Shown here in pieces: positions 1-64,000 of a stretch of DNA of 64,000 nucleotides. The notes below the pieces were generated by a model. The model did no database searches. It saw only the letters and a program-made list of their open reading frames with translations, and was not told where the DNA came from. The DNA comes from Podarcis vaucheri. Lineage: Eukaryota. A program made the position numbers and the translations under genes. Location of the stretch: assembly GCA_965113315.1 (NCBI GenBank), contig OZ220364.1; one strand, 5' to 3'. Position 1 is the first letter of the stretch; each line of letters begins with the position of its first letter.

Positions 1-500
1 GCCCGTGAAGCCCGCTCGCGGGGCAGGACACCGCCTTGCCCCCCCCTGCCTTCACACCAGGTATCCCGGGCCGGGAGTGGGGGTGTTTCCCCAGCCAGGC
101 CTTTGCCTCCGCCTGCCGTGCCAGGCTTATCCGTAGTGCGGGGGTGGCGGGCGGCCCCTCCGTGCCTCGTTTGTGGGACACCTGGCTGGCCGGTGCTGCC
201 GGGGGACTTTGGGGGCGATCTGGCCGGTCTGCCTGCCGCGCTCTCCGGCGCCCCCGCCCTGCCTCCCCTGGGAGCCTGCGAGTGCGCTGCCTCCACATGG
301 AATGAGTCCCCATTCTTCGCGTTCGCCTTCCCCTCCCATGAGCCTTACTTTTAATGCTTTGTCCGATTTGGGTCCACGTGTGTGTTTATTGGGGAAGAGG
401 GTTTCTAGCATGGAAAAACGGGGTTTTTTTTTAAAAAAAATTGGCGAGCTGGGGTTGTTTTCTGCCTCTGGCAACACTGCCTCTGGTCGTGCCTGTGCGC
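1..500. promoter_or_regulatory. 3' tail of a CpG island, presumably the PRKACA Calpha1 promoter/exon 1 island
   Basis: Very GC- and CpG-rich to ~330, fading by ~500, against a CpG-depleted background. No MGNAAAAKKG coding sequence is in the window, so exon 1 is inferred to lie upstream. Confidence 0.75.
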
Positions 501-1805
501 TAAAAACCAGTTTGTGTTGACTTTGTCTGTAACTTGCAGGTTAGTTATCCTCCCCAAATATATCAAACAGATTTAAATACGAAGCGTAGCATTTTCTCTT
601 TTATCTGAAGCTGCTTAGTTAACAGTGGCTGGTACCGAATGTGTGCAATGAAGCTAACACTTTGCTATTGCTTTTAGGCAGGTTTGACAGGTTCCTGTTC
701 AATAGACAGCTCGCCCTGTTAAAACACAAATGGAAGGCTACTTAATTCAGCAGAGACAGACGGATGTGTCCGCTACGCCCCACCCCCCAGAGGAAGCTGC
801 AGAATGGAACTGCAAACGGGTCAGGCAGGGCCTCAGATGGAAAGACTAGCAAGAAAGCAGGAAGTATGTTTGTAGCGTACCTAGATGGAAAACAGAGAGG
901 TCTGCTTGGATTGCTTTCGAGGAAGTGGAAGGCAGGATTTTGTAGCTGGCGGCACACTTGCAGAACAGTCAAAGAATTAATGCTGGAATAGGACCTCGTG
1001 AAAACTATTTAAAACTACACACACACCTTTTGGGTTCTTTCATTTTACCTGTCTTCTTTGGGAGCTTGTGGCATGCAAGCCTGTTCAATTGAGTATGAGT
1101 TTTATCTGCCACATTGCATCCAAGCAGTGGGTGTGCAAAACTGCACTGGAGAATTCAGGTCATGTTTTTTTTTAGGACTAATGCATCTCACAACCTTGTT
1201 TTGTATACCAGCATCTTTAACAACTGGGCTTGGGCTCAGTTACAGATAAAAAATGTGAATCAAAGTTACACTGCAGAACTCGGGATTTCTAGGTGCTAGT
1301 ACTATTCTTTGAACATGGAATTGTCCATCCTTAAGGGCTCCCTCAAAAGATAAAGTATAGGGGGAAATGTATGAAAATTGCAAAGGAAGTGCCAGGGCTT
1401 GGCACAGAAAGTTATAAGAGAGCTCTCAGACTTCTGCTCTGTGTGGACTCAGTCCTTGTCCCAGCATGTACTCCTAAATCCCTTCCCAGAGTTGTGGATA
1501 GGATTCAGGAACCTTGACTTCTTGTCCATTATTACTCTCTTCCCTTCCCAGCTTGTTTTACTCTGTGATTAAAATCCCATTACTGTTTAGACTGAGGCTG
1601 ACCCTTTCCCAAAGAGATTATTACACTTAGTAGCAGTATGGCAGGATTATATCTGTGGCTTGTAATGATCACTGTAGAAAGAGGAAAGGGCAAGGCACAT
1701 AGCAAGTGTACAAATTCCTACCCCTGCATCACTGCCTTACAATGTTTTAATGTATTCATTGTTTTCAGCACTTCATTCATTTGTCAGCTGTTAACAGTAT
1801 CCAGG

Positions 1806-2233
1806 GATTGCCCAACAAGACAACGACAAGAATCCACCAACAGCCTATGAAGCAATATGGCTAACCTGATCCAAAAACACCCACCCCACTCATACATGAA
1901 AACAAAGTTCATCACAGCCAATCACAAACAAACAACCGCACCCTAGGGCAACCCCAACCTCTCACCACCAGAGGAACACAAGCGAATAGTAAAGAGAACC
2001 CACACAGGCGACGTTGACACAAAACCCCACACATACATTAAATTAAACAGAAACCGCCACCTGACCCCATCCCCACCCTCCATGGTCCCCTCCACCTCTT
2101 CCCCCCTTTCTTCCTAATGTAACACTAAAGTTGCAACAAATGAAACTGATCTGTAGAAAATGTAACTTGAAAAAAGAGACATTGCACATACTTTTGTAAA
2201 CCAAGAAACCTTTAATAAAAAATACATTAAAAA
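1806..2233 (+). mobile_element. 5'-truncated L1-clade LINE 3' end
   Basis: 13-bp TSD aacagtatccagg at 1793-1805 and 2234-2246. Ends in AATAAA plus an A-rich tail. The 5' end reads ...AYEAIWLT*, like an ORF2 C-terminus. Confidence 0.7.
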
Positions 2234-3284
2234 AACAGTATCCAGGAATTTAGGGACTCTGTAGTAAGAATGAGATGGACCAATATTTTGGACTTCCTGA
2301 ACAGCAAAAGCCTGATTTATACTGTTTTTATTAACCACAAAGATAGCTATTGCCAAAGAAAGAGAACTCAACATTGTGTATTAAAAATAAGTTGTGCAAA
2401 TTAATATTTTGTGCAGATACACTTATCTTGTAGAAATATGTCTATGTTTGATTCTAAATATATTTATATTATTTTGTGGAATTTAGAATATATCCTGGAA
2501 GGGAATCACAGGTAAATGAGTGACATAGGGTAACATGAAGTGCAAGATTCATAGGTACTTGTGCATGTCTTCGATGATCACTGGTTCTTTCAAAAGCACA
2601 TTTGTAAATATTAACTGAAGGACTGAAACCTACTGTTATATATTTAAAACGTGGATTTATCAGCAATCCAAATACTACACCATATTTGAGTATGTGGAAT
2701 CTCAGGACATGCATAGTTCTGACTCTTAAGTTATTTTTATTTAGGTAAATGTATACCTTGTCCTTCTATTGTGATCGTGGTACTTGGAAGAGGAGTTTGT
2801 TAAGTCAAGATAGGGAAAATTTAAGGACATTTCCTTAAAATTGTCTTGAGTAGCTGTGATTGAATTCTAAACATCCTTCAAAACTTTAGCTTGATCATCA
2901 CATTTAACATACATGCATGCATGTCATCTAATAAAGTTCAAGTTCATAAATTGATGGTTGTAGCCAAAGCCCATGATAGTATTAATGCAATAATACAGAA
3001 CATATATTCATAATACAAAAAGACTGCCAAGTTCCTGAAACACACAGTTTCCCTTGTATCTCTCTCAGAACTCCAATTCTAATATTTTGCCTTTTAAAAA
3101 TCCAATTTACCAGCATCCATAATGTAAGAAAGACAAGTTCCCAGATACACCAACAAACTCAAATCCAGCTTGATTTCAGATTAAACGTCTGAAGCACCAC
3201 CACAATTTATAGCAATTTTATCTTAACTCCTTTTTCCTGATTTTTTTTTTCCAGCCAGTGTATAGAGGGCCATTCTGCATGTTA

Positions 3285-3635
3285 AAGGTAAAGGTACCCC
3301 TGCCCGTACGGGCCAGTCGTGTCCGACTCTGGGGTTGCGCGCCCATCTCGCTTAAGAGGCTGGGGGCCAGCGCTGTCTGAAGACACTTCCGGGTCACGTG
3401 GCCAGTGTGACAAGCTGCATCTGGCGAGCCAGCGCAGCACACGGAAATGCCGTATACCTTCCCGCTAGTAAGCGGTCCCTATTTATCTACTTGCACCCGG
3501 GGGTGCTTTCGAACTGCTAGGTTGGCAGGCGCTGGGACCGAGCAATGGGAGCGCACCCCACCACGGGGATTTGAACCGCCGACCTGACGATCAGCAAGTC
3601 CTAGGCGCTGAGGTTTTACCCACAGCGCCACCCGC
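3285..3635 (-). mobile_element. Sauria SINE
   Basis: (aaaggt)n, the reverse of the (ACCTTT)n tail. Body motifs cacgtggccag and tatttatctacttgcac. Reversed tRNA B box (gggatttgaacc). 8-bp TSD gcatgtta at 3277-3284 and 3636-3643. Confidence 0.9.
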
Positions 3636-5478
3636 GCATGTTATGGAGCTATTATTGCCACTCAAAAGAAACAACAGTGTGTGCCTGCTTGCTTGTGTGA
3701 ACAAAGGTTTCAGAAAGCCATCTCTTGGCCCTCTCTATAAGGGGCAGGCTAACAGATAATAAGTGATGTCTCCCACCTGACCATAAATACAAAGTCTGTA
3801 TACAACACCTTGTTGTAGTCGCCTTCCAAGATTTGGAAACGCAGCTCAATAAAGACATTTAGGGAAACTTGTGAAAGTTGAGATACTAGCTCTAAAATGC
3901 TCTTTTTTTCAAGAGTGGGTAGCAAGGGAGAAATTTTGTGTTTCTAATTAGTTGTAGGTCCCTTCTGGGTTCTGTCCAGAAGATCTAATCCCTTAGTTGT
4001 CATCTAGTCAAAAAGCTATTTCCTAGCCTTTGCAACAAATGATTTATTGGCAGTTATAAAATATTACAAAGGCTATTTTCTCAAGTAACAGCATGCATTA
4101 TATGAGCTCCATTAGATAAAAAAACCTGAAGGCTTCTGAACACTGGCTTGTTGTAGAAATATGCTCTGTGGACCATTATTCTCTGCACAGAATAATCCAG
4201 TTAGCAACTGAAATAGTAATTATTAATTGTTAAATAGGAACTTTAGCACACTATCCACATGATATCCAAGCTGTAAGGTTTAAGAAGTGGGAAGGAATCC
4301 TTGGATCTGCCTCTGCCTGCAGCTCTCCTGGTATATGTGCAGCAGTTGGAGGTGGGCTCCCTTGCAGCTTTCCAGTCCAATCTGTCCCCTTTTGTTGCTT
4401 TCAACAGATCTGAGGAGCAGACGCAACATTAGACCTGTGCCTCTATTGCTGATGGAACTTCTTTGCAGATTTGTTGTTTGATCCACAAAGAAACTGTGCT
4501 GATAAATTTTACTCCCAGCTCTCATATTTGGCAGGATTAAAAAGGAAAACAAAGCACGACTTCAATTAAACGGAGCACAGCTTTAATTAAACAATTAATC
4601 CAGTATAATGTATGTGAAGCTTTTATGTGAAGTGCACTTAATAGAAGCACTGTTTCTTTTTATTAAATGGGACATCCAGGTGCCTGTGGCTTGGCTGCTA
4701 GGCTCTGTGTAAAATGTCTATTATGGAATTTCTGGAAGATAGATGGGTCACGTAAACTTCCTGCCTACTCTGATGAACTCAGAAGGGGAACAATTCTTTT
4801 ATTTATGTAGCCTTTTTTTAAAAAAAACCTGACAACTTAATTATTGTGATTCTCTTTCATTGGCGGCTTTAAAGTTGAAACTAGATAACAACTACTACAT
4901 CCTACCTTTCCTCCAATAAGTTCAAGGTGGAGTACCTGGTTCTTTCCCTTCTCAGTTTGCCCTCACAACAACCTTGTGAGGCAGGATTAAGTTGAGAGGC
5001 AGTGCCAAGCCCAGTTTGTGACTGAGTAGGGATTGTGCAACATTACATGGAGGTCCTTTCCAGCTCTGCAACTGTCTGTTTAAAACAGAGGTGCCTTAGG
5101 TGTGGACATCCATATCTTGTTGGACCCCAATTCCTGTCAGCTTCACCTATCTGAAGTAATCATTCAGTGCAAATGATAAATGGATTTTAATAGGCTAGCC
5201 AACAGATCTGGAGAAATGCAAATAGGCCTTCTGTTTGTAGCCACCTGCCAAACGTGAGACGGCTCTCAGATGTTGATTGGAGTGCAATAGGGGTTACTTA
5301 CAGACAGTCCTTGAGGTATTCTGGTCCAAAACGCTTGTCAGTTTTTTGGTCAAAGAAAATGTGGCTATATAGGTATCAAAGTTGTGGCTGACTCACTGTT
5401 GGTATGGTAAGTAAATATAAATGAAATGTACGGAGAACCCATGGATTGGTAAACTGAACTCTTTCAGTTTAAAAAACA

Positions 5479-5559
5479 GTCCAGTAGCACCTTAGAGACC
5501 AACTAAGTTTGTTCTGGGTATCAGCTTTTGTGTGCATGCACACTTCTTGGTATCTGAAG
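5479..5559 (-). mobile_element. Penelope-like terminal repeat remnant (degenerate hammerhead-bearing copy)
   Basis: gtccagtagcaccttagagaccaact...gtgtgcatgcacac, homologous to 30325-30408. Confidence 0.6.
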
Positions 5560-7209
5560 CCGCTTTTTTCCAAGCTTGGGCCCTCCAGATATTTCAAACT
5601 ATAGCTTCCAGCATTGGCTGTACTGGCAGAAGCTGTTGTGAATTGGAGGCCACCAGGTTGGCAAAGGCTTAAAATCTTGCTGGTATTAGAAATTGAGTTG
5701 GTTCATCTCTTGGCTTCTGTGAAAGTGATATGATTTGCCTATGATCTCTCTACCGTATATAAAGTGGAGTGGGTTGGGGCTTCTGACCCAGTGAAAAAAA
5801 CCCTATCAGCATGTGTTAATCTGGTTTTTTAAAAAAACATAGTTTGGGTGAACACAGAGTCCCTGAAAACACACTAAAACTTAGAGAATATGCATTGGTT
5901 TTGTGGTTAAATTTTGTTTACTTATATGTCTTCTCACCCTCAAAAGGGCCTCCGGGGCCTGCTGCAACCTTCAAGTGACAATAAAACAAATTATAAAACC
6001 AGAGATAATTTCACATCAGCCAACAAATCAAATCCACTGCTGGCTGTAATCGTGGCAAGTAGCAAAAGAACTCCCTGGAGTTGGGGAAAGGTGTTAGGAG
6101 TAAGCTGTGATTACTGTAAGAAGTTTCTTCAGAAGATGCAGACAGGAGAGGAAAATGTAAGAAACCTTTATCTGTGTACACTATAAAAATATGAAACTGT
6201 TTCCTTGCCCATGTAATTGGCACTCCGTTCTTCCAAGGTTCCGAACAGGCCCCAGCAGTTCTTGCTCTCCTCATTAGGTTCTCCCAGTTATGTGACTGAA
6301 GCTGTCTTCAAGGAAGAGTTTGATGTGCACGGGATCCCAGATGTTTTAGGGTTCTTGGTAGGTTAAAAGTGTGAGCTCGCACTGATGATTAAGATGAGAA
6401 ATTGGAACTCTATTAAAGATCAGAGTAAACTAGCAGGAACTTTTGGTAAAATGAGGTCAAACCTGAGCTTACAAAGCCAATAATGGACTTTGAAAGTTTT
6501 GTGCGCTTTGGAGCTGAAGGGTGGGGTGGCAAATATGCCAAGGGTGGCTATTTTCTGTGAAGAGTTGGTATGGTAGGTAAAGGCTAATAAGGAAGCAACA
6601 ACTTCATTTGTATGAGTAGCACAGTGTCGGGAATGCTTCATACCTCACAGAGTAAAGGTTCAAGTGGTGGTACTTTTGCTACATAATTTTGAAGTGTCTA
6701 AGAAGCATCTGTTTCATAGCATGTACACATCTGGGGAGTCAACCAAGGCCGTTCCTTGCCATGTGCATAGGTGCATGTAGCTGTTTCACACAATGTGTTC
6801 ACCATGTGTAGATCATGAATGATCTTCAAGAAATTACTACAACCCCGTAAGTCAGAATGCAAATTGCTGACGTGAATTAGGGCCCTGCTGCACCTGTAAG
6901 CACTCATTGATTAGTGTAAAAATCCACTCTTTTTGCAATCAAGATGGCTGGTTTAAAATGTGTTTAAAGAGTAATTTACTGCCTTAACAAACTGGAGTAT
7001 GAACGCTGAGCAGCCCTTTGTACATTCCTTTGTAGAATCCAGGGATGATTTCACACTTAATTGGTTGTTGTTTTTTTTAGTGTGTGAATACTTCATAATA
7101 CATAGCATTTAAATATTAGCCAGCTCTTAAGTTGCTTGAAGCGTCTTAAAAGCAAAGTGCTGCCCGTTTCATTCTCCTGTGTAGGGCAGTCAGCACGTGT
7201 TTCTGGCAG

Positions 7210-7815
7210 GATTCCTGGGCTGCATCAATAGGAGTATAGCATCTAGATCAAGGGAGGTAATAGTGCCACTGTATTCTGCTCTGGTCAGACCACACCTGGA
7301 GTACTGTGTCCAGTTCTGGGCACCACAATTCAAGAAGGACACTGACAAACTGGAACGTGTCCAGAGGAGGGCAACCAAAATGGTCAAAGGCCTGGAAACA
7401 ATGCCTTATGAGGAACGGCTAAGGGAGCTGGGCATGTTTAGCCTGGAGAAGAGGAGGTTAAGGGGTGATATGATAGCCATGTTCAAATATATAAAAGGAT
7501 GTCACATAGAGGAGGGAGAAAGGTTGTTTTCTGCTGCTCCAGAGAAGCGGACACGGAGCAATGGATCCAAACTACAAGAAAGAAGATTCCACCTAAACAT
7601 TAGGAAGAACTTCCTGACAGTAAGAGCTGTTCGACAGTGGAATTTTCTGCCAAGGAGTGTGGTGGAGTCTCCTACTTTGGAGGTCTTTAAGCAGAGGCTT
7701 GACAACCATATGTCAGGAGTGCTCTGATGGTGTTTCCTGCTTGGCAGGGGGTTGGACTCGATGGCCCTTGTGGTCTCTTCCAACTCTATGATTCTATGAT
7801 TCTATGATTCTATGA
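7210..7815 (+). mobile_element. Young 5'-truncated CR1 LINE (ORF2 C-terminus, 3' UTR, tail)
   Basis: Open frame ...[24 protein letters not shown]...[12 protein letters not shown]...RRLRGDMI, stop at 7727. (ATTCTATG)n tail. Confidence 0.95.
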
Positions 7816-8834
7816 CTGTGATAAGTGGGTATCCAACAGCGGACTCTTGTTGGAGTCACCTGCTGAATTTCTGTTTGGATTGCTGCCGATAAGGGGCGTA
7901 GGGGCTTCTTCTGGGAAAAAGATTTGGTAGCCCAAACCCTTAAGTGCTGTTCTCCTTGTCACTTCCTCCAAGATTCTGTGTTGCTTTCTGAAGTGTTGCA
8001 GACAGGTTAGTCACCAGGTGGGTAATTTCCGAGGGTGAGCAAATGCAACAACCTGCAACATCTCTCTACACTATATTTGCACTCATCCCTAATCACACAG
8101 ACAAGTGTACAGGCATTCACAAACCACAGGCAGACCTTCCTGTGCTCCCACTGTTGTTGCCACTGCCATCCTGGGGTGGACGGAAGAAAGAAAGCCAGCA
8201 GCTCAGGCCTGCAGCGCGAGCAAGCAGACCAGGTGGGCAGCCCAGGCAAGCCTTCCTACGCGCTCTCTGTCATTGCTACCACAATATGGGTGTGTGTAGA
8301 GGAAACAGGTCAGCGGCCCAGGCAGGTAAAGTGGCAGAGTTGGCCACCCGGACAGGCCTTGCTGAGCTCCCTCTGTTACCATCTGCAAAGAGGGGGGGGG
8401 GGCGGCGGCAAGAGAATGAAGAGGCCCTCTCCCTGCTGCTGCCAGAAGGAAATCTGCAAATGAAGCAGAAGTGGGGAGATAGGGGAAGGTTTTCTGCCCA
8501 TCTTGTGGGTGGGGATTGAGCCAGTTGTGAGGGGTTTGGTGTGGGAGAGGTGTAAAACGAGAGGATTGGCAATGGGGGTGGGGTTATATAGTTCATAAGT
8601 CCTGCTTCTGATTTGGGAAATGTTTTTGGTCTTTGTGCTACTAGCTTCATGCTCCCTTTCTCCTGGGTTGACCGCCTAAAAGACACGCTTGACTCTTCCA
8701 CTGCCTCCATGCCAAGCTCTTTTTCTCTTTTTCTCAGGCGTGGACCTCATCCTGTTGCCTTGTGGTCTTGGTGCAGAGGGAGCAGCCATCAAATTTCCAC
8801 AATCTGTATCTATCTGTAGACTGATCTAGCAGTA

Positions 8835-9205
8835 CGATGTGGAGAAAGTTGATAGAGAAGTTTTGCTCCCCTTCATAAAAATAGAACTAGATGTTGAATG
8901 TTGGAAGTGCCACAGCACACAAAAGGAAGTATATCTTCATTCAGGGCATAGTTAAACTACATGCTGTCACAAATGTGATGGTCACCATCTTTAAGGCTCC
9001 TGGTCATGGTGGCTGTGTATAATCTCACGTGTCAGAGGTGATGAGCTTCTGAATAGGGTTTGTCAGGAAGCACAAGGGGAGAAAGTGCTGTTGTGATCGT
9101 GACCTGGTTGTTGACTTCCCATAGGTCTGAGTGGCCACTTTGAGAATAGGATGCTGGACTAGATAGGTCTTTGGTCTGATCCAACAGAACTCTTCTTATT
9201 CTTAT
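8835..9205 (+). mobile_element. Old degenerate CR1 3' end
   Basis: Ends in gatgctggactagat...ggtctgatcc...cttcttattcttat, a CR1 3' terminus. Related reversed fragments lie near 19745, 49375, 55180 and 62905. Confidence 0.6.
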
Positions 9206-10471
9206 ATCAGCTAGATCTTATCCTGATTTGTTAGTTGCTCCAAGTATTTTAGGTTATCTTTTAAAATGCATTTTATTATTATGGAACAGAAACACGGAAC
9301 ATTTCCTGGAGTTGCTTTCTATATCTCTTAGCCCCTGCCCTTGTTGCTGTTTTGAATTGGGAAGGCAGCAAAATAAACTGAAATTTCAAGAAGATCCAGC
9401 TTGCTTTTTTTCTCATATGCTGGTGGCTGCAGTAGCAACTTCCCTTCCCTTCCAGTTTTAATGTGTAAAACTGAGCATTGACCCTGAGTACTAAAATCCT
9501 TGACTAGAATGATTCGTTTCCTGATCAACCTGTTCTGTTTGTTAGTAGGTTAATCAAGAGGTGATTTCAGACCAAAGACTGTAAAGGGGTCTGTCTACTA
9601 AATTACAAAAAGGGAAAAAAAGATTGGACATATTGCTCAAGAGAACCCTATTATGTTTAAATGGAGATAGAAGCTGTCTAAATGACAATGACAAGCTGGC
9701 TTGAGTGACTACTGCCTCTTGCTAACTGTAGCATGCTGTAAACCTTGGTGGATAAGTGAGGGAGTATTACAAATTAGTGCATTTGTAGTTTTGGCAGGAA
9801 TAGGAGAGTGGTTTGGGCATCCACAGACCAGATCAGGCACGTTCTTCAGCCATGATGCATTTAAGACTATCAGCGCCTGGCCTGTGGAATGTTTTCTGGC
9901 AATTCTAATTAGGAGAACAAACTTGAAGTTTAACCTTCTGTTGCCCTGTGGTTCAAGTGTGGGATTGTGTTGTGAGCCATTCCACTTGTAACGTTTTTGC
10001 AAAGGAGTAATGGCTAATAATTGTATTGATCAGGTTAGATAAGACTTACAGGCCAGAGCCTTATTGTAGCACGATACAGTGATTGGGTTTTGGCTCTTTC
10101 CTGATGAATTTCTCGTACATGGAAGATTGGAAACTACAAATACAGTACCCGGTCTTATGTGTTCGCTATTTATTTAGCAGCTTTTAACCTTGCTTGTTTA
10201 GACTTCAAAAGTCATTTCAGCTGACAGAATTTTAAAAAAAGAAAAAGAAAACGCAAATCATTAAGAACAAGGAGAAAATGCAACCATTGGACATGCCTCT
10301 AACCCAAACACCCTCCTAAAAGGATCTTAAACATTATACTTTTGAAAGCTGATGCAAGAGTTCGTTAAATGCATTCCCTAGGGATAGTGTTCCAAAGAGT
10401 ACCCCTCATCCTCCTGCAACAAACAAGGGAACTGTTAAGCATTGCTTTTCCAGTGTTCCCAAGGACATAAT

Positions 10472-10704
10472 AGTGGTGTAGTGTAGTGGTTAAGAGCAGT
10501 AGATTCGTAATCTGGTGAACCGGGTTCGCTTCCCTGCTCCTCCACATGCAGCTGCTGGGTGACCTTGGGCTAGTCACACTTTTCTGAAGTCTCTCAGCCC
10601 CACTCACCTCACAGAGTGTTTGTTGTGGGGGAGGAAGGGAAAGGAGAATGTTAGCCGCTTTGAGACTCCTTCGGGTAGTGATAAAGCGGGATATCAAATC
10701 TAAA
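10472..10704 (+). mobile_element. tRNA-derived SINE (Squam3-like)
   Basis: A box tgtagtggttaagagc and B box-like gggttcgcttccc. Body gggtgaccttgggctagtcac...ctcagccccactcacctcacag. Highly similar to the reversed copy at 17610-17863. Confidence 0.8.
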
Positions 10705-11659
10705 AAAACCCCAAAAAACTGGTGGTATGCCTCTGATAACTTTGGTTCAGGGCTTTAAATATCAAAAATATACTTTGATGTGTGCTTAGAAGCACACTGG
10801 CAATGCATCCAAATGTTTGAAAACGGATGTAATATATTGTCAGCAATCTACCCCCATTAAGAGCTTTGCTGTTGTATTTATTTATTACATTTATATTCTA
10901 CTTCTCTAAGGAGCTCAAAACAATGTACACGGTCCTCCTTTCTTTACCCAGCCCTCCCTGTTATCTTCACAACAACTTGGTCACTAGCCCAAGGTCACTC
11001 ATCAAGCTTCATGGCTGAATGGGGGTTTGAACTTAGGTTTCTGTAGCCTGGACATTCTAACCATTACACTGTCCATTGCCCAAACATAGCGTGGAGTTTA
11101 GCTATAGCTGACACAATAATGTATACTGTAGTTTAACAGTGCTGAACAAAAAGGAAAAAAAATGGATGCTTTTTGTGCCATCTGGTGGCCATTTATTTCC
11201 TACACTGGTGAAAAGGGTCTACAAAATAATGTTATCCACTGCACCTCTACAAAACTGGGTGTTGTGGCCATGCATACTTCTTTGTACTTCAGCTGGAGAA
11301 GATGACCCTGCTGTGGATGGATGCCCCCACACTACCCTGATGGAACAACGTAAGAGAATCCTGTAGAGAAAAACTAAAAGAAGAATTAGTTTTATAAAGA
11401 CATGAATTCTAAACACGGAAGCAGTGACATGCAGTGATTTTTTTTGTAGGGGAACACTTTGGGTCAGAAGCACCACCTTGTGAGGATGGTTGCCGGGGGG
11501 GGGGGGCAGAAGTCTCCTGGGCTTTGAGGAGGAGGTGCCAGGCTTTAATGCTTTAATACTCTAATTTACCAGGAACATTTAGGGGACTAGCCTAGTCCCC
11601 CTAGTCAACTGCCCGGAAGCTGGTGAGGTTGGGGAGTACAGAGGACCCTTATAACTGAA

Positions 11660-12006
11660 GTATACCTGAAGGAGCGTCTCCACCCCCATTGTTCAGCCCA
11701 GACACTGAGGTCCAGCTCCAAGGACCTTCTGGAAGTTTCCTCACTGCAAGAAGTAAGGTTACAGGGAACAAGGCAGAGCGCCTTCTCGGTAGTGGTGCCC
11801 ACCCCCCGCCCTGTGGAACACTCATCAGATGTCCAGGGAATAAACAATTCTCTGACGTTTAGAAGACATCTGAAGGCAGCCCTGTTTAGGGAAGTTTTCG
11901 GTGTTTGATCTTTTATCATGTTTTTAATATTCTGTTGGGAGCCGCCCAGAGTGGCTGGGGAAACCCAGCCAGATGGACAGGGTGTGAATAATAAAGTAGT
12001 ATTATT
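11660..12006 (+). mobile_element. L2-clade LINE 3' end
   Basis: YLKERL..., RAFSVVVP..LWN and FRRHLKAALF-like ORF2 end, then gccgcccagagtggc...aataataaa tail. Confidence 0.75.
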
Positions 12007-12059
12007 GTAACTGTGTTCAGTCACCTAGTTTTGATTTGTTATACAAACTTGAACGAAGC

Positions 12060-12441
12060 GAAACAGCCAATCGGGCGCAGGGCAGCAGGCCTGTGTGCTG
12101 AGGGTTCTGCTCTGGCCACGCCCTCCCAGTTCTACAGGAGATCACTGGAGATCAGACCAGGCAGGCCCGGGGCCTGATGTGCTCTGCTCGTGTTTCTTAA
12201 AAGTATGTGCCAAAGGCAGGCTCCTGGGCCTCGGAAGGGTTTGATCCTTACTCTTGTTCTTTACAGGGTCTGGCTTTAGGTCTTTTAAGCGGGCTGTTTC
12301 ACTCCACCCCCCCCCTCTCTGCCCCTTGGAGCCGGTCTCCCAGAGAGCTGGCAAAGCGGTAGTATGGATTGGGCCTTCTGGGGAGCCATAGGTGAAGAGA
12401 AGCCACATTCCAGACTGGCAAGATGGAGGTCGGAGGTGAGG
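12060..12441 (+). promoter_or_regulatory. Promoter-like segment (CCAAT and KLF/SP box) with candidate short first exon
   Basis: cagccaatcgg at ~12064, ggccacgccctccc at ~12114, then aagATGG at 12423 and GAG|GTGAGG donor after 12435 in phase 1. Confidence 0.3.
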
Positions 12442-15400
12442 GGGAGTAATAGGCTGGGTAGCCTGGGGAGGAGAAGAGGCTCGGAGACTATGATGCCAGC
12501 CCTCTTGGGGGTCCAAGGAGGGGGTGTTGTGGCTTTGTCTAGGGACAGGTAGCCCTGGTCTTCACCGCAGGGGAGGGAGGGGAATGTGACAGGATGAGTG
12601 GAGCTGAGAAGTAGAGAGATTTCCCACTCTTAATGTGAGGTGGCTTCCGTTTGGGCCCAATCGAGGGACTTGGGAAGGTGAAGAATGGCTTTGATTTACT
12701 TAGCTGTACCATCTGGCTTCTGCAGGCTGATAATTTAAGAAAAGGTAGGCCCTTTGATTATAACATGCTGTTCGGTCTAACTTAACATAATCCCATCTGG
12801 TTACCTTTCCCTGTCTTGGCCTCTTGCAGGTTTGCACTGTGGCAGGTCAGTAATTCAGGTTTACGTTCCTTGAGGGAGAGGATTTTTATTTCTGTTGGGA
12901 CAGTTTGTACAAGGCCCTAAAAATCTGTGGTTACTGTGGGACTGAGTTCTTTAGAGTGGAGCGTGGCAAGTGGCTAACAGAGGGAATGTCCACACTTTGG
13001 ATTCCTATGTTGAATTATTAAGAGAGAGCATTATTTGTTAGAGCTGGTTGATGGTCCTGGAGCTTATTGATTAAATTATGATTGTACATAAGTGTGCTGA
13101 TTGAAACCCAAACTTCATATTGAGGTCTGTTATAGTTAAAATGCTGTTGAGAGGGATGCCTTTTCTAAGAACTGGGGGGAACTGGAGAAGTTCAGTGTTT
13201 CTTATGTTAAGCATAGAATACTTTGCTAATTCTCCATATAGAGAAAGTAGTACTTTGGTGCTATGCAGAAGTAGGCTGTGAAGTTTGAGCTCTGTTTCAA
13301 TGATGTGCGTAATGTAGAATTAGGCTTTTCTAGAATGGAAAATAATGTTAGTGGTGTCTTTGGCAGACTGGAATGGGAATCTTGGGAAGGCGTGAAGGTT
13401 ATATAAATGAAGGAGCAGATCGTTTAAGATGCAAGCAGTGAAAATAGGGAAAGTGCTGTTACTCTTGAAAAAGGAATCCGTTTTATCTTCTAGTGAGTTT
13501 TGTTTAGGATGTGTGCAAAGAAAAAACAAAGCAAACAAAACTATATAAAGCTGGAATACTTCTGGAAATCAGACTTTCATAAGTTTTTTCTTTTTGTTAT
13601 ACATCTTAATCTCAGCTCCTTTGCTATGGTTGTGCAGTGCGGAGATATATTTATTTTTTAATGGCCAGGAGAGAACCCAAAAGATCACACAAGCAAAATT
13701 CTTGATTTTGTTCAGCATCAGGTCCATACTGAAAATCTTTAACTGGGGTCACCAGTCAGTCATACTTGTATTGTTTGTAGCAGATGATCATTACATGTAA
13801 GAATCACTAGCTAACTGAATTTTGCTTTTACAGACTTAACTGCAGTAGAGTATATGTGACCCACTCATGTAACTTTCCATGTGATGTACTTGTTTGCTTT
13901 CAGAAGCAGACTCACCGGGGTTCACTTCAAATGAATGGGTACCTTGTGATGCAGCTGTATTGCTTGGCTTGGTGTGCATTCAGCTTCCAACAGCCAGCAT
14001 ATGAATAGAGTGCTGAGTGGAAGGCTTTATGCACCCTTCAGTGCTTACTCTTTATTCTTTTTAACATAGGTTGAGAGGTAACAGGTTGAGATGCATTACT
14101 TAATTCCAACTGTGCTGCTTCCAGTTCGTGATCTGATCCACCATCTGCGAAGTACTTCAGATGAATGGAAAAGTTCAAGGGACACTTGGCCACAGAAAAG
14201 AGTTTTGAGAGAGATGTGGCCCAGCACCATTCCCTGTGGTCCAGCCACCAGAGGGGGGTGTTGCACATGGTTTCTAAAGATGGTATAATGCTGATTGGTT
14301 TGCCAGTTTCAGAATGTGTGATTCGAGCATCTCTTGTTACCAATTAATGAGAAAAACCATGGGGTGTGTATGTCACTTGTAATTGTTGGCAAGGTGTACC
14401 GTTTATGCTCTGTGCTCCTTGTTCAGTTATTACTTGGTTTGGAAAAGAGAAAATGGTTGATGATACCTTTTGCAGATAAGATTATCTGTTTCTGCATTAA
14501 TCACAAAAGACACAAGCATAAGAGACGCAGGTGATCTCAGAAGTTGCCTCAGTGTGCTAGAATGTGTGGAAGTGCTAATGTTGGAGTTGTAATATGTATT
14601 ACTATGCCAGAAAATAGTCATGTTGTCGGATATCTCCTTTTGCAAAGCTCTTAGCACATACATGTGCCTCTTGAGAGCAAACCTGTGGCTTTAGAGCTAC
14701 GGTATATGGTGAGAGAGGGTGTGAAGTACATATAAAGGAATAAGGTTTCAGAAAGTGGAACACTCATTAGCAATGCATTATGTGTACCGAGGTGCTAAAA
14801 TATCGCAAACAGTCAGATCCTAACAATGTGTACTTTGGAAGTAAGCCTGCTTGATGCAATGAGAAATCCTTAACATGTAGATAAATCTTCCAGTTTACAT
14901 CTAGATAAACTTTACAAAGCCATGTAAGGTTGAGGCTGCAAAGAAGGATCACTTTCAAATCCCAAATGATTGTTGCAAGAGCTATATTGGTATCTTCATT
15001 CTCTCCTTTGCAATCCTGTTCACAGAGCAAGGAGCCACTTTGAGAGAGGAATGGATTTCAGCTGATCAGCCAGCAAACATAATAGCCATGTCTTTTCTTG
15101 CTCTTCTTCATACCTAAAGCACTATCTATAGGAAGTGTGTGTGTGTGTGGGGGGAAACATATGTGTGTGTATACACATTGTGAAAACAATATACATCCAG
15201 GCCCCATTACATGTAGATGTGTGAGTACCTAAGGTGCAGCTTATTCTGACTTGTACTTATTGTGTAGAGGTCACCATATTGCACTGAGCCGTACTGTTTT
15301 GTTACACAAAGCCTTTAGGTCAGGTTGATTTCTGGTCTACCAGCTTTTGTTGGACTCCCATCTGCTGCAGTCAGCATGACCCGTGGTCGGCTAAGATGGG

Positions 15401-17609
15401 AGTTGTAGTCCTACTTTAGACTGGTATGCTGGGTTCAGCATTTTGGAACGGGACAGTCAGAAGGATGGGACAGCATTGGTGAATTTAGCTGCTGGTTGAC
15501 AATACTACTATTTTATGCTTTATACCTGCCAGCTGTATTGAGAATGAAATCAACTTGTCCAGCCTGGCTGTGGAAAATGTGCATGAGAATGTGTGATATC
15601 CTCATTGTGGGGTTCAGACTTGTGGAAGAAAAAAAATGATGTTGCTGTGAAGTTTTGCCTTTTTTGTGGGGAAGCTGTGTAATGGGATCACCACCCTTTG
15701 CAATCTCCTATCAGGATAGTTGTAGCTCAATATTGTTCTGTACCTTGTGTCTGAGAGGCCCTTATTTTTCACAGAATACCTCTTGATTACATTGCTGTCA
15801 GCAAACGGAGGAGGGGGGAATTAAAATTCTGACATTTATATAAAAAAAAACTGTTTGGAGACTTCACACAGACAAAGCCCTAGCTTTCCTGAGTAGCGTG
15901 GGCTTACTGGCAAGCTTGTATTAACTATGCAAACCCTGATATCATGTTACATTAGCGGGTATGGAACTCTGTAAGTGTGGTTCTCCAATTCTAAAGTGTT
16001 GCTCTTTGGCTTGATGGTATATCTCTTGATGTCTCATTCTAAACATTGATGTGCTGATGCTGCAAACATCAGGATAAAACTCTGCCAAAAGTTTCTAAAC
16101 AATATTTTCCATTGAGCATAACTCATTATTTGGTAGTGGTTTGGAATTTTGAATTCAGAAGCCATTTTTAAAACATTATTGCAATGCTTTATTGCATTTG
16201 TTTTAAAAACAAAGACTATTCACCAATTCTCCTTCCTTTCTCTCATTAAAGTTTTCAGGTGTAATTTAAGACTTGTTTATGAAAATACATAAGACAGAAA
16301 CTATGCAGGCAAACATAACTGGAGGATTTTACAGTGAAAACTGTGGCTCTCGGCAGCAAACTTGTTAAAGTGCTGGGAATGGATAATGAACTAAAGGGAC
16401 GTAGCTGACTTTCATATTTTAGTTAAGTATAATAATGTGCACAGCATGTATAAGCATGTTTCCGCTCATACCATTTCTGCAACTTCCATTGGTAACCACT
16501 TATATTTTGTGCTTGCCAATTAATGGAGGACTCCATCTACTAGTGTTTTGTAAATAATGACAAATGTGCAGAAGCCCGCCCTCTAAAAGCACTAATTGTT
16601 GCATATCTCACTCTATCTGGTGAGTGGTACAACTCCCACATCAAAAATTCAGGTGGTCAGTGCTACCTAATTGATTTACATCAGTTTACACCACCAGCAA
16701 TTACTGAAATGTAGGGAAAGGAATGGCCAGTAGTTAACAACAGTCTGTTAGCAGAAATTAAAAGATTCAGCTTCCCCAACCATCTTTGTTTTAACTAATT
16801 CTGATGCAGGTCGTTATCTGATTTTTATTTGTTACCTATTGCTCTTTACTGTGGCTTTAATGCATGCCTTTTGCACACTGTGAGCCCTCTCATGAACCAT
16901 TCTGGTTAAGAGGCAGTGTTGAATATGTCAAATTAAATAATATTGCCTGGCGTGTTTTAACTGAGAAACATTCCTCAGTGTTTCGTTTTTAGCTTCTGTG
17001 TGGGAGCTTCATGTTTCTAACCACTTTCATTCTTAGTGAAGTATTCCAGGCTGCTCGGAATGGCAGGGAGTCATATCGTACCAGATGATTCTTTCAGCCA
17101 ATTAGGGTGACCCAAGTTCCCAGGGAGTCAGCTTAACCGATTAGACACTCCCAATATCTGACATATGAAATTGGGTTCATTGTAAGGTAGCAAAGAACAG
17201 AAAGAGCTCTGTCAAAAGAATCTGCTGGCAGAGTGTGCCAAGAAAGAAAAGTCTGAAATATCCTCAAGTCCCAAATATTCACTTTCCTTTCTGAAAAGGG
17301 CTTCTGCATCTTACTCGCAAGTTCTGAGATCCAGTTCTAAAGAGTGTTGTGACAGTCCAGTAGGTGCAGTTGGAAGAGGATGCCACTAAGTACATTCTGG
17401 TATTGAGTTTACATAATGAGAAAATTGGTTCCATTACCTATCAATTTGGTACATTTGAAAGATATACAGTGATGAGGTGATATATTCAGACTTCAAAAGA
17501 AAGACGTGTTCCATTTCTAAGAAACAAAGCTGATGGTAGCACAGTTTGATTTTGCTTGTTCCCAAGGTGCATTGCCCCAGGACAAGTTGACCCCATGTTC
17601 AGAGTCTAT

Positions 17610-17863
17610 GAAGAAGAAGAAGAAGAGTTTGGATTTGATATCCCGTCTTTCACTCCCCTTCAGGAGTCTCAAAGCAGCTAACATTCTCCTTTCCCTTCCT
17701 CCCCCACAACAAACACTCTGTGAGGTGAGTGGGGCTGAGAGACTTCAAAGAAGTGTAACTAGCCCAAAGAAGTGTAACTAGCTGCATGTGGAGGAGCAGA
17801 GACGCAAACCCGGTTCCCCAGATTACGAGACTACCGCTCTTAAACACTACACCACACTGGCTC
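17610..17863 (-). mobile_element. tRNA-derived SINE (Squam3-like) with (TTC)n tail
   Basis: Reverse complement of the 10472 family. (aag)n tail on the + strand and reversed tRNA head cactacaccacactggctc. Confidence 0.8.
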
Positions 17864-17928
17864 AGTAGTATCCTGAATTTTGCTTGCCAGTGGCCACCTC
17901 TGAGCAAGTGAAGACTTGTCCATGTATA

Positions 17929-19363
17929 TATATATATATATATTTAATGATATTTATTAAGGTTTCAAAGAAAAGAATTACATGAATTTAAAAAAAAGAA
18001 GAAAAAGAAAGACAAAAGTAAAAATAAAAGAAAAAATACAAATACAAAAAAGATAAAAAACACTTTTAAAAAATACATCAGTCTTTCCATACCTTACATT
18101 CATTTCCTTGTTTCCCTGACCTCCTCACGCCTCCCTTTTTTGTATTCCAATTCAGTTAGTTAATTCAGCAATTTCTTTCCCTCTTTGTTTTTATCTTAGT
18201 CCTTTAACATAATATATTATAACTTTGGATTCTTACCTGTTAACAATCCATTTTTACATACACCTTTATAACATTGCTGCTTAAACCACTTAACTTCATT
18301 CTGACATCATTCTAACATTCATTAATTTTGCAATATTTCTGTAAATAGTCTTTAAATTTCTTCCAGTCTTCTTCCTCCGACTCTTCTCCCTGGTCTCGGA
18401 TTCTGCCAGTCATTTCCACCAATTCCATGTAGTCCATCACCTTCATCTGCCATTCTTCCAGAGTGGGTAGATCTTGTGTCTTCCAATACTTTGCAATAAG
18501 TATTCTTGCTGCTGTTGTGGCATACATAAAAAAAGTTCTGTCCTTCGTTGGCACCATTTGGCCGACCATGCCCAGGAGAAAGGCCTCTGGTTTCTTCAGA
18601 AAGGTATATTTAAATACCCTTTTCATTTCATTATAAATCATCTCCCAGAAAGCCTTAATCCTTGGGCACGTCCACCAAAGGTGAAAGAATGTACCTTCAG
18701 TTTCTTTACATTTCCAACATTTACTATCGGGCAAATGATAGATTTTTGACTGGGGTCATGTACCACCTGTATATCATTTTCATAATATTCTCTCTTAAGG
18801 CATTACATGCCGTAAACTTCATACCTGTGGTCCATAACTGTTCCCAGTCAGCCATCATTATGTTATGTCCAACATCTTGTGCCCATTTAATCATAGCAGA
18901 TTTCACCGTTTCATCCTGTGTATTCCATTTCAACAGCAAGTTATACATCTTTGACAAAATCTTAGTTTTGGGTTCTAACAGTTCTGTTTCTAATTTTGAT
19001 TTTTCCACCTGGAGGCCAATTTTCTTTGTCCAAATTGTATGCCTCCATTATCTGATAATAATGAAGCCAGTCTCGCACTTTGTTTTTTAATTTCTCAAAA
19101 CTCTGCAATTTCAGTCTATCTCCCTCTTGTTCCAAAATTTCCCAATATTTCGGCCATTTGACCTCCATATTGAGCTTTTTCTGAGCCTTCGCTTCCATCG
19201 GTGACAGCCACCTTGGGGTTTTATTTTCCAATAGGTCCTTATATCTTATCCAAACATTAAACAATGCTTTCCTGACAATATGGTTTTTAAATGCTTTATG
19301 TGCTTTGACCTTATCATACCACAGGTATGCATGCCATCCAAATACATTGTTAAAACCTTCTAA
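17929..19363 (-). mobile_element. 5'-truncated L1-clade LINE (ORF2 C-terminal part, frameshifted)
   Basis: Three overlapping minus-strand ORFs, including the CCHC zinc knuckle CWKCKETEGTFFHLWWTCP, stop at 18312. 18-bp TSD aagacttgtccatgtata at 17911-17928 and 19364-19381. (TA)n tail. Confidence 0.92.
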
Positions 19364-20062
19364 AAGACTTGTCCATGTATAATCTGGAAGCTTTTCTTCC
19401 ACTGCAAATGGCAGGTGTGGAACTCCCAATCCAGATAAGGATTGCAGCAGCAGTAAGAGGTTAAAGCTCCCTGTTCTCCTGCCAATTCATACTGAATCCC
19501 TGTGCCTACTAAGTTCCTTTTTTAAAAAGGCCATTAATTCAATTGCTAACTGTGTGAAAAGCATCTTGTACGGCCCTAATTTTAATGGCACATCTATCTG
19601 TACCAGCATCTAAATGTTCTCTTTGGGCTTCAAAATGTGTGTAATTAAGAAGGCATTAATTGTCCTTTAGTTGGTAGTTTATATTACGCTACAATAGTTC
19701 TGCCAAATGGGGGGGGCAGGGGTTGACCCCAAAGTAGTTAATGATATAAGAAGAGCCCTGCTGGATCCAATCAAAAGCTGATATGATTTAGCATCTTGTT
19801 TCCCACCATGGCCAACCAGGTACCAGATATTGGGAGGAGGTAGGATATGTGCACTCCAGCAACTGGTATACAGAGGTGTGCCACCTCTGATCCTGGAGGT
19901 AGGATACAGCACCTTTCTCCCCTTCGCACAGTTGTATGTGGCAAAAACTGATGAGAACTTTGATGTAGCAGTATTATGGTAAAGGTATTATGGGTACAGA
20001 ATTACTTGTACAGACCACTTGCTGTCATCCCAAACTGTCCATTCACTTAGCCTTTCCAGTTA

Positions 20063-20232
20063 CTGTATTTTCCGTCTATAAGACGCCCCCATGTATAAGA
20101 CGCCCCCTATTTTGGGGGACCCAGAATTAAGAAAATGGGGGGAGATGTAGCCGTGTACAGTATAAGATGCCCCCTAATTTTTGACATTATTTTTTAGGGG
20201 GGAAACCTAGTCTTATACATGGAAAAATACAG
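20063..20232. mobile_element. Tc1/mariner-superfamily MITE
   Basis: TIRs ctgtattttcc...ggaaaaatacag, TA on both sides, internal tataagacgccccc repeats. Confidence 0.85.
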
Positions 20233-21616
20233 TAGGTCTTCTTCATCTGGTTGGATTCTTGCTCAGCAGCTTGCATATCTGCTTGTAGTGTTGAAGGGTA
20301 ACCCTGTTAAGTCAGAGGCACGGAAATTGCTGAGGAGGGCAGAGCACCTCAAGGACTCTTCCACCTGTCCTCTTGGTGTGCCATTCCATGTCTTACACAA
20401 CCATTGCTTTCTGCCGCTGTGGCTGGTTGCATTTATTCCAGCATGCTCATTAAAAAATATTTTAAGCTTTTGTGCTGAACCCGTCAGAGATTTGCCTCCT
20501 GGGATGACAAAAAAATAATAATCACCTGATCTAATGAAGCCTCACCTGCACAATGTTTAACCCTTTCTGTGTCTTCAAAGGTGAGAACCTGTTTGTTTTT
20601 TAATGCCACAAATTAAGATTCCTAACTTCTTGAGAGCTTGGAAACCTGGCAACTTCTCTGCAGTTAGTAGGTCTACCCTGCTCTAAGTACTTGGTTTCTA
20701 CTACTGCCTACAAGTCAGTCTAGGAAGGAAATTGTTTGCTCTACTTCTGCTACATATCACATTGATGTATTTGATCTGGATTGATTCAGCTGAATTGTAG
20801 TACTGTGAAGAAGAGATCATTATTTCCTTTGTTTTTCTGCTAGAGATGCGTTAACATGCACCCAACGGATTTGCAGTATGAGCAGTAGTTGTTGTGAACT
20901 TTTGTCTTTTCTGTAAGTCGGGTCTAGAATAATGGTTTGGATTTCCAGAAATGGCATGCTTAATACTCAGTTTGAAGCATTTTCCAGCCATGTGAGAAGT
21001 TGTTCTTCCTGGGTGCATCATTCGTCTACCTAGTTCAGTAAGCTGTCTTTGGCAGTAGTCAAATCTGACTGCTCTCAGAGGAAGTGACTGTGTTCTTGCT
21101 TTGTGATCTGAATGATGATAAAGTGTTGGCCTGCAGAGAGGCTTTCTGAACTTTACGAAATGCAGAGCAGCAAAGGGATCCTCTTTGCATTCTTAGTTAA
21201 TAGTTCCGAGTTTCAGTCCTTAAGCTGGTGCATCTCACCAGTTTCAGCAGAGAGAATGGACAATGGAGGAGTGCAGTTTCCTCATGTGCATGTTTTGCTG
21301 AACATTAGTGCAGAAGATGCAAAGTTGGTAGCCTGTTCCTTTAAGGACTTTGTACAAAGCTGGCACCATGCCCAGCCTCTTCTCTTCTTCTTCCCACTTC
21401 AAGGCAGTTCCTTTGGGGCTTTTCCTGAAACAATACCGCAAGCTACCCTGCCACTCTGCTTGCTCTGCTTGCCCTGCAGACAGTCTCTGAATCAAGAGCC
21501 AGCTCTGCTTTGAGGGACAATGGAGAGTTGCAGCACAGGCAGAATGAACTATGCAGCCTGAGTCTGGATCTGTGCTGAAGGCGTAGAGAACAAGGCTGTC
21601 GTCTGGAAACAGCGAT

Positions 21617-21766
21617 ATGGAAGCTGAACCCCGTAGTCCTCAGAGTATGTGGGAAGGCGACTCCGAATTCAGCTTCCAATTTTGGACCCAGCTTTTTCTG
21701 TGGATGCACTTGGTTGGCCGGTTGGTCACTTACGTCCTGCGTAGCTTTGGGGGGCTAAAGCAATAA
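21617..21766 (+). CDS. 49-aa small membrane-protein-like ORF nested in PRKACA intron 1 (SMIM46-like)
   Basis: MEAEPRSPQSMWEGDSEFSFQFWTQLFLWMHLVGRLVTYVLRSFGGLKQ*. Strong Kozak (gatATGG), 9 CpGs in ~185 bp, hydrophobic core, polypyrimidine tract and AG at 21376-21407. Resemblance to human SMIM46 is recalled, not searched. Confidence 0.6.
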   Translation: MEAEPRSPQSMWEGDSEFSFQFWTQLFLWMHLVGRLVTYVLRSFGGLKQ

Positions 21767-23061
21767 CTCCTTCCTGTCCCTTATGACTTGGTTGTTCTTT
21801 GGAGGTCCACTGTGACATCTAATATTTTTAGAGCTCTTTGGCAAGCAGTCCTATGAGGAAGAGACGTCGCCCTGTATTTTTTCTTCTTTCCTTACCTCCA
21901 TTCTTCTCTGTTCTGGATGGCCTTGCCTAAGAAAGGCTTCTTAACCTTGAGAGAAGGACAAAGCTTTAGAAGCAAGATTTCTGGTTTCTCTTCCCATGTT
22001 TATCCACACACTCTGGACTGTGCAGTAATCTTTTGCTTCATTCAGAGAATATGAGCTTTTGGGGGCTGCTTAGCAATAGAATCCAGAAGTCATGAGGACT
22101 TCCATTCTGCAAATGAATGTTCACCCTTGGAATGTTGTATTAGTGTTTAGAAAGAGTGATTTCTATCTCCAGAACATGGAGCATCCAAGGGGATATGGAC
22201 TTGAATGAGCTCCTACTTTGAGTTTTGGGGGGCCACACCTTGTCTTATTCCATCTACAGCATCAGAGGTTTGCTTTGGTGTGCTCTAGTTTCATCAAGTT
22301 ATCTGAACATCTTGGTCCCTTCCAACTCTACAATTCTATGATTCTATCTCAGTCTCCCTCTCTCCTTGAATTGTTTCTTCTTTCTGTTAAAGAATCACCT
22401 CGTTTTGGAAGATAATAGGGCTTCCCTACCTGACAATTTCCTTATTTGCCCTAACTTCAGCCCTGAGGGCAAAAGAGATTCGGAGAATTTGTGAGCTATT
22501 TTAAGCCTCATTGCATAGTCCTTGCTACTGCTGATCTGGCAGGCCTTGCTCCCTCTGTATTAATCAAATCTGCCTGCTGTTCACCCTCTGATCAGCTGTG
22601 TAAGTGACCAGGCTCCCTGTATTTCTTTCTAAACAGAGAGAATATGGAATGAACTGTCTTGGAGCCTTTCTGAGCCTTAGCGTGGGGGCTTGGGAAAACC
22701 TAATATGGATGGCTGCCCCAGACTTGTTGCTGAACTGACATGAATGCTATGGTCCAGGGAGGTGGGTTTGATGGAAGTCGAGAGCAGTCGGCTCAAGCCA
22801 AAATGCCTGTGTGAATCACTTGGAGGGGAATGTTAAGAACTCTGCTGAATCTGGGACTGTGTCTGTTCTCCGGTTGCTGCCTTTACCCCTCTCTTCCTGT
22901 GGCGGGACAGGAAAAGCAGTGCCGCTGCCTCTACCTGTTGGCAAATAGCAATGACTGAAGAGAGTGCCCTCCTGGATCCTGACTGAGCTGCTTGGCTGTG
23001 TTTGCTCCGAGAGCAGAGCTGGGGCAGAGGAAAAGAACCGGTGATAAAATAAAAGAGAAAC

Positions 23062-23251
23062 ATGAGCCATGGAGCTGAGGTGAACTCTCAAAACTCCAGC
23101 AAGGACAAAGGGTGTAAGATGTCGGCGCTACAGAAACTGGAGAGTCTGGCAGGGCGGATCTTTTACTGGGGGCCACGGAGTGATGCTGGGGCACCGAACG
23201 TTGGGGAGGCAGCCTATGAATCTGAGCACACGGCAGCCTGGAATGAGCAGA
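23062..23251 (+). CDS. PRKACA: PRKACA alternative first exon encoding a long Cbeta2-like N-terminus (CalphaL)
   Basis: 63 codons plus 1 nt: MSHGAEVNSQNSSKDKGCKMSALQKLESLAGRIFYWGPRSDAGAPNVGEAAYESEHTAAWNEQ. Donor A|GTGAGT in phase 1 makes A+TG = Met with exon 2. Motifs match Cbeta2 ALQKLEGFASRLF and SEHTALWDRSMKEF. Confidence 0.9.
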
Positions 23252-23676
23252 GTGAGTTGACAAGGGAGCACGGTTTCCAGGGGTGCCAGAATCGGTGGGT
23301 TCCCCCGAGACTCTGCTCCAGAGCTGCTGCTGTTCTGTGCCTCTTGGTGCATGCGTATGCTTGTGGTTGAGTGTATAACTGGAATCTGAAATAGGGCTCT
23401 GATATTTTTCAGAGAAGCCCGCAAAAGGCTATAGCCTTAGCTCCGACAGCCATTCTGGCTATGACTGTTGACTACCTCTTTCCTCATGCTAAGCTAAAGT
23501 GTAGGGTGCTCAACTTTAATGAGGCCACAGCTGCTTGGTGTGTGGCTTTGATTTTGGCCTTAGAGAAGCCCCATCGGTTCTCAAAAGCCCACTTCAACTC
23601 ACTCTTTCTTACTATTTGTTATCAAGCTGTTGGAGCCGGATGCTGCCCTAACTCTGCAAGTGTCTATTGCACGGAG

Positions 23677-23812
23677 TAGAGGTGGGGAGCCTGTAACTCT
23701 CCCAAAGTTGTTGGGCTTCTGCTTCTATCAACCCTGGCCCAAATAGCCAATAGGAAGGGATGATGTGAGTTGTAGTCTAGTAACATTGGCGGGGCACAGT
23801 TCCCCATCCCTG
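23677..23812. mobile_element. ~130-bp palindromic non-autonomous DNA element (hAT-like MITE)
   Basis: ggtggggagcctgt...acagttccccatccctg inverted ends. Relatives at ~5570, 15340, 35170, 35403, 37408, 44595, 51288 and 56110. Confidence 0.6.
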
Positions 23813-24559
23813 ACTTAGAGAAAGGATAGCTGGAGCGTTCCTGGATGTTCTCCCACATTTTGTGGGGAGAATTGCAACTTTTTGGGAAGTTGTGGGGAAA
23901 GGTAATTATTAAGAAGCAAATTCTCTTTGCCCGTGTGTGTTTCAAAACTTTCTTCCCATTTTGACAGATTTTCCCCGGCCTCTCCAACTGATGTTGTCAC
24001 TTTAGCTGTTTTGGTTAAAATGTGTGGTCAGAGTTGTTGACATAGGGAATTTCAGTCTGAGGTTGACAGAGTGATGTGAGTGAAAGTCATGGGCTGATGA
24101 TTGTTCCTTTTTCCTCTTTGCTGCCACTACCAGTCAGGATTGTAGCTTTTGTTGTTGACTTGGTGTGATGTCATATTCTATTTCTGTCACTGGCTGTATC
24201 TTAATTCATGGTGTTGTCTACCTGTAGAGTGATGGGTTGTAAATAGATGGTAGGTCTTCTATTGTTCTGTCTGGACCACACATTACTTCTTCATCTAAGG
24301 CAAAAGGGAGTGAATGCAGTCTTTTCTTGGATCCTCAAGTATGTTTAAACAAAACTGTCACAATGTTTTGGCAATGCTGCTTGGTCTAAAATAGAACCTT
24401 GTTGAACATCTGATGCCAGATTCTTCTGTGGCCCCTTTAATCTTTTGGCATTGACACCTCCTCCATGCTGCATCTGAGTGTGTTGCACAGGAAGGAAAGT
24501 GTTCAAAACCACCAGCAGCACATTTTGGATCTATTTAGCTTATACAATACACATGTAGA

Positions 24560-25130
24560 TTCTGTTCAACATCTACATGAAACTGCTGACAGAGGTCATT
24601 TGTAGATTTTGGCTGTGGAGTCATCAGTATGCAGATGACAGCCACCTCTCTCTCATTTTCATTTGTTCCTGTAAGATAGTTGAAAGGCTGAATTGCTGTC
24701 TGATATCTGTGATGGACTGGATAGGGTGCAATGAGGGCAAACATAATTCAGACAGAAGAGGTACTGTTGGTAGTTGGACCGTGTGATATGAGATTGGTTT
24801 TGCAGCCTGTTCGGGGTGGAAAGTGTGAAAGTGCAGATGCTTAGTTTTCTGCAGGTGGTGAGGGGTGCCTTTTCCCAGTATCACCAGGTGCAACAGCTAT
24901 CATCCTCCCTGACACAGGGGAATCTTGCCACAGTCATTCCTCCTCCTCTAGTGACCTTCAGATGACAGTGCTGTAACTGTTTATGTGGGGCTGCCTTTCA
25001 AAAGCGTTTGGAAACCTCAATTAGTTGCAGCCAGAATGCAAGGCACTTTGAATCTGTAATTAATGTATATGAATGCTGATTCTACATGATTTGCACTAGC
25101 TGCTGATTAATTATCATGTTCAGTTGCCTT
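24560..25130 (+). mobile_element. Old L2-type LINE reverse transcriptase fragment
   Basis: LFNIYMKLLTEVI...HQYADDSHL (RT YADD motif), degenerate downstream. Confidence 0.75.
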
Positions 25131-28100
25131 GAACCCTCTTGTGAGGAACCCCAGGCTTTTGCCAGAGTTCAGCCTGCTCCAGAGAGGGTGCTCACCACAC
25201 AACACCCTGCCTCTTCTTAGCTAGGCAGATAATAAACCAGAACTCCAGCTAACACTGCACAACTCTCTGGCTTGCTGAAGACCAGAAGGTCACTGCAGGG
25301 CTGGTCCCTTTGCATCAGCCAGTCCACCCAATCTGACACACAGCAATGCGCATCTGCCATCAGCTCTGTCTTCTTTTGGTTTTTTATTTATTTCAAGATC
25401 AGAGCACTTGGGAAATGTGAAGTGCTTCCGATCTCCTCCGATGTTTCCAAAATTGACAAGCCAATTGGAGCAGTTCATTTCAACAGTATAATGTAAGACA
25501 GTAGGGGGTCATTTTGTTGCTGCAATTGGCAAGGATTTCTAATCCTTAGTTTTTAACAATCTACTATAAACCCCTTGGGGATCTGTTAGTAGAGTATCTT
25601 CAGTCCACCCCGGCCTAGAGCATACAAATATAGGGTAACGTCATGAATGATTGGTGGCTATTTAGCTTCCTGCATAGTTTCATTTGAATTAACTAGTTAA
25701 GCAACTCTGCAGTAGGATTAGATTTCTCTAACAGTGATCCCTGTATTTCATGTTTATTAAATCCTCATAAAGAAAGCATGCTAGTTAAATCAGGGTGGGT
25801 TTTGTCTATCCTGCTAAGCACTGAAAAATTTGTGTCTGTTTTTCAGAGATGTCCTATGTCCTTTCAAACAAGGTGTTCTCTAGATTTGTGTCATCTTCTC
25901 CAGAACTGTTGACTGGATTTGCTTTCCTACCTTGCCCTGTCCAAATCCAGGTTTAAATGTGACTGTCTTTGATCTTATATTAGCTTGGCAACCCTAAATG
26001 CTTAAGCAACAATAAACAAGTATGTTACTTGTCAACCACCCACTGGGGAAGATGCATAGAGTGCATCTGTCAGTGAAATTTTAGGCTTTAATCATCTGTA
26101 CCCTTAGAGCTAGGTTGGCTGGCCAATTTCATTTAGACAAGGACTATGAGTTATTGGTACTCCTGGCTGAAATGTGGCAGACTTCCTTTGTTGATCACTC
26201 CTGCAAGCTTAGTGTTAGCAGGACCAGTTGCTTCTCCAGGTTTCCTAAAGCCCACCAAAGCCTTCCCATGCCAGTTATATAGAGCAGATGTCAAAGGGAC
26301 TTGTAATTTGGGCAACACATGTTGTCTCTATTCCCAGGGATTCCCTTCCCTCAGTAACAATCAGATGCATAGTTAAAACCTGTGCAGACTTGGAAAGGTT
26401 GGCAGCTAGGTAGAGCTGTTTATGAGAAATTCCTGCAAGATTTGTGATGTACGCATTCAGTGAGATGAATTATGTTCCCAAGTGTAAATATGTTCAAGTG
26501 GTCTGGTCCTTTGCTTCCTAGGTCTTGGTACTGTTGATTTAAGAATATTGATTTCTCCCACTATGCTTTAGGCTCTAGGACAACTTGAAAGATTAGTTTG
26601 CCTCTCTTGAAGACAAGGCATAAAGCAGCAGCAACCCCACTTCTCCGTGTGGCCTGGTTGATGCAAGGACTGCATATTATTCTCTTGGCAATTGTGCATC
26701 TAGTGTTGCAGGAGAAGTGTGATTGGTACATGTATTGAATGGTTATCTTGTTAAATCATAGTGCAAGAAGGCATTGAAGTTAAGAATCCTTACTTTTTGT
26801 AGGAAGGCTTGCTGCTTTTTCTCTCCCTCTCCCCGCCCCCTTTCCCTTGTACCTTCCCTATCTTATGCTATGGCAAGTTCACAACACTGTGGAATAGAAT
26901 GCCCCTTTGAAGCCTAAGTTGGGCTGGCACCCTCAGCTCTGCAATAGCTGATGGGCAAGTGCTAAACAATAGCTGGTGGGAGGTGCTGTTTGACTCACTG
27001 CTTGCCTGCTAATTTTGGTTCTTGGCCTGAATCGGCTGCAGTTTCCTATTGAGCGCAGCCGTGTTAGGGACATGGCTGGCTGTTCAATCTATTCCCAGGG
27101 AAATTGATTAGGGTCACTGTGTTCTGGGCCTCTGGCAAAGCTACTTTGTCCTTCATCTTCTAGACCACTGGGGCATTGTGGTTGAAGGGTGGAAAACCAG
27201 TGTCTCTCTCCTGTAGGTGGGCCTCTTACAGAACATGACTAACTGGTCTTAAAGCAACCTGTAGCTGAGAGAAAGGCTTCAGGATTGAAGAGAGATGAGT
27301 GCTCAACCTTTTTTCTCTGGGCGCTGTGTTAAATTATTCTGACTGCACCTGTACACTCATAATTATTACATAATTCTGTTTTGAAGGCACTGAAGAATTC
27401 AGCAAAAATTGTGCTCGCTCCTTTCTGCTTTGATACTTTTTGTTCTTGCAATATGTCTCAAGGTACCTCCTCCAGTATCTAAAATGTCTTCATTCTGCAC
27501 ATATAACTTAGTGGAAGATGTTCTCAATGAGCTTCTTGCCTTAATTTTGTAATTTTGATGCTTTGCTTTAGGGTCTTATAAGCACAGCAATAGAGGGGCA
27601 TGTCTGTTGTTATCCACTTTTGTCACCTACTTCCTACAGCAACTGCCCTGTACTGTATTTGCTACTAGCAGTAATTTTTGCCTGCCTTGTTGAGGACTTG
27701 AGCACTTAACATTGCCTGTCTTTGAACCTCATCTTTGAGGTAGTATTGCAAAAGGGCAAATTACAAACTCTTTGATCATTGTACCACCTACCAACAAAAC
27801 TTTTGTCTTTTTTGAATTGGGCTACGTTTTATTGGTCAGTTTTATGGTGACCAAAGCAGCATTGGTAGCAAAACTTGGCCAGAAGAAAGATTGATTAGCT
27901 AGATTTGAGAAGCCACCACCCTCTCAAACCCCTTGCCTCTCCTCCTCAGTCAACACATCTCACCAGCCCTGCTTCATGCCTTCCTCAAGTGCTTTTGCTG
28001 GCTGGAATGCATCCTTGAACTGTGATGATCCCACTTCCTCGTTGGGATGGAGAGATGTGTACTTTTGCATGGTCAGCTTCTGCATGATGTGGCTTCTGCA

Positions 28101-30324
28101 TGGTCAGAATGCAACCTACTATACAAAGGTAGTAAGAGCTGCATCTGTCGCTCCACCTACTTCTTGCTTCTGGTCCTGCTTCCTCTCTGGAATACATCTC
28201 TTGGAAAACTGCTCAAGAGGGAACAAGACTCACGTTCAAGTCACTGCTCAACCATGAAGCTCACTGGGTTGTCCTGAGCCAGTAGCTCTTCCTGCTTAAC
28301 TTACCTTACAGGGTACTTAGGAAGATAAAAGCGGAGGGAGCAGGGAGAACCATATATGCTACTCCCTGGCCTTCCTTGAAAAATGGAGTATAATTTAAAA
28401 GCAACTGTATGGCAGGAATCTTTCAGCCATAAAGGTAGGATTATTATAGTGGGACTGGGTGGGAGGTAGGAATGGAATGGTCACTTATAACACTGCACCT
28501 ATCCAGTGGCAGGTGCTGGTAGCATTTGCTCAGCCCCACTGCACACAGTAGTAATAGCACCAAAGACTCCTATGCACGGGAAGAATTGCTTTTCCCAGGC
28601 ATAAATAGTAAGTGCCATCACTGGCAAAGTGCAGTAACTCTTGGAACAGAAGCACAGCTTCTGAGAAAGGCATCTCAACTGCACATGACATGAGTTGCAA
28701 CTGCATACTCATTGCATAAAAATAAAAAAAAACATTGAAGGGCCCTAACAAGAGACTTGTGCTCTATAGGCTCTTTAAAAAAAAGAGCTGTGTACAAGCA
28801 GATGATCATAGCCAGTGCTAAAGCAGTGAATGTGCTTTGTGGAGCCTCTGCCCCCTGCCACTGCCCACAAGCACAGAATGGGATCTGTGTGCATAGAACG
28901 CCAACTGGTGACTATTCTGGAAGTGAGCCAGGGACTGGCAGCTTGAATGCCAGTGTTGAATGGTGTCATTGTTTCTTATTGATACACCTGCCCAAGAGCC
29001 ATAGATTCTGGAAATGCAAGAGAATGAAATTTGCGAGGAAAAAACAATGTCCAATCTTAAGTGAGAAAGGGAGCAGTATTATGATAGAAAGGGTTTGGTG
29101 GCTGCTGAGAGGAGACAATGAAGACAGCGAGAGCCACAGCAAAACTCCAGATTCCTCCACTGAGCATGTAAGCTTCCACGTTGGCTGCTCCCAGGACTGG
29201 ACTGCACTAGCAAAAAATTCCATATCAAGTAGAAGTACAAAAGCACTTTTGCCATATTTTAAATGGAATACATAAACAGGGTTCTTACTTGTTCTCAACA
29301 AACTTCTCCTTCAGAAAGTTGAGGAAACAATGAGGGACATGCTATTTTTAGATCAGAATCTGACTAATAGGAAGGAAATGTTTGAGTCTGTGAAAACAGT
29401 TGGCTATGTAAAAGAAAGTAACTATGAACTGCTGAAATCCATGATCCTGAAATAGGAAGAGGAAGGGCAGCAGAATAGCAATGAATGTTTAACAGCTGAA
29501 AGCTTCAAAAAGAGCATTAGCTTTTTGAAAAGTGTTGGCTGGAAAAATGTTTTGAAAGGAGAATCTATGATAGCAATCAAAGCCTGATGTTCTTTCCTAA
29601 TATGATCAGGGCAGGAAATGGGACCTCCAAAACAAAGTTGAAAGGAAGTCAACCTACCTTAATATCTGGCTCTGACTGATGGTGCAAATGGGGACATCTT
29701 GCATTGCTTCTACTGTCTGACCCTTAGAGAAAGGGAGCTCTGTTATGAGAAATGCAGCTGCCTGGAACACCTGTGTTCTCCATGATTGCAAGTCATCATT
29801 TGGTGTGACATTCTTGGGGTCTTCTGGGAATCTCTCTTGTGCCAACCCTAGGCATTTTGCTGCCTCAAGTAGAGTCCGAATTATGTCGACTAGGGTCAGC
29901 ATTTTAAAATGTCTTTGCCACCTATTCAGATACAGATTCTTGCCTTCATCCATCTCTTCATCACTGCCCCTTTGGTGCCACATACAGCAGAACTCTACCT
30001 TGTTACATGGTAGGGATGGTCATGATCCCCCCCCCTTTTGGAGATCATAAATTCTAAAAACAAACAATTTCAGACCAAATAGGTTAAAAAAAATGTAACT
30101 GTGCCTGCAGCACTAAAGGAAACCATTACTCACCTTGGAACCTGTTGGTAATTGGCCTTCTAGGGTGGTCTGATCCATCAAGAAGTATGCCATGCTGTTT
30201 TGTCTCCAACTGTAGTCCTTTGCACTACTTTACAGGTGAAACATTTCCATGTGTGTCTGAAGGTTGGAAGGATGTTTGCCATGTCTGAAAGTGGGGTATA
30301 AATGTATTTAAAAAATAAAAAATT

Positions 30325-30408
30325 GTCCAGTAGCACCTTAGAGACCAACTACTGATAAGTTTGTTCTTGGTATGAGCTTTCATGTACATGCAGACTTCTT
30401 CAGATACC
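30325..30408 (-). mobile_element. Penelope-like terminal repeat remnant with minimal hammerhead ribozyme motif
   Basis: Minus strand 30408->30369 reads GGUAU CUGAAGA A GUCUGCAUGUACAU GAAA GCUC AUACC. Confidence 0.65.
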
Positions 30409-32577
30409 TTGTGAGGTTGATGGACTTGCATTTCATGGGGCTCAATGTGGTGCCTTCCATGGTTCTAGATTCAGGTAGGTGTTGGTCTGATGCAGTAGAA
30501 ATATATAAATTAAAAAGTGTCCAGTTGGGTAGTCACCTTCCCATTGAACAGACTTCAGTAAGAAGTGCTCCTGGCTAGCCTGGCCCGCTCCTGAAATGAA
30601 GAAACCAAGGACTGACGCCATCAGTTGTTTGATGGTATCTCCCTCCCTTCCAGTATTCTTGGAGCCTGCTGACCATCATTCCGTCAGATGCATTCAGAAC
30701 CTGGCACTTTCAGACAGAGCCTCCTTCCCATATGCTGCCAGAAATCATTGGATGCTCTTCACAGGGGCTATTACAAAATTCTGAGACAGACTCAGAACAG
30801 CTGATGCTCGAAAAGCAAAAGCTGGGGGGGAGGGTTTGCTTTTGATTCATTCTTGCTTATGAGACGCTCTGAGAAGGTTGGGCTGATCTTTGAGCATCCT
30901 CTGTATGGAGGTTATCTTTAGCTCAGCTACCGAGCAGTCATTCCTTCTGAATCACTGTTCTGCTTTTCTCTTGAGAAATTAGTCCAGCTCTGACTTGAGG
31001 GAGCAATGTGAAGCCTTAGGCCTTCTGGCATCTCATTGTACTTGTGCTGGATAGGACTGCTTTTATCTCCTCAAATATATGTGTGTGTGCCTATGTTGTA
31101 GATTTCATTCAACTTCGTATTTCCACGTGAGTCCTGCTACTATCTCTAGCTGCTTCTGTTGGGCCACCACCTCAAGAGAGTCCTGTGCTGGGTAGCTGCA
31201 TATGCTTAATCTTCTAGTAAATTGGCAATTGTGGTGTAGCTGTCATGCCTTATTATCTCACTGGTCATCACCTGCAGGCCATGTAAACAAGGCTCTCTCC
31301 TCTCATCCCTTGGTATTTTCTTTTGGATTAGGAGCTGCTCTTGTATAGGTTACTTTAAGCCTGTGTTAACCTGTTTCTATTAACGAAAAGAGACACAGGG
31401 CTATCTGTTCTTGGCAAGCATGTGCTTGAACTTGCTTTCTGTTCTGGTGTTTGTTTTTAGGATCTGATCTGGGGCAGCTGGGTTAAGAGGCGATTCCTTT
31501 TCAATCTTTGGGGCTTCCTCTCTTTTTCAGCAGCCGCATGACACTTCACTCGCATACATCAAAGTAAAAACCTAACAAGTAATGAGGGTGAGTGAAGCAG
31601 GAGCTCAAGGTGGAACTGAGATCACTAATGGCAGAATGAAAATCTCACGTCTGGGCTGATAAAATGTTTTCATTCCGAGGGAACAAAAGAAAGGGGTTTC
31701 TCTCGGCACCAGCTGGAGACTTGGGCTTTTACTTTCTCTGCTTACTTTCCCCTCTTAAGGAATAGAAAAGAGATGTATAGTCACCACTTGAAAACAAGCA
31801 AGTGCACCGCTACCTTTCCTCTTTTAATCTGGAAAACAAGAAGGGTGAGTGCATGCAGGCTGGTCTTTGCAGGGCATGGGGGGAGGATCTACGGCAGCCT
31901 TTTGTGATAGGCTTGTGAATGAGCCGCCTTTGGTGACTGGCAGTATCTTTCTCGCCACCTCCTCCTCTCTTTCTCTTTGCATTGCCATCCCCTGCCCCCC
32001 TTCTCCCCCCCAGCATTGTTTCGTAACCAGCTGTCCCACTTACAGAACAGTTGTTTCTGGACTTCGGGGAAGTGTTACACTGGGGGGGAAATGGTTTGCA
32101 CAGCATCTGCGATGACTCTCTCGACCTCATCTCTAGGCAGAGGCCACGTTGGCACGGTCTAGTTCAAGCCTCACTCCACTTGGAATCTCAGGAGCTCCGT
32201 GTATGGTGGATCTTCAAGGTGGAGCCTGAATAAGCAGCAGGTGTTCCAGAGTAGCCTTTCCAGGTGCTATGGTAGATCACTCCTGCTGGCTATAACGGTG
32301 GCCTACACTGATGCAGTCGAAGGAAAGGGAGAGAAGGCGAAACAGGCGTGCCCTGGAGCTGCGCTCAGCCCTTTGCTGGCTGGGGACTCTCTTTCGCTTC
32401 CAGGAGAAGTTGAGCTCCAGGCGGGGGCCGTGTTTGCTTTTGCCACCAGGGGCAAAGTCCCCCATGAGCCGCCGGGTCAGCCCTTCCCCGCCACCCGTTT
32501 TGACCTTTTAACTGTATGGTTGCAGCTACGGAAACAGCCAGGTCACCAGGTGGACCCTTGGGGTTGAGGGCCACCGA

Positions 32578-32584
32578 ATGGATG
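32578..32584 (+). CDS. Candidate short alternative first coding exon (M-D-V, Calpha2/CalphaS-like)
   Basis: ATG GAT G|GTAAGG, phase 1, giving MDVKEFLAK with exon 2. In-frame stop upstream at 32509-32511. Sits at the end of a CpG-enriched block (~31800-32640). Confidence 0.4.
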
Positions 32585-33845
32585 GTAAGGAACCACGGGG
32601 TCCTGGGTGGGTGAACGGACTGCTGTCTGCTTTCTCCCTCGCTCCCTGTGTTTATTAGACAGCTGCTTCTTTCAAGGAATGTATGGTGAGAAAAAGGCTC
32701 TAAAGACAAAGACATACATGGATCTATCTGTGACGCTGAATGTGGCACAGTAAATTTTTGAGCAGATGGGTTTGTACTCACATGCAGCCCCCACAACAAA
32801 TCAGCTTTGACTGTCATAGACATATGTAGAAACTATTTAAATGGTTAGCCTTGGGGGAGTTATTCCTGATGAATTATGTTTCCACTAACTCCAGAATTTA
32901 TCCCCTTTTATTTCCAGTTAAAGAACCTTGAGCGTTGAACAAAAGATGCTCAGAGCTGCTGTTTTCTCTCTAAGGGTACCATTTTTGCTTTATGAATTTG
33001 CAGCACGTCGTAGTTTGAGCTGAGCTTTCTTGCTGCTATTACCATCCTAATTGCTGTTTTAAATGCTTATATGAAGGAAGAATCTGCCAGTTTATTCTAA
33101 GTGGTAGATTCAAAGCCTCAAAAATCAAAGGTGTTGGCACCATAAAGAGTAAGGAGGGTCAATTAGGAGAAGTCTAAGGATCAACATGCTCAAGCGTGTG
33201 CTCCTTGCTGACAAGCCGCCTAAAGCCAATTCTGATAACTTTCACCCATTCCATTGGACATGGTTGTATTTAAAATGTCTAGCTCTCAAGGTTGTGATGA
33301 AGTATCAGAAATAGCTGTTTAGATTCTGCTAAACACTTAGGATATGGATGAGTCTTGAAGCAGATTCTCTTGTTTCCTGGAATTCTAACATTTTATCAGT
33401 ATTCCAAACTCATGGGAGTGGCAAGGGTGGAGAAGGCTCATCATTTGTGGGGTAGGAGGGAAAGGTTAAAGTTCCCTCTCTATTTTTTTTTAACTGACTG
33501 GCTTCCTAATGGTGCATTTAAGTGTTACATCTAATTTGGCTTTCAGTGACAAATGGCAGGTGAAAACATTTTCCCCTGGAAACCTATGCCTGCTCACTTT
33601 GACCACTGGTCTTCTCTAGAGGCCTTTCTTTCTCCCCCATTAATGTCTGTTGTTACACCTTCTGACCTGGTCACTACAATCTCAGTTATAGGGTGATGGG
33701 CAGCCTATTGGTGAAGAAACTGCACCATGCTTTTTTCTCAGAAACACTGTCCTGTCACTTATTAGGACCATGTTCACAGATGTCATGGCTGAGCTGAGAT
33801 GTCATGAGACTTCCTGTTTCAGCCGCCAATAAAAAATAGAGCCAT

Positions 33846-34075
33846 TGTGATGTAGTGTTACTGTATTGGACTTGGACTGGGGAGACCCTGGGTTCTAATC
33901 CCCACTCAGCTATGAAACCCACTGGGTGACCTTGGATCAGTGACTCTTAGCCTAATCTGCTCACAACTTTTGTTAGTATAATTGGAGAAAGGGGGATAAT
34001 AGAATTGTGTATGGTGCCCTGAGCTCCTTGGAAGAAGAGCGAGATATAAATGTAATAAGAAATAAAAAAATAAAT
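33846..34075 (+). mobile_element. Old tRNA-derived SINE (Squam3/MIR-like)
   Basis: tgatgtagtg...gggttctaatccccactcagc...gggtgaccttgg and an A-rich tail. Similar decayed copies near 4900, 10880, 46430 and 50960. Confidence 0.6.
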
Positions 34076-35402
34076 ATTTTACATCCTCAAAAGTATCACA
34101 AGCAAAATGAAATTTGCATAAATCTGTCCCATGGTTGATTCCAATTGCAGGCATTGGTTTACTGGTCATAGGATATTTCTTAGAAGTGTTGAGGGCATGA
34201 GGTTATAGAACCAGATTACCTGCACTTGGCCTAGAAATTAAGGGCACATGCACACCATACATCCCAACACACATTTAAAGTGCATGGCTTTCCCAAAAGA
34301 ATCCTGGGAACTCTATTTCTCTCCCCCCCCCCCAGTACCTTCAACTACATATTCCAGGATTCCTCGGAGGAAGTTATGTGCTTTAACTGTGTGTTGGTTG
34401 TGCTTCAAGGGTGTGGCATGGATCTGCCCTAAATCTGCTAGTCTGTATCCCATCCTTTTGCTGACTGGCTTTCTATACTAGAGAGATTACAATGGCGTCT
34501 GTTCCTGTATAGCCACTGAAAAAGACAGGAGAATGCAAGGCAGTGTATTGATAACATCTGGCTGGCCTGTGCTTGCCTATGGCCAAGGCTCTTAGGATGT
34601 TTAAGATCCCTCTGAGATAACATACAAGTTACGCACCAAAGCCAACACTTGCCCCTCAAGAGACTTGTTAGCCAAGTGATGATGCTTTTTTGTTGTTGTT
34701 TTGGAAACCTTGTGAGGCCCCTTGTGTTGGAGAATATATTGGTTTCCGTCTCCAGTTGCTAGCAGTGCAGGAGTGAGATTAAATTCTAATTTCATATCTG
34801 AATTAATGCTGAAAAGACCCAGAGTGATAAAGTGGTGAAACAAAACCAGTAAAACATTAAATGAGGAACATTGAGGTGGCAATGTTCAGATGCAGAATCC
34901 CACGCAGACTGCTTCCCAACAGTCCTGCAAAAAGATGTTTTCCTTGCATTTCTAAAATGTCACCGTGAAAATCATTGCCACACTTCTTCTGGGAACTCAT
35001 TCCAAACCTGCTGGAAAGGTCCTGCTCCTTCCAATTGAAGTTGTAACTTCTGGAAGATGGGGATTTTTATCTGGGCCCAACCAGAAGTTCCTAATGGGAG
35101 GCTAGTGTATGTGTGTCAGGAACACAGGAAGCTACCTTCCACCAAAGCAGACAATTGGTCAGTCTAATTTAGGGATGGAGTCCCTGTGGCCCTCCAGATG
35201 TTGGACTCCATCTTCCATCAGTCCCAGCTGGCATGACCAATGACCAGGGATGATGAGAGTTGTGGCCCAACAACATGGATGGCCACAGGTTACCATCTCT
35301 AGTCTAGACTGACTGGGAGCACCTTTCCAGGATTTCAGACAGGTCTTTCCCAACCTACTTGGAGATACTAGAGATTGAGCCTGGAGCGTTCTGCATGTAA
35401 AG

Positions 35403-35531
35403 CAGGGGTGGGGAACCTGGGGCCCTCCAGCTGTTCTTGGACTTTTTACTCGCATCGGCCCCAGCCAGCATGGCCAATGGTAAGGGACAATGGGAGCTGG
35501 AGGTGAGCAATATCTGGAGGCCCAGAGGTTT
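35403..35531. mobile_element. Palindromic hAT-like MITE (adjacent to another copy at 35170-35295)
   Basis: caggggtggggaacctggggccctccag...tctggaggcccagaggtt inverted structure. Confidence 0.6.
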
Positions 35532-38500
35532 TTCAGTTGCATGTGCCCTATTGCTATACGGGTGTCCCCCCTACTTAGGCAGAGATTATGTTTCAGGGCC
35601 CACGCACATAAGCAAAAATCGTGTAAGTGGGGAGCACCCTCTAAAAAGCCTCTGAACGCCTGCTTTTCCCTGCTCTCCAGCTCTCTCTACAATGCAGACT
35701 AAAATATCAGCTCTGGGGCTGGTTGGAGGCTGGAGGACACGCAGGTAAGTAGTGGTGGCGGCTGTGGCTGCTGCAGTACCCCGCCCATCAGCTGTTAGAG
35801 AGGGAGGCTGTGTGCTCGGGTCTCTTTGGGGCTTCCTCCGCCGTCACTGATGTCTTTTTCAGGCTTTAGGGAGGGTCTCCTCACAAGCAACAAGGACTGT
35901 TCAGCTCTCTCCCACGATTTCCTGCTTTGCATTTTTTTATTTATTTCCTGGCACTGCATGTATATGTGTTTGTGTACAAGTTTATTGCCTGTAGTCTTTC
36001 CCTCTTGTATGGCCAGAATGCCTAGTAACCTACAGTTACTTCAGCTTCCCTTCTGATAGGGAGTGCAGTTCATCTCCTTGAGCAGCCTGGACCTTGTTTT
36101 TACTCCATGCAGAAGATACCATCTGCCTGGGAATGCAAATGGTGCCATACCAACAATTATTTGAAGCATGTGTGGTTCCACAAAATGTGTTCCGTAAATA
36201 ACACTGGGGCTTTTATTCCCTAGTGCAGCTTTTCTTTTGTATTCCCTTCCATTTGTTTATTCTTAAGGCGTTTATATGCGGCTTAATCATAAGCATTTCC
36301 ACCAAGTATTTTCTGAGAGGACTGTGACCTAAGCTGCAGAGCAGCTAAAATAGCATTTGGAGGTAGCCTTCTCCATGGGAAGCACAAAATAAGTTTTTTA
36401 AAAAACATAAATACAGCATGTCCATCATACGATGCTCTAATTTGCCATGCTCATGAAAATCATATGCAAATGGTATTTCATGTGGATTAGCACTGAACTT
36501 TCAGCTCCTGCAGCTTTTCTCGAGGTGCCCCTCTTTCGAACAAGGTGCTCCACCTTGGCTGTTGCTTTGCTGATCTCCGAAGTGCAGAGAGAAAAGAGGT
36601 GAATTCGTGTGTCTGATGCGAACAGCTTCTGCGTGGTGAATAAGCCTGGTGGGAGAACCCTTTGAGGATGAAAGCGTGCATGGTGGAGATTGGCGCAGTT
36701 AAAGAGAGTGCCTGCCTATGTTGCTTGAGTGCCCTGTGCTCAGTTTATCTGCCAGCAATGCAGCCTAGTAGTTGTGTTTTGGATACAGTGGGAGAAGGAG
36801 GAGATACCGGAGGCTTTGAAAGATTACTAGGGCTGCATCTCTATTAGTCCCCTATGCTCTGGTGTTTATCTTGGCACAGGTCAGTCTGTGAGGCTCTTGT
36901 GCAATTGGACATGGTCGATTAGTTCCATAAGCTGGATTCATGGAGTCTGACCAAGCCAGTGTGAATAGAAAATGCCTTCATCGGGTTCACTGTTTAAGGG
37001 GTGCTCTCAGCTCAAATGGTGTAATGGAGAGTTATTTCTGTGGCAAGAGATGCTTTTAACACCTGGGGCTTTGTCGTAATAAGGCAAATGGTGTGTTTCT
37101 GCTCTTTCCCCCTTGTTGCTTCTATTCAGCCAACCAATTTCTTGTTCTGTTGTCATCTGCAATTCTGGCTGCAACAGCGGTTGAAGATGTGTGGGGAGGG
37201 GAGCATAATTAGGAAGGGAAATGGCTGGAGAATCCAACCCCCTTGGGCCAACCCAGTCTTGTATACAGCATACTGTCTCTCGCAGCAGCTAGCATAAGAA
37301 ACCTATTACAAGAAAGGTAGAAGAGCCCTCTAGTGGTCATAGAAAGGATGTTTTCACACATATATTGGGTATCTTAATCTGCAACAGAAATTTGCTGAAG
37401 CCCTAAAGCTGGGGTGGGGAGCCTGTGTCCCCCAGAAGTTGCTGGACTATAACTCCCATAATCCCAGACCATTAACCATATTGGCTGAGGCTTATGGGTG
37501 GCCCACTTTAACTGATTCCGCAGCCCCGCCCTATGCACTTCAGATCTCATGAAGGCAACCCTCTTAAAGGAAACAAGGGGCACCCAAAAATAAAGTAATG
37601 ATTTCTGCATACTCTGAGGACTCTCTGGGAGACATGCAGAAGTATGTAAGTTTCTGAGCTGAAAGAGAGAACAACTTTTTGAAAAGAGAAAAAAAGCACT
37701 GTGGGCACTTTAAGAGTTTTGGAATGTCAGTGACATACAGAAAAATAGACTATTTACTGGTGCAGTTCATCTCTGTCGGAAGAGGGAAATTCTAGGTTCA
37801 TGTTGCACCCCAAAAGTAAGAGGTGCTGTCTTTTTGCTGCTAGCCTCTTCTGGGAGGGGGTTGGGGGCCAGGGTGGGGCCCATGCTGCTGTTGCTGTCCA
37901 TTTACAGCAATGTTAAAATCCTGGGTTTCCTTCATTGTTTTATGTGAGCAGCTCTTAGTTCTGCCCTGGAGGATGGAAAAAGTGGGTCAGATTGGAAGTT
38001 GGGCATGCTGCGTTAGTCTAGCAATTATGTCTATGGCTGCAGGCTGTTGAGCCATAGAATGATGGTGTCAGTTAAAAGTGGCAAGCAGAGGGGGAGGTTG
38101 GGGGATGCATGCCATGAGGCTAAAATATTTTCACCCTATATATCCCTCTATTTTGATAATTTTTTTTAAAAAGGTGCTCGTACTCATGTCTTGATAAAAG
38201 TGCTGTGGGTACCAGACCAAATGGCTACCTTGGCAGCAAAAGGTGCCTGCACTCCATATTGGTGAGTGCTGCCCTCCCAGAAACAATATATGCACACATT
38301 CATACATATATCTCAATAAAACACTTGGGTTCAGGATTGGCAACCAGCCTTGAACCCTGGGCAAGTTAGCATTTATAGCAGACTCGGGGAATGTTTATAA
38401 CATGTGGGAAAGCAAAAATATGTGAATCTTGAATAGTACTGCTGGCCTCCTGTTTCAGGCTATGCGGAACCCTGAACATTTAGAATTATTTTCTCTGTAT

Positions 38501-38892
38501 GCCCAAGTAGCTGAATTAAATCCAAAGGTGTGCCAGATACATTAAAATTGAGAAAAGGTGAAGCCCATTCCTTTGTTTTTCAGATCTAGCAAAAAGATTG
38601 TAAAATGCTGACCTACAGCTCCCATCATTCTTGACTGTTCCTGACCATTCTGGCTCAGACTTGCGGGAATTGGAGCCTAGTGACACCTGGAGGGCCACAA
38701 AACTTAACAGAATTCTGCTGCCTTTTGCAAACTTGCTTCAAAGCGTTCTGGTCAGTGAGAGTGCTTCAGAAAGGAAAGCTGAATCTGCTCTTCTCCAGCC
38801 TTCTCAGCTCAGGCTGTGGGTACCATGGCCACAGAATACTGCTCTTCACGTTGGGTCTGTAATACAGGGGGAGGGAACAGCTGTCTTTGGAA

Positions 38893-39076
38893 AGGGCCAT
38901 AGCTCAGTGGCAGAGCATATACTTCTGTGTGCATTGAAGGTCCCAAATTCAATTGCTTGTACCGCTAGCAAGGTTGAAAAAGTGTCTCACCTGCCAGCCT
39001 GTGGAGTTGCTGGCAGTCAAGTGTTGCTAAGCAAGATGGGCCAGTGGGCTGATTTGGGCACAAGGCAGCTTCTACT
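38893..39076 (+). mobile_element. tRNA-derived SINE with CR1-like tail
   Basis: gggccatagctcagtggcagagca A box, decayed B box, and agatgggccagtgggctgattt...aaggcagcttc 3' end. Confidence 0.6.
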
Positions 39077-40508
39077 ACTTAGAAAAACATTTATTAGATG
39101 TGCGTTCCAGCACAGAAGCCATCCGCTGCACAGAGTTCAAATAATGGATTAAAGCAAATCTATCAAATAAGCCGCTAGACGAAATTTCATGAAATGATAG
39201 GGGTCATTAGTGTGGGAGATGAAGAAAATGTGGGTAGAGCTTGTTGGGTTAAAAATAGGGCTAGCTGAACATGCCCACGCTTGCCGTGTACTGTAGGGGA
39301 GTGCTCAGACTCCCAATAACTTTTTCTGTCTTAAAAAAAGAAATCTACAAAATGGTGTGAGCATTTCTTCAAAGGCACTCTTCAAGCTGGATGATTCAGA
39401 AGCACTGCAGAATGGCAGGTGAGCTTCAGAGTGAGCGAGCGCCTCGTGTTCCACATTGGGACACACAAACTCCTGCACAGACACTGATGGGATCTAAATG
39501 AGCTGTCACTACTGCCAGCGAGGGCTTGGGGTCATGGTAGAAAGTGCAGTGACGTCATCTCAGTGTGCTGGCGCAGTGGAGGAAAAGCAAATCTGATACT
39601 GGGAATTACTATGAAAAGGGACTGAAAATGAAATGGCAAGTACGCCAGGATGGGACTCTGGTATGGCTGTGCTTGGAATGCCAATGTAGTTCTAGTGGCC
39701 TGGTTTTGAAAAAGAGATCACAGAAGGGGAGGAAAGTAAAGAAATGGGTGGCTAAAGATATTCCCGTGGATGGGACTTCCTTCGAAGAGAAGTTTAGGCC
39801 GCACACTTATTTAGTTCACAAAATTAGGAATGGTGTGAAAGAAACCAAAACATTGGAGTTTGAAGTTCTCTAATACTTTGACAGCAAGTTCAGGACAAAT
39901 TAAAGCAAGCACTGTTTTCAACTTTATGGAATTCATCCCACAGTTTGGAAGGCCACTAACACTGTCATTATCACTGTCAACTGGAATAGGTTTAGCTCCC
40001 ATAGATGGGTCTATCAATGGCTGTAGGTCATGGTTTGCAGATGCACTATATCTTTCCTTAGCAGAGGCAGCGAACAGACAGAGGATGATTATTGAAATCA
40101 TGTCCTAGTTATCAATTTTCCAGGGGTATGTGGTTGGTCCTGGTTAGAGACCATATACTATACTTGATGAACCTAGAATTCTGATCCTGCAAGATTATTG
40201 TTGCCAACATCCAACAAGAGGAACAAACAATTACTTGCACTTTCACACTTGTATTACGTTTTTCCAAGGAACTCAAGGTAACGTATGTGGGATTGTCAGT
40301 TTTTTCCTCCCAGCAGCCTTGTGAATTAAGTTATGTTGCTTGTGTGATTTTCCCCCGCCCCGCCCCACCCCGCAAAAAGACCCCTTCAAAACCATTGAGC
40401 TTCATGGTTCAAATTCAGTTATCTAGCCACTACACCACAATGACTCTTACAGTGCCATTTGAAAGCTGGGAGAACAGGAGATTAGCACATCACAATTATA
40501 GCCTTGAG

Positions 40509-40746
40509 CAGGGTCAGCAGAGGGCTGGTCCACTGTCCCTCAGACCTTGTGGGGGGCTGGACTATATTTTGGGGGGGGAGAAATGAATGAATTCCTATGC
40601 CCCACAAATAACCCAAAGATGCATTTTAAATGAAAGCACACATTGTACTCATGTAAAAACACGCTGATTCCTGGACCGTCCGTGGGCCGGATTTATAAGG
40701 CGATTGGGCCGGATCTGGCCCCCGGGCCTTAGTTTGCCTACGCATG
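40509..40746. mobile_element. hAT-type non-autonomous DNA transposon
   Basis: cagggtcagc... start and ggccggatctggcccccgggccttagtttgcctacgcatg end. Near-8-bp flanking duplication (gccttgag / cccttgag). Confidence 0.65.
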
Positions 40747-41099
40747 GCCCTTGAGGCCCTTGAGGAATGATGCAAGTTCACTGGGCAAGAAATTGTACAG
40801 CAGTCAGTAATGATGAGACATGTGGTCCAACACCATCTGGTAACCCAAGAATGAGAGAGGTTGTCTTAAGGAATTTTTTTCCTGTTCCTGGTGGCCTATC
40901 TAAATTTTAGCCAAAGTGGTTTTTTAAACCACAGTTTCTCTTATTTGAAATATACATATTGATGAGGCAGTATTGCATCTTTCTCTGATTTGGCATGTAA
41001 ATGCACATGTTTGAATTGCAATGCAATGTCTTGAGTTTTGTGTGCCATAACTTGGAAGCCCAGATTGCTAGGGGATATCAGCTTCATTATGGAGTCAGG

Positions 41100-41545
41100 C
41101 GAATGTTCAGGGCTCACTTTCAGGCAAAATAAACTCCCAGCCCCTAAACCACACTCTGAACCTAACACTAAACCAAGGTTTATTAAACTATGGTTTATGA
41201 AACCACGGCTTAGTATTTTGTGCAAAGCCTGCCTAGTGGCTTGACTATGGTTTGTTTACTGCTAACAAACCATGATCTGAAGCTGTGGTTCGTTGCTGGT
41301 TTATGACCCTTAGTTTGTTGTAATTAAGTTTTGCAACTCTCACCAAGCCAAACACCCTTCCTTAACCATGGTTTGTTTGGCCTCCCCACCCCAGATGCTC
41401 ACTGAACTACAAAGGCATGAGTTGAGAGCAGCTGAAAATTGAACCAAACTTTGGAGAAAAACAAGCCATGGTTTGCTTGCTCATCTGTGAGACAACTCAT
41501 GGCTTGTTTTAACAAACCGTGGTTTAGTGTTCTGTGTGAACCAGG
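41100..41545. repeat. Degenerate palindromic repeat built from aaaccatggttt-like units
   Basis: Repeated aaaccaaggttt, aaactatggttt, aaccatggttt and aaaccgtggttt motifs. Confidence 0.45.
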
Positions 41546-42494
41546 CCTCTGTCTGGAGAACAGAGCAGCCATCAAGAATGCAGAATTGTTCCCTCCCTTT
41601 GCCTAGACCTCAAGACAGGGTTGATGGTTTAGAGTGCAGTTGGAGGCTCTTGGGCATGACGCAGGAGCGACTGATGGCCTGAGGTTAGATGAGATCATAG
41701 TGCTCAGCCTGGCCTTAAGGCCTGTGGTGCTCTGTCGCTGTCGGGGGTCCCTCATGGCTTATGGAAGAGGTCAGTGTTCTGGAGATGGGGAGGGGTGATT
41801 GCTGCCCCTTTTTGGAGGGGGGCCCATGGAGCTAAAATATAATGCTGAGATGGCCCTAGGAAGGGGGGAAGAGCTGCCAGAATTTTCTTACGTGGCAAAA
41901 GAAATCTCCTTGAGGAGTGGGGAGGGGGCTGGGATCTGTGCAGGAAGGTGTAAGCTGGTGGCGCTCTGTAAGTAATGTGGATAAAGCAGGAGACAAAGGG
42001 AAAGTAGGTCAGACAGGCTGAGCTGGAGCTCCACGTCTGTTTGTGTGCGTGTCTCGGGGAAATCCAGCCGCTCTGTGCTGCAGCATGAAGGAATTGGGTG
42101 GGAGGATTGCTGGGAAGGTTTGGAGTGAGAGGATGCTATGAAAGCATCCCCAGACTGCGCCTGGCCATGTTCCCTTTGTGTCAGGTACCTCTCCTGTAGG
42201 AAATCAGAGGCTGGTGCAAAGCAACCTTATTTCAGGGGCTCCTCCATTTTACGGTCTTCTGATCTCATGCCAGGAGAAGCTGCATCTCCACGATGGGAGG
42301 GGGGAACTCAAAATGAGCTTTTTCTGGTGGATGCAGGGGCAGACTTAACTCCACATTCTCAACTGGGAGCCAGGATCCCTGGAATCTGTAGTCAGGCTCC
42401 ATTTCTGTAGATGGTAGTGAACCGTTCAGCAAATTTACCCTGGTTGAGGAGTGCTTGCTCGGCCTTTTCTGCTTCTCTTTGCTTTATGTAGATA

Positions 42495-42744
42495 CAGTCG
42501 TACCTTGGATCCCAAATGCCTTGCAACTCAAATGCTTTGGCTCCCGAACGCCGCAAACCCGGAAGTGAGTGTTCTGGTTTGCGAATGTTCTTTGGAAGCC
42601 AAACATCTGACGTGGGTTCCGCAGGTTCTGATTGCATGCCGGAAGCTCCTGCAGCCAATTGGAAGCCGCGCCTTGGTTGCTGAATGTTTTGGAAGTTGAA
42701 CGGACTTCTGGAACGGATTCCATTCGGCTTCCAAGGTACAACTG
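42495..42744. mobile_element. Tigger/pogo-like MITE
   Basis: TIRs cagtcgtaccttgg...ccaaggtacaactg with TA duplication on both sides. Confidence 0.88.
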
Positions 42745-42810
42745 TATATGCTGTGCTTGGCCCCAGTGGATGATGGGATCTTGAGGGCTTAGTTTGTAAG
42801 GTTGTTGTTT

Positions 42811-43460
42811 CATAGAATCATAGAGGTGGCAACTGCCAACTGCAGTATTGTTGATAGGTGGCCATCCAGCCTGCTGTTCTTGATGCTGATATGTAGTTGT
42901 TTTTCTCACAGAGTGACCCGAAGAAACTTCCATTGAAAACAATAGCAAAAAACACAGCAATACAATTAAAAGGCAGGTCTGATAGATTCCTAGCCAACAC
43001 GAAAAGAGGCCACAATCCCCCCCCCCCAAATTTAAGGACCCAAAACCTGGGTGAAGAGAAAAGTCTAAATATAGATAAAGATGGCACCAGGTATACCTCC
43101 CTGGGGAGAGCATTTCACAACAGGGAGCCACGACTGAAAAGGCCTTCATGAAAGAGAGTCATCTGCCCCTTCCAAAGCAGTCTGGTTTACTGTTGAACAT
43201 GTCATGCCATCAGGAAGTTCTTCCTGATGTTTGGTCTAAATCCAGTCCTTTTTCTTGTAGTCTAAACCCATTAATTCAGGTGCTATCTTTTGGAACAACA
43301 GAAAACAAAGTTGCTCCATCTATGTAACAGGGGGTCTATTGCATTGCCTCTTGATAGTCTGTTCTCCAGGGTGTAAAATTCACTGACTCCTTCAACCTTC
43401 CCCCAAAGGGCTTGGTTTCCAGGCTCTTCATCATCATGGTTGCCCTCCTTAGAAAACATT
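42811..43460 (-). mobile_element. Old CR1 3' end interrupted by an L2 fragment (~42890-43150)
   Basis: catagaatcataga reversed tail. caggaagttcttcctgatgttt resumes after ~43150. The internal piece reads KAFSVVAP on the minus strand. Confidence 0.6.
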
Positions 43461-45937
43461 CCAGGAGTGAGGCAACCTTTTAGAAAGTGGGGGTGTGAAA
43501 ATTGTTTGGGGTTCCTTCCCAGCTCAGCAAGGGGTACCAGTCTAAGAATGCACCCAGCCCCTTCCTAGTTAATCAAGCGGTACTGCTTTGCCAGTGAACA
43601 CAACCTTTTGGTGTTGGCAGAACGCTGTTTTACATAGATGGAGATGCTGGAAGAGGGAGTTTAGTATGCCAATTCTGCTTTCTAAAGCCCAGCCCTGAGC
43701 TACTTCTGGAAATATCCTCTGCCAGAGTCCCCAAAACTCTGGTTTATATCATGACAAAAAACTAAACTAAACTTGGACGATGTTCAGCTTGCATAATACA
43801 CAGAATTAGCATATAATTATTTGATCACTTTTAATCAGCCAAATTTATTTAATTAACTGATTAGATTATGACTCCAATTGTCTTCAGAACCCGCACAAGT
43901 GGTAACAGCATGGGATATTATTTCTCTTGTGCAGCTGGAGTAGAGAGAAAAGGATGGGGTTCATGGGATACAGGTGAATGATTAGGATGTGTTAAGGGTA
44001 ATTTTCTCTCTCATTTACCTGTTTACCTCTAGATCCTTTAGAAGACACTGAATCCACCTTCCTAAGCTTTATCTTTCTTTTGTGGCCATGACTGCTAGAA
44101 ACTGTCCAATTTGAGGCAGTCACACCCAGTTGGGTGTTCTCATCTGCAGCTATATTTGACATGTTTCTGTCGGCAGTAGATGGGTTTTAAAGCCCAAAAC
44201 CTGTTTGGACATGGAGCATTTCCTTGGTTCTGTGAATTTTCTGCTCTCAAGAACCCACTTTGTTGTCGTGCTTGGTGCCATTATATACCTGTAGCTTAAA
44301 AAACCCTGATTATGCAATTTAGAGAGTGTACAACGATCTACGTGGTAGCCTTCCTGCTTTGGATATATGGAGTGTGTTGGAGCACCAGGTAGTTTCTCTT
44401 AGACACAAGACTACCTTCCAGGTTGGATCTGATCTTTTGTACATTATAGAACACAAGGTATGCAGTGGCCATGCCATGGCTGCTGGTGTCTGCATACAGG
44501 TCATCAGTTGGTTTGCAGTCAGGATGATATTGGGAGCCCTTAGTTCAGTGCTGGTGGATGTGTGGCTCTCTAAATGTGTATTCCAGCTTCAGCTAGTGGT
44601 CGGGGAAGGTGGGAATTGCAGTCCAGCAGCATCTGGAGGGCCACAGGTCCCCTCTTTTCCATGTTTCAGTCACTGTCTCAGCACATGGCAGGTGCTTTTA
44701 CCATGAGTAGCTCACCTGTGACTGGGAAACCAGAGTCTCTGAGTCTTGAATGATTCCACTTTACCTCTCATGATTGATGTTATTGGCTGAAGGGCCCGTG
44801 CTTCCCCAGATTCTTCTCAGAATTTCATTCCACAGCTCCTAAATTGCTCTTTTAAACTCCTGAAAATAAGTCTGGGGGTTGTGGCATGAGACCCTTTTTG
44901 AAGGGGAGAAGCTGCCAGTACATGGAACTGCCAGTCTTGAAAGTCTCTAGTTGTGTGTGTGTATTTTTGAAACTTGCAGAGCACCTTCTGAGTTGGAAAC
45001 TGAGGAGAAAATGTGTGCATGCAAACAGATGGCCCTATGGTATTTTAGATGCTTACCGTCAGGGCAGGATTCACCTAATGAACCCCATCAGTAGAAGCTC
45101 TGCACAAGGGCTTCTGCATGTGCAACAGGGCTTCCCCCTCTCCCACGTGCACCCTGAAATTGTCTCGAAAGGGTTGGGGAACCCCCAGAACCGCATAGAG
45201 GGAGGGAGATGGTTCCATCTGGCAAGTGGAAACCCTTACATAGGCAGAGCGTCATGGTGCGGCATTGAATTTCACATCTGTATGACTCCTCAAAAGCCTT
45301 GCAAATGAGTGGCATGGATGTGGAGAGAGTGGGGCCTGCCTTCCTTTTTCATGGGTTTACTTATTCCTTGCTCTTGCTTTAAAAGGCTGGAGGTCCCAAT
45401 GTGGCCCAAAGTTGTCTGTGACTTGCAAGGATTGGGCACAGGTTGGCCCCCAAAAGAAGCAACATGGTGACAGACCTAAAGCTGAGCAGCCATGATCTTT
45501 AGCAGAGGTGACCGGTTGCTACTGTATTCTCCAGGCTGGATTTAGGGCTCCAGTGGTAACACAGATTTCTCAGATATTGATTGGGCATATTTCCACAGGC
45601 CAGCAGTTGGCCATTTCTCATCTAGAGTCTCATGGCTGAGCCTAAAAGAGGGGGCTGTGTGTCTGCTCTCTGCCCTCCAGGGAATGTTTGCTCCTTGGGA
45701 ATCCGACTTGTTGAAAGGTGTTGTCTTCCCCTTTCTGGCCTTCCTGCTGGGACTGCATCCTCCGTTCCTGGTGATTCAGCAAATAGGCCCGTCAAAGAAA
45801 TGAGAGCTGGCAGACTTGAAGGGGACTCCTGTTTCCCAACATAGCCTCTTTGACTCCTAAGGAGTGTTCAGTGGCTCAGGCCTTCAGGCAACATGCTCTC
45901 TTGTCAATGCTCTTTCTCTGCTTCTGCTTACTTACAG

Positions 45938-45999
45938 TGAAGGAGTTTCTTGCCAAAGCCAAAGAAGAGTTCCTCAAGAAATGGGAGAACCCGTTGCAG
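45938..45999 (+). CDS. PRKACA: PRKACA exon 2
   Basis: ttacag|TG AAG GAG...: (V/M)KEFLAKAKEEFLKKWENPLQ|gtagga, 62 nt. Confidence 0.97.
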
Positions 46000-47857
46000 G
46001 TAGGACACCTCTCTTCTCGTCTTGATATTTTGCCTTCCTTTCTTTATCTAGCCATAGCAGCCTGCGTCTTGTTGCTTCTAAGCTCTTAGGCCTGATTTGA
46101 AAGTGACACTGACCTGGTTTGCATGCAACCATCAGCCAGAGTTAGACAACTTATGGCTTCGCAGGAATGTGCATGTGTATTGGTGCACGCGGCTTAAATT
46201 GCTCCCATGTACCCTGCCTCCTTTTGATGTGCTGGAAAGAAAACAGACCAGGGTGCCAAGAATACATGTGTAAAGTTTCACATAATACAGGTGTACAGTT
46301 TAAGCTCAGAATATGTGTGTACAGTTTCACACAACTGGTGTTGCATTTAAGTAAGGGATGCACTGCCTAACTTGAATGCTATAGTGTGCCGCATGCATTG
46401 AAACAACTGCCTTGATATTAAATTCATTACATCTATATCCCACCTTTCCTCAAGCTGGTTTACATAGTTCTCCCCATTTTATCCTCACAGCAGTCCTGTG
46501 AGGTAGGTTAGGCTGAGAAACTGCAACTGGCCCATTGAGCTTCCTGGCTGAGTGGGGATATGAACCCTGGTGTCCTGGGTCCAGGTCTGACACTCTGATC
46601 ACTCTGGCTCTCCTGTACTGGCTGTGGGGAAGCCCATTTGGGTCTGCATTCGCTTGTTTTGTGTGTGTATAAAATGTGGCCAGTGTAACTTTTTAAAACG
46701 AGGCTTTGGAAGGATCTTGCCAAACCTTTGTTATTGCTGGTTACACCAAAGGCAAAAGTCTTGATGCTGGTGGACATCCTAAATTATCCTGCTGAAGAAA
46801 TAGGCGCTGAGATAGGTGTTTCAGTCCCCAGGTTATTCTGGAACTGCCCCTTTTCTAGGAATAATTTTGCAAGGAGGAGAGTGAGGTGTCCAAGATGGAA
46901 ACACAGGAAGAGAGTCAGCTTTGGATTAGTTTACCTTTTGCAGTTCTAAGACACTTTGGAAGATGTGTCTGACAATAAGGTTTGCCAGTGCCCGGGTTGC
47001 TTGCATGACAAGGAACAAATAGTCAAGATCTTTCCAAATTACTAAGCAAGGGTCAGAAGCCCTTCACCTATCACATATACTCTTTGGTGTTAGCAGACCA
47101 TATTACAGAAAGGGGAATGCAATCTCCCTCTAGCTGAATAAGGTATTTTCTTCCCTGCAATATCTGATGAATACCTCACTGCTCAACTAACAGGTCCGAT
47201 GCTTTAGCTTTTCAGCAAATAACTCCCAGAAGGTGACTGCCAAAATAACTGCTTCATGGCAATAAAATGACTGTGTAAATTGGCCCGGAAATTTGGATGC
47301 TCTCGCTGTTTTGGCTTGTTCCATTTGCTGCCCCCTACGTAAAGGTGTCATTACATCTGGTTGTATTTTGCAATAAGTGTGATATTTGGGGATATTAGTG
47401 TTTTTTTGTCAGGCTCTAAGGCTTAACCTGTTGCTGCTAGTTTCTAGGTTATTACAGATAGTGTAGTGAGTGTTGGGTGTATGTACAGTCCTTTTTGTGG
47501 ACTGAGTTGGATTTTCTTGCTGTTCAGTATGCAGGAGGATTGTATGTCTTTCTCTCTAAAAACTCTTGCCTTTTGCGCCCCCTCGTGGTAAAAAACCCCA
47601 AGAACACTGCAAGTTTCAGGAAGAAGAGTTAGCACGCCACAGGGATGACCCTCTTCAATAACAGTTGCTGCTTTAATATGGCAAGGGAAGACATGGTACT
47701 GCCTGAAGGGTTATCTTTAAAATGAAACTAGTAAGCCGGCATTTTGAACCCTCACGGCCATTTAAGGGCCCCCAAAATCTGATAACTAGAGCCTGGTGTC
47801 CTTGCCAGATTGTCTTCCTCTGCTTTTTATATTATTATTTTCCAAATCCTTTTTCAG

Positions 47858-47986
47858 AATACGTCCAGCCTGGATCACTTCGAACGGCTCAAGACCCTGG
47901 GTACAGGCTCTTTTGGGCGGGTGATGCTCGTGAAGCACAAGGAGACCGGGAATTACTTTGCCATGAAGATCCTTGACAAGCAGAAA
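47858..47986 (+). CDS. PRKACA: PRKACA exon 3 (Gly-rich loop, catalytic Lys72)
   Basis: [43 protein letters not shown], 129 nt, AG/GT. KETGN is alpha-type (beta has KATEQ). Confidence 0.98.
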
Positions 47987-48084
47987 GTGAGTTTGAGCCT
48001 GTCGTGGAGTTCTGGGAGTTTGTGCCTGAGGTTGGCAAGAGGGAGGCCCAACTGTCTCTGGCTGATTTCCTTTCTGTCTTGCAG

Positions 48085-48183
48085 GTTGTGAAGCTGAAGC
48101 AGATCGAGCACACCCTCAATGAAAAACGCATTCTCCAGGCTGTGAACTTCCCATTCCTTGTCAGGCTAGAGTATTCTTTTAAG
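48085..48183 (+). CDS. PRKACA: PRKACA exon 4
   Basis: [33 protein letters not shown], 99 nt, AG/GT. Confidence 0.98.
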
Positions 48184-50278
48184 GTAAAGGGTGTCTTTGC
48201 ACTCTCTCTCCCCACCCCTGCCTAAATATTCATTCTCTGGCTTTCTGGTCCTCTGGACACCTGCTCTGCTGCATCAGATCAAAGGCACACAGGGGCCAAC
48301 CAGATACTTAAGGGAAGCTAATCACTTTACCATAGCACCCAGGTAATCTTTTTGCCTCTGTCTGGGCTTGTGGCTAGCTGAGCATCCACCACTGCAGGCA
48401 AGCCCAGTTGGCTGGATACTTTCTGTGCCGGTACAATAGGTGCAGTGTGCTTCCCCTTTGGGAGCAGCCTGGGTGGATGGATCTCCTGGGCTAGAGCACA
48501 CATTGTCATGATAGGCCCTCAAAACTCTTCCTTATGATAGGCCTTCAATATTTTGTTTTGTCCTACCTCTTTCTGGCGTTTGTGCAGCTTTGGGCAAGTA
48601 AACAAGTGGGCTCTATAAGCATACAGAATGTTAAATAAAGCCAACAGTATTTTATCATTTTGTGTTTGAGTTACCCAGAGAACAATCTTACTGGGTTGCC
48701 TTATATCAATACAGTAAGTAAGGCTGCAATCCTAACACCTCTTATCTAGGAGTAAGCCCCATTGAATTCAGTAGGATTTACTTTTAAGTCAATGTGAAAG
48801 TGCTATAGGGAGCATGCAAGTCTGGACTATGTGACAAGGCAGCCTTGTCTATTAATGCAGCTCTAAATCGAGGTTTTGCAGGCTTCCGTTCATCTCAGCT
48901 ACATGGAAAGGATATAAAAAGCCATTGAGTCGTACCTATTGCCACAAAGGGCAGAACCATTTTTTAAAAATCTGCTTTGAAGGAAATATGCATGTTTATA
49001 TACCCTTTGTGGCTGTAACCTAAAACCATGGATACAGTGTCTGTTTGAAAGCACAACCAGAAGAGGAGGCCTCTACTGCTGTCTTATAGGCTCCTTCCCA
49101 TTTTCCCTCTGCTATAGCAGTCCTTGACAATGCCGTGTCAGAAGCTTACCTCTCAATCAGAATAAAGCCTGAACAAATACATTCATGCTACCTTGCAGAG
49201 ATTGTTTCAGTTGTAGACTTCGGGGGTTAAAAAAAAAAGTATCTTAATTCTAAATACTATTTCCTTGGCAGTAAGTCCCATTGATGTTAGTGGGACTTGC
49301 TTCCAAGTTGGTTGGTGTTAGACTGTGTGTCTAATTCATTCCCTTGGTAGTGAGAGTAATTCTGTAAATCTACAAGAAGATCCTTGCTGGATCAGCCCAA
49401 AAGCCCATCTAGTCCAGCATTCTGCCCAACAGTCCATACTAGCCAACCAGGTGCTTATGGGGAGCCACAAACAGGATCTGAGCACAACACTCTTTTGTTT
49501 ATGAACTGGTATAGAGAGGCCTGCTACCCCATAGTGGAGTGACTATAGTTATCATGACTAGAGGTCATTATTAGTCTTATCCTACATGACCAGGTACTAA
49601 GAGGTTTGAGTTCACCTTAGTAACTGCTACTTTTGAAGTTGTTGCCTTTTTTTTAAGGTCATGGCAGGAAGAGACTCTGAGCAGAACATAGCGCTAAAAC
49701 CAAAACACTCTGCTATAGAAACAGTTTTGCACCAAGCAAAACTATATGATCGTTGTGCAAATAAGTTGTGCAAATAAAAGGGGACTAGAGGACAAGGAAC
49801 TTGTATACATTCAGATTTTAAAGAACTTGCATTTATTGAGCAGAAAGCAAGGCAATAGTGGTAGAGAGCGATGGACTAGGGAACAAACGTGAAGATTGGA
49901 ATGGGGGCAGTTAGGAAAGTGTAGCCATGTGAAAGGAACGAAGTACTGATCTGAAATGCTGGGACCTGTTCCTTCACCACCACCTAGTCTATAGGCATTG
50001 TATCAACATTTTGGTTTTTTATCTGCAACTGCAAGGGCAAGATACTTCATTTTTTTAAAGGAAATTGGCAGGAACCTGAATTCTTTCTCCCAGCCCAACA
50101 GCAAACCCAGTTTCTGTTCTAGAGTGCTCCTATAGATGTGTGAGTACACTGGTGCAAGCATCACTGCAGAAAGGCAATATAGAAGTAAATAAATTGGGGA
50201 GCTGTGGCCCTGAACATACAAGGTTGGGGTGGGTGCAAAGCAGTGCTGGCCAGGACCCTGAGTTGTTTCTGCCCTTGA

Positions 50279-50368
<90 letters not shown>

Positions 50369-51476
50369 TGAGTGTGCTCCCCTGTCATTGCAAGGTTGGG
50401 ATGATGCTCTCAGTTGTGGGAACAGAACAGCTGAGAGTTGGGCTTCCTGGGTTAGAACAGTGGAGAGGAACCAGGAAAGAACTAGGTTTCTCTTGTTCTG
50501 CACTTTAAAGTTGAGTGGAGGATATCTTCCCCTTCCAGCAAGCCCTAACTTCTGGGGTAAAGAATATGCAGTTTAGAAAAAAGTCTAATGATAGGACAGA
50601 AGCTGCATTTGCTTTGACATTAATTCCCATCCTCCTGGATGTGAAGCTGGTGACTTGCAAGAAGCAGATCATTCCTATCAGAGTGTGGTGACAACAACAC
50701 TGAGTTCCTGATTATTCTCGTTAACACTAAGGGGCAAGGGGTGACCTGGCTTGACAGGCCCATATGAGCGGAGTGCTTTTCATCAGAGGATTGTTAGCGG
50801 AGACTTCAGTATAGAAGCTACCACTACAGAACATGCTTCTATCTTGCTTTGTATCCATTTACTGTATGGAAAGCGGGATGCTTGTTAACATGCTCTCATT
50901 TAACTGTGTAGTTATGTGTGCTTCAGATAAATTGCCATCTTGTAGAACATTATAGAACTGGCATAGCACTGAGACTGAGCAACGGACTAGGAAGCCCCCA
51001 GTTCGAATGGTGCCTCTGCCATGAACTCAGCTACATGACATTACGCAAAGTTCTGTCTCACAGCCTCAGCCCCACCATCTGCGGCACGGAGAGTAAATAG
51101 TAATGACTTACCTTACAGGATTGTTGCAATGATTACACCTACATAAGAACATGGTCAGAATAAGGGAAGAGATTCTGCATGCGCTCAGCCAGAGGTGGGG
51201 CAGGGAGAGCATGAGTGAAATGTGTGAGATAAGACTCAAGGTCCTGTTGAATGGGGAACAGGGGAGAGAGCTGGTCTTGGTTTGTGGCAGGGGTGGAAAC
51301 CTGAGCCCTTTTGCTGAGAGTACAGCTCCCATCATCCCTGACTGAGCTGGTTGGGGCTGATGGGAGTTGGAGCCCAACCCAACAGTGCTCTGGTGGGCCA
51401 CAGGTTCTCCATCCCTGGTTTATGGGGATCAGTGAAGGTGAAGACTCAGCTGGCATACATTAGAGATGGCTTGTGA

Positions 51477-51653
<177 letters not shown>

Positions 51654-52162
51654 TGAGATTCTGCTGCACAGCATTTTGAGAATTCCTCTCCTTGTCAGTA
51701 TGTCTAGGAATACTGTTTCTTTCCCCAAATATCTGTAACAATTAGTTTTTTAAGAAAGGACTAAATTTTGACAAGCTTAAGTAACTTCTTAGGAAATTTT
51801 TGAGTTGACATAAAATCTAAAGGCGTACCTCTTTTTATCATTTGTGCTTTGAATATCAGGAAGTTCCTTCCCCTCCTCGCCAAAGTGGTGCCTGCTTAAC
51901 CAAATATGCTCCAAACCACCAGATGCACTTTTCCTATTTTGGTGGCAAGTAGGGAGCATGGTAGAAAACATTCATTATGAGCAGTTGCTGTTTAGAAAGC
52001 AATACTTACCTTTGGAAACAAAATCTTCTCTCTTATAGATATTCCACCCGAAACATCACCTCTCCATGTACTGGGGTTTGTGCAAGCCTCTATCACTTCC
52101 TTTGTGCTGCTGACCCTATTGGTGTGGAGAACTCAGCTTTGTTAATTTTCTCTTACCTCCAG

Positions 52163-52258
52163 GTGACAGATTTTGGCTTTGCCAAACGAGTGAAAGGCCG
52201 AACATGGACCCTTTGTGGGACTCCAGAGTACCTGGCTCCTGAAATCATTCTGAGCAAG
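52163..52258 (+). CDS. PRKACA: PRKACA exon 7 (DFG, activation loop Thr197, APE)
   Basis: [32 protein letters not shown], 96 nt. Confidence 0.98.
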
Positions 52259-52380
52259 GTGAGACACCTGTACTCAGGAACAGTTTTTTGGGCCTTGTTC
52301 AGCCCAGAAAGAAGACTGTGTTCATCTCAATATCTTGCAGTACACTGCAATTAAGTGCCGATCATCCTTGGTGTTTGTGA

Positions 52381-52656
<276 letters not shown>

Positions 52657-55345
52657 TAGCTCACACTATACAGTGCATACATTTATAATGTTCGGTGAAG
52701 CATGGACCTGCTGTGTTTACCTGCCAAATAAATGTTGGAGTAGGTGGAATTCAGCAGACTGTGAACGGAAACCCCCTCTGTATTTTCTTGGCAAATCTTC
52801 CAGCTATTTTTTGGTGCTGCTTGCAGCTTTCACCACAGGAACAAATGTCTGGAAATCTAGATGGCTGCAGTTATATTCACAGTCTGACCTTATTTTGAGG
52901 AAAGGGGCAGATCTGTTGGCTTCATTTGAAAACTGAGTCTCAAATTTTGTATACTTTAAACAAACTTAAGGCTCTAGTCTTCAGTGTGAAGAAGAAATTA
53001 GTTGAAGAATTCTACAGGCTAAGTGGAATATGGATTTTCTGAGTCTAGAATTCCAGTGTCTGTAATACTTGGCAGTTCTCCCAGGTGAGACTCCTAGAGT
53101 AATGTGAGGCCGAGCAGCACAAAAAAGATCAGAAAAGCACAAAGTGGAGTTTTATAAGTTAAACAGAGTAAAACAACGGAAAGGGGGAGACATGCAACTC
53201 AAGATCTCTGTAACTGCAAGGCTGTGAGTTTTCAGAATATTGCTCTTGGAATTTGTAACATGGCCTAAAGGAGTGAGGTGTGGCAGGGCAGTGTTGGAAG
53301 AGCTTTGCAGGAAAATGTGTGATGGCAAAGGAACATCTCCCCCACCCAATAAAACTAAACAAAAGTAATGGAGATCAGTGAATATATGTGCTAGCTTTCA
53401 GATGGCTGGGGCTTGCTCTTGCTCTGCTGCTCCAGAACATGCATGCTCTCTTTGAGTCCAGCTGTCCTTTTCTCCCTTCCCTGCCATTTATCCTATGAAT
53501 TTTCACTGGCCCTACTTGCCAACTTTGATTTCTTAGGTGGTTAATGCTAAAATAATCAGTATTAAGTTGCCGTTTGAGTGAGGCTATTAGGCCAGGAGCT
53601 GTACTAACCCAGCCTTTCTCAGCAACACCTAAGATCTTCTATTGAGTCAACTAATTGTTGACGAATAAACATGCATTGTGGATAACAGTTATTCTGTGGC
53701 ACTGACCGCAGTTTACTTTGGATTTGAAATTTGTGCAGGTGTGTTATGGATCTCCACAATGTCCTTCAGCAAAGGATTTGTCCTTGTTAAGATTGCTGTG
53801 ATACTATTATTATTATTACTATTATCATTATTATTAGCACTTAGTATCACAGTTGGGCATGAGGCATTACTATTAACTAGCTGAATTAATATAAAAGCTC
53901 CCAGAACCTTGTTTGTGATAGGTTCTTGCATCAGGACAGCTCAGCTAAGGTTGCATATAAAAAACATAGTCAAAATGTTAGGCGCTTGATCAGGTTTGGT
54001 TCTCTGCAAAAGAAACTGGTGAAACTTGTGCACCTCTGTGAGGTGGGCTTTTACTTAGCTAAGTCATCCAAGTAATAATGACTGAGGGTTAAACACGGTT
54101 GGTCATGATGACAGTCTAGCACAGATCTCAGCAGAATGAATAGCAAGTAACCATTAATCAAGATTAGGTGCTCTGATTAAAAGAGAAATGGAATCTGGGT
54201 AGAAGTAGCTCCTTTCACAATACCAAGAGGCTAAGCCAGACTCTGTGATACTTACGTTTGATCTTGGTGAAGCTTGTATAGAATTCCAGTCTTACATTTA
54301 AACTGGTACACTAAATGTACTTAAATATAGGGCATGTCTACACTACAGATTTGAGCCAGATTTTTTCAAACTGATTCATCTGTTTCCACCACCCTGCCAA
54401 GGAAACCTAAGAGCATTGCTTGGGGATCCTCATTGCTTCATAGAATCACATTGCCTAATGCCTTAAGCCCCTTTAAAAACTATGGTGTAAATATGTGCAT
54501 AACCTAGCGCCACATCCCTACTAATCTCTGCCTGATAACATTCTACCTTTTTATCTATCTATTATCTTTCTGTGGTAGAACAAAATGTAGGTTACAGTAA
54601 GTATATATACGTGAACTGCCCTGAAATCTTTGGATGAAGGGTGGTATACAAATTTAATACACAAATAAAATAAATATAGCCACTTTGCCAGTGCTTTTTT
54701 CTTTGGGCATTTGCTCCTAGGGCTTCTGATTGAAGATCTTCAAAGCCACCCTGAATTTCATTTAGGTGAGATACATTGTCGAGAAGCAAGCACCAAGAGC
54801 ACCTGTATTATTTTTAAGGGTTTTCTTGCTGTCAACTTCTTTTGCCAAACTGCTTCTTAAATTGTTTTCAGTTTTTAAAATGTAGTTCAGGGGACATTGC
54901 GTCAGTTGTACATTTGTGTGTGCATGTGAATTTCTCTCTTTCAGCAGTTCCTGTGCCAAGCCAGTCAGACCATTTTTTTAAAATTCAGAAGTTATAAATC
55001 AGTTTTTAAAGAGAGAGAGGCAAGCGTTCCAAGTGTGTTAGTAAAAGCCCTCCTTCTGTCCCTCTTGTGTTTAGAGTGTTTCCAGAGGGATGTGCACATC
55101 TCTGTCTCTGTGGCAGCTAGAAGTTCTTGATAGAATAAATTCTAGGATTTGTGGGAACGTGCAGTGTTAACATTTAAGGACATAAGAAGAGCCTGCTAGA
55201 TTCTGTTCTCACAGTGGCCAACCAGATTCATATGGGAAGTCCTCAAGCAGGGCATGGGTGCAACTTCCCAAGGCCCCAGTTTTGTGGTAGATGTTGCAAT
55301 TGCAGACATAGGGTGAATTAGTGCTTTGGCTACAGAGCATAATGA

Positions 55346-55711
<366 letters not shown>

Positions 55712-56667
55712 TAATGCCAACTCACTGTGGGTGTGTAGTGCTGGTACACAAAGCCATCCAAACACGCGTATCACCTTTTGGAAGCGTATCGCTCACAAGC
55801 AAGAGAGCCCCCAACCCACAAAGCTTATCTCTGTGTTGAGAAAACCTGTGTGTGAAGCAGCTCTTGCACTTCGGTGGAACTTGCAGGCCCAATATTAATG
55901 ATATAGGATCTCGGACATATTGTGATTATTAGTTATCTGTGAAAAGATCCCAGGATCTAGTTAAATCCACTGTTGCATCTGTGTTGGAAATTGTCATGTC
56001 TTCTCTTAGACCTTCCCTTTGTGAATTTGACTGAAAGCTTCAACCCCACAGCTGCTAATGGCATCTGGATGCTAAAAACCACCTCTGGTCACGTGTTGCT
56101 TTCCACGGTATAAGCCTGCGGCTTTCCAGATGTTGTCAGACTCCAGTTCCCACCTTGCTGGTCAGGAGTTTGAATCCAGCACAGTCTGGAGGGCCATTCC
56201 TGGTATAGGATCTGCTAGTGGCCCATATGAAAGTAATGGCCCATAGAACATGATGAGAGGGCAGGGCTGAGAAACCCCTTTGTATGAAAAAGCTGAAGGG
56301 AGGCAGGATAGGATGATGTCGTTGACTGTGTTCACTCTTAGTTCTGCTGCCTACCTAATTTGCAAATATTCTGGAGATGAAGGTTATAAGTTTCAGTTCC
56401 TCCTAAACTGGGGGAAAATAGCAGGCCCAATTAAATGCATCTCTGCCTTGAGAGGAGGAAGCTGAGCAGCAAGGCAGGGGTCAGTAGGTACAGCTTCCAT
56501 TTTGGCTGGGCCTGATTCAGAGCCAAACAAGACATGTGTTTTTGTTCAGTCTGTGCCTGCCTATTTGCTTGTAACATGCAGGTGTGGGGAGAGCCATGTT
56601 TTATGTCAGGGTGGGCACACAAGTAAGGGGATCAAGGGCTATTCTGTCCTCCCTTTTCCTTTTTGTT

Positions 56668-56930
56668 TTATTATAATTATAATTTATTATTTATTGAATT
56701 TATATTCCGCCCTATATCCGGAGGTCTCAGGGTGGTTCACAAAACAAAATCAAAATATAAAACCACAAAACACATTATCAAAATAAAAACAACAACCCAA
56801 TAAATACACCCCAACAAAGCAAAAAAAATACTGTACCACATTCTAAAAGGGCATAGGATGTCAATCAAATCAACCAAAGGCCTGGTTAAAAAGGAACATT
56901 TTTGCCTTGCGCCTAAAGGTGTATAATGCT
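56668..56930 (-). mobile_element. L2-like LINE 3' end
   Basis: Reversed AT-rich tail then tccgccctat...ctcagggtggttcac. A short forward relative lies at ~54611-54675. Confidence 0.55.
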
Positions 56931-57695
56931 GCTTTGAGATTCTTTCCCCCCAAACCAGTTCCAGTATTGGAAGTAGAGTGGGCTAAAGGGAAAGGAGATT
57001 AAAGTAACCCAAGTGTGGCAAGGTAAAGGAGGGGAAAGTTTTGTTCCCCTCTCCTGCCAACTCATTTTTGATACTCAGAAAGTAGATCTCAGCCCCACCT
57101 GAGAGATAAGCAGTCAAGGACCTGATTAAAAAGCACAGGCATGTCTGGCTTGCCCTTTAGCGGGCTTAAGCTATGAGTGAGGAAGAGCTCATGTTGCTCT
57201 CCTTCCCTGTGGAATAGGCTCAGCTGTATCCAAGGGCCACATTCCCTTTTGGGCAGCCTTCCAGGGACCACATGCTGATGGTGGGTGAAGCCAGAGACCA
57301 AAGCAGTGGATGTGCATTTTATGGTGCAATAGGCTCCTTTCTACAGATGTTTGCACACACCCACAACCTCTGCCTTCCATCCAGGCAAACAAGAGGTATT
57401 ACCAGAGCCAAGGACCTATTCCAGTCAGGCAAGGGGGGGCAGGGAGGTGTGTGTGGTCTGGGGAGGGTCCCACAGTTCAGAGAGGAGTACATTTGCCCCC
57501 CAACCCTGAGGTTCCCCTGTATGACATGCACTCTCTCTCTCCTGCCCACCTATTTTTGTTTCTGGTTAAATTGAGAAGGCTTAAACCAATAACCCTGCAG
57601 GGAGTCCAATTTCACAGCGAATGGTATTTCTCTCTCCTAAACCCATGCAGACACGACCCCTAATAACTCCTCGCTTTGTCCCCTCCCCTCCACAG

Positions 57696-57821
57696 GTGGA
57701 AGCTCCCTTTATACCAAAGTGCAAAGGCCCCGGCGACACAAGTAACTTTGACGACTACGAGGAAGAGGAGATCCGGGTGTCCATCAGTGAGAAGTGCGCC
57801 AAGGAGTTTGCAGAATTTTAG
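57696..57821 (+). CDS. PRKACA: PRKACA exon 10 coding part (AGC C-tail, stop)
   Basis: [41 protein letters not shown], with FDDY, Ser338 and the terminal FxxF motif. Confidence 0.98.
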
Positions 57822-59900
57822 GGCCAGTCCCCCTTGCTTTGTGTGCCCAGGAAAAGGAAGGGCTGGATTTGATCAGCCCCAAGGGCCAGAGTTCCTTGCC
57901 TATATGTTAATTTGGGGAGGTGGGAGAGTGTTGGGGTTCACCTGAATCTGTTTGGGCAGAAGAGAGAAAAGGGGAGTTCATTTTGAAGCTGTGGAAAAGG
58001 CAGCAGTCGGAGTGCCATCCATCCACCTCCCACTGAAAGCTGTAAGGTGGCTCCCAGCCACTCTCAGGCAGGTTTTAAACAAATTCCCTTCCTCCTCATA
58101 TTGACTCCAATACCCCTCCCCACCACTACCACACACAAACCCTAATTGGACAGTCCCTGGTTTATTGGTGGCTTTATTTTATTTTTATTTTATTTTTTAG
58201 GGGAAAGGGGATATATTTGCCATTCATCACCCCCTATGAAAGGTCTGGTTCATGGGGCATTGCAAGAATTTCTGGAGGGGGGGTTAGGGCAAGAAATAAC
58301 CACATCCACACAGCACTTTGGTGTTTAGACCAGCACTGAACAGGTTAATGGCCCCACCCTCTCGCCTTCTCCTATGGGACAACTCCTGTCCTTTTATCAG
58401 TCCCCCCCCCTTTCCAGGCCCCTTTTATTATCTTTAAATAAAAAGTTTAAAGAAATAGTTGACTGGCTTTATAAAAAAAGGGTTTTAAAAGTCTAGGCAG
58501 GGCACAGTGCTTTTTTATACGCTCTGTCTCCCGCACCGTTAAATTAAATTCAGCCGGAATTTTAACTCTGTAAAAACAACTGAGTTTTAGCATGAAGAAT
58601 TTGTGTGTGTTTTTTGGATAGAAAAACACTTTATTTCCAATCTTTGTCTCCCTATTTTGGGGGAAAGAAGGGGGCAATAGTTTTCACACCTGTAGGAGGG
58701 AGCAGTGACTGGTTGCCAGCTGGCAAAGGCATACTGAGAGAAAGAAGCTTGTCTCAATTTGTCTTTCTTAAATGTGCACACACCCCTTCTCTCTCTCTCT
58801 CTCTCTCCCCCTCCCTCCCTCCCTCTCCCTCCCTTAGTCTCCCCATCACCACCACCCTCCAATCCAAATGTCCCAACATGAGTTTCCCCACTTCAGGCAA
58901 CTCTTGGAGCATCTGCCTGAACGGAAGAGAAACAAGCAGGATCTAGTCCACCCTGTGAAACATCAGATAGACTCTAGCTAGTTGCCATGGTTCAAAGGGG
59001 CCTCTCCCGTTTGGTGAGCCATCAGGGTGGGAGAAAGTCCATGTAGATAGAGCTTGGCCGTCGCAGGCAAAATGCATTGGCTGCTGGGATCCTACCCTTC
59101 CCAACTCAAACCTCTGACATCTGTTTTTGTAATACAAGGATCTTTCCAGTCTGTTGGTGGAAACTCCATCGTACCGGTCCTTAAGGGCTCCATCGGCCTG
59201 CTATGTGGGGTTTTTTTAAATGTTAAGACGGTAAGGAGGGAGTGGAAAATGTAAATCCCGGTGTAAATGGAGGTGGGGTAGGGGCTTAGAAACGAAAGTG
59301 TTGGGAAGGCCCATTCCATTTTGACCTGCAGTTCTGACAGGGAATGAGAGGTGGCATCTGTTTTATTAGAGTCTTTTCTCATGGATGCGGAGGGAGCTGT
59401 GACTCAAAGATGAGGAGGGGGAGCCCATTTCTCTCCATTTAATTTGTTCCGACTCTTTCCTCCCCCTCCCTTTCCAATGCAATGCCTCTTTGTGTTCTGT
59501 CTTCACCTACCCCACTCCAAACACACTCTATATTCACCAGTTTAGTTTTCTTTTGTTTTCTTTCTGTGGCTGGGGAGCAAAGCAGTCTTCTTTAGATTGA
59601 TAGATGACATATAACACATACAGAAGCGCTGTCAGGAGCAGGCAAGCTTTGCTTGCCCCTCCAACTCCTCGTCGTCCTCTTCCCACCAATAGCTCATTGG
59701 CCTCTTCTGTGTTGGGTTGGGGAGACAGCGGGAGTTAAAATACCCACCAGCTCCCTGCCTCAGAAAAAAACACTTCTATGTAATCCAACAAAACTTGTTT
59801 CACTGAGAAAAAAACAAACCCTACTTCCTCTTTAACAGTGTGCTTTGTTGTAAACATATTTGAAACTATTACCAATAAAGTTTTGTTTAAAAAAAACCTG
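57822..59900 (+). other. PRKACA: PRKACA 3' UTR
   Basis: Stretch after the stop with no recognisable transposon, ending at AATAAA 59874-59879. Confidence 0.7.
59874..59879 (+). terminator. Distal polyadenylation signal
   Basis: tgtaaacatatttgaaactattaccAATAAAgttttgtttaaaa, with U/GU-rich sequence downstream. Confidence 0.75.
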
Positions 59901-61429
59901 AATTTTTATTTCTGAAGTGTGACTTAAGACAGGGTGGTGCGGAGAAGAGGAAGAAGCGAGGGGCTGTGATGACATTGAGAGGTTTGAACGCTAATACGGG
60001 AGACAGTACTTGGGCCTTCCAAATGACAGGTGCTAAATGATGGCACTTAATGGGAAGTTATGGAATATATCTTCTTAGAGAGCAGTATGTGTGCTCACAT
60101 TTGCCACTGACACAGTGAGATTCTTTACCTACGGTTTAATTGCCATGCCTGAAGGTACATAGATTGAGGGTATTGTCTGTCCTGATCAACTTTAAGGAGG
60201 TCAGCTAACAAAATGGATTAGCTAGTTTTAACTTACTAGCCAATCAATAATGCAGTAGCAATATAAGTGATATTTTGAGACTATTTAATTTTTAGTTTGT
60301 GGGAATTCTGCTAGCATCTTAAAGATGGAAAGTTAAGATTATCAAATAGCTGTGAAAATGGGATCATGTGTCTGTTACCTAAAGTTTACACCAGCATTCC
60401 ACAATTGCCAGATTCACTGGACCTGTGTGTTTAGATAGATAGATAGATAGAGCCATAGAATGTTGATATTTATAGAAAGCTCCTACCCTGCTGATTACAA
60501 AAGAATACACTATTTGTATGTGAAATAAATGTCACATGTCGAGTTACGTAATGAACTATAGTGTTGTACAAAGTCTCCTAGTACAAAATCCATCCATTCA
60601 AGGCCATTGAAAGTTGGGCAGACAAAATATAAACCACTTTAATGGTACACAGACATTCCTGTTCTTGTAAGAGATCAACCATTATCAACACTGTCTCTGA
60701 GAAAACTAACTGTATTAGTCTCCAGAGGTACAACTATATTGCAAGGTCTCTGGACATTTGTGTTTTGCTTTTGGGGTCTCTGCTTATCGTCATAGTTAAA
60801 GAACTTTTTCAGCAAGATGTATGGCAACTGTAGTTGGCTATAATGTCACTCTTTTCCTTAATCTAAATTTTGCTTTTTCTATGTACGTATTTCAGGCTTG
60901 GCTTGAAAAAGTGACAGCCTACCAATAGCTTGTGGCACATTACAAACAAACTTTTTTGTGTTGCATTAGCTAGCTAGGATGCTAGAGCAGTTTTTCATGC
61001 TGCTACAAGACTCCTTTCTTGTTCTAGTTCGACTGAAGTTGGCTTCTAAAGAGATGTCCGCTCAAGTGAAGTGATGGAATGAGGTGCACTGGAAAACTAG
61101 GGTGAACTGTTCTAAAAGTGAATGGGTCATTCTGAGAATAACAAGCATTAGGGACTGAACAGCAAAGGGATGCAACTTGATTTGAAGCATGCTAGCTGCT
61201 TTCCCAGTTCATACAGAGGTAAGACTTCTTGGAGCTATGAGATCCTTTTTGGTTCCTTTTTTAATTTTCTTAGCTAAACCCAGATACACTGTAGTTTGTT
61301 CACTCCACCTTCCCCCAATGTTGACGACAGTTTGGAAGAGGAATTCCACTTTCACCTCCGGTTAATAGCTGTGGTATTACTTTCAAAAACTGCAAAATCT
61401 TTTTGACCAGAGATGGCAGTGGGACAAAA

Positions 61430-61430
<1 letters not shown>

Positions 61431-61465
<35 letters not shown>
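61431..61465. repeat. (TG)n microsatellite
   Basis: Perfect TG run of about 17 units. Confidence 0.95.
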
Positions 61466-61468
<3 letters not shown>

Positions 61469-64000
61469 CACATGGGAACTGAAGCCCTTCTCAAACCACT
61501 TTTCATCTCTCAAGCATACCTGTCTTCCTCTTAAATTGCCTTCTGATACCCTATCTGGTCCCCATTGTTTGAGCACTTTTTTCTCTTCATGATGGTCAGG
61601 CAAGGAGGCCACATCTGGTGATGAGCAAAGTCTTGCTCCGGAGGGTAGCACTTGGTTAACAGTGATCCCCAGCGTTCCAAAGCTAACAGGGTACAGAAGT
61701 TGTAGGCCAGTAAGACTGCCTACAGTTCTTGCAGCTTCTTGAAGCTGTCTGAAACCGTGCAGCCTCTCAGTAGGTCCACATACAACTCATGGCTGCTATG
61801 CAAGAAAGTTGGTACAAAAGACACTATAACACTAGAGAATGTTGAAAACCCAGAAGCACAAAGTTAAATGTCTCAAACACAGGCTTGTTAATGCAACTTG
61901 CCCCTTTTCCTGTCACGTAAGACAGGCTCCGTTGCCCTATGTAAGGAATCATACCCCAATTTCAATGTATCAGCTGTTTAGGTATCTTCACAAGTTGGAT
62001 TAAACTGTATGTGTGTGTGTTTGTGTGCAGTCTTCAGGCCATTTGACTTGCATAATATCCTTTTTACATAAGATTTAGATAACTGATGTGTATATATGTT
62101 AAAGTTGTATACTCAAGAGGAATGCCACATTTGGCATGCTCTTGTCTCTGTTCAGGATGCCTGGAAACCTTGCATTTGCTTGCCAGCAAATACTGGAATT
62201 CTTGAACCTTGGTGTTTTAAGGAAAACCACAAATGAGAGATGTTAAGAGTAACCAAAATGCTACTGCAATTTTTCAAGGCGGTTGCTCTTGAAATCTCTC
62301 TGGAGGGCACAAATGCTTCGGTTTGGAAAAGATCATTCATTTGACACACTGGGAGTTTTAAAGTAAAACAAGTGGACTGGTAGTTTCAAAACATACTGAA
62401 AGCTACAGTGCTTTATTCCCACCTCTGGAAGGGAGGAGGGCTTGAAAAAGAGATGGCCTGAAGGCAGTTCATTCCTGACCACTTCCTCTCACTGACTCAG
62501 CTTGTGAACATGGGCATATTGCTTCCCTTTCCAGTGCCTCTTTCCCATCAGTAATGGGGCTGGATCAAAGCTACTGCTTCCCACAGTCCACATCACTGCT
62601 AAATCGTGTTACCTGTGCCATAACTGGAAAAACTATGATTTGAGGTGGACTGGAAATTCTCACAGGATTAGCATTGGGGAAAGCATTGAGTTAAACAGGT
62701 ACAGCCTAAGAGGACACAGAACCCTGTTATTCTGCCCTAATTGCAATATGTGGGAACTGGGAATATAACTCATGAAAGCTACCTCTTAACATATCCTTAT
62801 CAGCTGTCCTCAACTTATAGAAGTAGTCTATAGTGCAATGTTAAAACTCATGGTAACTTAGCATGGCTGCTCAATTTATACTATCCATTTTGCTTTTGGG
62901 GCCATAGAAAGCTACCTGATTCTGAGTCAGATCATTGGTCTATCTAACTTAGTACTGTCTGCACTGGCTGGCAGTGGCTCGCTAGGGTTTTTGATGCAAG
63001 GTTTCCCCCCAGTCCTGCCTTGAGCCACCAAGCAGATGCTTTTGTTCTCCCCCAGAATAAACAAGGAAGAGATTCTGTTCTGTAGGATCCCTTATTCACT
63101 TTTCCCCTACTCTTGCTCCTGCCCCAGGCATAAAGCCGATCACTACTGTCTTTCTCTTATGATGGTCAGTGTACTGCAGGAACTCATCTACTATATAGTT
63201 CAGTAGGTTGCTGCACTCTGCATAGACATTCAACGCATCTCTCACCGAGAACCGAGCCTGTTCCTATTTACGTTGCCTCTGTATTCTAATTCTTGGCCAT
63301 GCTATTGCAATGTGTTGTTGGAAATATATATAGAAGTTGGAGCTGCAACAATACGATGCACTGCTGAGTGCTGCTATTAAAGATTCCAACCACTCCCTCC
63401 CTCAAACCAGTTAGTCAGTCTCTGGCTCCTGAGCATGCTGTTCTCATTGGTCTGCTTTGAGATTTCCTTCCATTGGCTTTTTCCACTTTTTTTGTATTGC
63501 TACAAATCTTGGGGTTCCCCTATGCCTGGTAGTAGCTCCCGTTTTGTGCAAGGGCCTACAGCTTGAAAAGTGGAGCAGCATCCGCGTACACAACATTTTG
63601 CAGCACTGCCCTTCCTCTGCAAGCTAGCACTACCCAAGAACTGTGATGAAGATTGGTCTAGCTTGGTCAGGACTTGAGTAATTAGCAGGTAGAGAAGATG
63701 GACAATAGCACTGACTTCAACCAGACATAGCTTAAGTTGGTGGTGCTGACGTGCACTGCTGACTTTTACGTGAACAATAACTACCACACTATTTACTATG
63801 GATATGCTTTAGTGCAACTCGTGTTCACAAATAAATGAAGAGTGTGGTGTGGTGTGCTAGCCTTTGGCATCTTGTGAAAATTTCACAGCCCTACAATACA
63901 TCAGTACAGAGAAAATATACTCAAGGCCTCAGTCACTCTACTGCAGATTTCCTGTCTCATCTCTTTGAAATTCAATAGTCAATATTCCTAGCATTGCTTA

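Follow-up and report, generated by a model that had tools for sequence, protein, structure and literature searches.

We found a 49-codon open reading frame (ORF) in the PRKACA locus of the window, the whole stretch of 64,000 nucleotides of Podarcis vaucheri DNA analysed here, and the amino-acid differences between this ORF and its two detectable relatives suggest that the peptide itself is under constraint. We tentatively read it as a lineage-restricted, translated helical microprotein of 48-49 residues, an explanation to which we give a probability just below even. Lizards, or a somewhat wider group of reptiles, would then encode such a peptide, and its transcript, restricted to certain tissues, would originate within PRKACA intron 1 a short way upstream of an alternative first exon of the kinase gene. 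The translation, location and partner of the peptide are points that we infer only, and the ORF is presented as a plausible small-ORF candidate of a familiar kind, not yet as a demonstrated gene. The features on which the argument draws are collected in Table 1.

Table 1. Positions of the ORF and of neighbouring features in the window.
Feature	Position	Strand	Basis or remarks
49-aa ATG ORF with stop	21617..21766	+	Sequence and translation, homologues P0001 and P0002, substitution statistics, hydropathy, predicted helix
Invariant codons 12-29, WEGDSEFSFQFWTQLFLW	21650..21703	+	Identical in window ORF, P0001 and P0002
Covered block containing the ORF	21301..22034		X1 records 4-5, X2 records 21-23; low-depth contigs of probably-RNA assemblies
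Second covered block, into alternative PRKACA first exon	22329..23205		X1 records 6-8, X2 record 24; gaps inside
Pyrimidine tract with two AGs (proposed acceptor)	21376..21407	+	Sequence; contigs collinear through the tract
Alternative first coding exon, PKA C-alpha	23062..23251	+	ATG at 23062, 63 codons plus 1 nt, donor GTGAGT at 23252
PKA C-alpha exon 2, VKEFLAKAKEEFLKKWENPLQ	45937-45998	+	Motif at about 45.94 kb

Translation of the ORF yields 49 amino acids followed by a stop, exactly as a preliminary description of this DNA had written it, and the strong Kozak context claimed there is present as well (AGCGATATGG, with G at -3 and +4). An intact frame and a usable start context, by which a microprotein is recognized, are thus both found. 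A stop in the same frame, nine codons 5' of the ATG, makes the ORF self-contained, so that it cannot continue an upstream coding exon; this stop, together with the terminal one, led us to reject an N-terminal exon of the kinase. As had also been described, the ORF lies on the same (plus) strand as the PKA catalytic exons and about 1.3 kb upstream of the alternative exon, with 1,296 nt between its stop and the ATG at 23062.

The claimed count of 9 CpGs in the 186 nt from 21581 to 21766 was confirmed. Nine or more occur in 0.8% of intervals of that size between 4 and 47 kb, the average in the intron being 1.9 per 186 nt. Such CpG retention is equally in keeping with a hypomethylated regulatory region and with coding sequence. 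The length of the ORF is not above chance, since the whole window holds 159 ATG ORFs of at least 49 aa, or about 2.5 per kb. Both observations would be accommodated by a chance ORF over a conserved non-coding element of an alternative PRKACA promoter or leader, an explanation that we take seriously and rate somewhat short of even. On this view the region from 21.3 to 23.25 kb would belong to the exon that begins at 23062, as its promoter-proximal region, its long leader, or a transcript upstream of it or antisense to it. The invariant 54 nt would act as a regulatory element in DNA or RNA, and luck would account for a frame still open in one other species.

Other readings of the segment were set aside. 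A repeat or paralogue within the window was rejected on the basis of tblastn and blastn, which return the ORF alone and thus no second copy, and of a read depth of 2-6. A structured RNA was rejected because no Rfam family matched in 19-25 kb and folding of the ORF region showed no excess over shuffled sequences (z = -0.27). Runs of N are absent from the window. Two organisms close to it, A and C, differ from it at 21424, 21463, 21775 and 21778 and by downstream indels, with no difference inside the ORF; an arithmetic estimate puts the number expected there by chance at about 1.2, and variation within the clade is uninformative. Organism A, nearly identical to the window, shows gaps of 2 and 8 letters in contigs that extend into the 270 nt beyond the ORF stop, the 2-letter length difference lying within 21500-21870, along with its substitutions at 21775 and 21778, and the 8-letter one in 21857-22007.

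The locus itself is identified by PKA catalytic motifs on the plus strand: GTGSFGRV and then LVKHKE, which is of the C-alpha type, at 47.9 kb, YRDLKPEN at 51.6 kb, DFGFAK and DWWALG at 52.2-52.4 kb and RFGNLK at 55.5 kb. The preliminary description had placed the ORF in PRKACA intron 1. The canonical MGN first exon, which would mark the upstream border directly, was not found in the window; the first letters of the window already belong to a CpG island of 74% G+C, and from this island and exon 2 the ORF can reasonably be placed in that intron. The exon at 23062-23251 has the phase expected for a PKA first exon, which is also that of the canonical one. A second CpG island, at 3150-3750 (up to 25 CpGs per 300 nt, observed/expected 0.87), shows no obvious PKA first exon in any plus frame and could be an alternative promoter or belong to something on the other strand. 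A CpG peak at 42450-42750 (15 CpGs per 300 nt, observed/expected 0.80) lies about 3.3 kb upstream of exon 2.

An exhaustive phmmer search of 1.84 billion representatives, which stand for about 15 billion proteins, gave one match at an E value of 0.001 or below. This match, P0001, is a peptide of 48 aa with 75% identity to the ORF (E 2.9e-19), aligned over residues 1-48 on both sides; its start is conserved and its stop comes one codon earlier than in the window ORF. A near-twin, P0002, is the only other sequence in the 90% cluster of P0001, and the identities of the two to the ORF are 73-75%. Both are nameless ORFs found only in Logan assemblies, on contigs of 1,121 and 2,943 nt. A single 50% cluster is related to the ORF, and it too is Logan-only, which does not bear out the description of the ORF as amniote-conserved. 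The exact window peptide is absent from the 15-billion-protein collection. A word-indexed protein search found no match with the single peptide as query and returned P0001 alone with a three-sequence profile, while 302 pattern matches of this profile in JGI metagenome contigs yielded none that was confirmed, and the ESM Atlas gave no usable match to the peptide. Pfam gave a single sub-threshold match, a weak resemblance of residues 17-45 to DUF3007 (E 0.024, 15.3 bits) that falls short of the curated cut-off of 25 bits; we rejected membership and take the match as chance similarity between hydrophobic helices.

The ORF had earlier been called SMIM46-like, for a proposed likeness in size and motif to the human protein. 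We consider it very unlikely that the ORF is the reptile orthologue of human SMIM46 and that amniotes at large share such a gene in this intron. An annotated amniote-wide gene should yield bird, turtle and other lizard orthologues in the library, yet no annotated or named protein of any organism was matched at E 0.001, although the roughly 15 billion proteins represented include NCBI and UniRef entries, and the profile word search likewise recovered nothing beyond P0001. No significant similarity to annotated SMIM46 or its orthologues was found among phmmer matches of at least about 32 bits, a comparison that used no SMIM46 reference sequence. Relatives at or above this score, a limit extrapolated from one reported score, are listed by phmmer, so that a very diverged one below it would escape; this, and the motif and location earlier proposed to be common to both, is what speaks for orthology. 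The hydrophobic segment of the peptide also misses the hydropathy thresholds for transmembrane segments, as detailed below. A search of about 8.4 million full texts found neither the name SMIM46 nor the peptide motif strings; nothing turned up on PRKACA with a microprotein and intron 1 either, and the matches for PRKACA with smORFs were irrelevant. The case illustrates that a suggested gene name such as SMIM46 is unfit as evidence. The lack of an annotated homologue among so many proteins also agrees with a chance ORF.

The distribution and kind of the amino-acid differences argue in the other direction. The three-sequence alignment contains 12 replacements, six in residues 2-11 and six in residues 30-45, on either side of the invariant core. 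When 12 differences were dealt at random, an invariant run of at least 18 residues arose in 1.4% of trials (p = 0.014). The replacements are E/D, A/S, E/K, R/S, S/N, M/T, M/I, V/F, T/S, V/I, S/N and G/R, and those among hydrophobic residues in the helix region exchange one hydrophobic residue for another (M/I, V/F, V/I). Their mean BLOSUM62 score is +0.5, compared with about -0.7 in simulated neutral change, for which we evolved this ORF and kept the cases with the frame still open. At 10-15% divergence, 0.7-2.8% of the simulated neutral ORFs reached +0.5, and the replacements are thus more conservative than neutral mutation would make them (p = 0.007-0.03), which speaks against a chance ORF.

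The integrity of the frame can be read both ways. Every replacement, and also the earlier stop, is reachable by one base change, which sets the divergence of the two DNAs across the ORF at about 9% or more. At this divergence no indel separates the ORF from P0001 over 147 nt, whereas the near-identical organism A already has its two gaps downstream, and the start codon is kept and the stop position is kept within one codon; all of this weighs against chance. In the simulation, however, substitutions alone left the neutral frame open in 29-42% of cases at 10-15% divergence, as a chance ORF would allow, and an intact frame in the relatives is partly built in, the protein library containing called ORFs only. 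The conservation pattern suggests protein-level constraint as seen at the amino-acid level in one independent species pair, but a conserved regulatory element would also show an invariant 54-nt core between diverged flanks.

Sequencing runs point to a probably transcribed segment. Fourteen small assemblies (62-153 million letters, from five studies with three species labels) carry 0.16-0.71 of the sampled words of 21300-21900, and large assemblies of DNA size carry 0.93-1.00 of them. We guessed the small assemblies, whose library type is not on record, to be RNA and mapped contigs of X1, X2 and X14 together with the raw-read RNA-seq run X23 to 20000-24999. Unique cover in X1 and X2, which come from separate studies, has a depth of 2-6 and is restricted to the two blocks of Table 1, leaving about 2.2 kb of unique intron uncovered (20334-21168, 23340-23673, 23841-24508 and 24676-24999). 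Within the second block, probably-RNA contigs cover 22741-23205 and end before the intron, near the donor of the 23062-23251 exon. The end of cover near this donor and the recurrence of the same blocks in two studies indicate RNA or open chromatin and argue against random genomic reads. The block containing the ORF is thus probably transcribed, on a strand that the contigs do not reveal. In the RNA-seq run X23, of which 12% was sampled, neither the ORF nor the alternative exon received a read; should the ORF block be expressed, this blank would make it tissue-restricted, with the two blocks going together. Their joint cover in X1 and X2 and joint blank in X23 would also fit a chance frame in the surroundings of the alternative exon. 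Repeats at 20068-20234 and 22313-22347 reach word depths of hundreds to thousands in every run, and contigs break at both; the latter is a 35-nt CR1-like 3' end (...cttccaactctacaattctatgattctat...).

How such a transcript would begin and be processed is only partly visible. The polypyrimidine tract pointed out earlier upstream of the ORF does exist: pyrimidines fill 21376-21399, and an AG comes after them at 21402-21403 and again at 21406-21407. Its proposed use as a splice acceptor at 21404/21408 is not supported by contigs at 21301-21452 (X1) and 21338-21511 (X2), which run collinearly through the site with no joint reported, and no splice joint was reported anywhere in the unique part of 20000-24999. 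Five ATGs precede the ORF start within the covered block, one of them, at 21520, in the context ACAATGG, and they make efficient translation of the ORF less likely unless the transcript starts at 21552-21616. A further 24 ATGs lie between the ORF stop and the ATG at 23062, and no canonical poly(A) signal occurs between the ORF and 23048. With so many ATGs on both sides, the block resembles a non-coding transcript, which favours the chance explanation.

The same arrangement bears on the idea of a peptide-dependent upstream ORF, one that sits in the long leader of an alternative PRKACA isoform and would throttle translation of the kinase. We consider such a role for the ORF very unlikely. Its position on the same strand, 1.3 kb upstream of the kinase ATG, the occurrence of the two covered blocks in the same runs and a conserved peptide core, typical of stalling upstream ORFs, would all be in keeping with it. 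However, positions 22035-22328 are uncovered and no contig joins the blocks, and with 24 intervening ATGs a transcript that contained both would hardly translate the kinase, whatever the ORF does.

The peptide that a translated ORF would produce has three parts: an acidic N-terminus, an invariant aromatic core from W12 to W29 and a basic amphipathic C-terminal helix. Residues 1-17 carry a net charge of -4 and the last eight residues one of +2 to +3, and the helical hydrophobic moment is 0.57-0.69 over residues 30-47. AlphaFold2, given a three-row alignment, models residues 8-47 as one helix, with a mean pLDDT of 77.6 and block means that reach 93-94 at residues 21-40. Peptides of this kind come out as a single helix by default, hence this model is a weak indication to which we give little weight.

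The preliminary description had proposed a membrane microprotein with an acidic N-terminus, a hydrophobic core and a basic tail. The charged ends stand, whereas the core is no more hydrophobic than 30% of the chance ORFs of 40-70 aa in the window. The hydropathy scales do not indicate a stretch with the hydrophobicity needed to cross the bilayer, a general trait of small integral membrane proteins: the best Kyte-Doolittle 19-mer has a mean of 1.20 (1.14-1.24 in the homologues) against the usual transmembrane threshold of about 1.6, and a plain sum of Hessa scale values gives a dG of +4.1 to +5.9 kcal/mol. Q21, Q25, H31 and R35 fall inside the candidate segment, and the last two, together with the low Kyte-Doolittle mean and a Hessa sum of about +5.9 kcal/mol, leave the membrane-spanning proposal unsupported. 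The peptide may instead be an aromatic amphipathic helix that rests against a partner protein or the surface of a membrane.

Under our preferred explanation of a lineage-restricted microprotein, the product would form one long helix, in which a poorly ordered acidic N-terminus leads into the aromatic core WEGDSEFSFQFWTQLFLW and then into the basic amphipathic C-terminal helix. Its aromatic and amphipathic face would dock on a membrane interface or a partner protein and would not serve as a classical bilayer-spanning anchor. A bolder version of this explanation, which we hold to be rather unlikely, is that of a young squamate- or sauropsid-restricted gene, born inside PRKACA intron 1 and switched on with the alternative PKA C-alpha first exon. 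Such a gene would encode an aromatic helical peptide without annotated relative, possibly acting on a specific PKA isoform. Provided that the peptide is made, reptile genomes would gain an unannotated, family-less microprotein inside a well-studied signalling gene, and with the alternative promoter next door its co-regulation with a PKA isoform could be tested. Otherwise the invariant 54-nt core would still mark a conserved element of the alternative promoter or leader.

Intron-nested or leader-borne small-ORF microproteins of vertebrates are a class found by PhyloCSF and ribosome profiling, and often named as SMIM genes. The ORF differs from this class in its conservation in one other organism and in a hydrophobic segment that stays under the transmembrane thresholds, and neither phmmer nor the profile word search revealed a sequence relation to named SMIM proteins. 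With the class it shares a size of about 50 codons, a single coding exon nested in a host gene of the same strand, one predicted helix, a lack of Pfam family and a length below standard cut-offs. A second comparison is offered by the alternative first exons of the PKA catalytic genes, such as the sperm-type C-alpha exon in mammalian intron 1 and the long C-beta2 first exon. The ORF is unlike these exons in its terminal stop and in the in-frame stop nine codons upstream, but it shares its part of intron 1 with an alternative first exon, the one at 23062-23251, and both are covered in the same runs.

Follow-up and report, generated by a model that had tools for sequence, protein, structure and literature searches.

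Exon 1-L of a reptile PRKACA and the long-tailed PKA catalytic subunit CalphaL that it would encode

Long amino-terminal tails on PKA catalytic subunits

Exon 1-L and its product, CalphaL, have been described in most vertebrate classes, including reptiles (Soberg et al., 2017; PMC5526564). The available passages of that paper locate the exon after exon 1-1 and before exon 2, in phase 1, report its absence from birds and mammals, and list as marks of the long tail a predicted helix and residues Lys/Arg21, Phe30, and Trp59 (Cbeta2 numbering); they also state that each sequence is a RefSeq record or is matched by at least 20 SRA reads, with Anolis among the aligned species. The CalphaL model is repeated in the available text of PMC6143667, nothing on CalphaL appears in the corresponding portion of PMC12083921, and among the matches listed from the literature outside subscription journals there is no functional study of the isoform. 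The sequence-only reading that singled out the exon analyzed here had pointed to a long Calpha isoform from comparative work on vertebrates, which the accessible text of PMC5526564 indeed names as CalphaL; its description as an isoform not well studied in humans calls for correction, given the reported absence from mammals and birds.

Calpha1, the canonical 351-aa form, shares the 335-residue core encoded by exons 2-10 and carries a 14-residue, Gly2-myristoylated tail that is served by a CpG-island promoter 23 kb upstream of exon 1-L. In the DNAJB1-PRKACA chimera, the foreign part replaces exon 1, and its N-terminus is a folded J-domain derived from a tumor rearrangement; the CalphaL tail, unlike that J-domain, is native and predicted to be mostly disordered. 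Like CalphaL, the chimera (PDB 4wb7, 405 aa) has a long N-terminus added to the Calpha core, and its match starts near the junction. Cbeta2, whose tail comes from PRKACB exon 1-2, is kept in mammals and birds, unlike CalphaL.

Exon 1-L within an alpha-type gene

The window, that is, the whole 64,000-nt stretch analyzed (G000:C10:47926001-47990000 of a 1.6-Gb genome), contains the exon on its plus strand at 23062..23251, between exon 1-1 and exon 2. The 190 nt are open and in phase 1: an ATG at 23062 begins 63 codons, which are followed by a single A, with which the Met64 codon begins, and by a GTGAGT donor (23252..23257, plus strand). Exon 2 (45938..45999, plus strand), whose acceptor is common to all first exons, opens AG/TG at 45938, and the codon split across the junction is ATG, giving Met-KEFLAK. 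Exons 3-10 (47858-47986, 48085-48183, 50285-50367, 51503-51629, 52163-52258, 52405-52527, 55439-55603, and 57696-57821, all on the plus strand) complete an intact kinase core over 47858..57821, the nine core exons being joined by eight GT-AG introns. Exon 1-L joined to exons 2-10 reads as a 1200-nt CDS with a single terminal stop, encoding 399 aa with Ser rather than Gly at residue 2. The exon length, phase, and Met-KEFLAK junction given by the sequence-only reading are thereby borne out, as are its 399-aa product lacking Gly2 and a further in-frame ATG at 23119. The canonical exon 1-1, with a 46-nt coding part and a Gly2 start (G000:C10:47925786-47925831), begins 215 nt upstream of window base 1 and yields a 351-aa product on the same core; the tail of its CpG island occupies window positions 1..300 (plus strand). 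In position, phase, length of tail, lack of an N-terminal Gly, predicted helix, and equivalents of Lys/Arg21, Phe30, and Trp59, the locus agrees with CalphaL as set out in the passages of PMC5526564, from which only the species differs.

ATG-started, phase-1 open stretches of at least 60 codons ending at GTRAG occur five times in window 1-45937, and among these only exon 1-L ends at GTRAGT. With five stretches of like shape in intron 1, the case for the exon rests on homology rather than on shape, and shape is what could be offered for a chance intronic open reading frame beside a chance GTGAGT, a reading that the homologue matches and shuffle scores refute and leave scarcely credible. The Anolis orthologue (XP_008102820.1 / XP_062826586.1, named isoform X1), also 399 aa long, is identical at 53 of 63 exon residues (84%, E 4e-27) and the 401-aa alligator protein at 41 of 63, both with Met-KEFLAK at the junction, while a partial Caretta model retains 36 of the 63 residues and sturgeon 14. 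Eight short proteins match the exon with E values no higher than 1e-11. Of these, seven are unnamed Logan ORFs, among them P0020, whose exon portion is identical to that of the window and which was excluded from the conservation counts. As the six remaining, reptile-like Logan ORFs all read Ser-Glu after the last exon codon, like the A/GTGAG of the window, the position of the donor is inferred to have been kept, and related organism A has the same frame and donor (contig 23051-23307, free of differences and gaps).

Comparison with the 187-nt exon 1-2 of the same genome's own PRKACB, likewise in phase 1 and ending in a split Met codon, gives 18 of 63 identities, including Ala-Leu-Gln, Leu-Glu, an Arg, a Phe, and a Trp four residues before the junction, at a score reached by 0 of 5000 shuffles; against the beta rows, no shuffle in 5000 reaches the score for four of the five, and 60 do for the fifth. 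The homology of the exon is thus beyond chance at the sequence level, and the alignments that had been proposed as a check, to PRKACB exon 1-2 and to CalphaL orthologues, place it as orthologous to the annotated long isoforms of Anolis and alligator and as paralogous to its own PRKACB exon 1-2. No Pfam family covers the exon, PDB searches with either long tail gave no real match, and a homologue search with the alligator tail gave none.

In ungapped comparison with eight other rows, identity reaches 20-21 of 22 over residues 20-41 and 9-10 of 10 over residues 54-63, dips to 5-8 of 12 over residues 42-53, and stands at 11-16 of 19 over residues 1-19 (six rows), as against 15 of 41 where the six Logan rows read on into the intron; these segment counts leave out alligator, Caretta, and sturgeon, which have gaps or no anchor. 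The near-identity of residues 54-63 in reptile-type rows departs from the poor conservation outside the helix noted in the available text of PMC5526564. Two turtle gene models, P0003 and P0019, join the exon oddly, one without the Trp60 block and the other not in frame to KEFL; given that the turtle-like ORF P0024 keeps that block, both may be annotation errors.

Were the gene PRKACB, the exon would simply be the well-known Cbeta2 exon 1-2, and two observations lean that way, namely a detectable likeness to Cbeta2 tails (z 7.8-10.2 for four of five beta rows) and a Tyr68 in place of the His68 given as alpha-invariant. Against it, a tree of the last 335 residues of 17 rows groups the gene with alpha across a 100/99 alpha/beta split and sends the PKA gene on C25 of the same genome to beta. 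Core identity is highest to squamates (327-329 of 335), which makes a squamate reptile the probable source. Position 66, in the available text of PMC3625193 the sole site without overlap between the two clades, is Gly in the window gene and Glu in the C25 gene. Six of seven residues tentatively listed as alpha-invariant in the same text (Gln35, Thr37, Glu64, Gly66, His68, Ser109, and Glu334) are present, and none of the three beta residues Asp42, Gln67, and Arg319 is found (His42, Asn67, and Lys319 instead); row P0014, out of register in the signature table, was excluded from these counts. The one mismatch, Tyr68, encoded in exon 3 (47858-47986), recurs in Anolis, Vipera, and Sceloporus (all three other squamate alpha rows), not in turtle or alligator, and looks like a squamate change, since every squamate alpha row has it and the 2013 signature set was without reptile Calpha. 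Asp64 was additionally seen in Anolis and Sceloporus alpha.

The neighborhood likewise argues against PRKACB: ASF1 exons (ASF1A and ASF1B not separated) lie 11-13 kb upstream of exon 1-1, and a SAMD1_WH match (E 1e-27) lies about 7 kb beyond the PRKACA stop. According to the passages available, SAMD1, PRKACA, and ASF1B stand in a row in human (PMC3363957), and mammalian PRKACB sits between TTLL7 and SAMD13 (PMC11438212). Moreover, a separate, complete PRKACB, carrying the beta signature residues, lies at G000:C25:36942179-36997403 on the minus strand (L009-L015), with exon 1-1 at 36997403 and its own exon 1-2 at 36977855-36977669; it was located through the kinase core, a six-frame genome search with exon 1-L having missed PRKACB exon 1-2 and returned one chance match on C29. 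Tree, signature residues, and ASF1/SAMD1 neighbors refute the beta identity, whose residual probability is negligible, and by these sequence comparisons the window gene is the alpha paralogue, PRKACA. Beyond the window, L006:1189-2091 (plus strand) is the first coding exon of a SAMD1 gene, encoding winged-helix and small helical domains. At two other places in the genome (G000:C18:47991049-47991438 and C10:124764883-124765164), ASF1 matches over a long stretch without interruption, possibly in processed copies or long exons; spliced ASF1 copies lie on C10 and C17.

RNA coverage, splicing, and the start region

The sequencing-run search listed no run recorded as RNA. Four runs of related organism A, consisting of three of 14 contig sets guessed to be RNA (word share 0.40-0.74) and one of four raw runs, were compared with the window over 21500-41400, a stretch that exon 2 lies outside. 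In the runs guessed to be RNA, the exon is spanned by an X1 contig at 22715-23388 (depth 8), by an X3 contig at 23041-23396 (depth 6; other pieces of this set extend from 22586 on), and, in a third set, by a contig at 23051-23307 (depth 4) without differences from the window. In the exon bin the three sets reach contig depths of 7.3, 5.0, and 2.3, as against 0-0.26, 0-3.1, and 0-1.6 over nine bins at 24156-30131, an excess over most single-copy intron bins that is clear in X1 and weak in X8. No spliced junction was seen at 23251, all three contig sets continuing past the donor, without a splice, for 137, 145, and 56 nt; raw run X23 (RNA from an unspecified tissue, about 12% read) has zero reads in the exon bin. 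None of the 24 loose ends listed out of 910 falls at 23251, those 24 being at other, mostly repeat-like places, and because repeats swamp the 21500-41400 comparison, little about the donor can be read from its tables of joints and loose ends. At 22313-22347, 30317-30503, 35173-35481, 37437-37466, and 40521-40746, all four runs show interspersed repeats of very high read depth. Splicing from 23251 to 45938 in this organism is nevertheless likely, on the strength of the orthologous gene models and of PMC5526564.

The reach of the contigs marks 22586..23061 (from 22586 in X3 and from 22715 in X1) as a putative 5' UTR or promoter-proximal region, putatively on the plus strand, which contains no TATA match and no CpG island. 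Transcription had been expected to start within 22850-23060; the RNA-like contigs, which cannot show a start, reach 22586-22715 and suggest that it may lie upstream of that range. Eleven upstream ATGs lie in 22586-23061, and none runs into 23062.

These data give some footing to a reading in which the exon is conserved and yet rarely spliced in this lineage, with mostly nascent or intron-retained RNA, a weak promoter, and little CalphaL protein. All three contig sets run through the donor, the exon bin is empty in the only raw run, the donor is modest (five of nine U1 consensus positions matched, as against 6-8 for the eight internal donors), and the covered 5' region contains the eleven upstream ATGs. 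Weighing on the other side are the two protein blocks and the donor position, kept across squamate-, turtle-, and alligator-type rows, the annotated spliced models in Anolis and alligator, and the facts that contigs drop rare variants and that the runs come from unspecified tissues. Rare splicing is accordingly judged unlikely, and the exon is very probably a functional CalphaL exon; the fuller reading, in which exon 1-L of reptile PRKACA is probably joined to exon 2 and yields a 399-residue CalphaL whose 63-residue tail, devoid of Gly2, is predicted to use one short helix for docking on a membrane or partner protein, is held with good confidence.

Other candidate exons were noted in passing. 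Within exon 1-L, a candidate second donor at 23113/23114 (GGT/GTAAGA, phase 1) would cut the first exon to 17 residues, skipping the helix and Met20. Farther downstream, 32578-32584 and 32679-32685 are candidate forms of the short exon 1-S, placing Met-Asp-Val or Met-Tyr-Val ahead of KEFL, both in a GC-richer patch with an X3 contig of depth 17.5 just upstream at 32226-32382. A third short-exon candidate, 35470-35479 (Met-Ala-Asn-Val), is doubtful because it overlaps a very-high-depth, repeat-like stretch.

A predicted targeting helix and a second start codon

Two conserved blocks stand out in the tail, both on the plus strand: codons 22-36 (23125..23169), comprising a predicted helix over residues 22-34, with Lys25 and Phe34, and then the alpha-type aromatic pair Tyr35-Trp36; and codons 54-63 (23221..23250), with Trp60. 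Lys25, Phe34, and Trp60 align with Arg21, Phe30, and Trp59 of the genome's own Cbeta2 exon; the Cbeta2 rows differ in having no Met before the helix and polar and basic residues after it instead of the Tyr/Ser-Trp-Gly of the alpha rows. With 11 rows, AlphaFold predicts for the exon peptide one helix at 22-34, with pLDDT of about 86 at residues 21-30, and coil elsewhere at 50-60, rising to 71 for residues 31-40; the full-length model (mean pLDDT 38.5) is too poor to use, and draws the same helix plus an A-helix from residue 55. The amphipathic targeting helix proposed by the sequence-only reading thus stands as a predicted helix, while its amphipathicity does not exceed that of shuffled peptides: the best 11-residue hydrophobic moment, 0.58 at residues 23-33, is reached by 235 of 2000 shuffles. 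The best window falls on the 22-34 segment in nine of ten rows (18 residues) or eight of ten (11 residues), and in view of the shuffles it is this conserved place, rather than the size of the moment, that is telling. Two of 12 alpha rows, sturgeon and the partial Caretta model, lack Trp60. The residue corresponds to position 11 of Calpha1, which would put it one turn of helix ahead of Val15 in the myristate pocket. Cys18 was dropped as a candidate palmitoylation site; it is absent from alligator, both turtle-type rows, and P0023.

In the proposed working of CalphaL, a second promoter, of non-CpG type and lying some 23 kb into intron 1, would drive the exon at a low level in some tissues. The catalytic core would be that of Calpha1, for which reason activity and R-subunit binding are likely unchanged. 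Along the lines of the published model, residues 22-36 would fold on binding and act as a targeting element, tethered by an acidic, variable linker (residues 40-53), and residues 54-63 would extend the A-helix, with Trp60 covering the empty myristate pocket. A targeting role for the helix, as modeled, is slightly favored over its absence.

The second in-frame ATG (23119..23121, plus strand) encodes Met20, follows a Lys codon, and would start a 380-aa form. Leaky scanning past Met1 could thus yield two proteins from one exon, the shorter bearing the helix at its very N-terminus as a myristate substitute or organelle-targeting peptide, with the Ser exposed once Met is removed likely to be N-acetylated. 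All 12 alpha rows have Met20, as against none of the four beta rows having a residue at that column; Lys precedes it in all nine rows with upstream sequence, which fixes an A at -3. The ATGs of Met1 and Met20 both have A at -3 and neither has G at +4, Ser comes after each Met, leaving no N-terminal Gly from either start, and the sturgeon model begins at Met20. The rows were chosen, however, by likeness to the exon and do not amount to neutral sampling, Met20 may owe its retention to the helix and Lys19 to a basic patch, and Met1 and residues 1-19 are conserved too (11-16 of 19, six rows); of three records beginning at Met20, moreover, one is a bare ORF call and another a gene model out of frame to exon 2. 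Two proteins from one exon are on balance improbable, though less so than rare splicing. Somewhat more doubtful still is the most specific version, read from sequence features, in which the alpha-specific Met20 and its fixed Lys-Met context would give a 380-aa subunit that opens with an amphipathic, N-acetylated helix ending in a Phe-Tyr-Trp cap, a putative myristate-free membrane or organelle anchor; if true, this anchor would have no counterpart in Cbeta2 and would have been lost by mammals and birds. A conserved second Met is not mentioned in the passages of PMC5526564 on Met and start codons (12 of 14 places), and Met20, with its possible 380-aa form, may be the sole addition to the known isoform.

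The single 399-residue CalphaL remains the preferred product. The exon is real and correctly identified, and since the isoform has already been published and is annotated in Anolis, its presence here will not surprise a PKA specialist. As one of two long-tailed PKA catalytic subunits, CalphaL finds a usable model in a lizard-type orthologue with an intact exon, and its comparison with Cbeta2 points to residues worth mutating to learn the role of the long tail in the human enzyme. With a long N-terminus that occurs naturally on the Calpha core, CalphaL also offers a control for work on DNAJB1-PRKACA.
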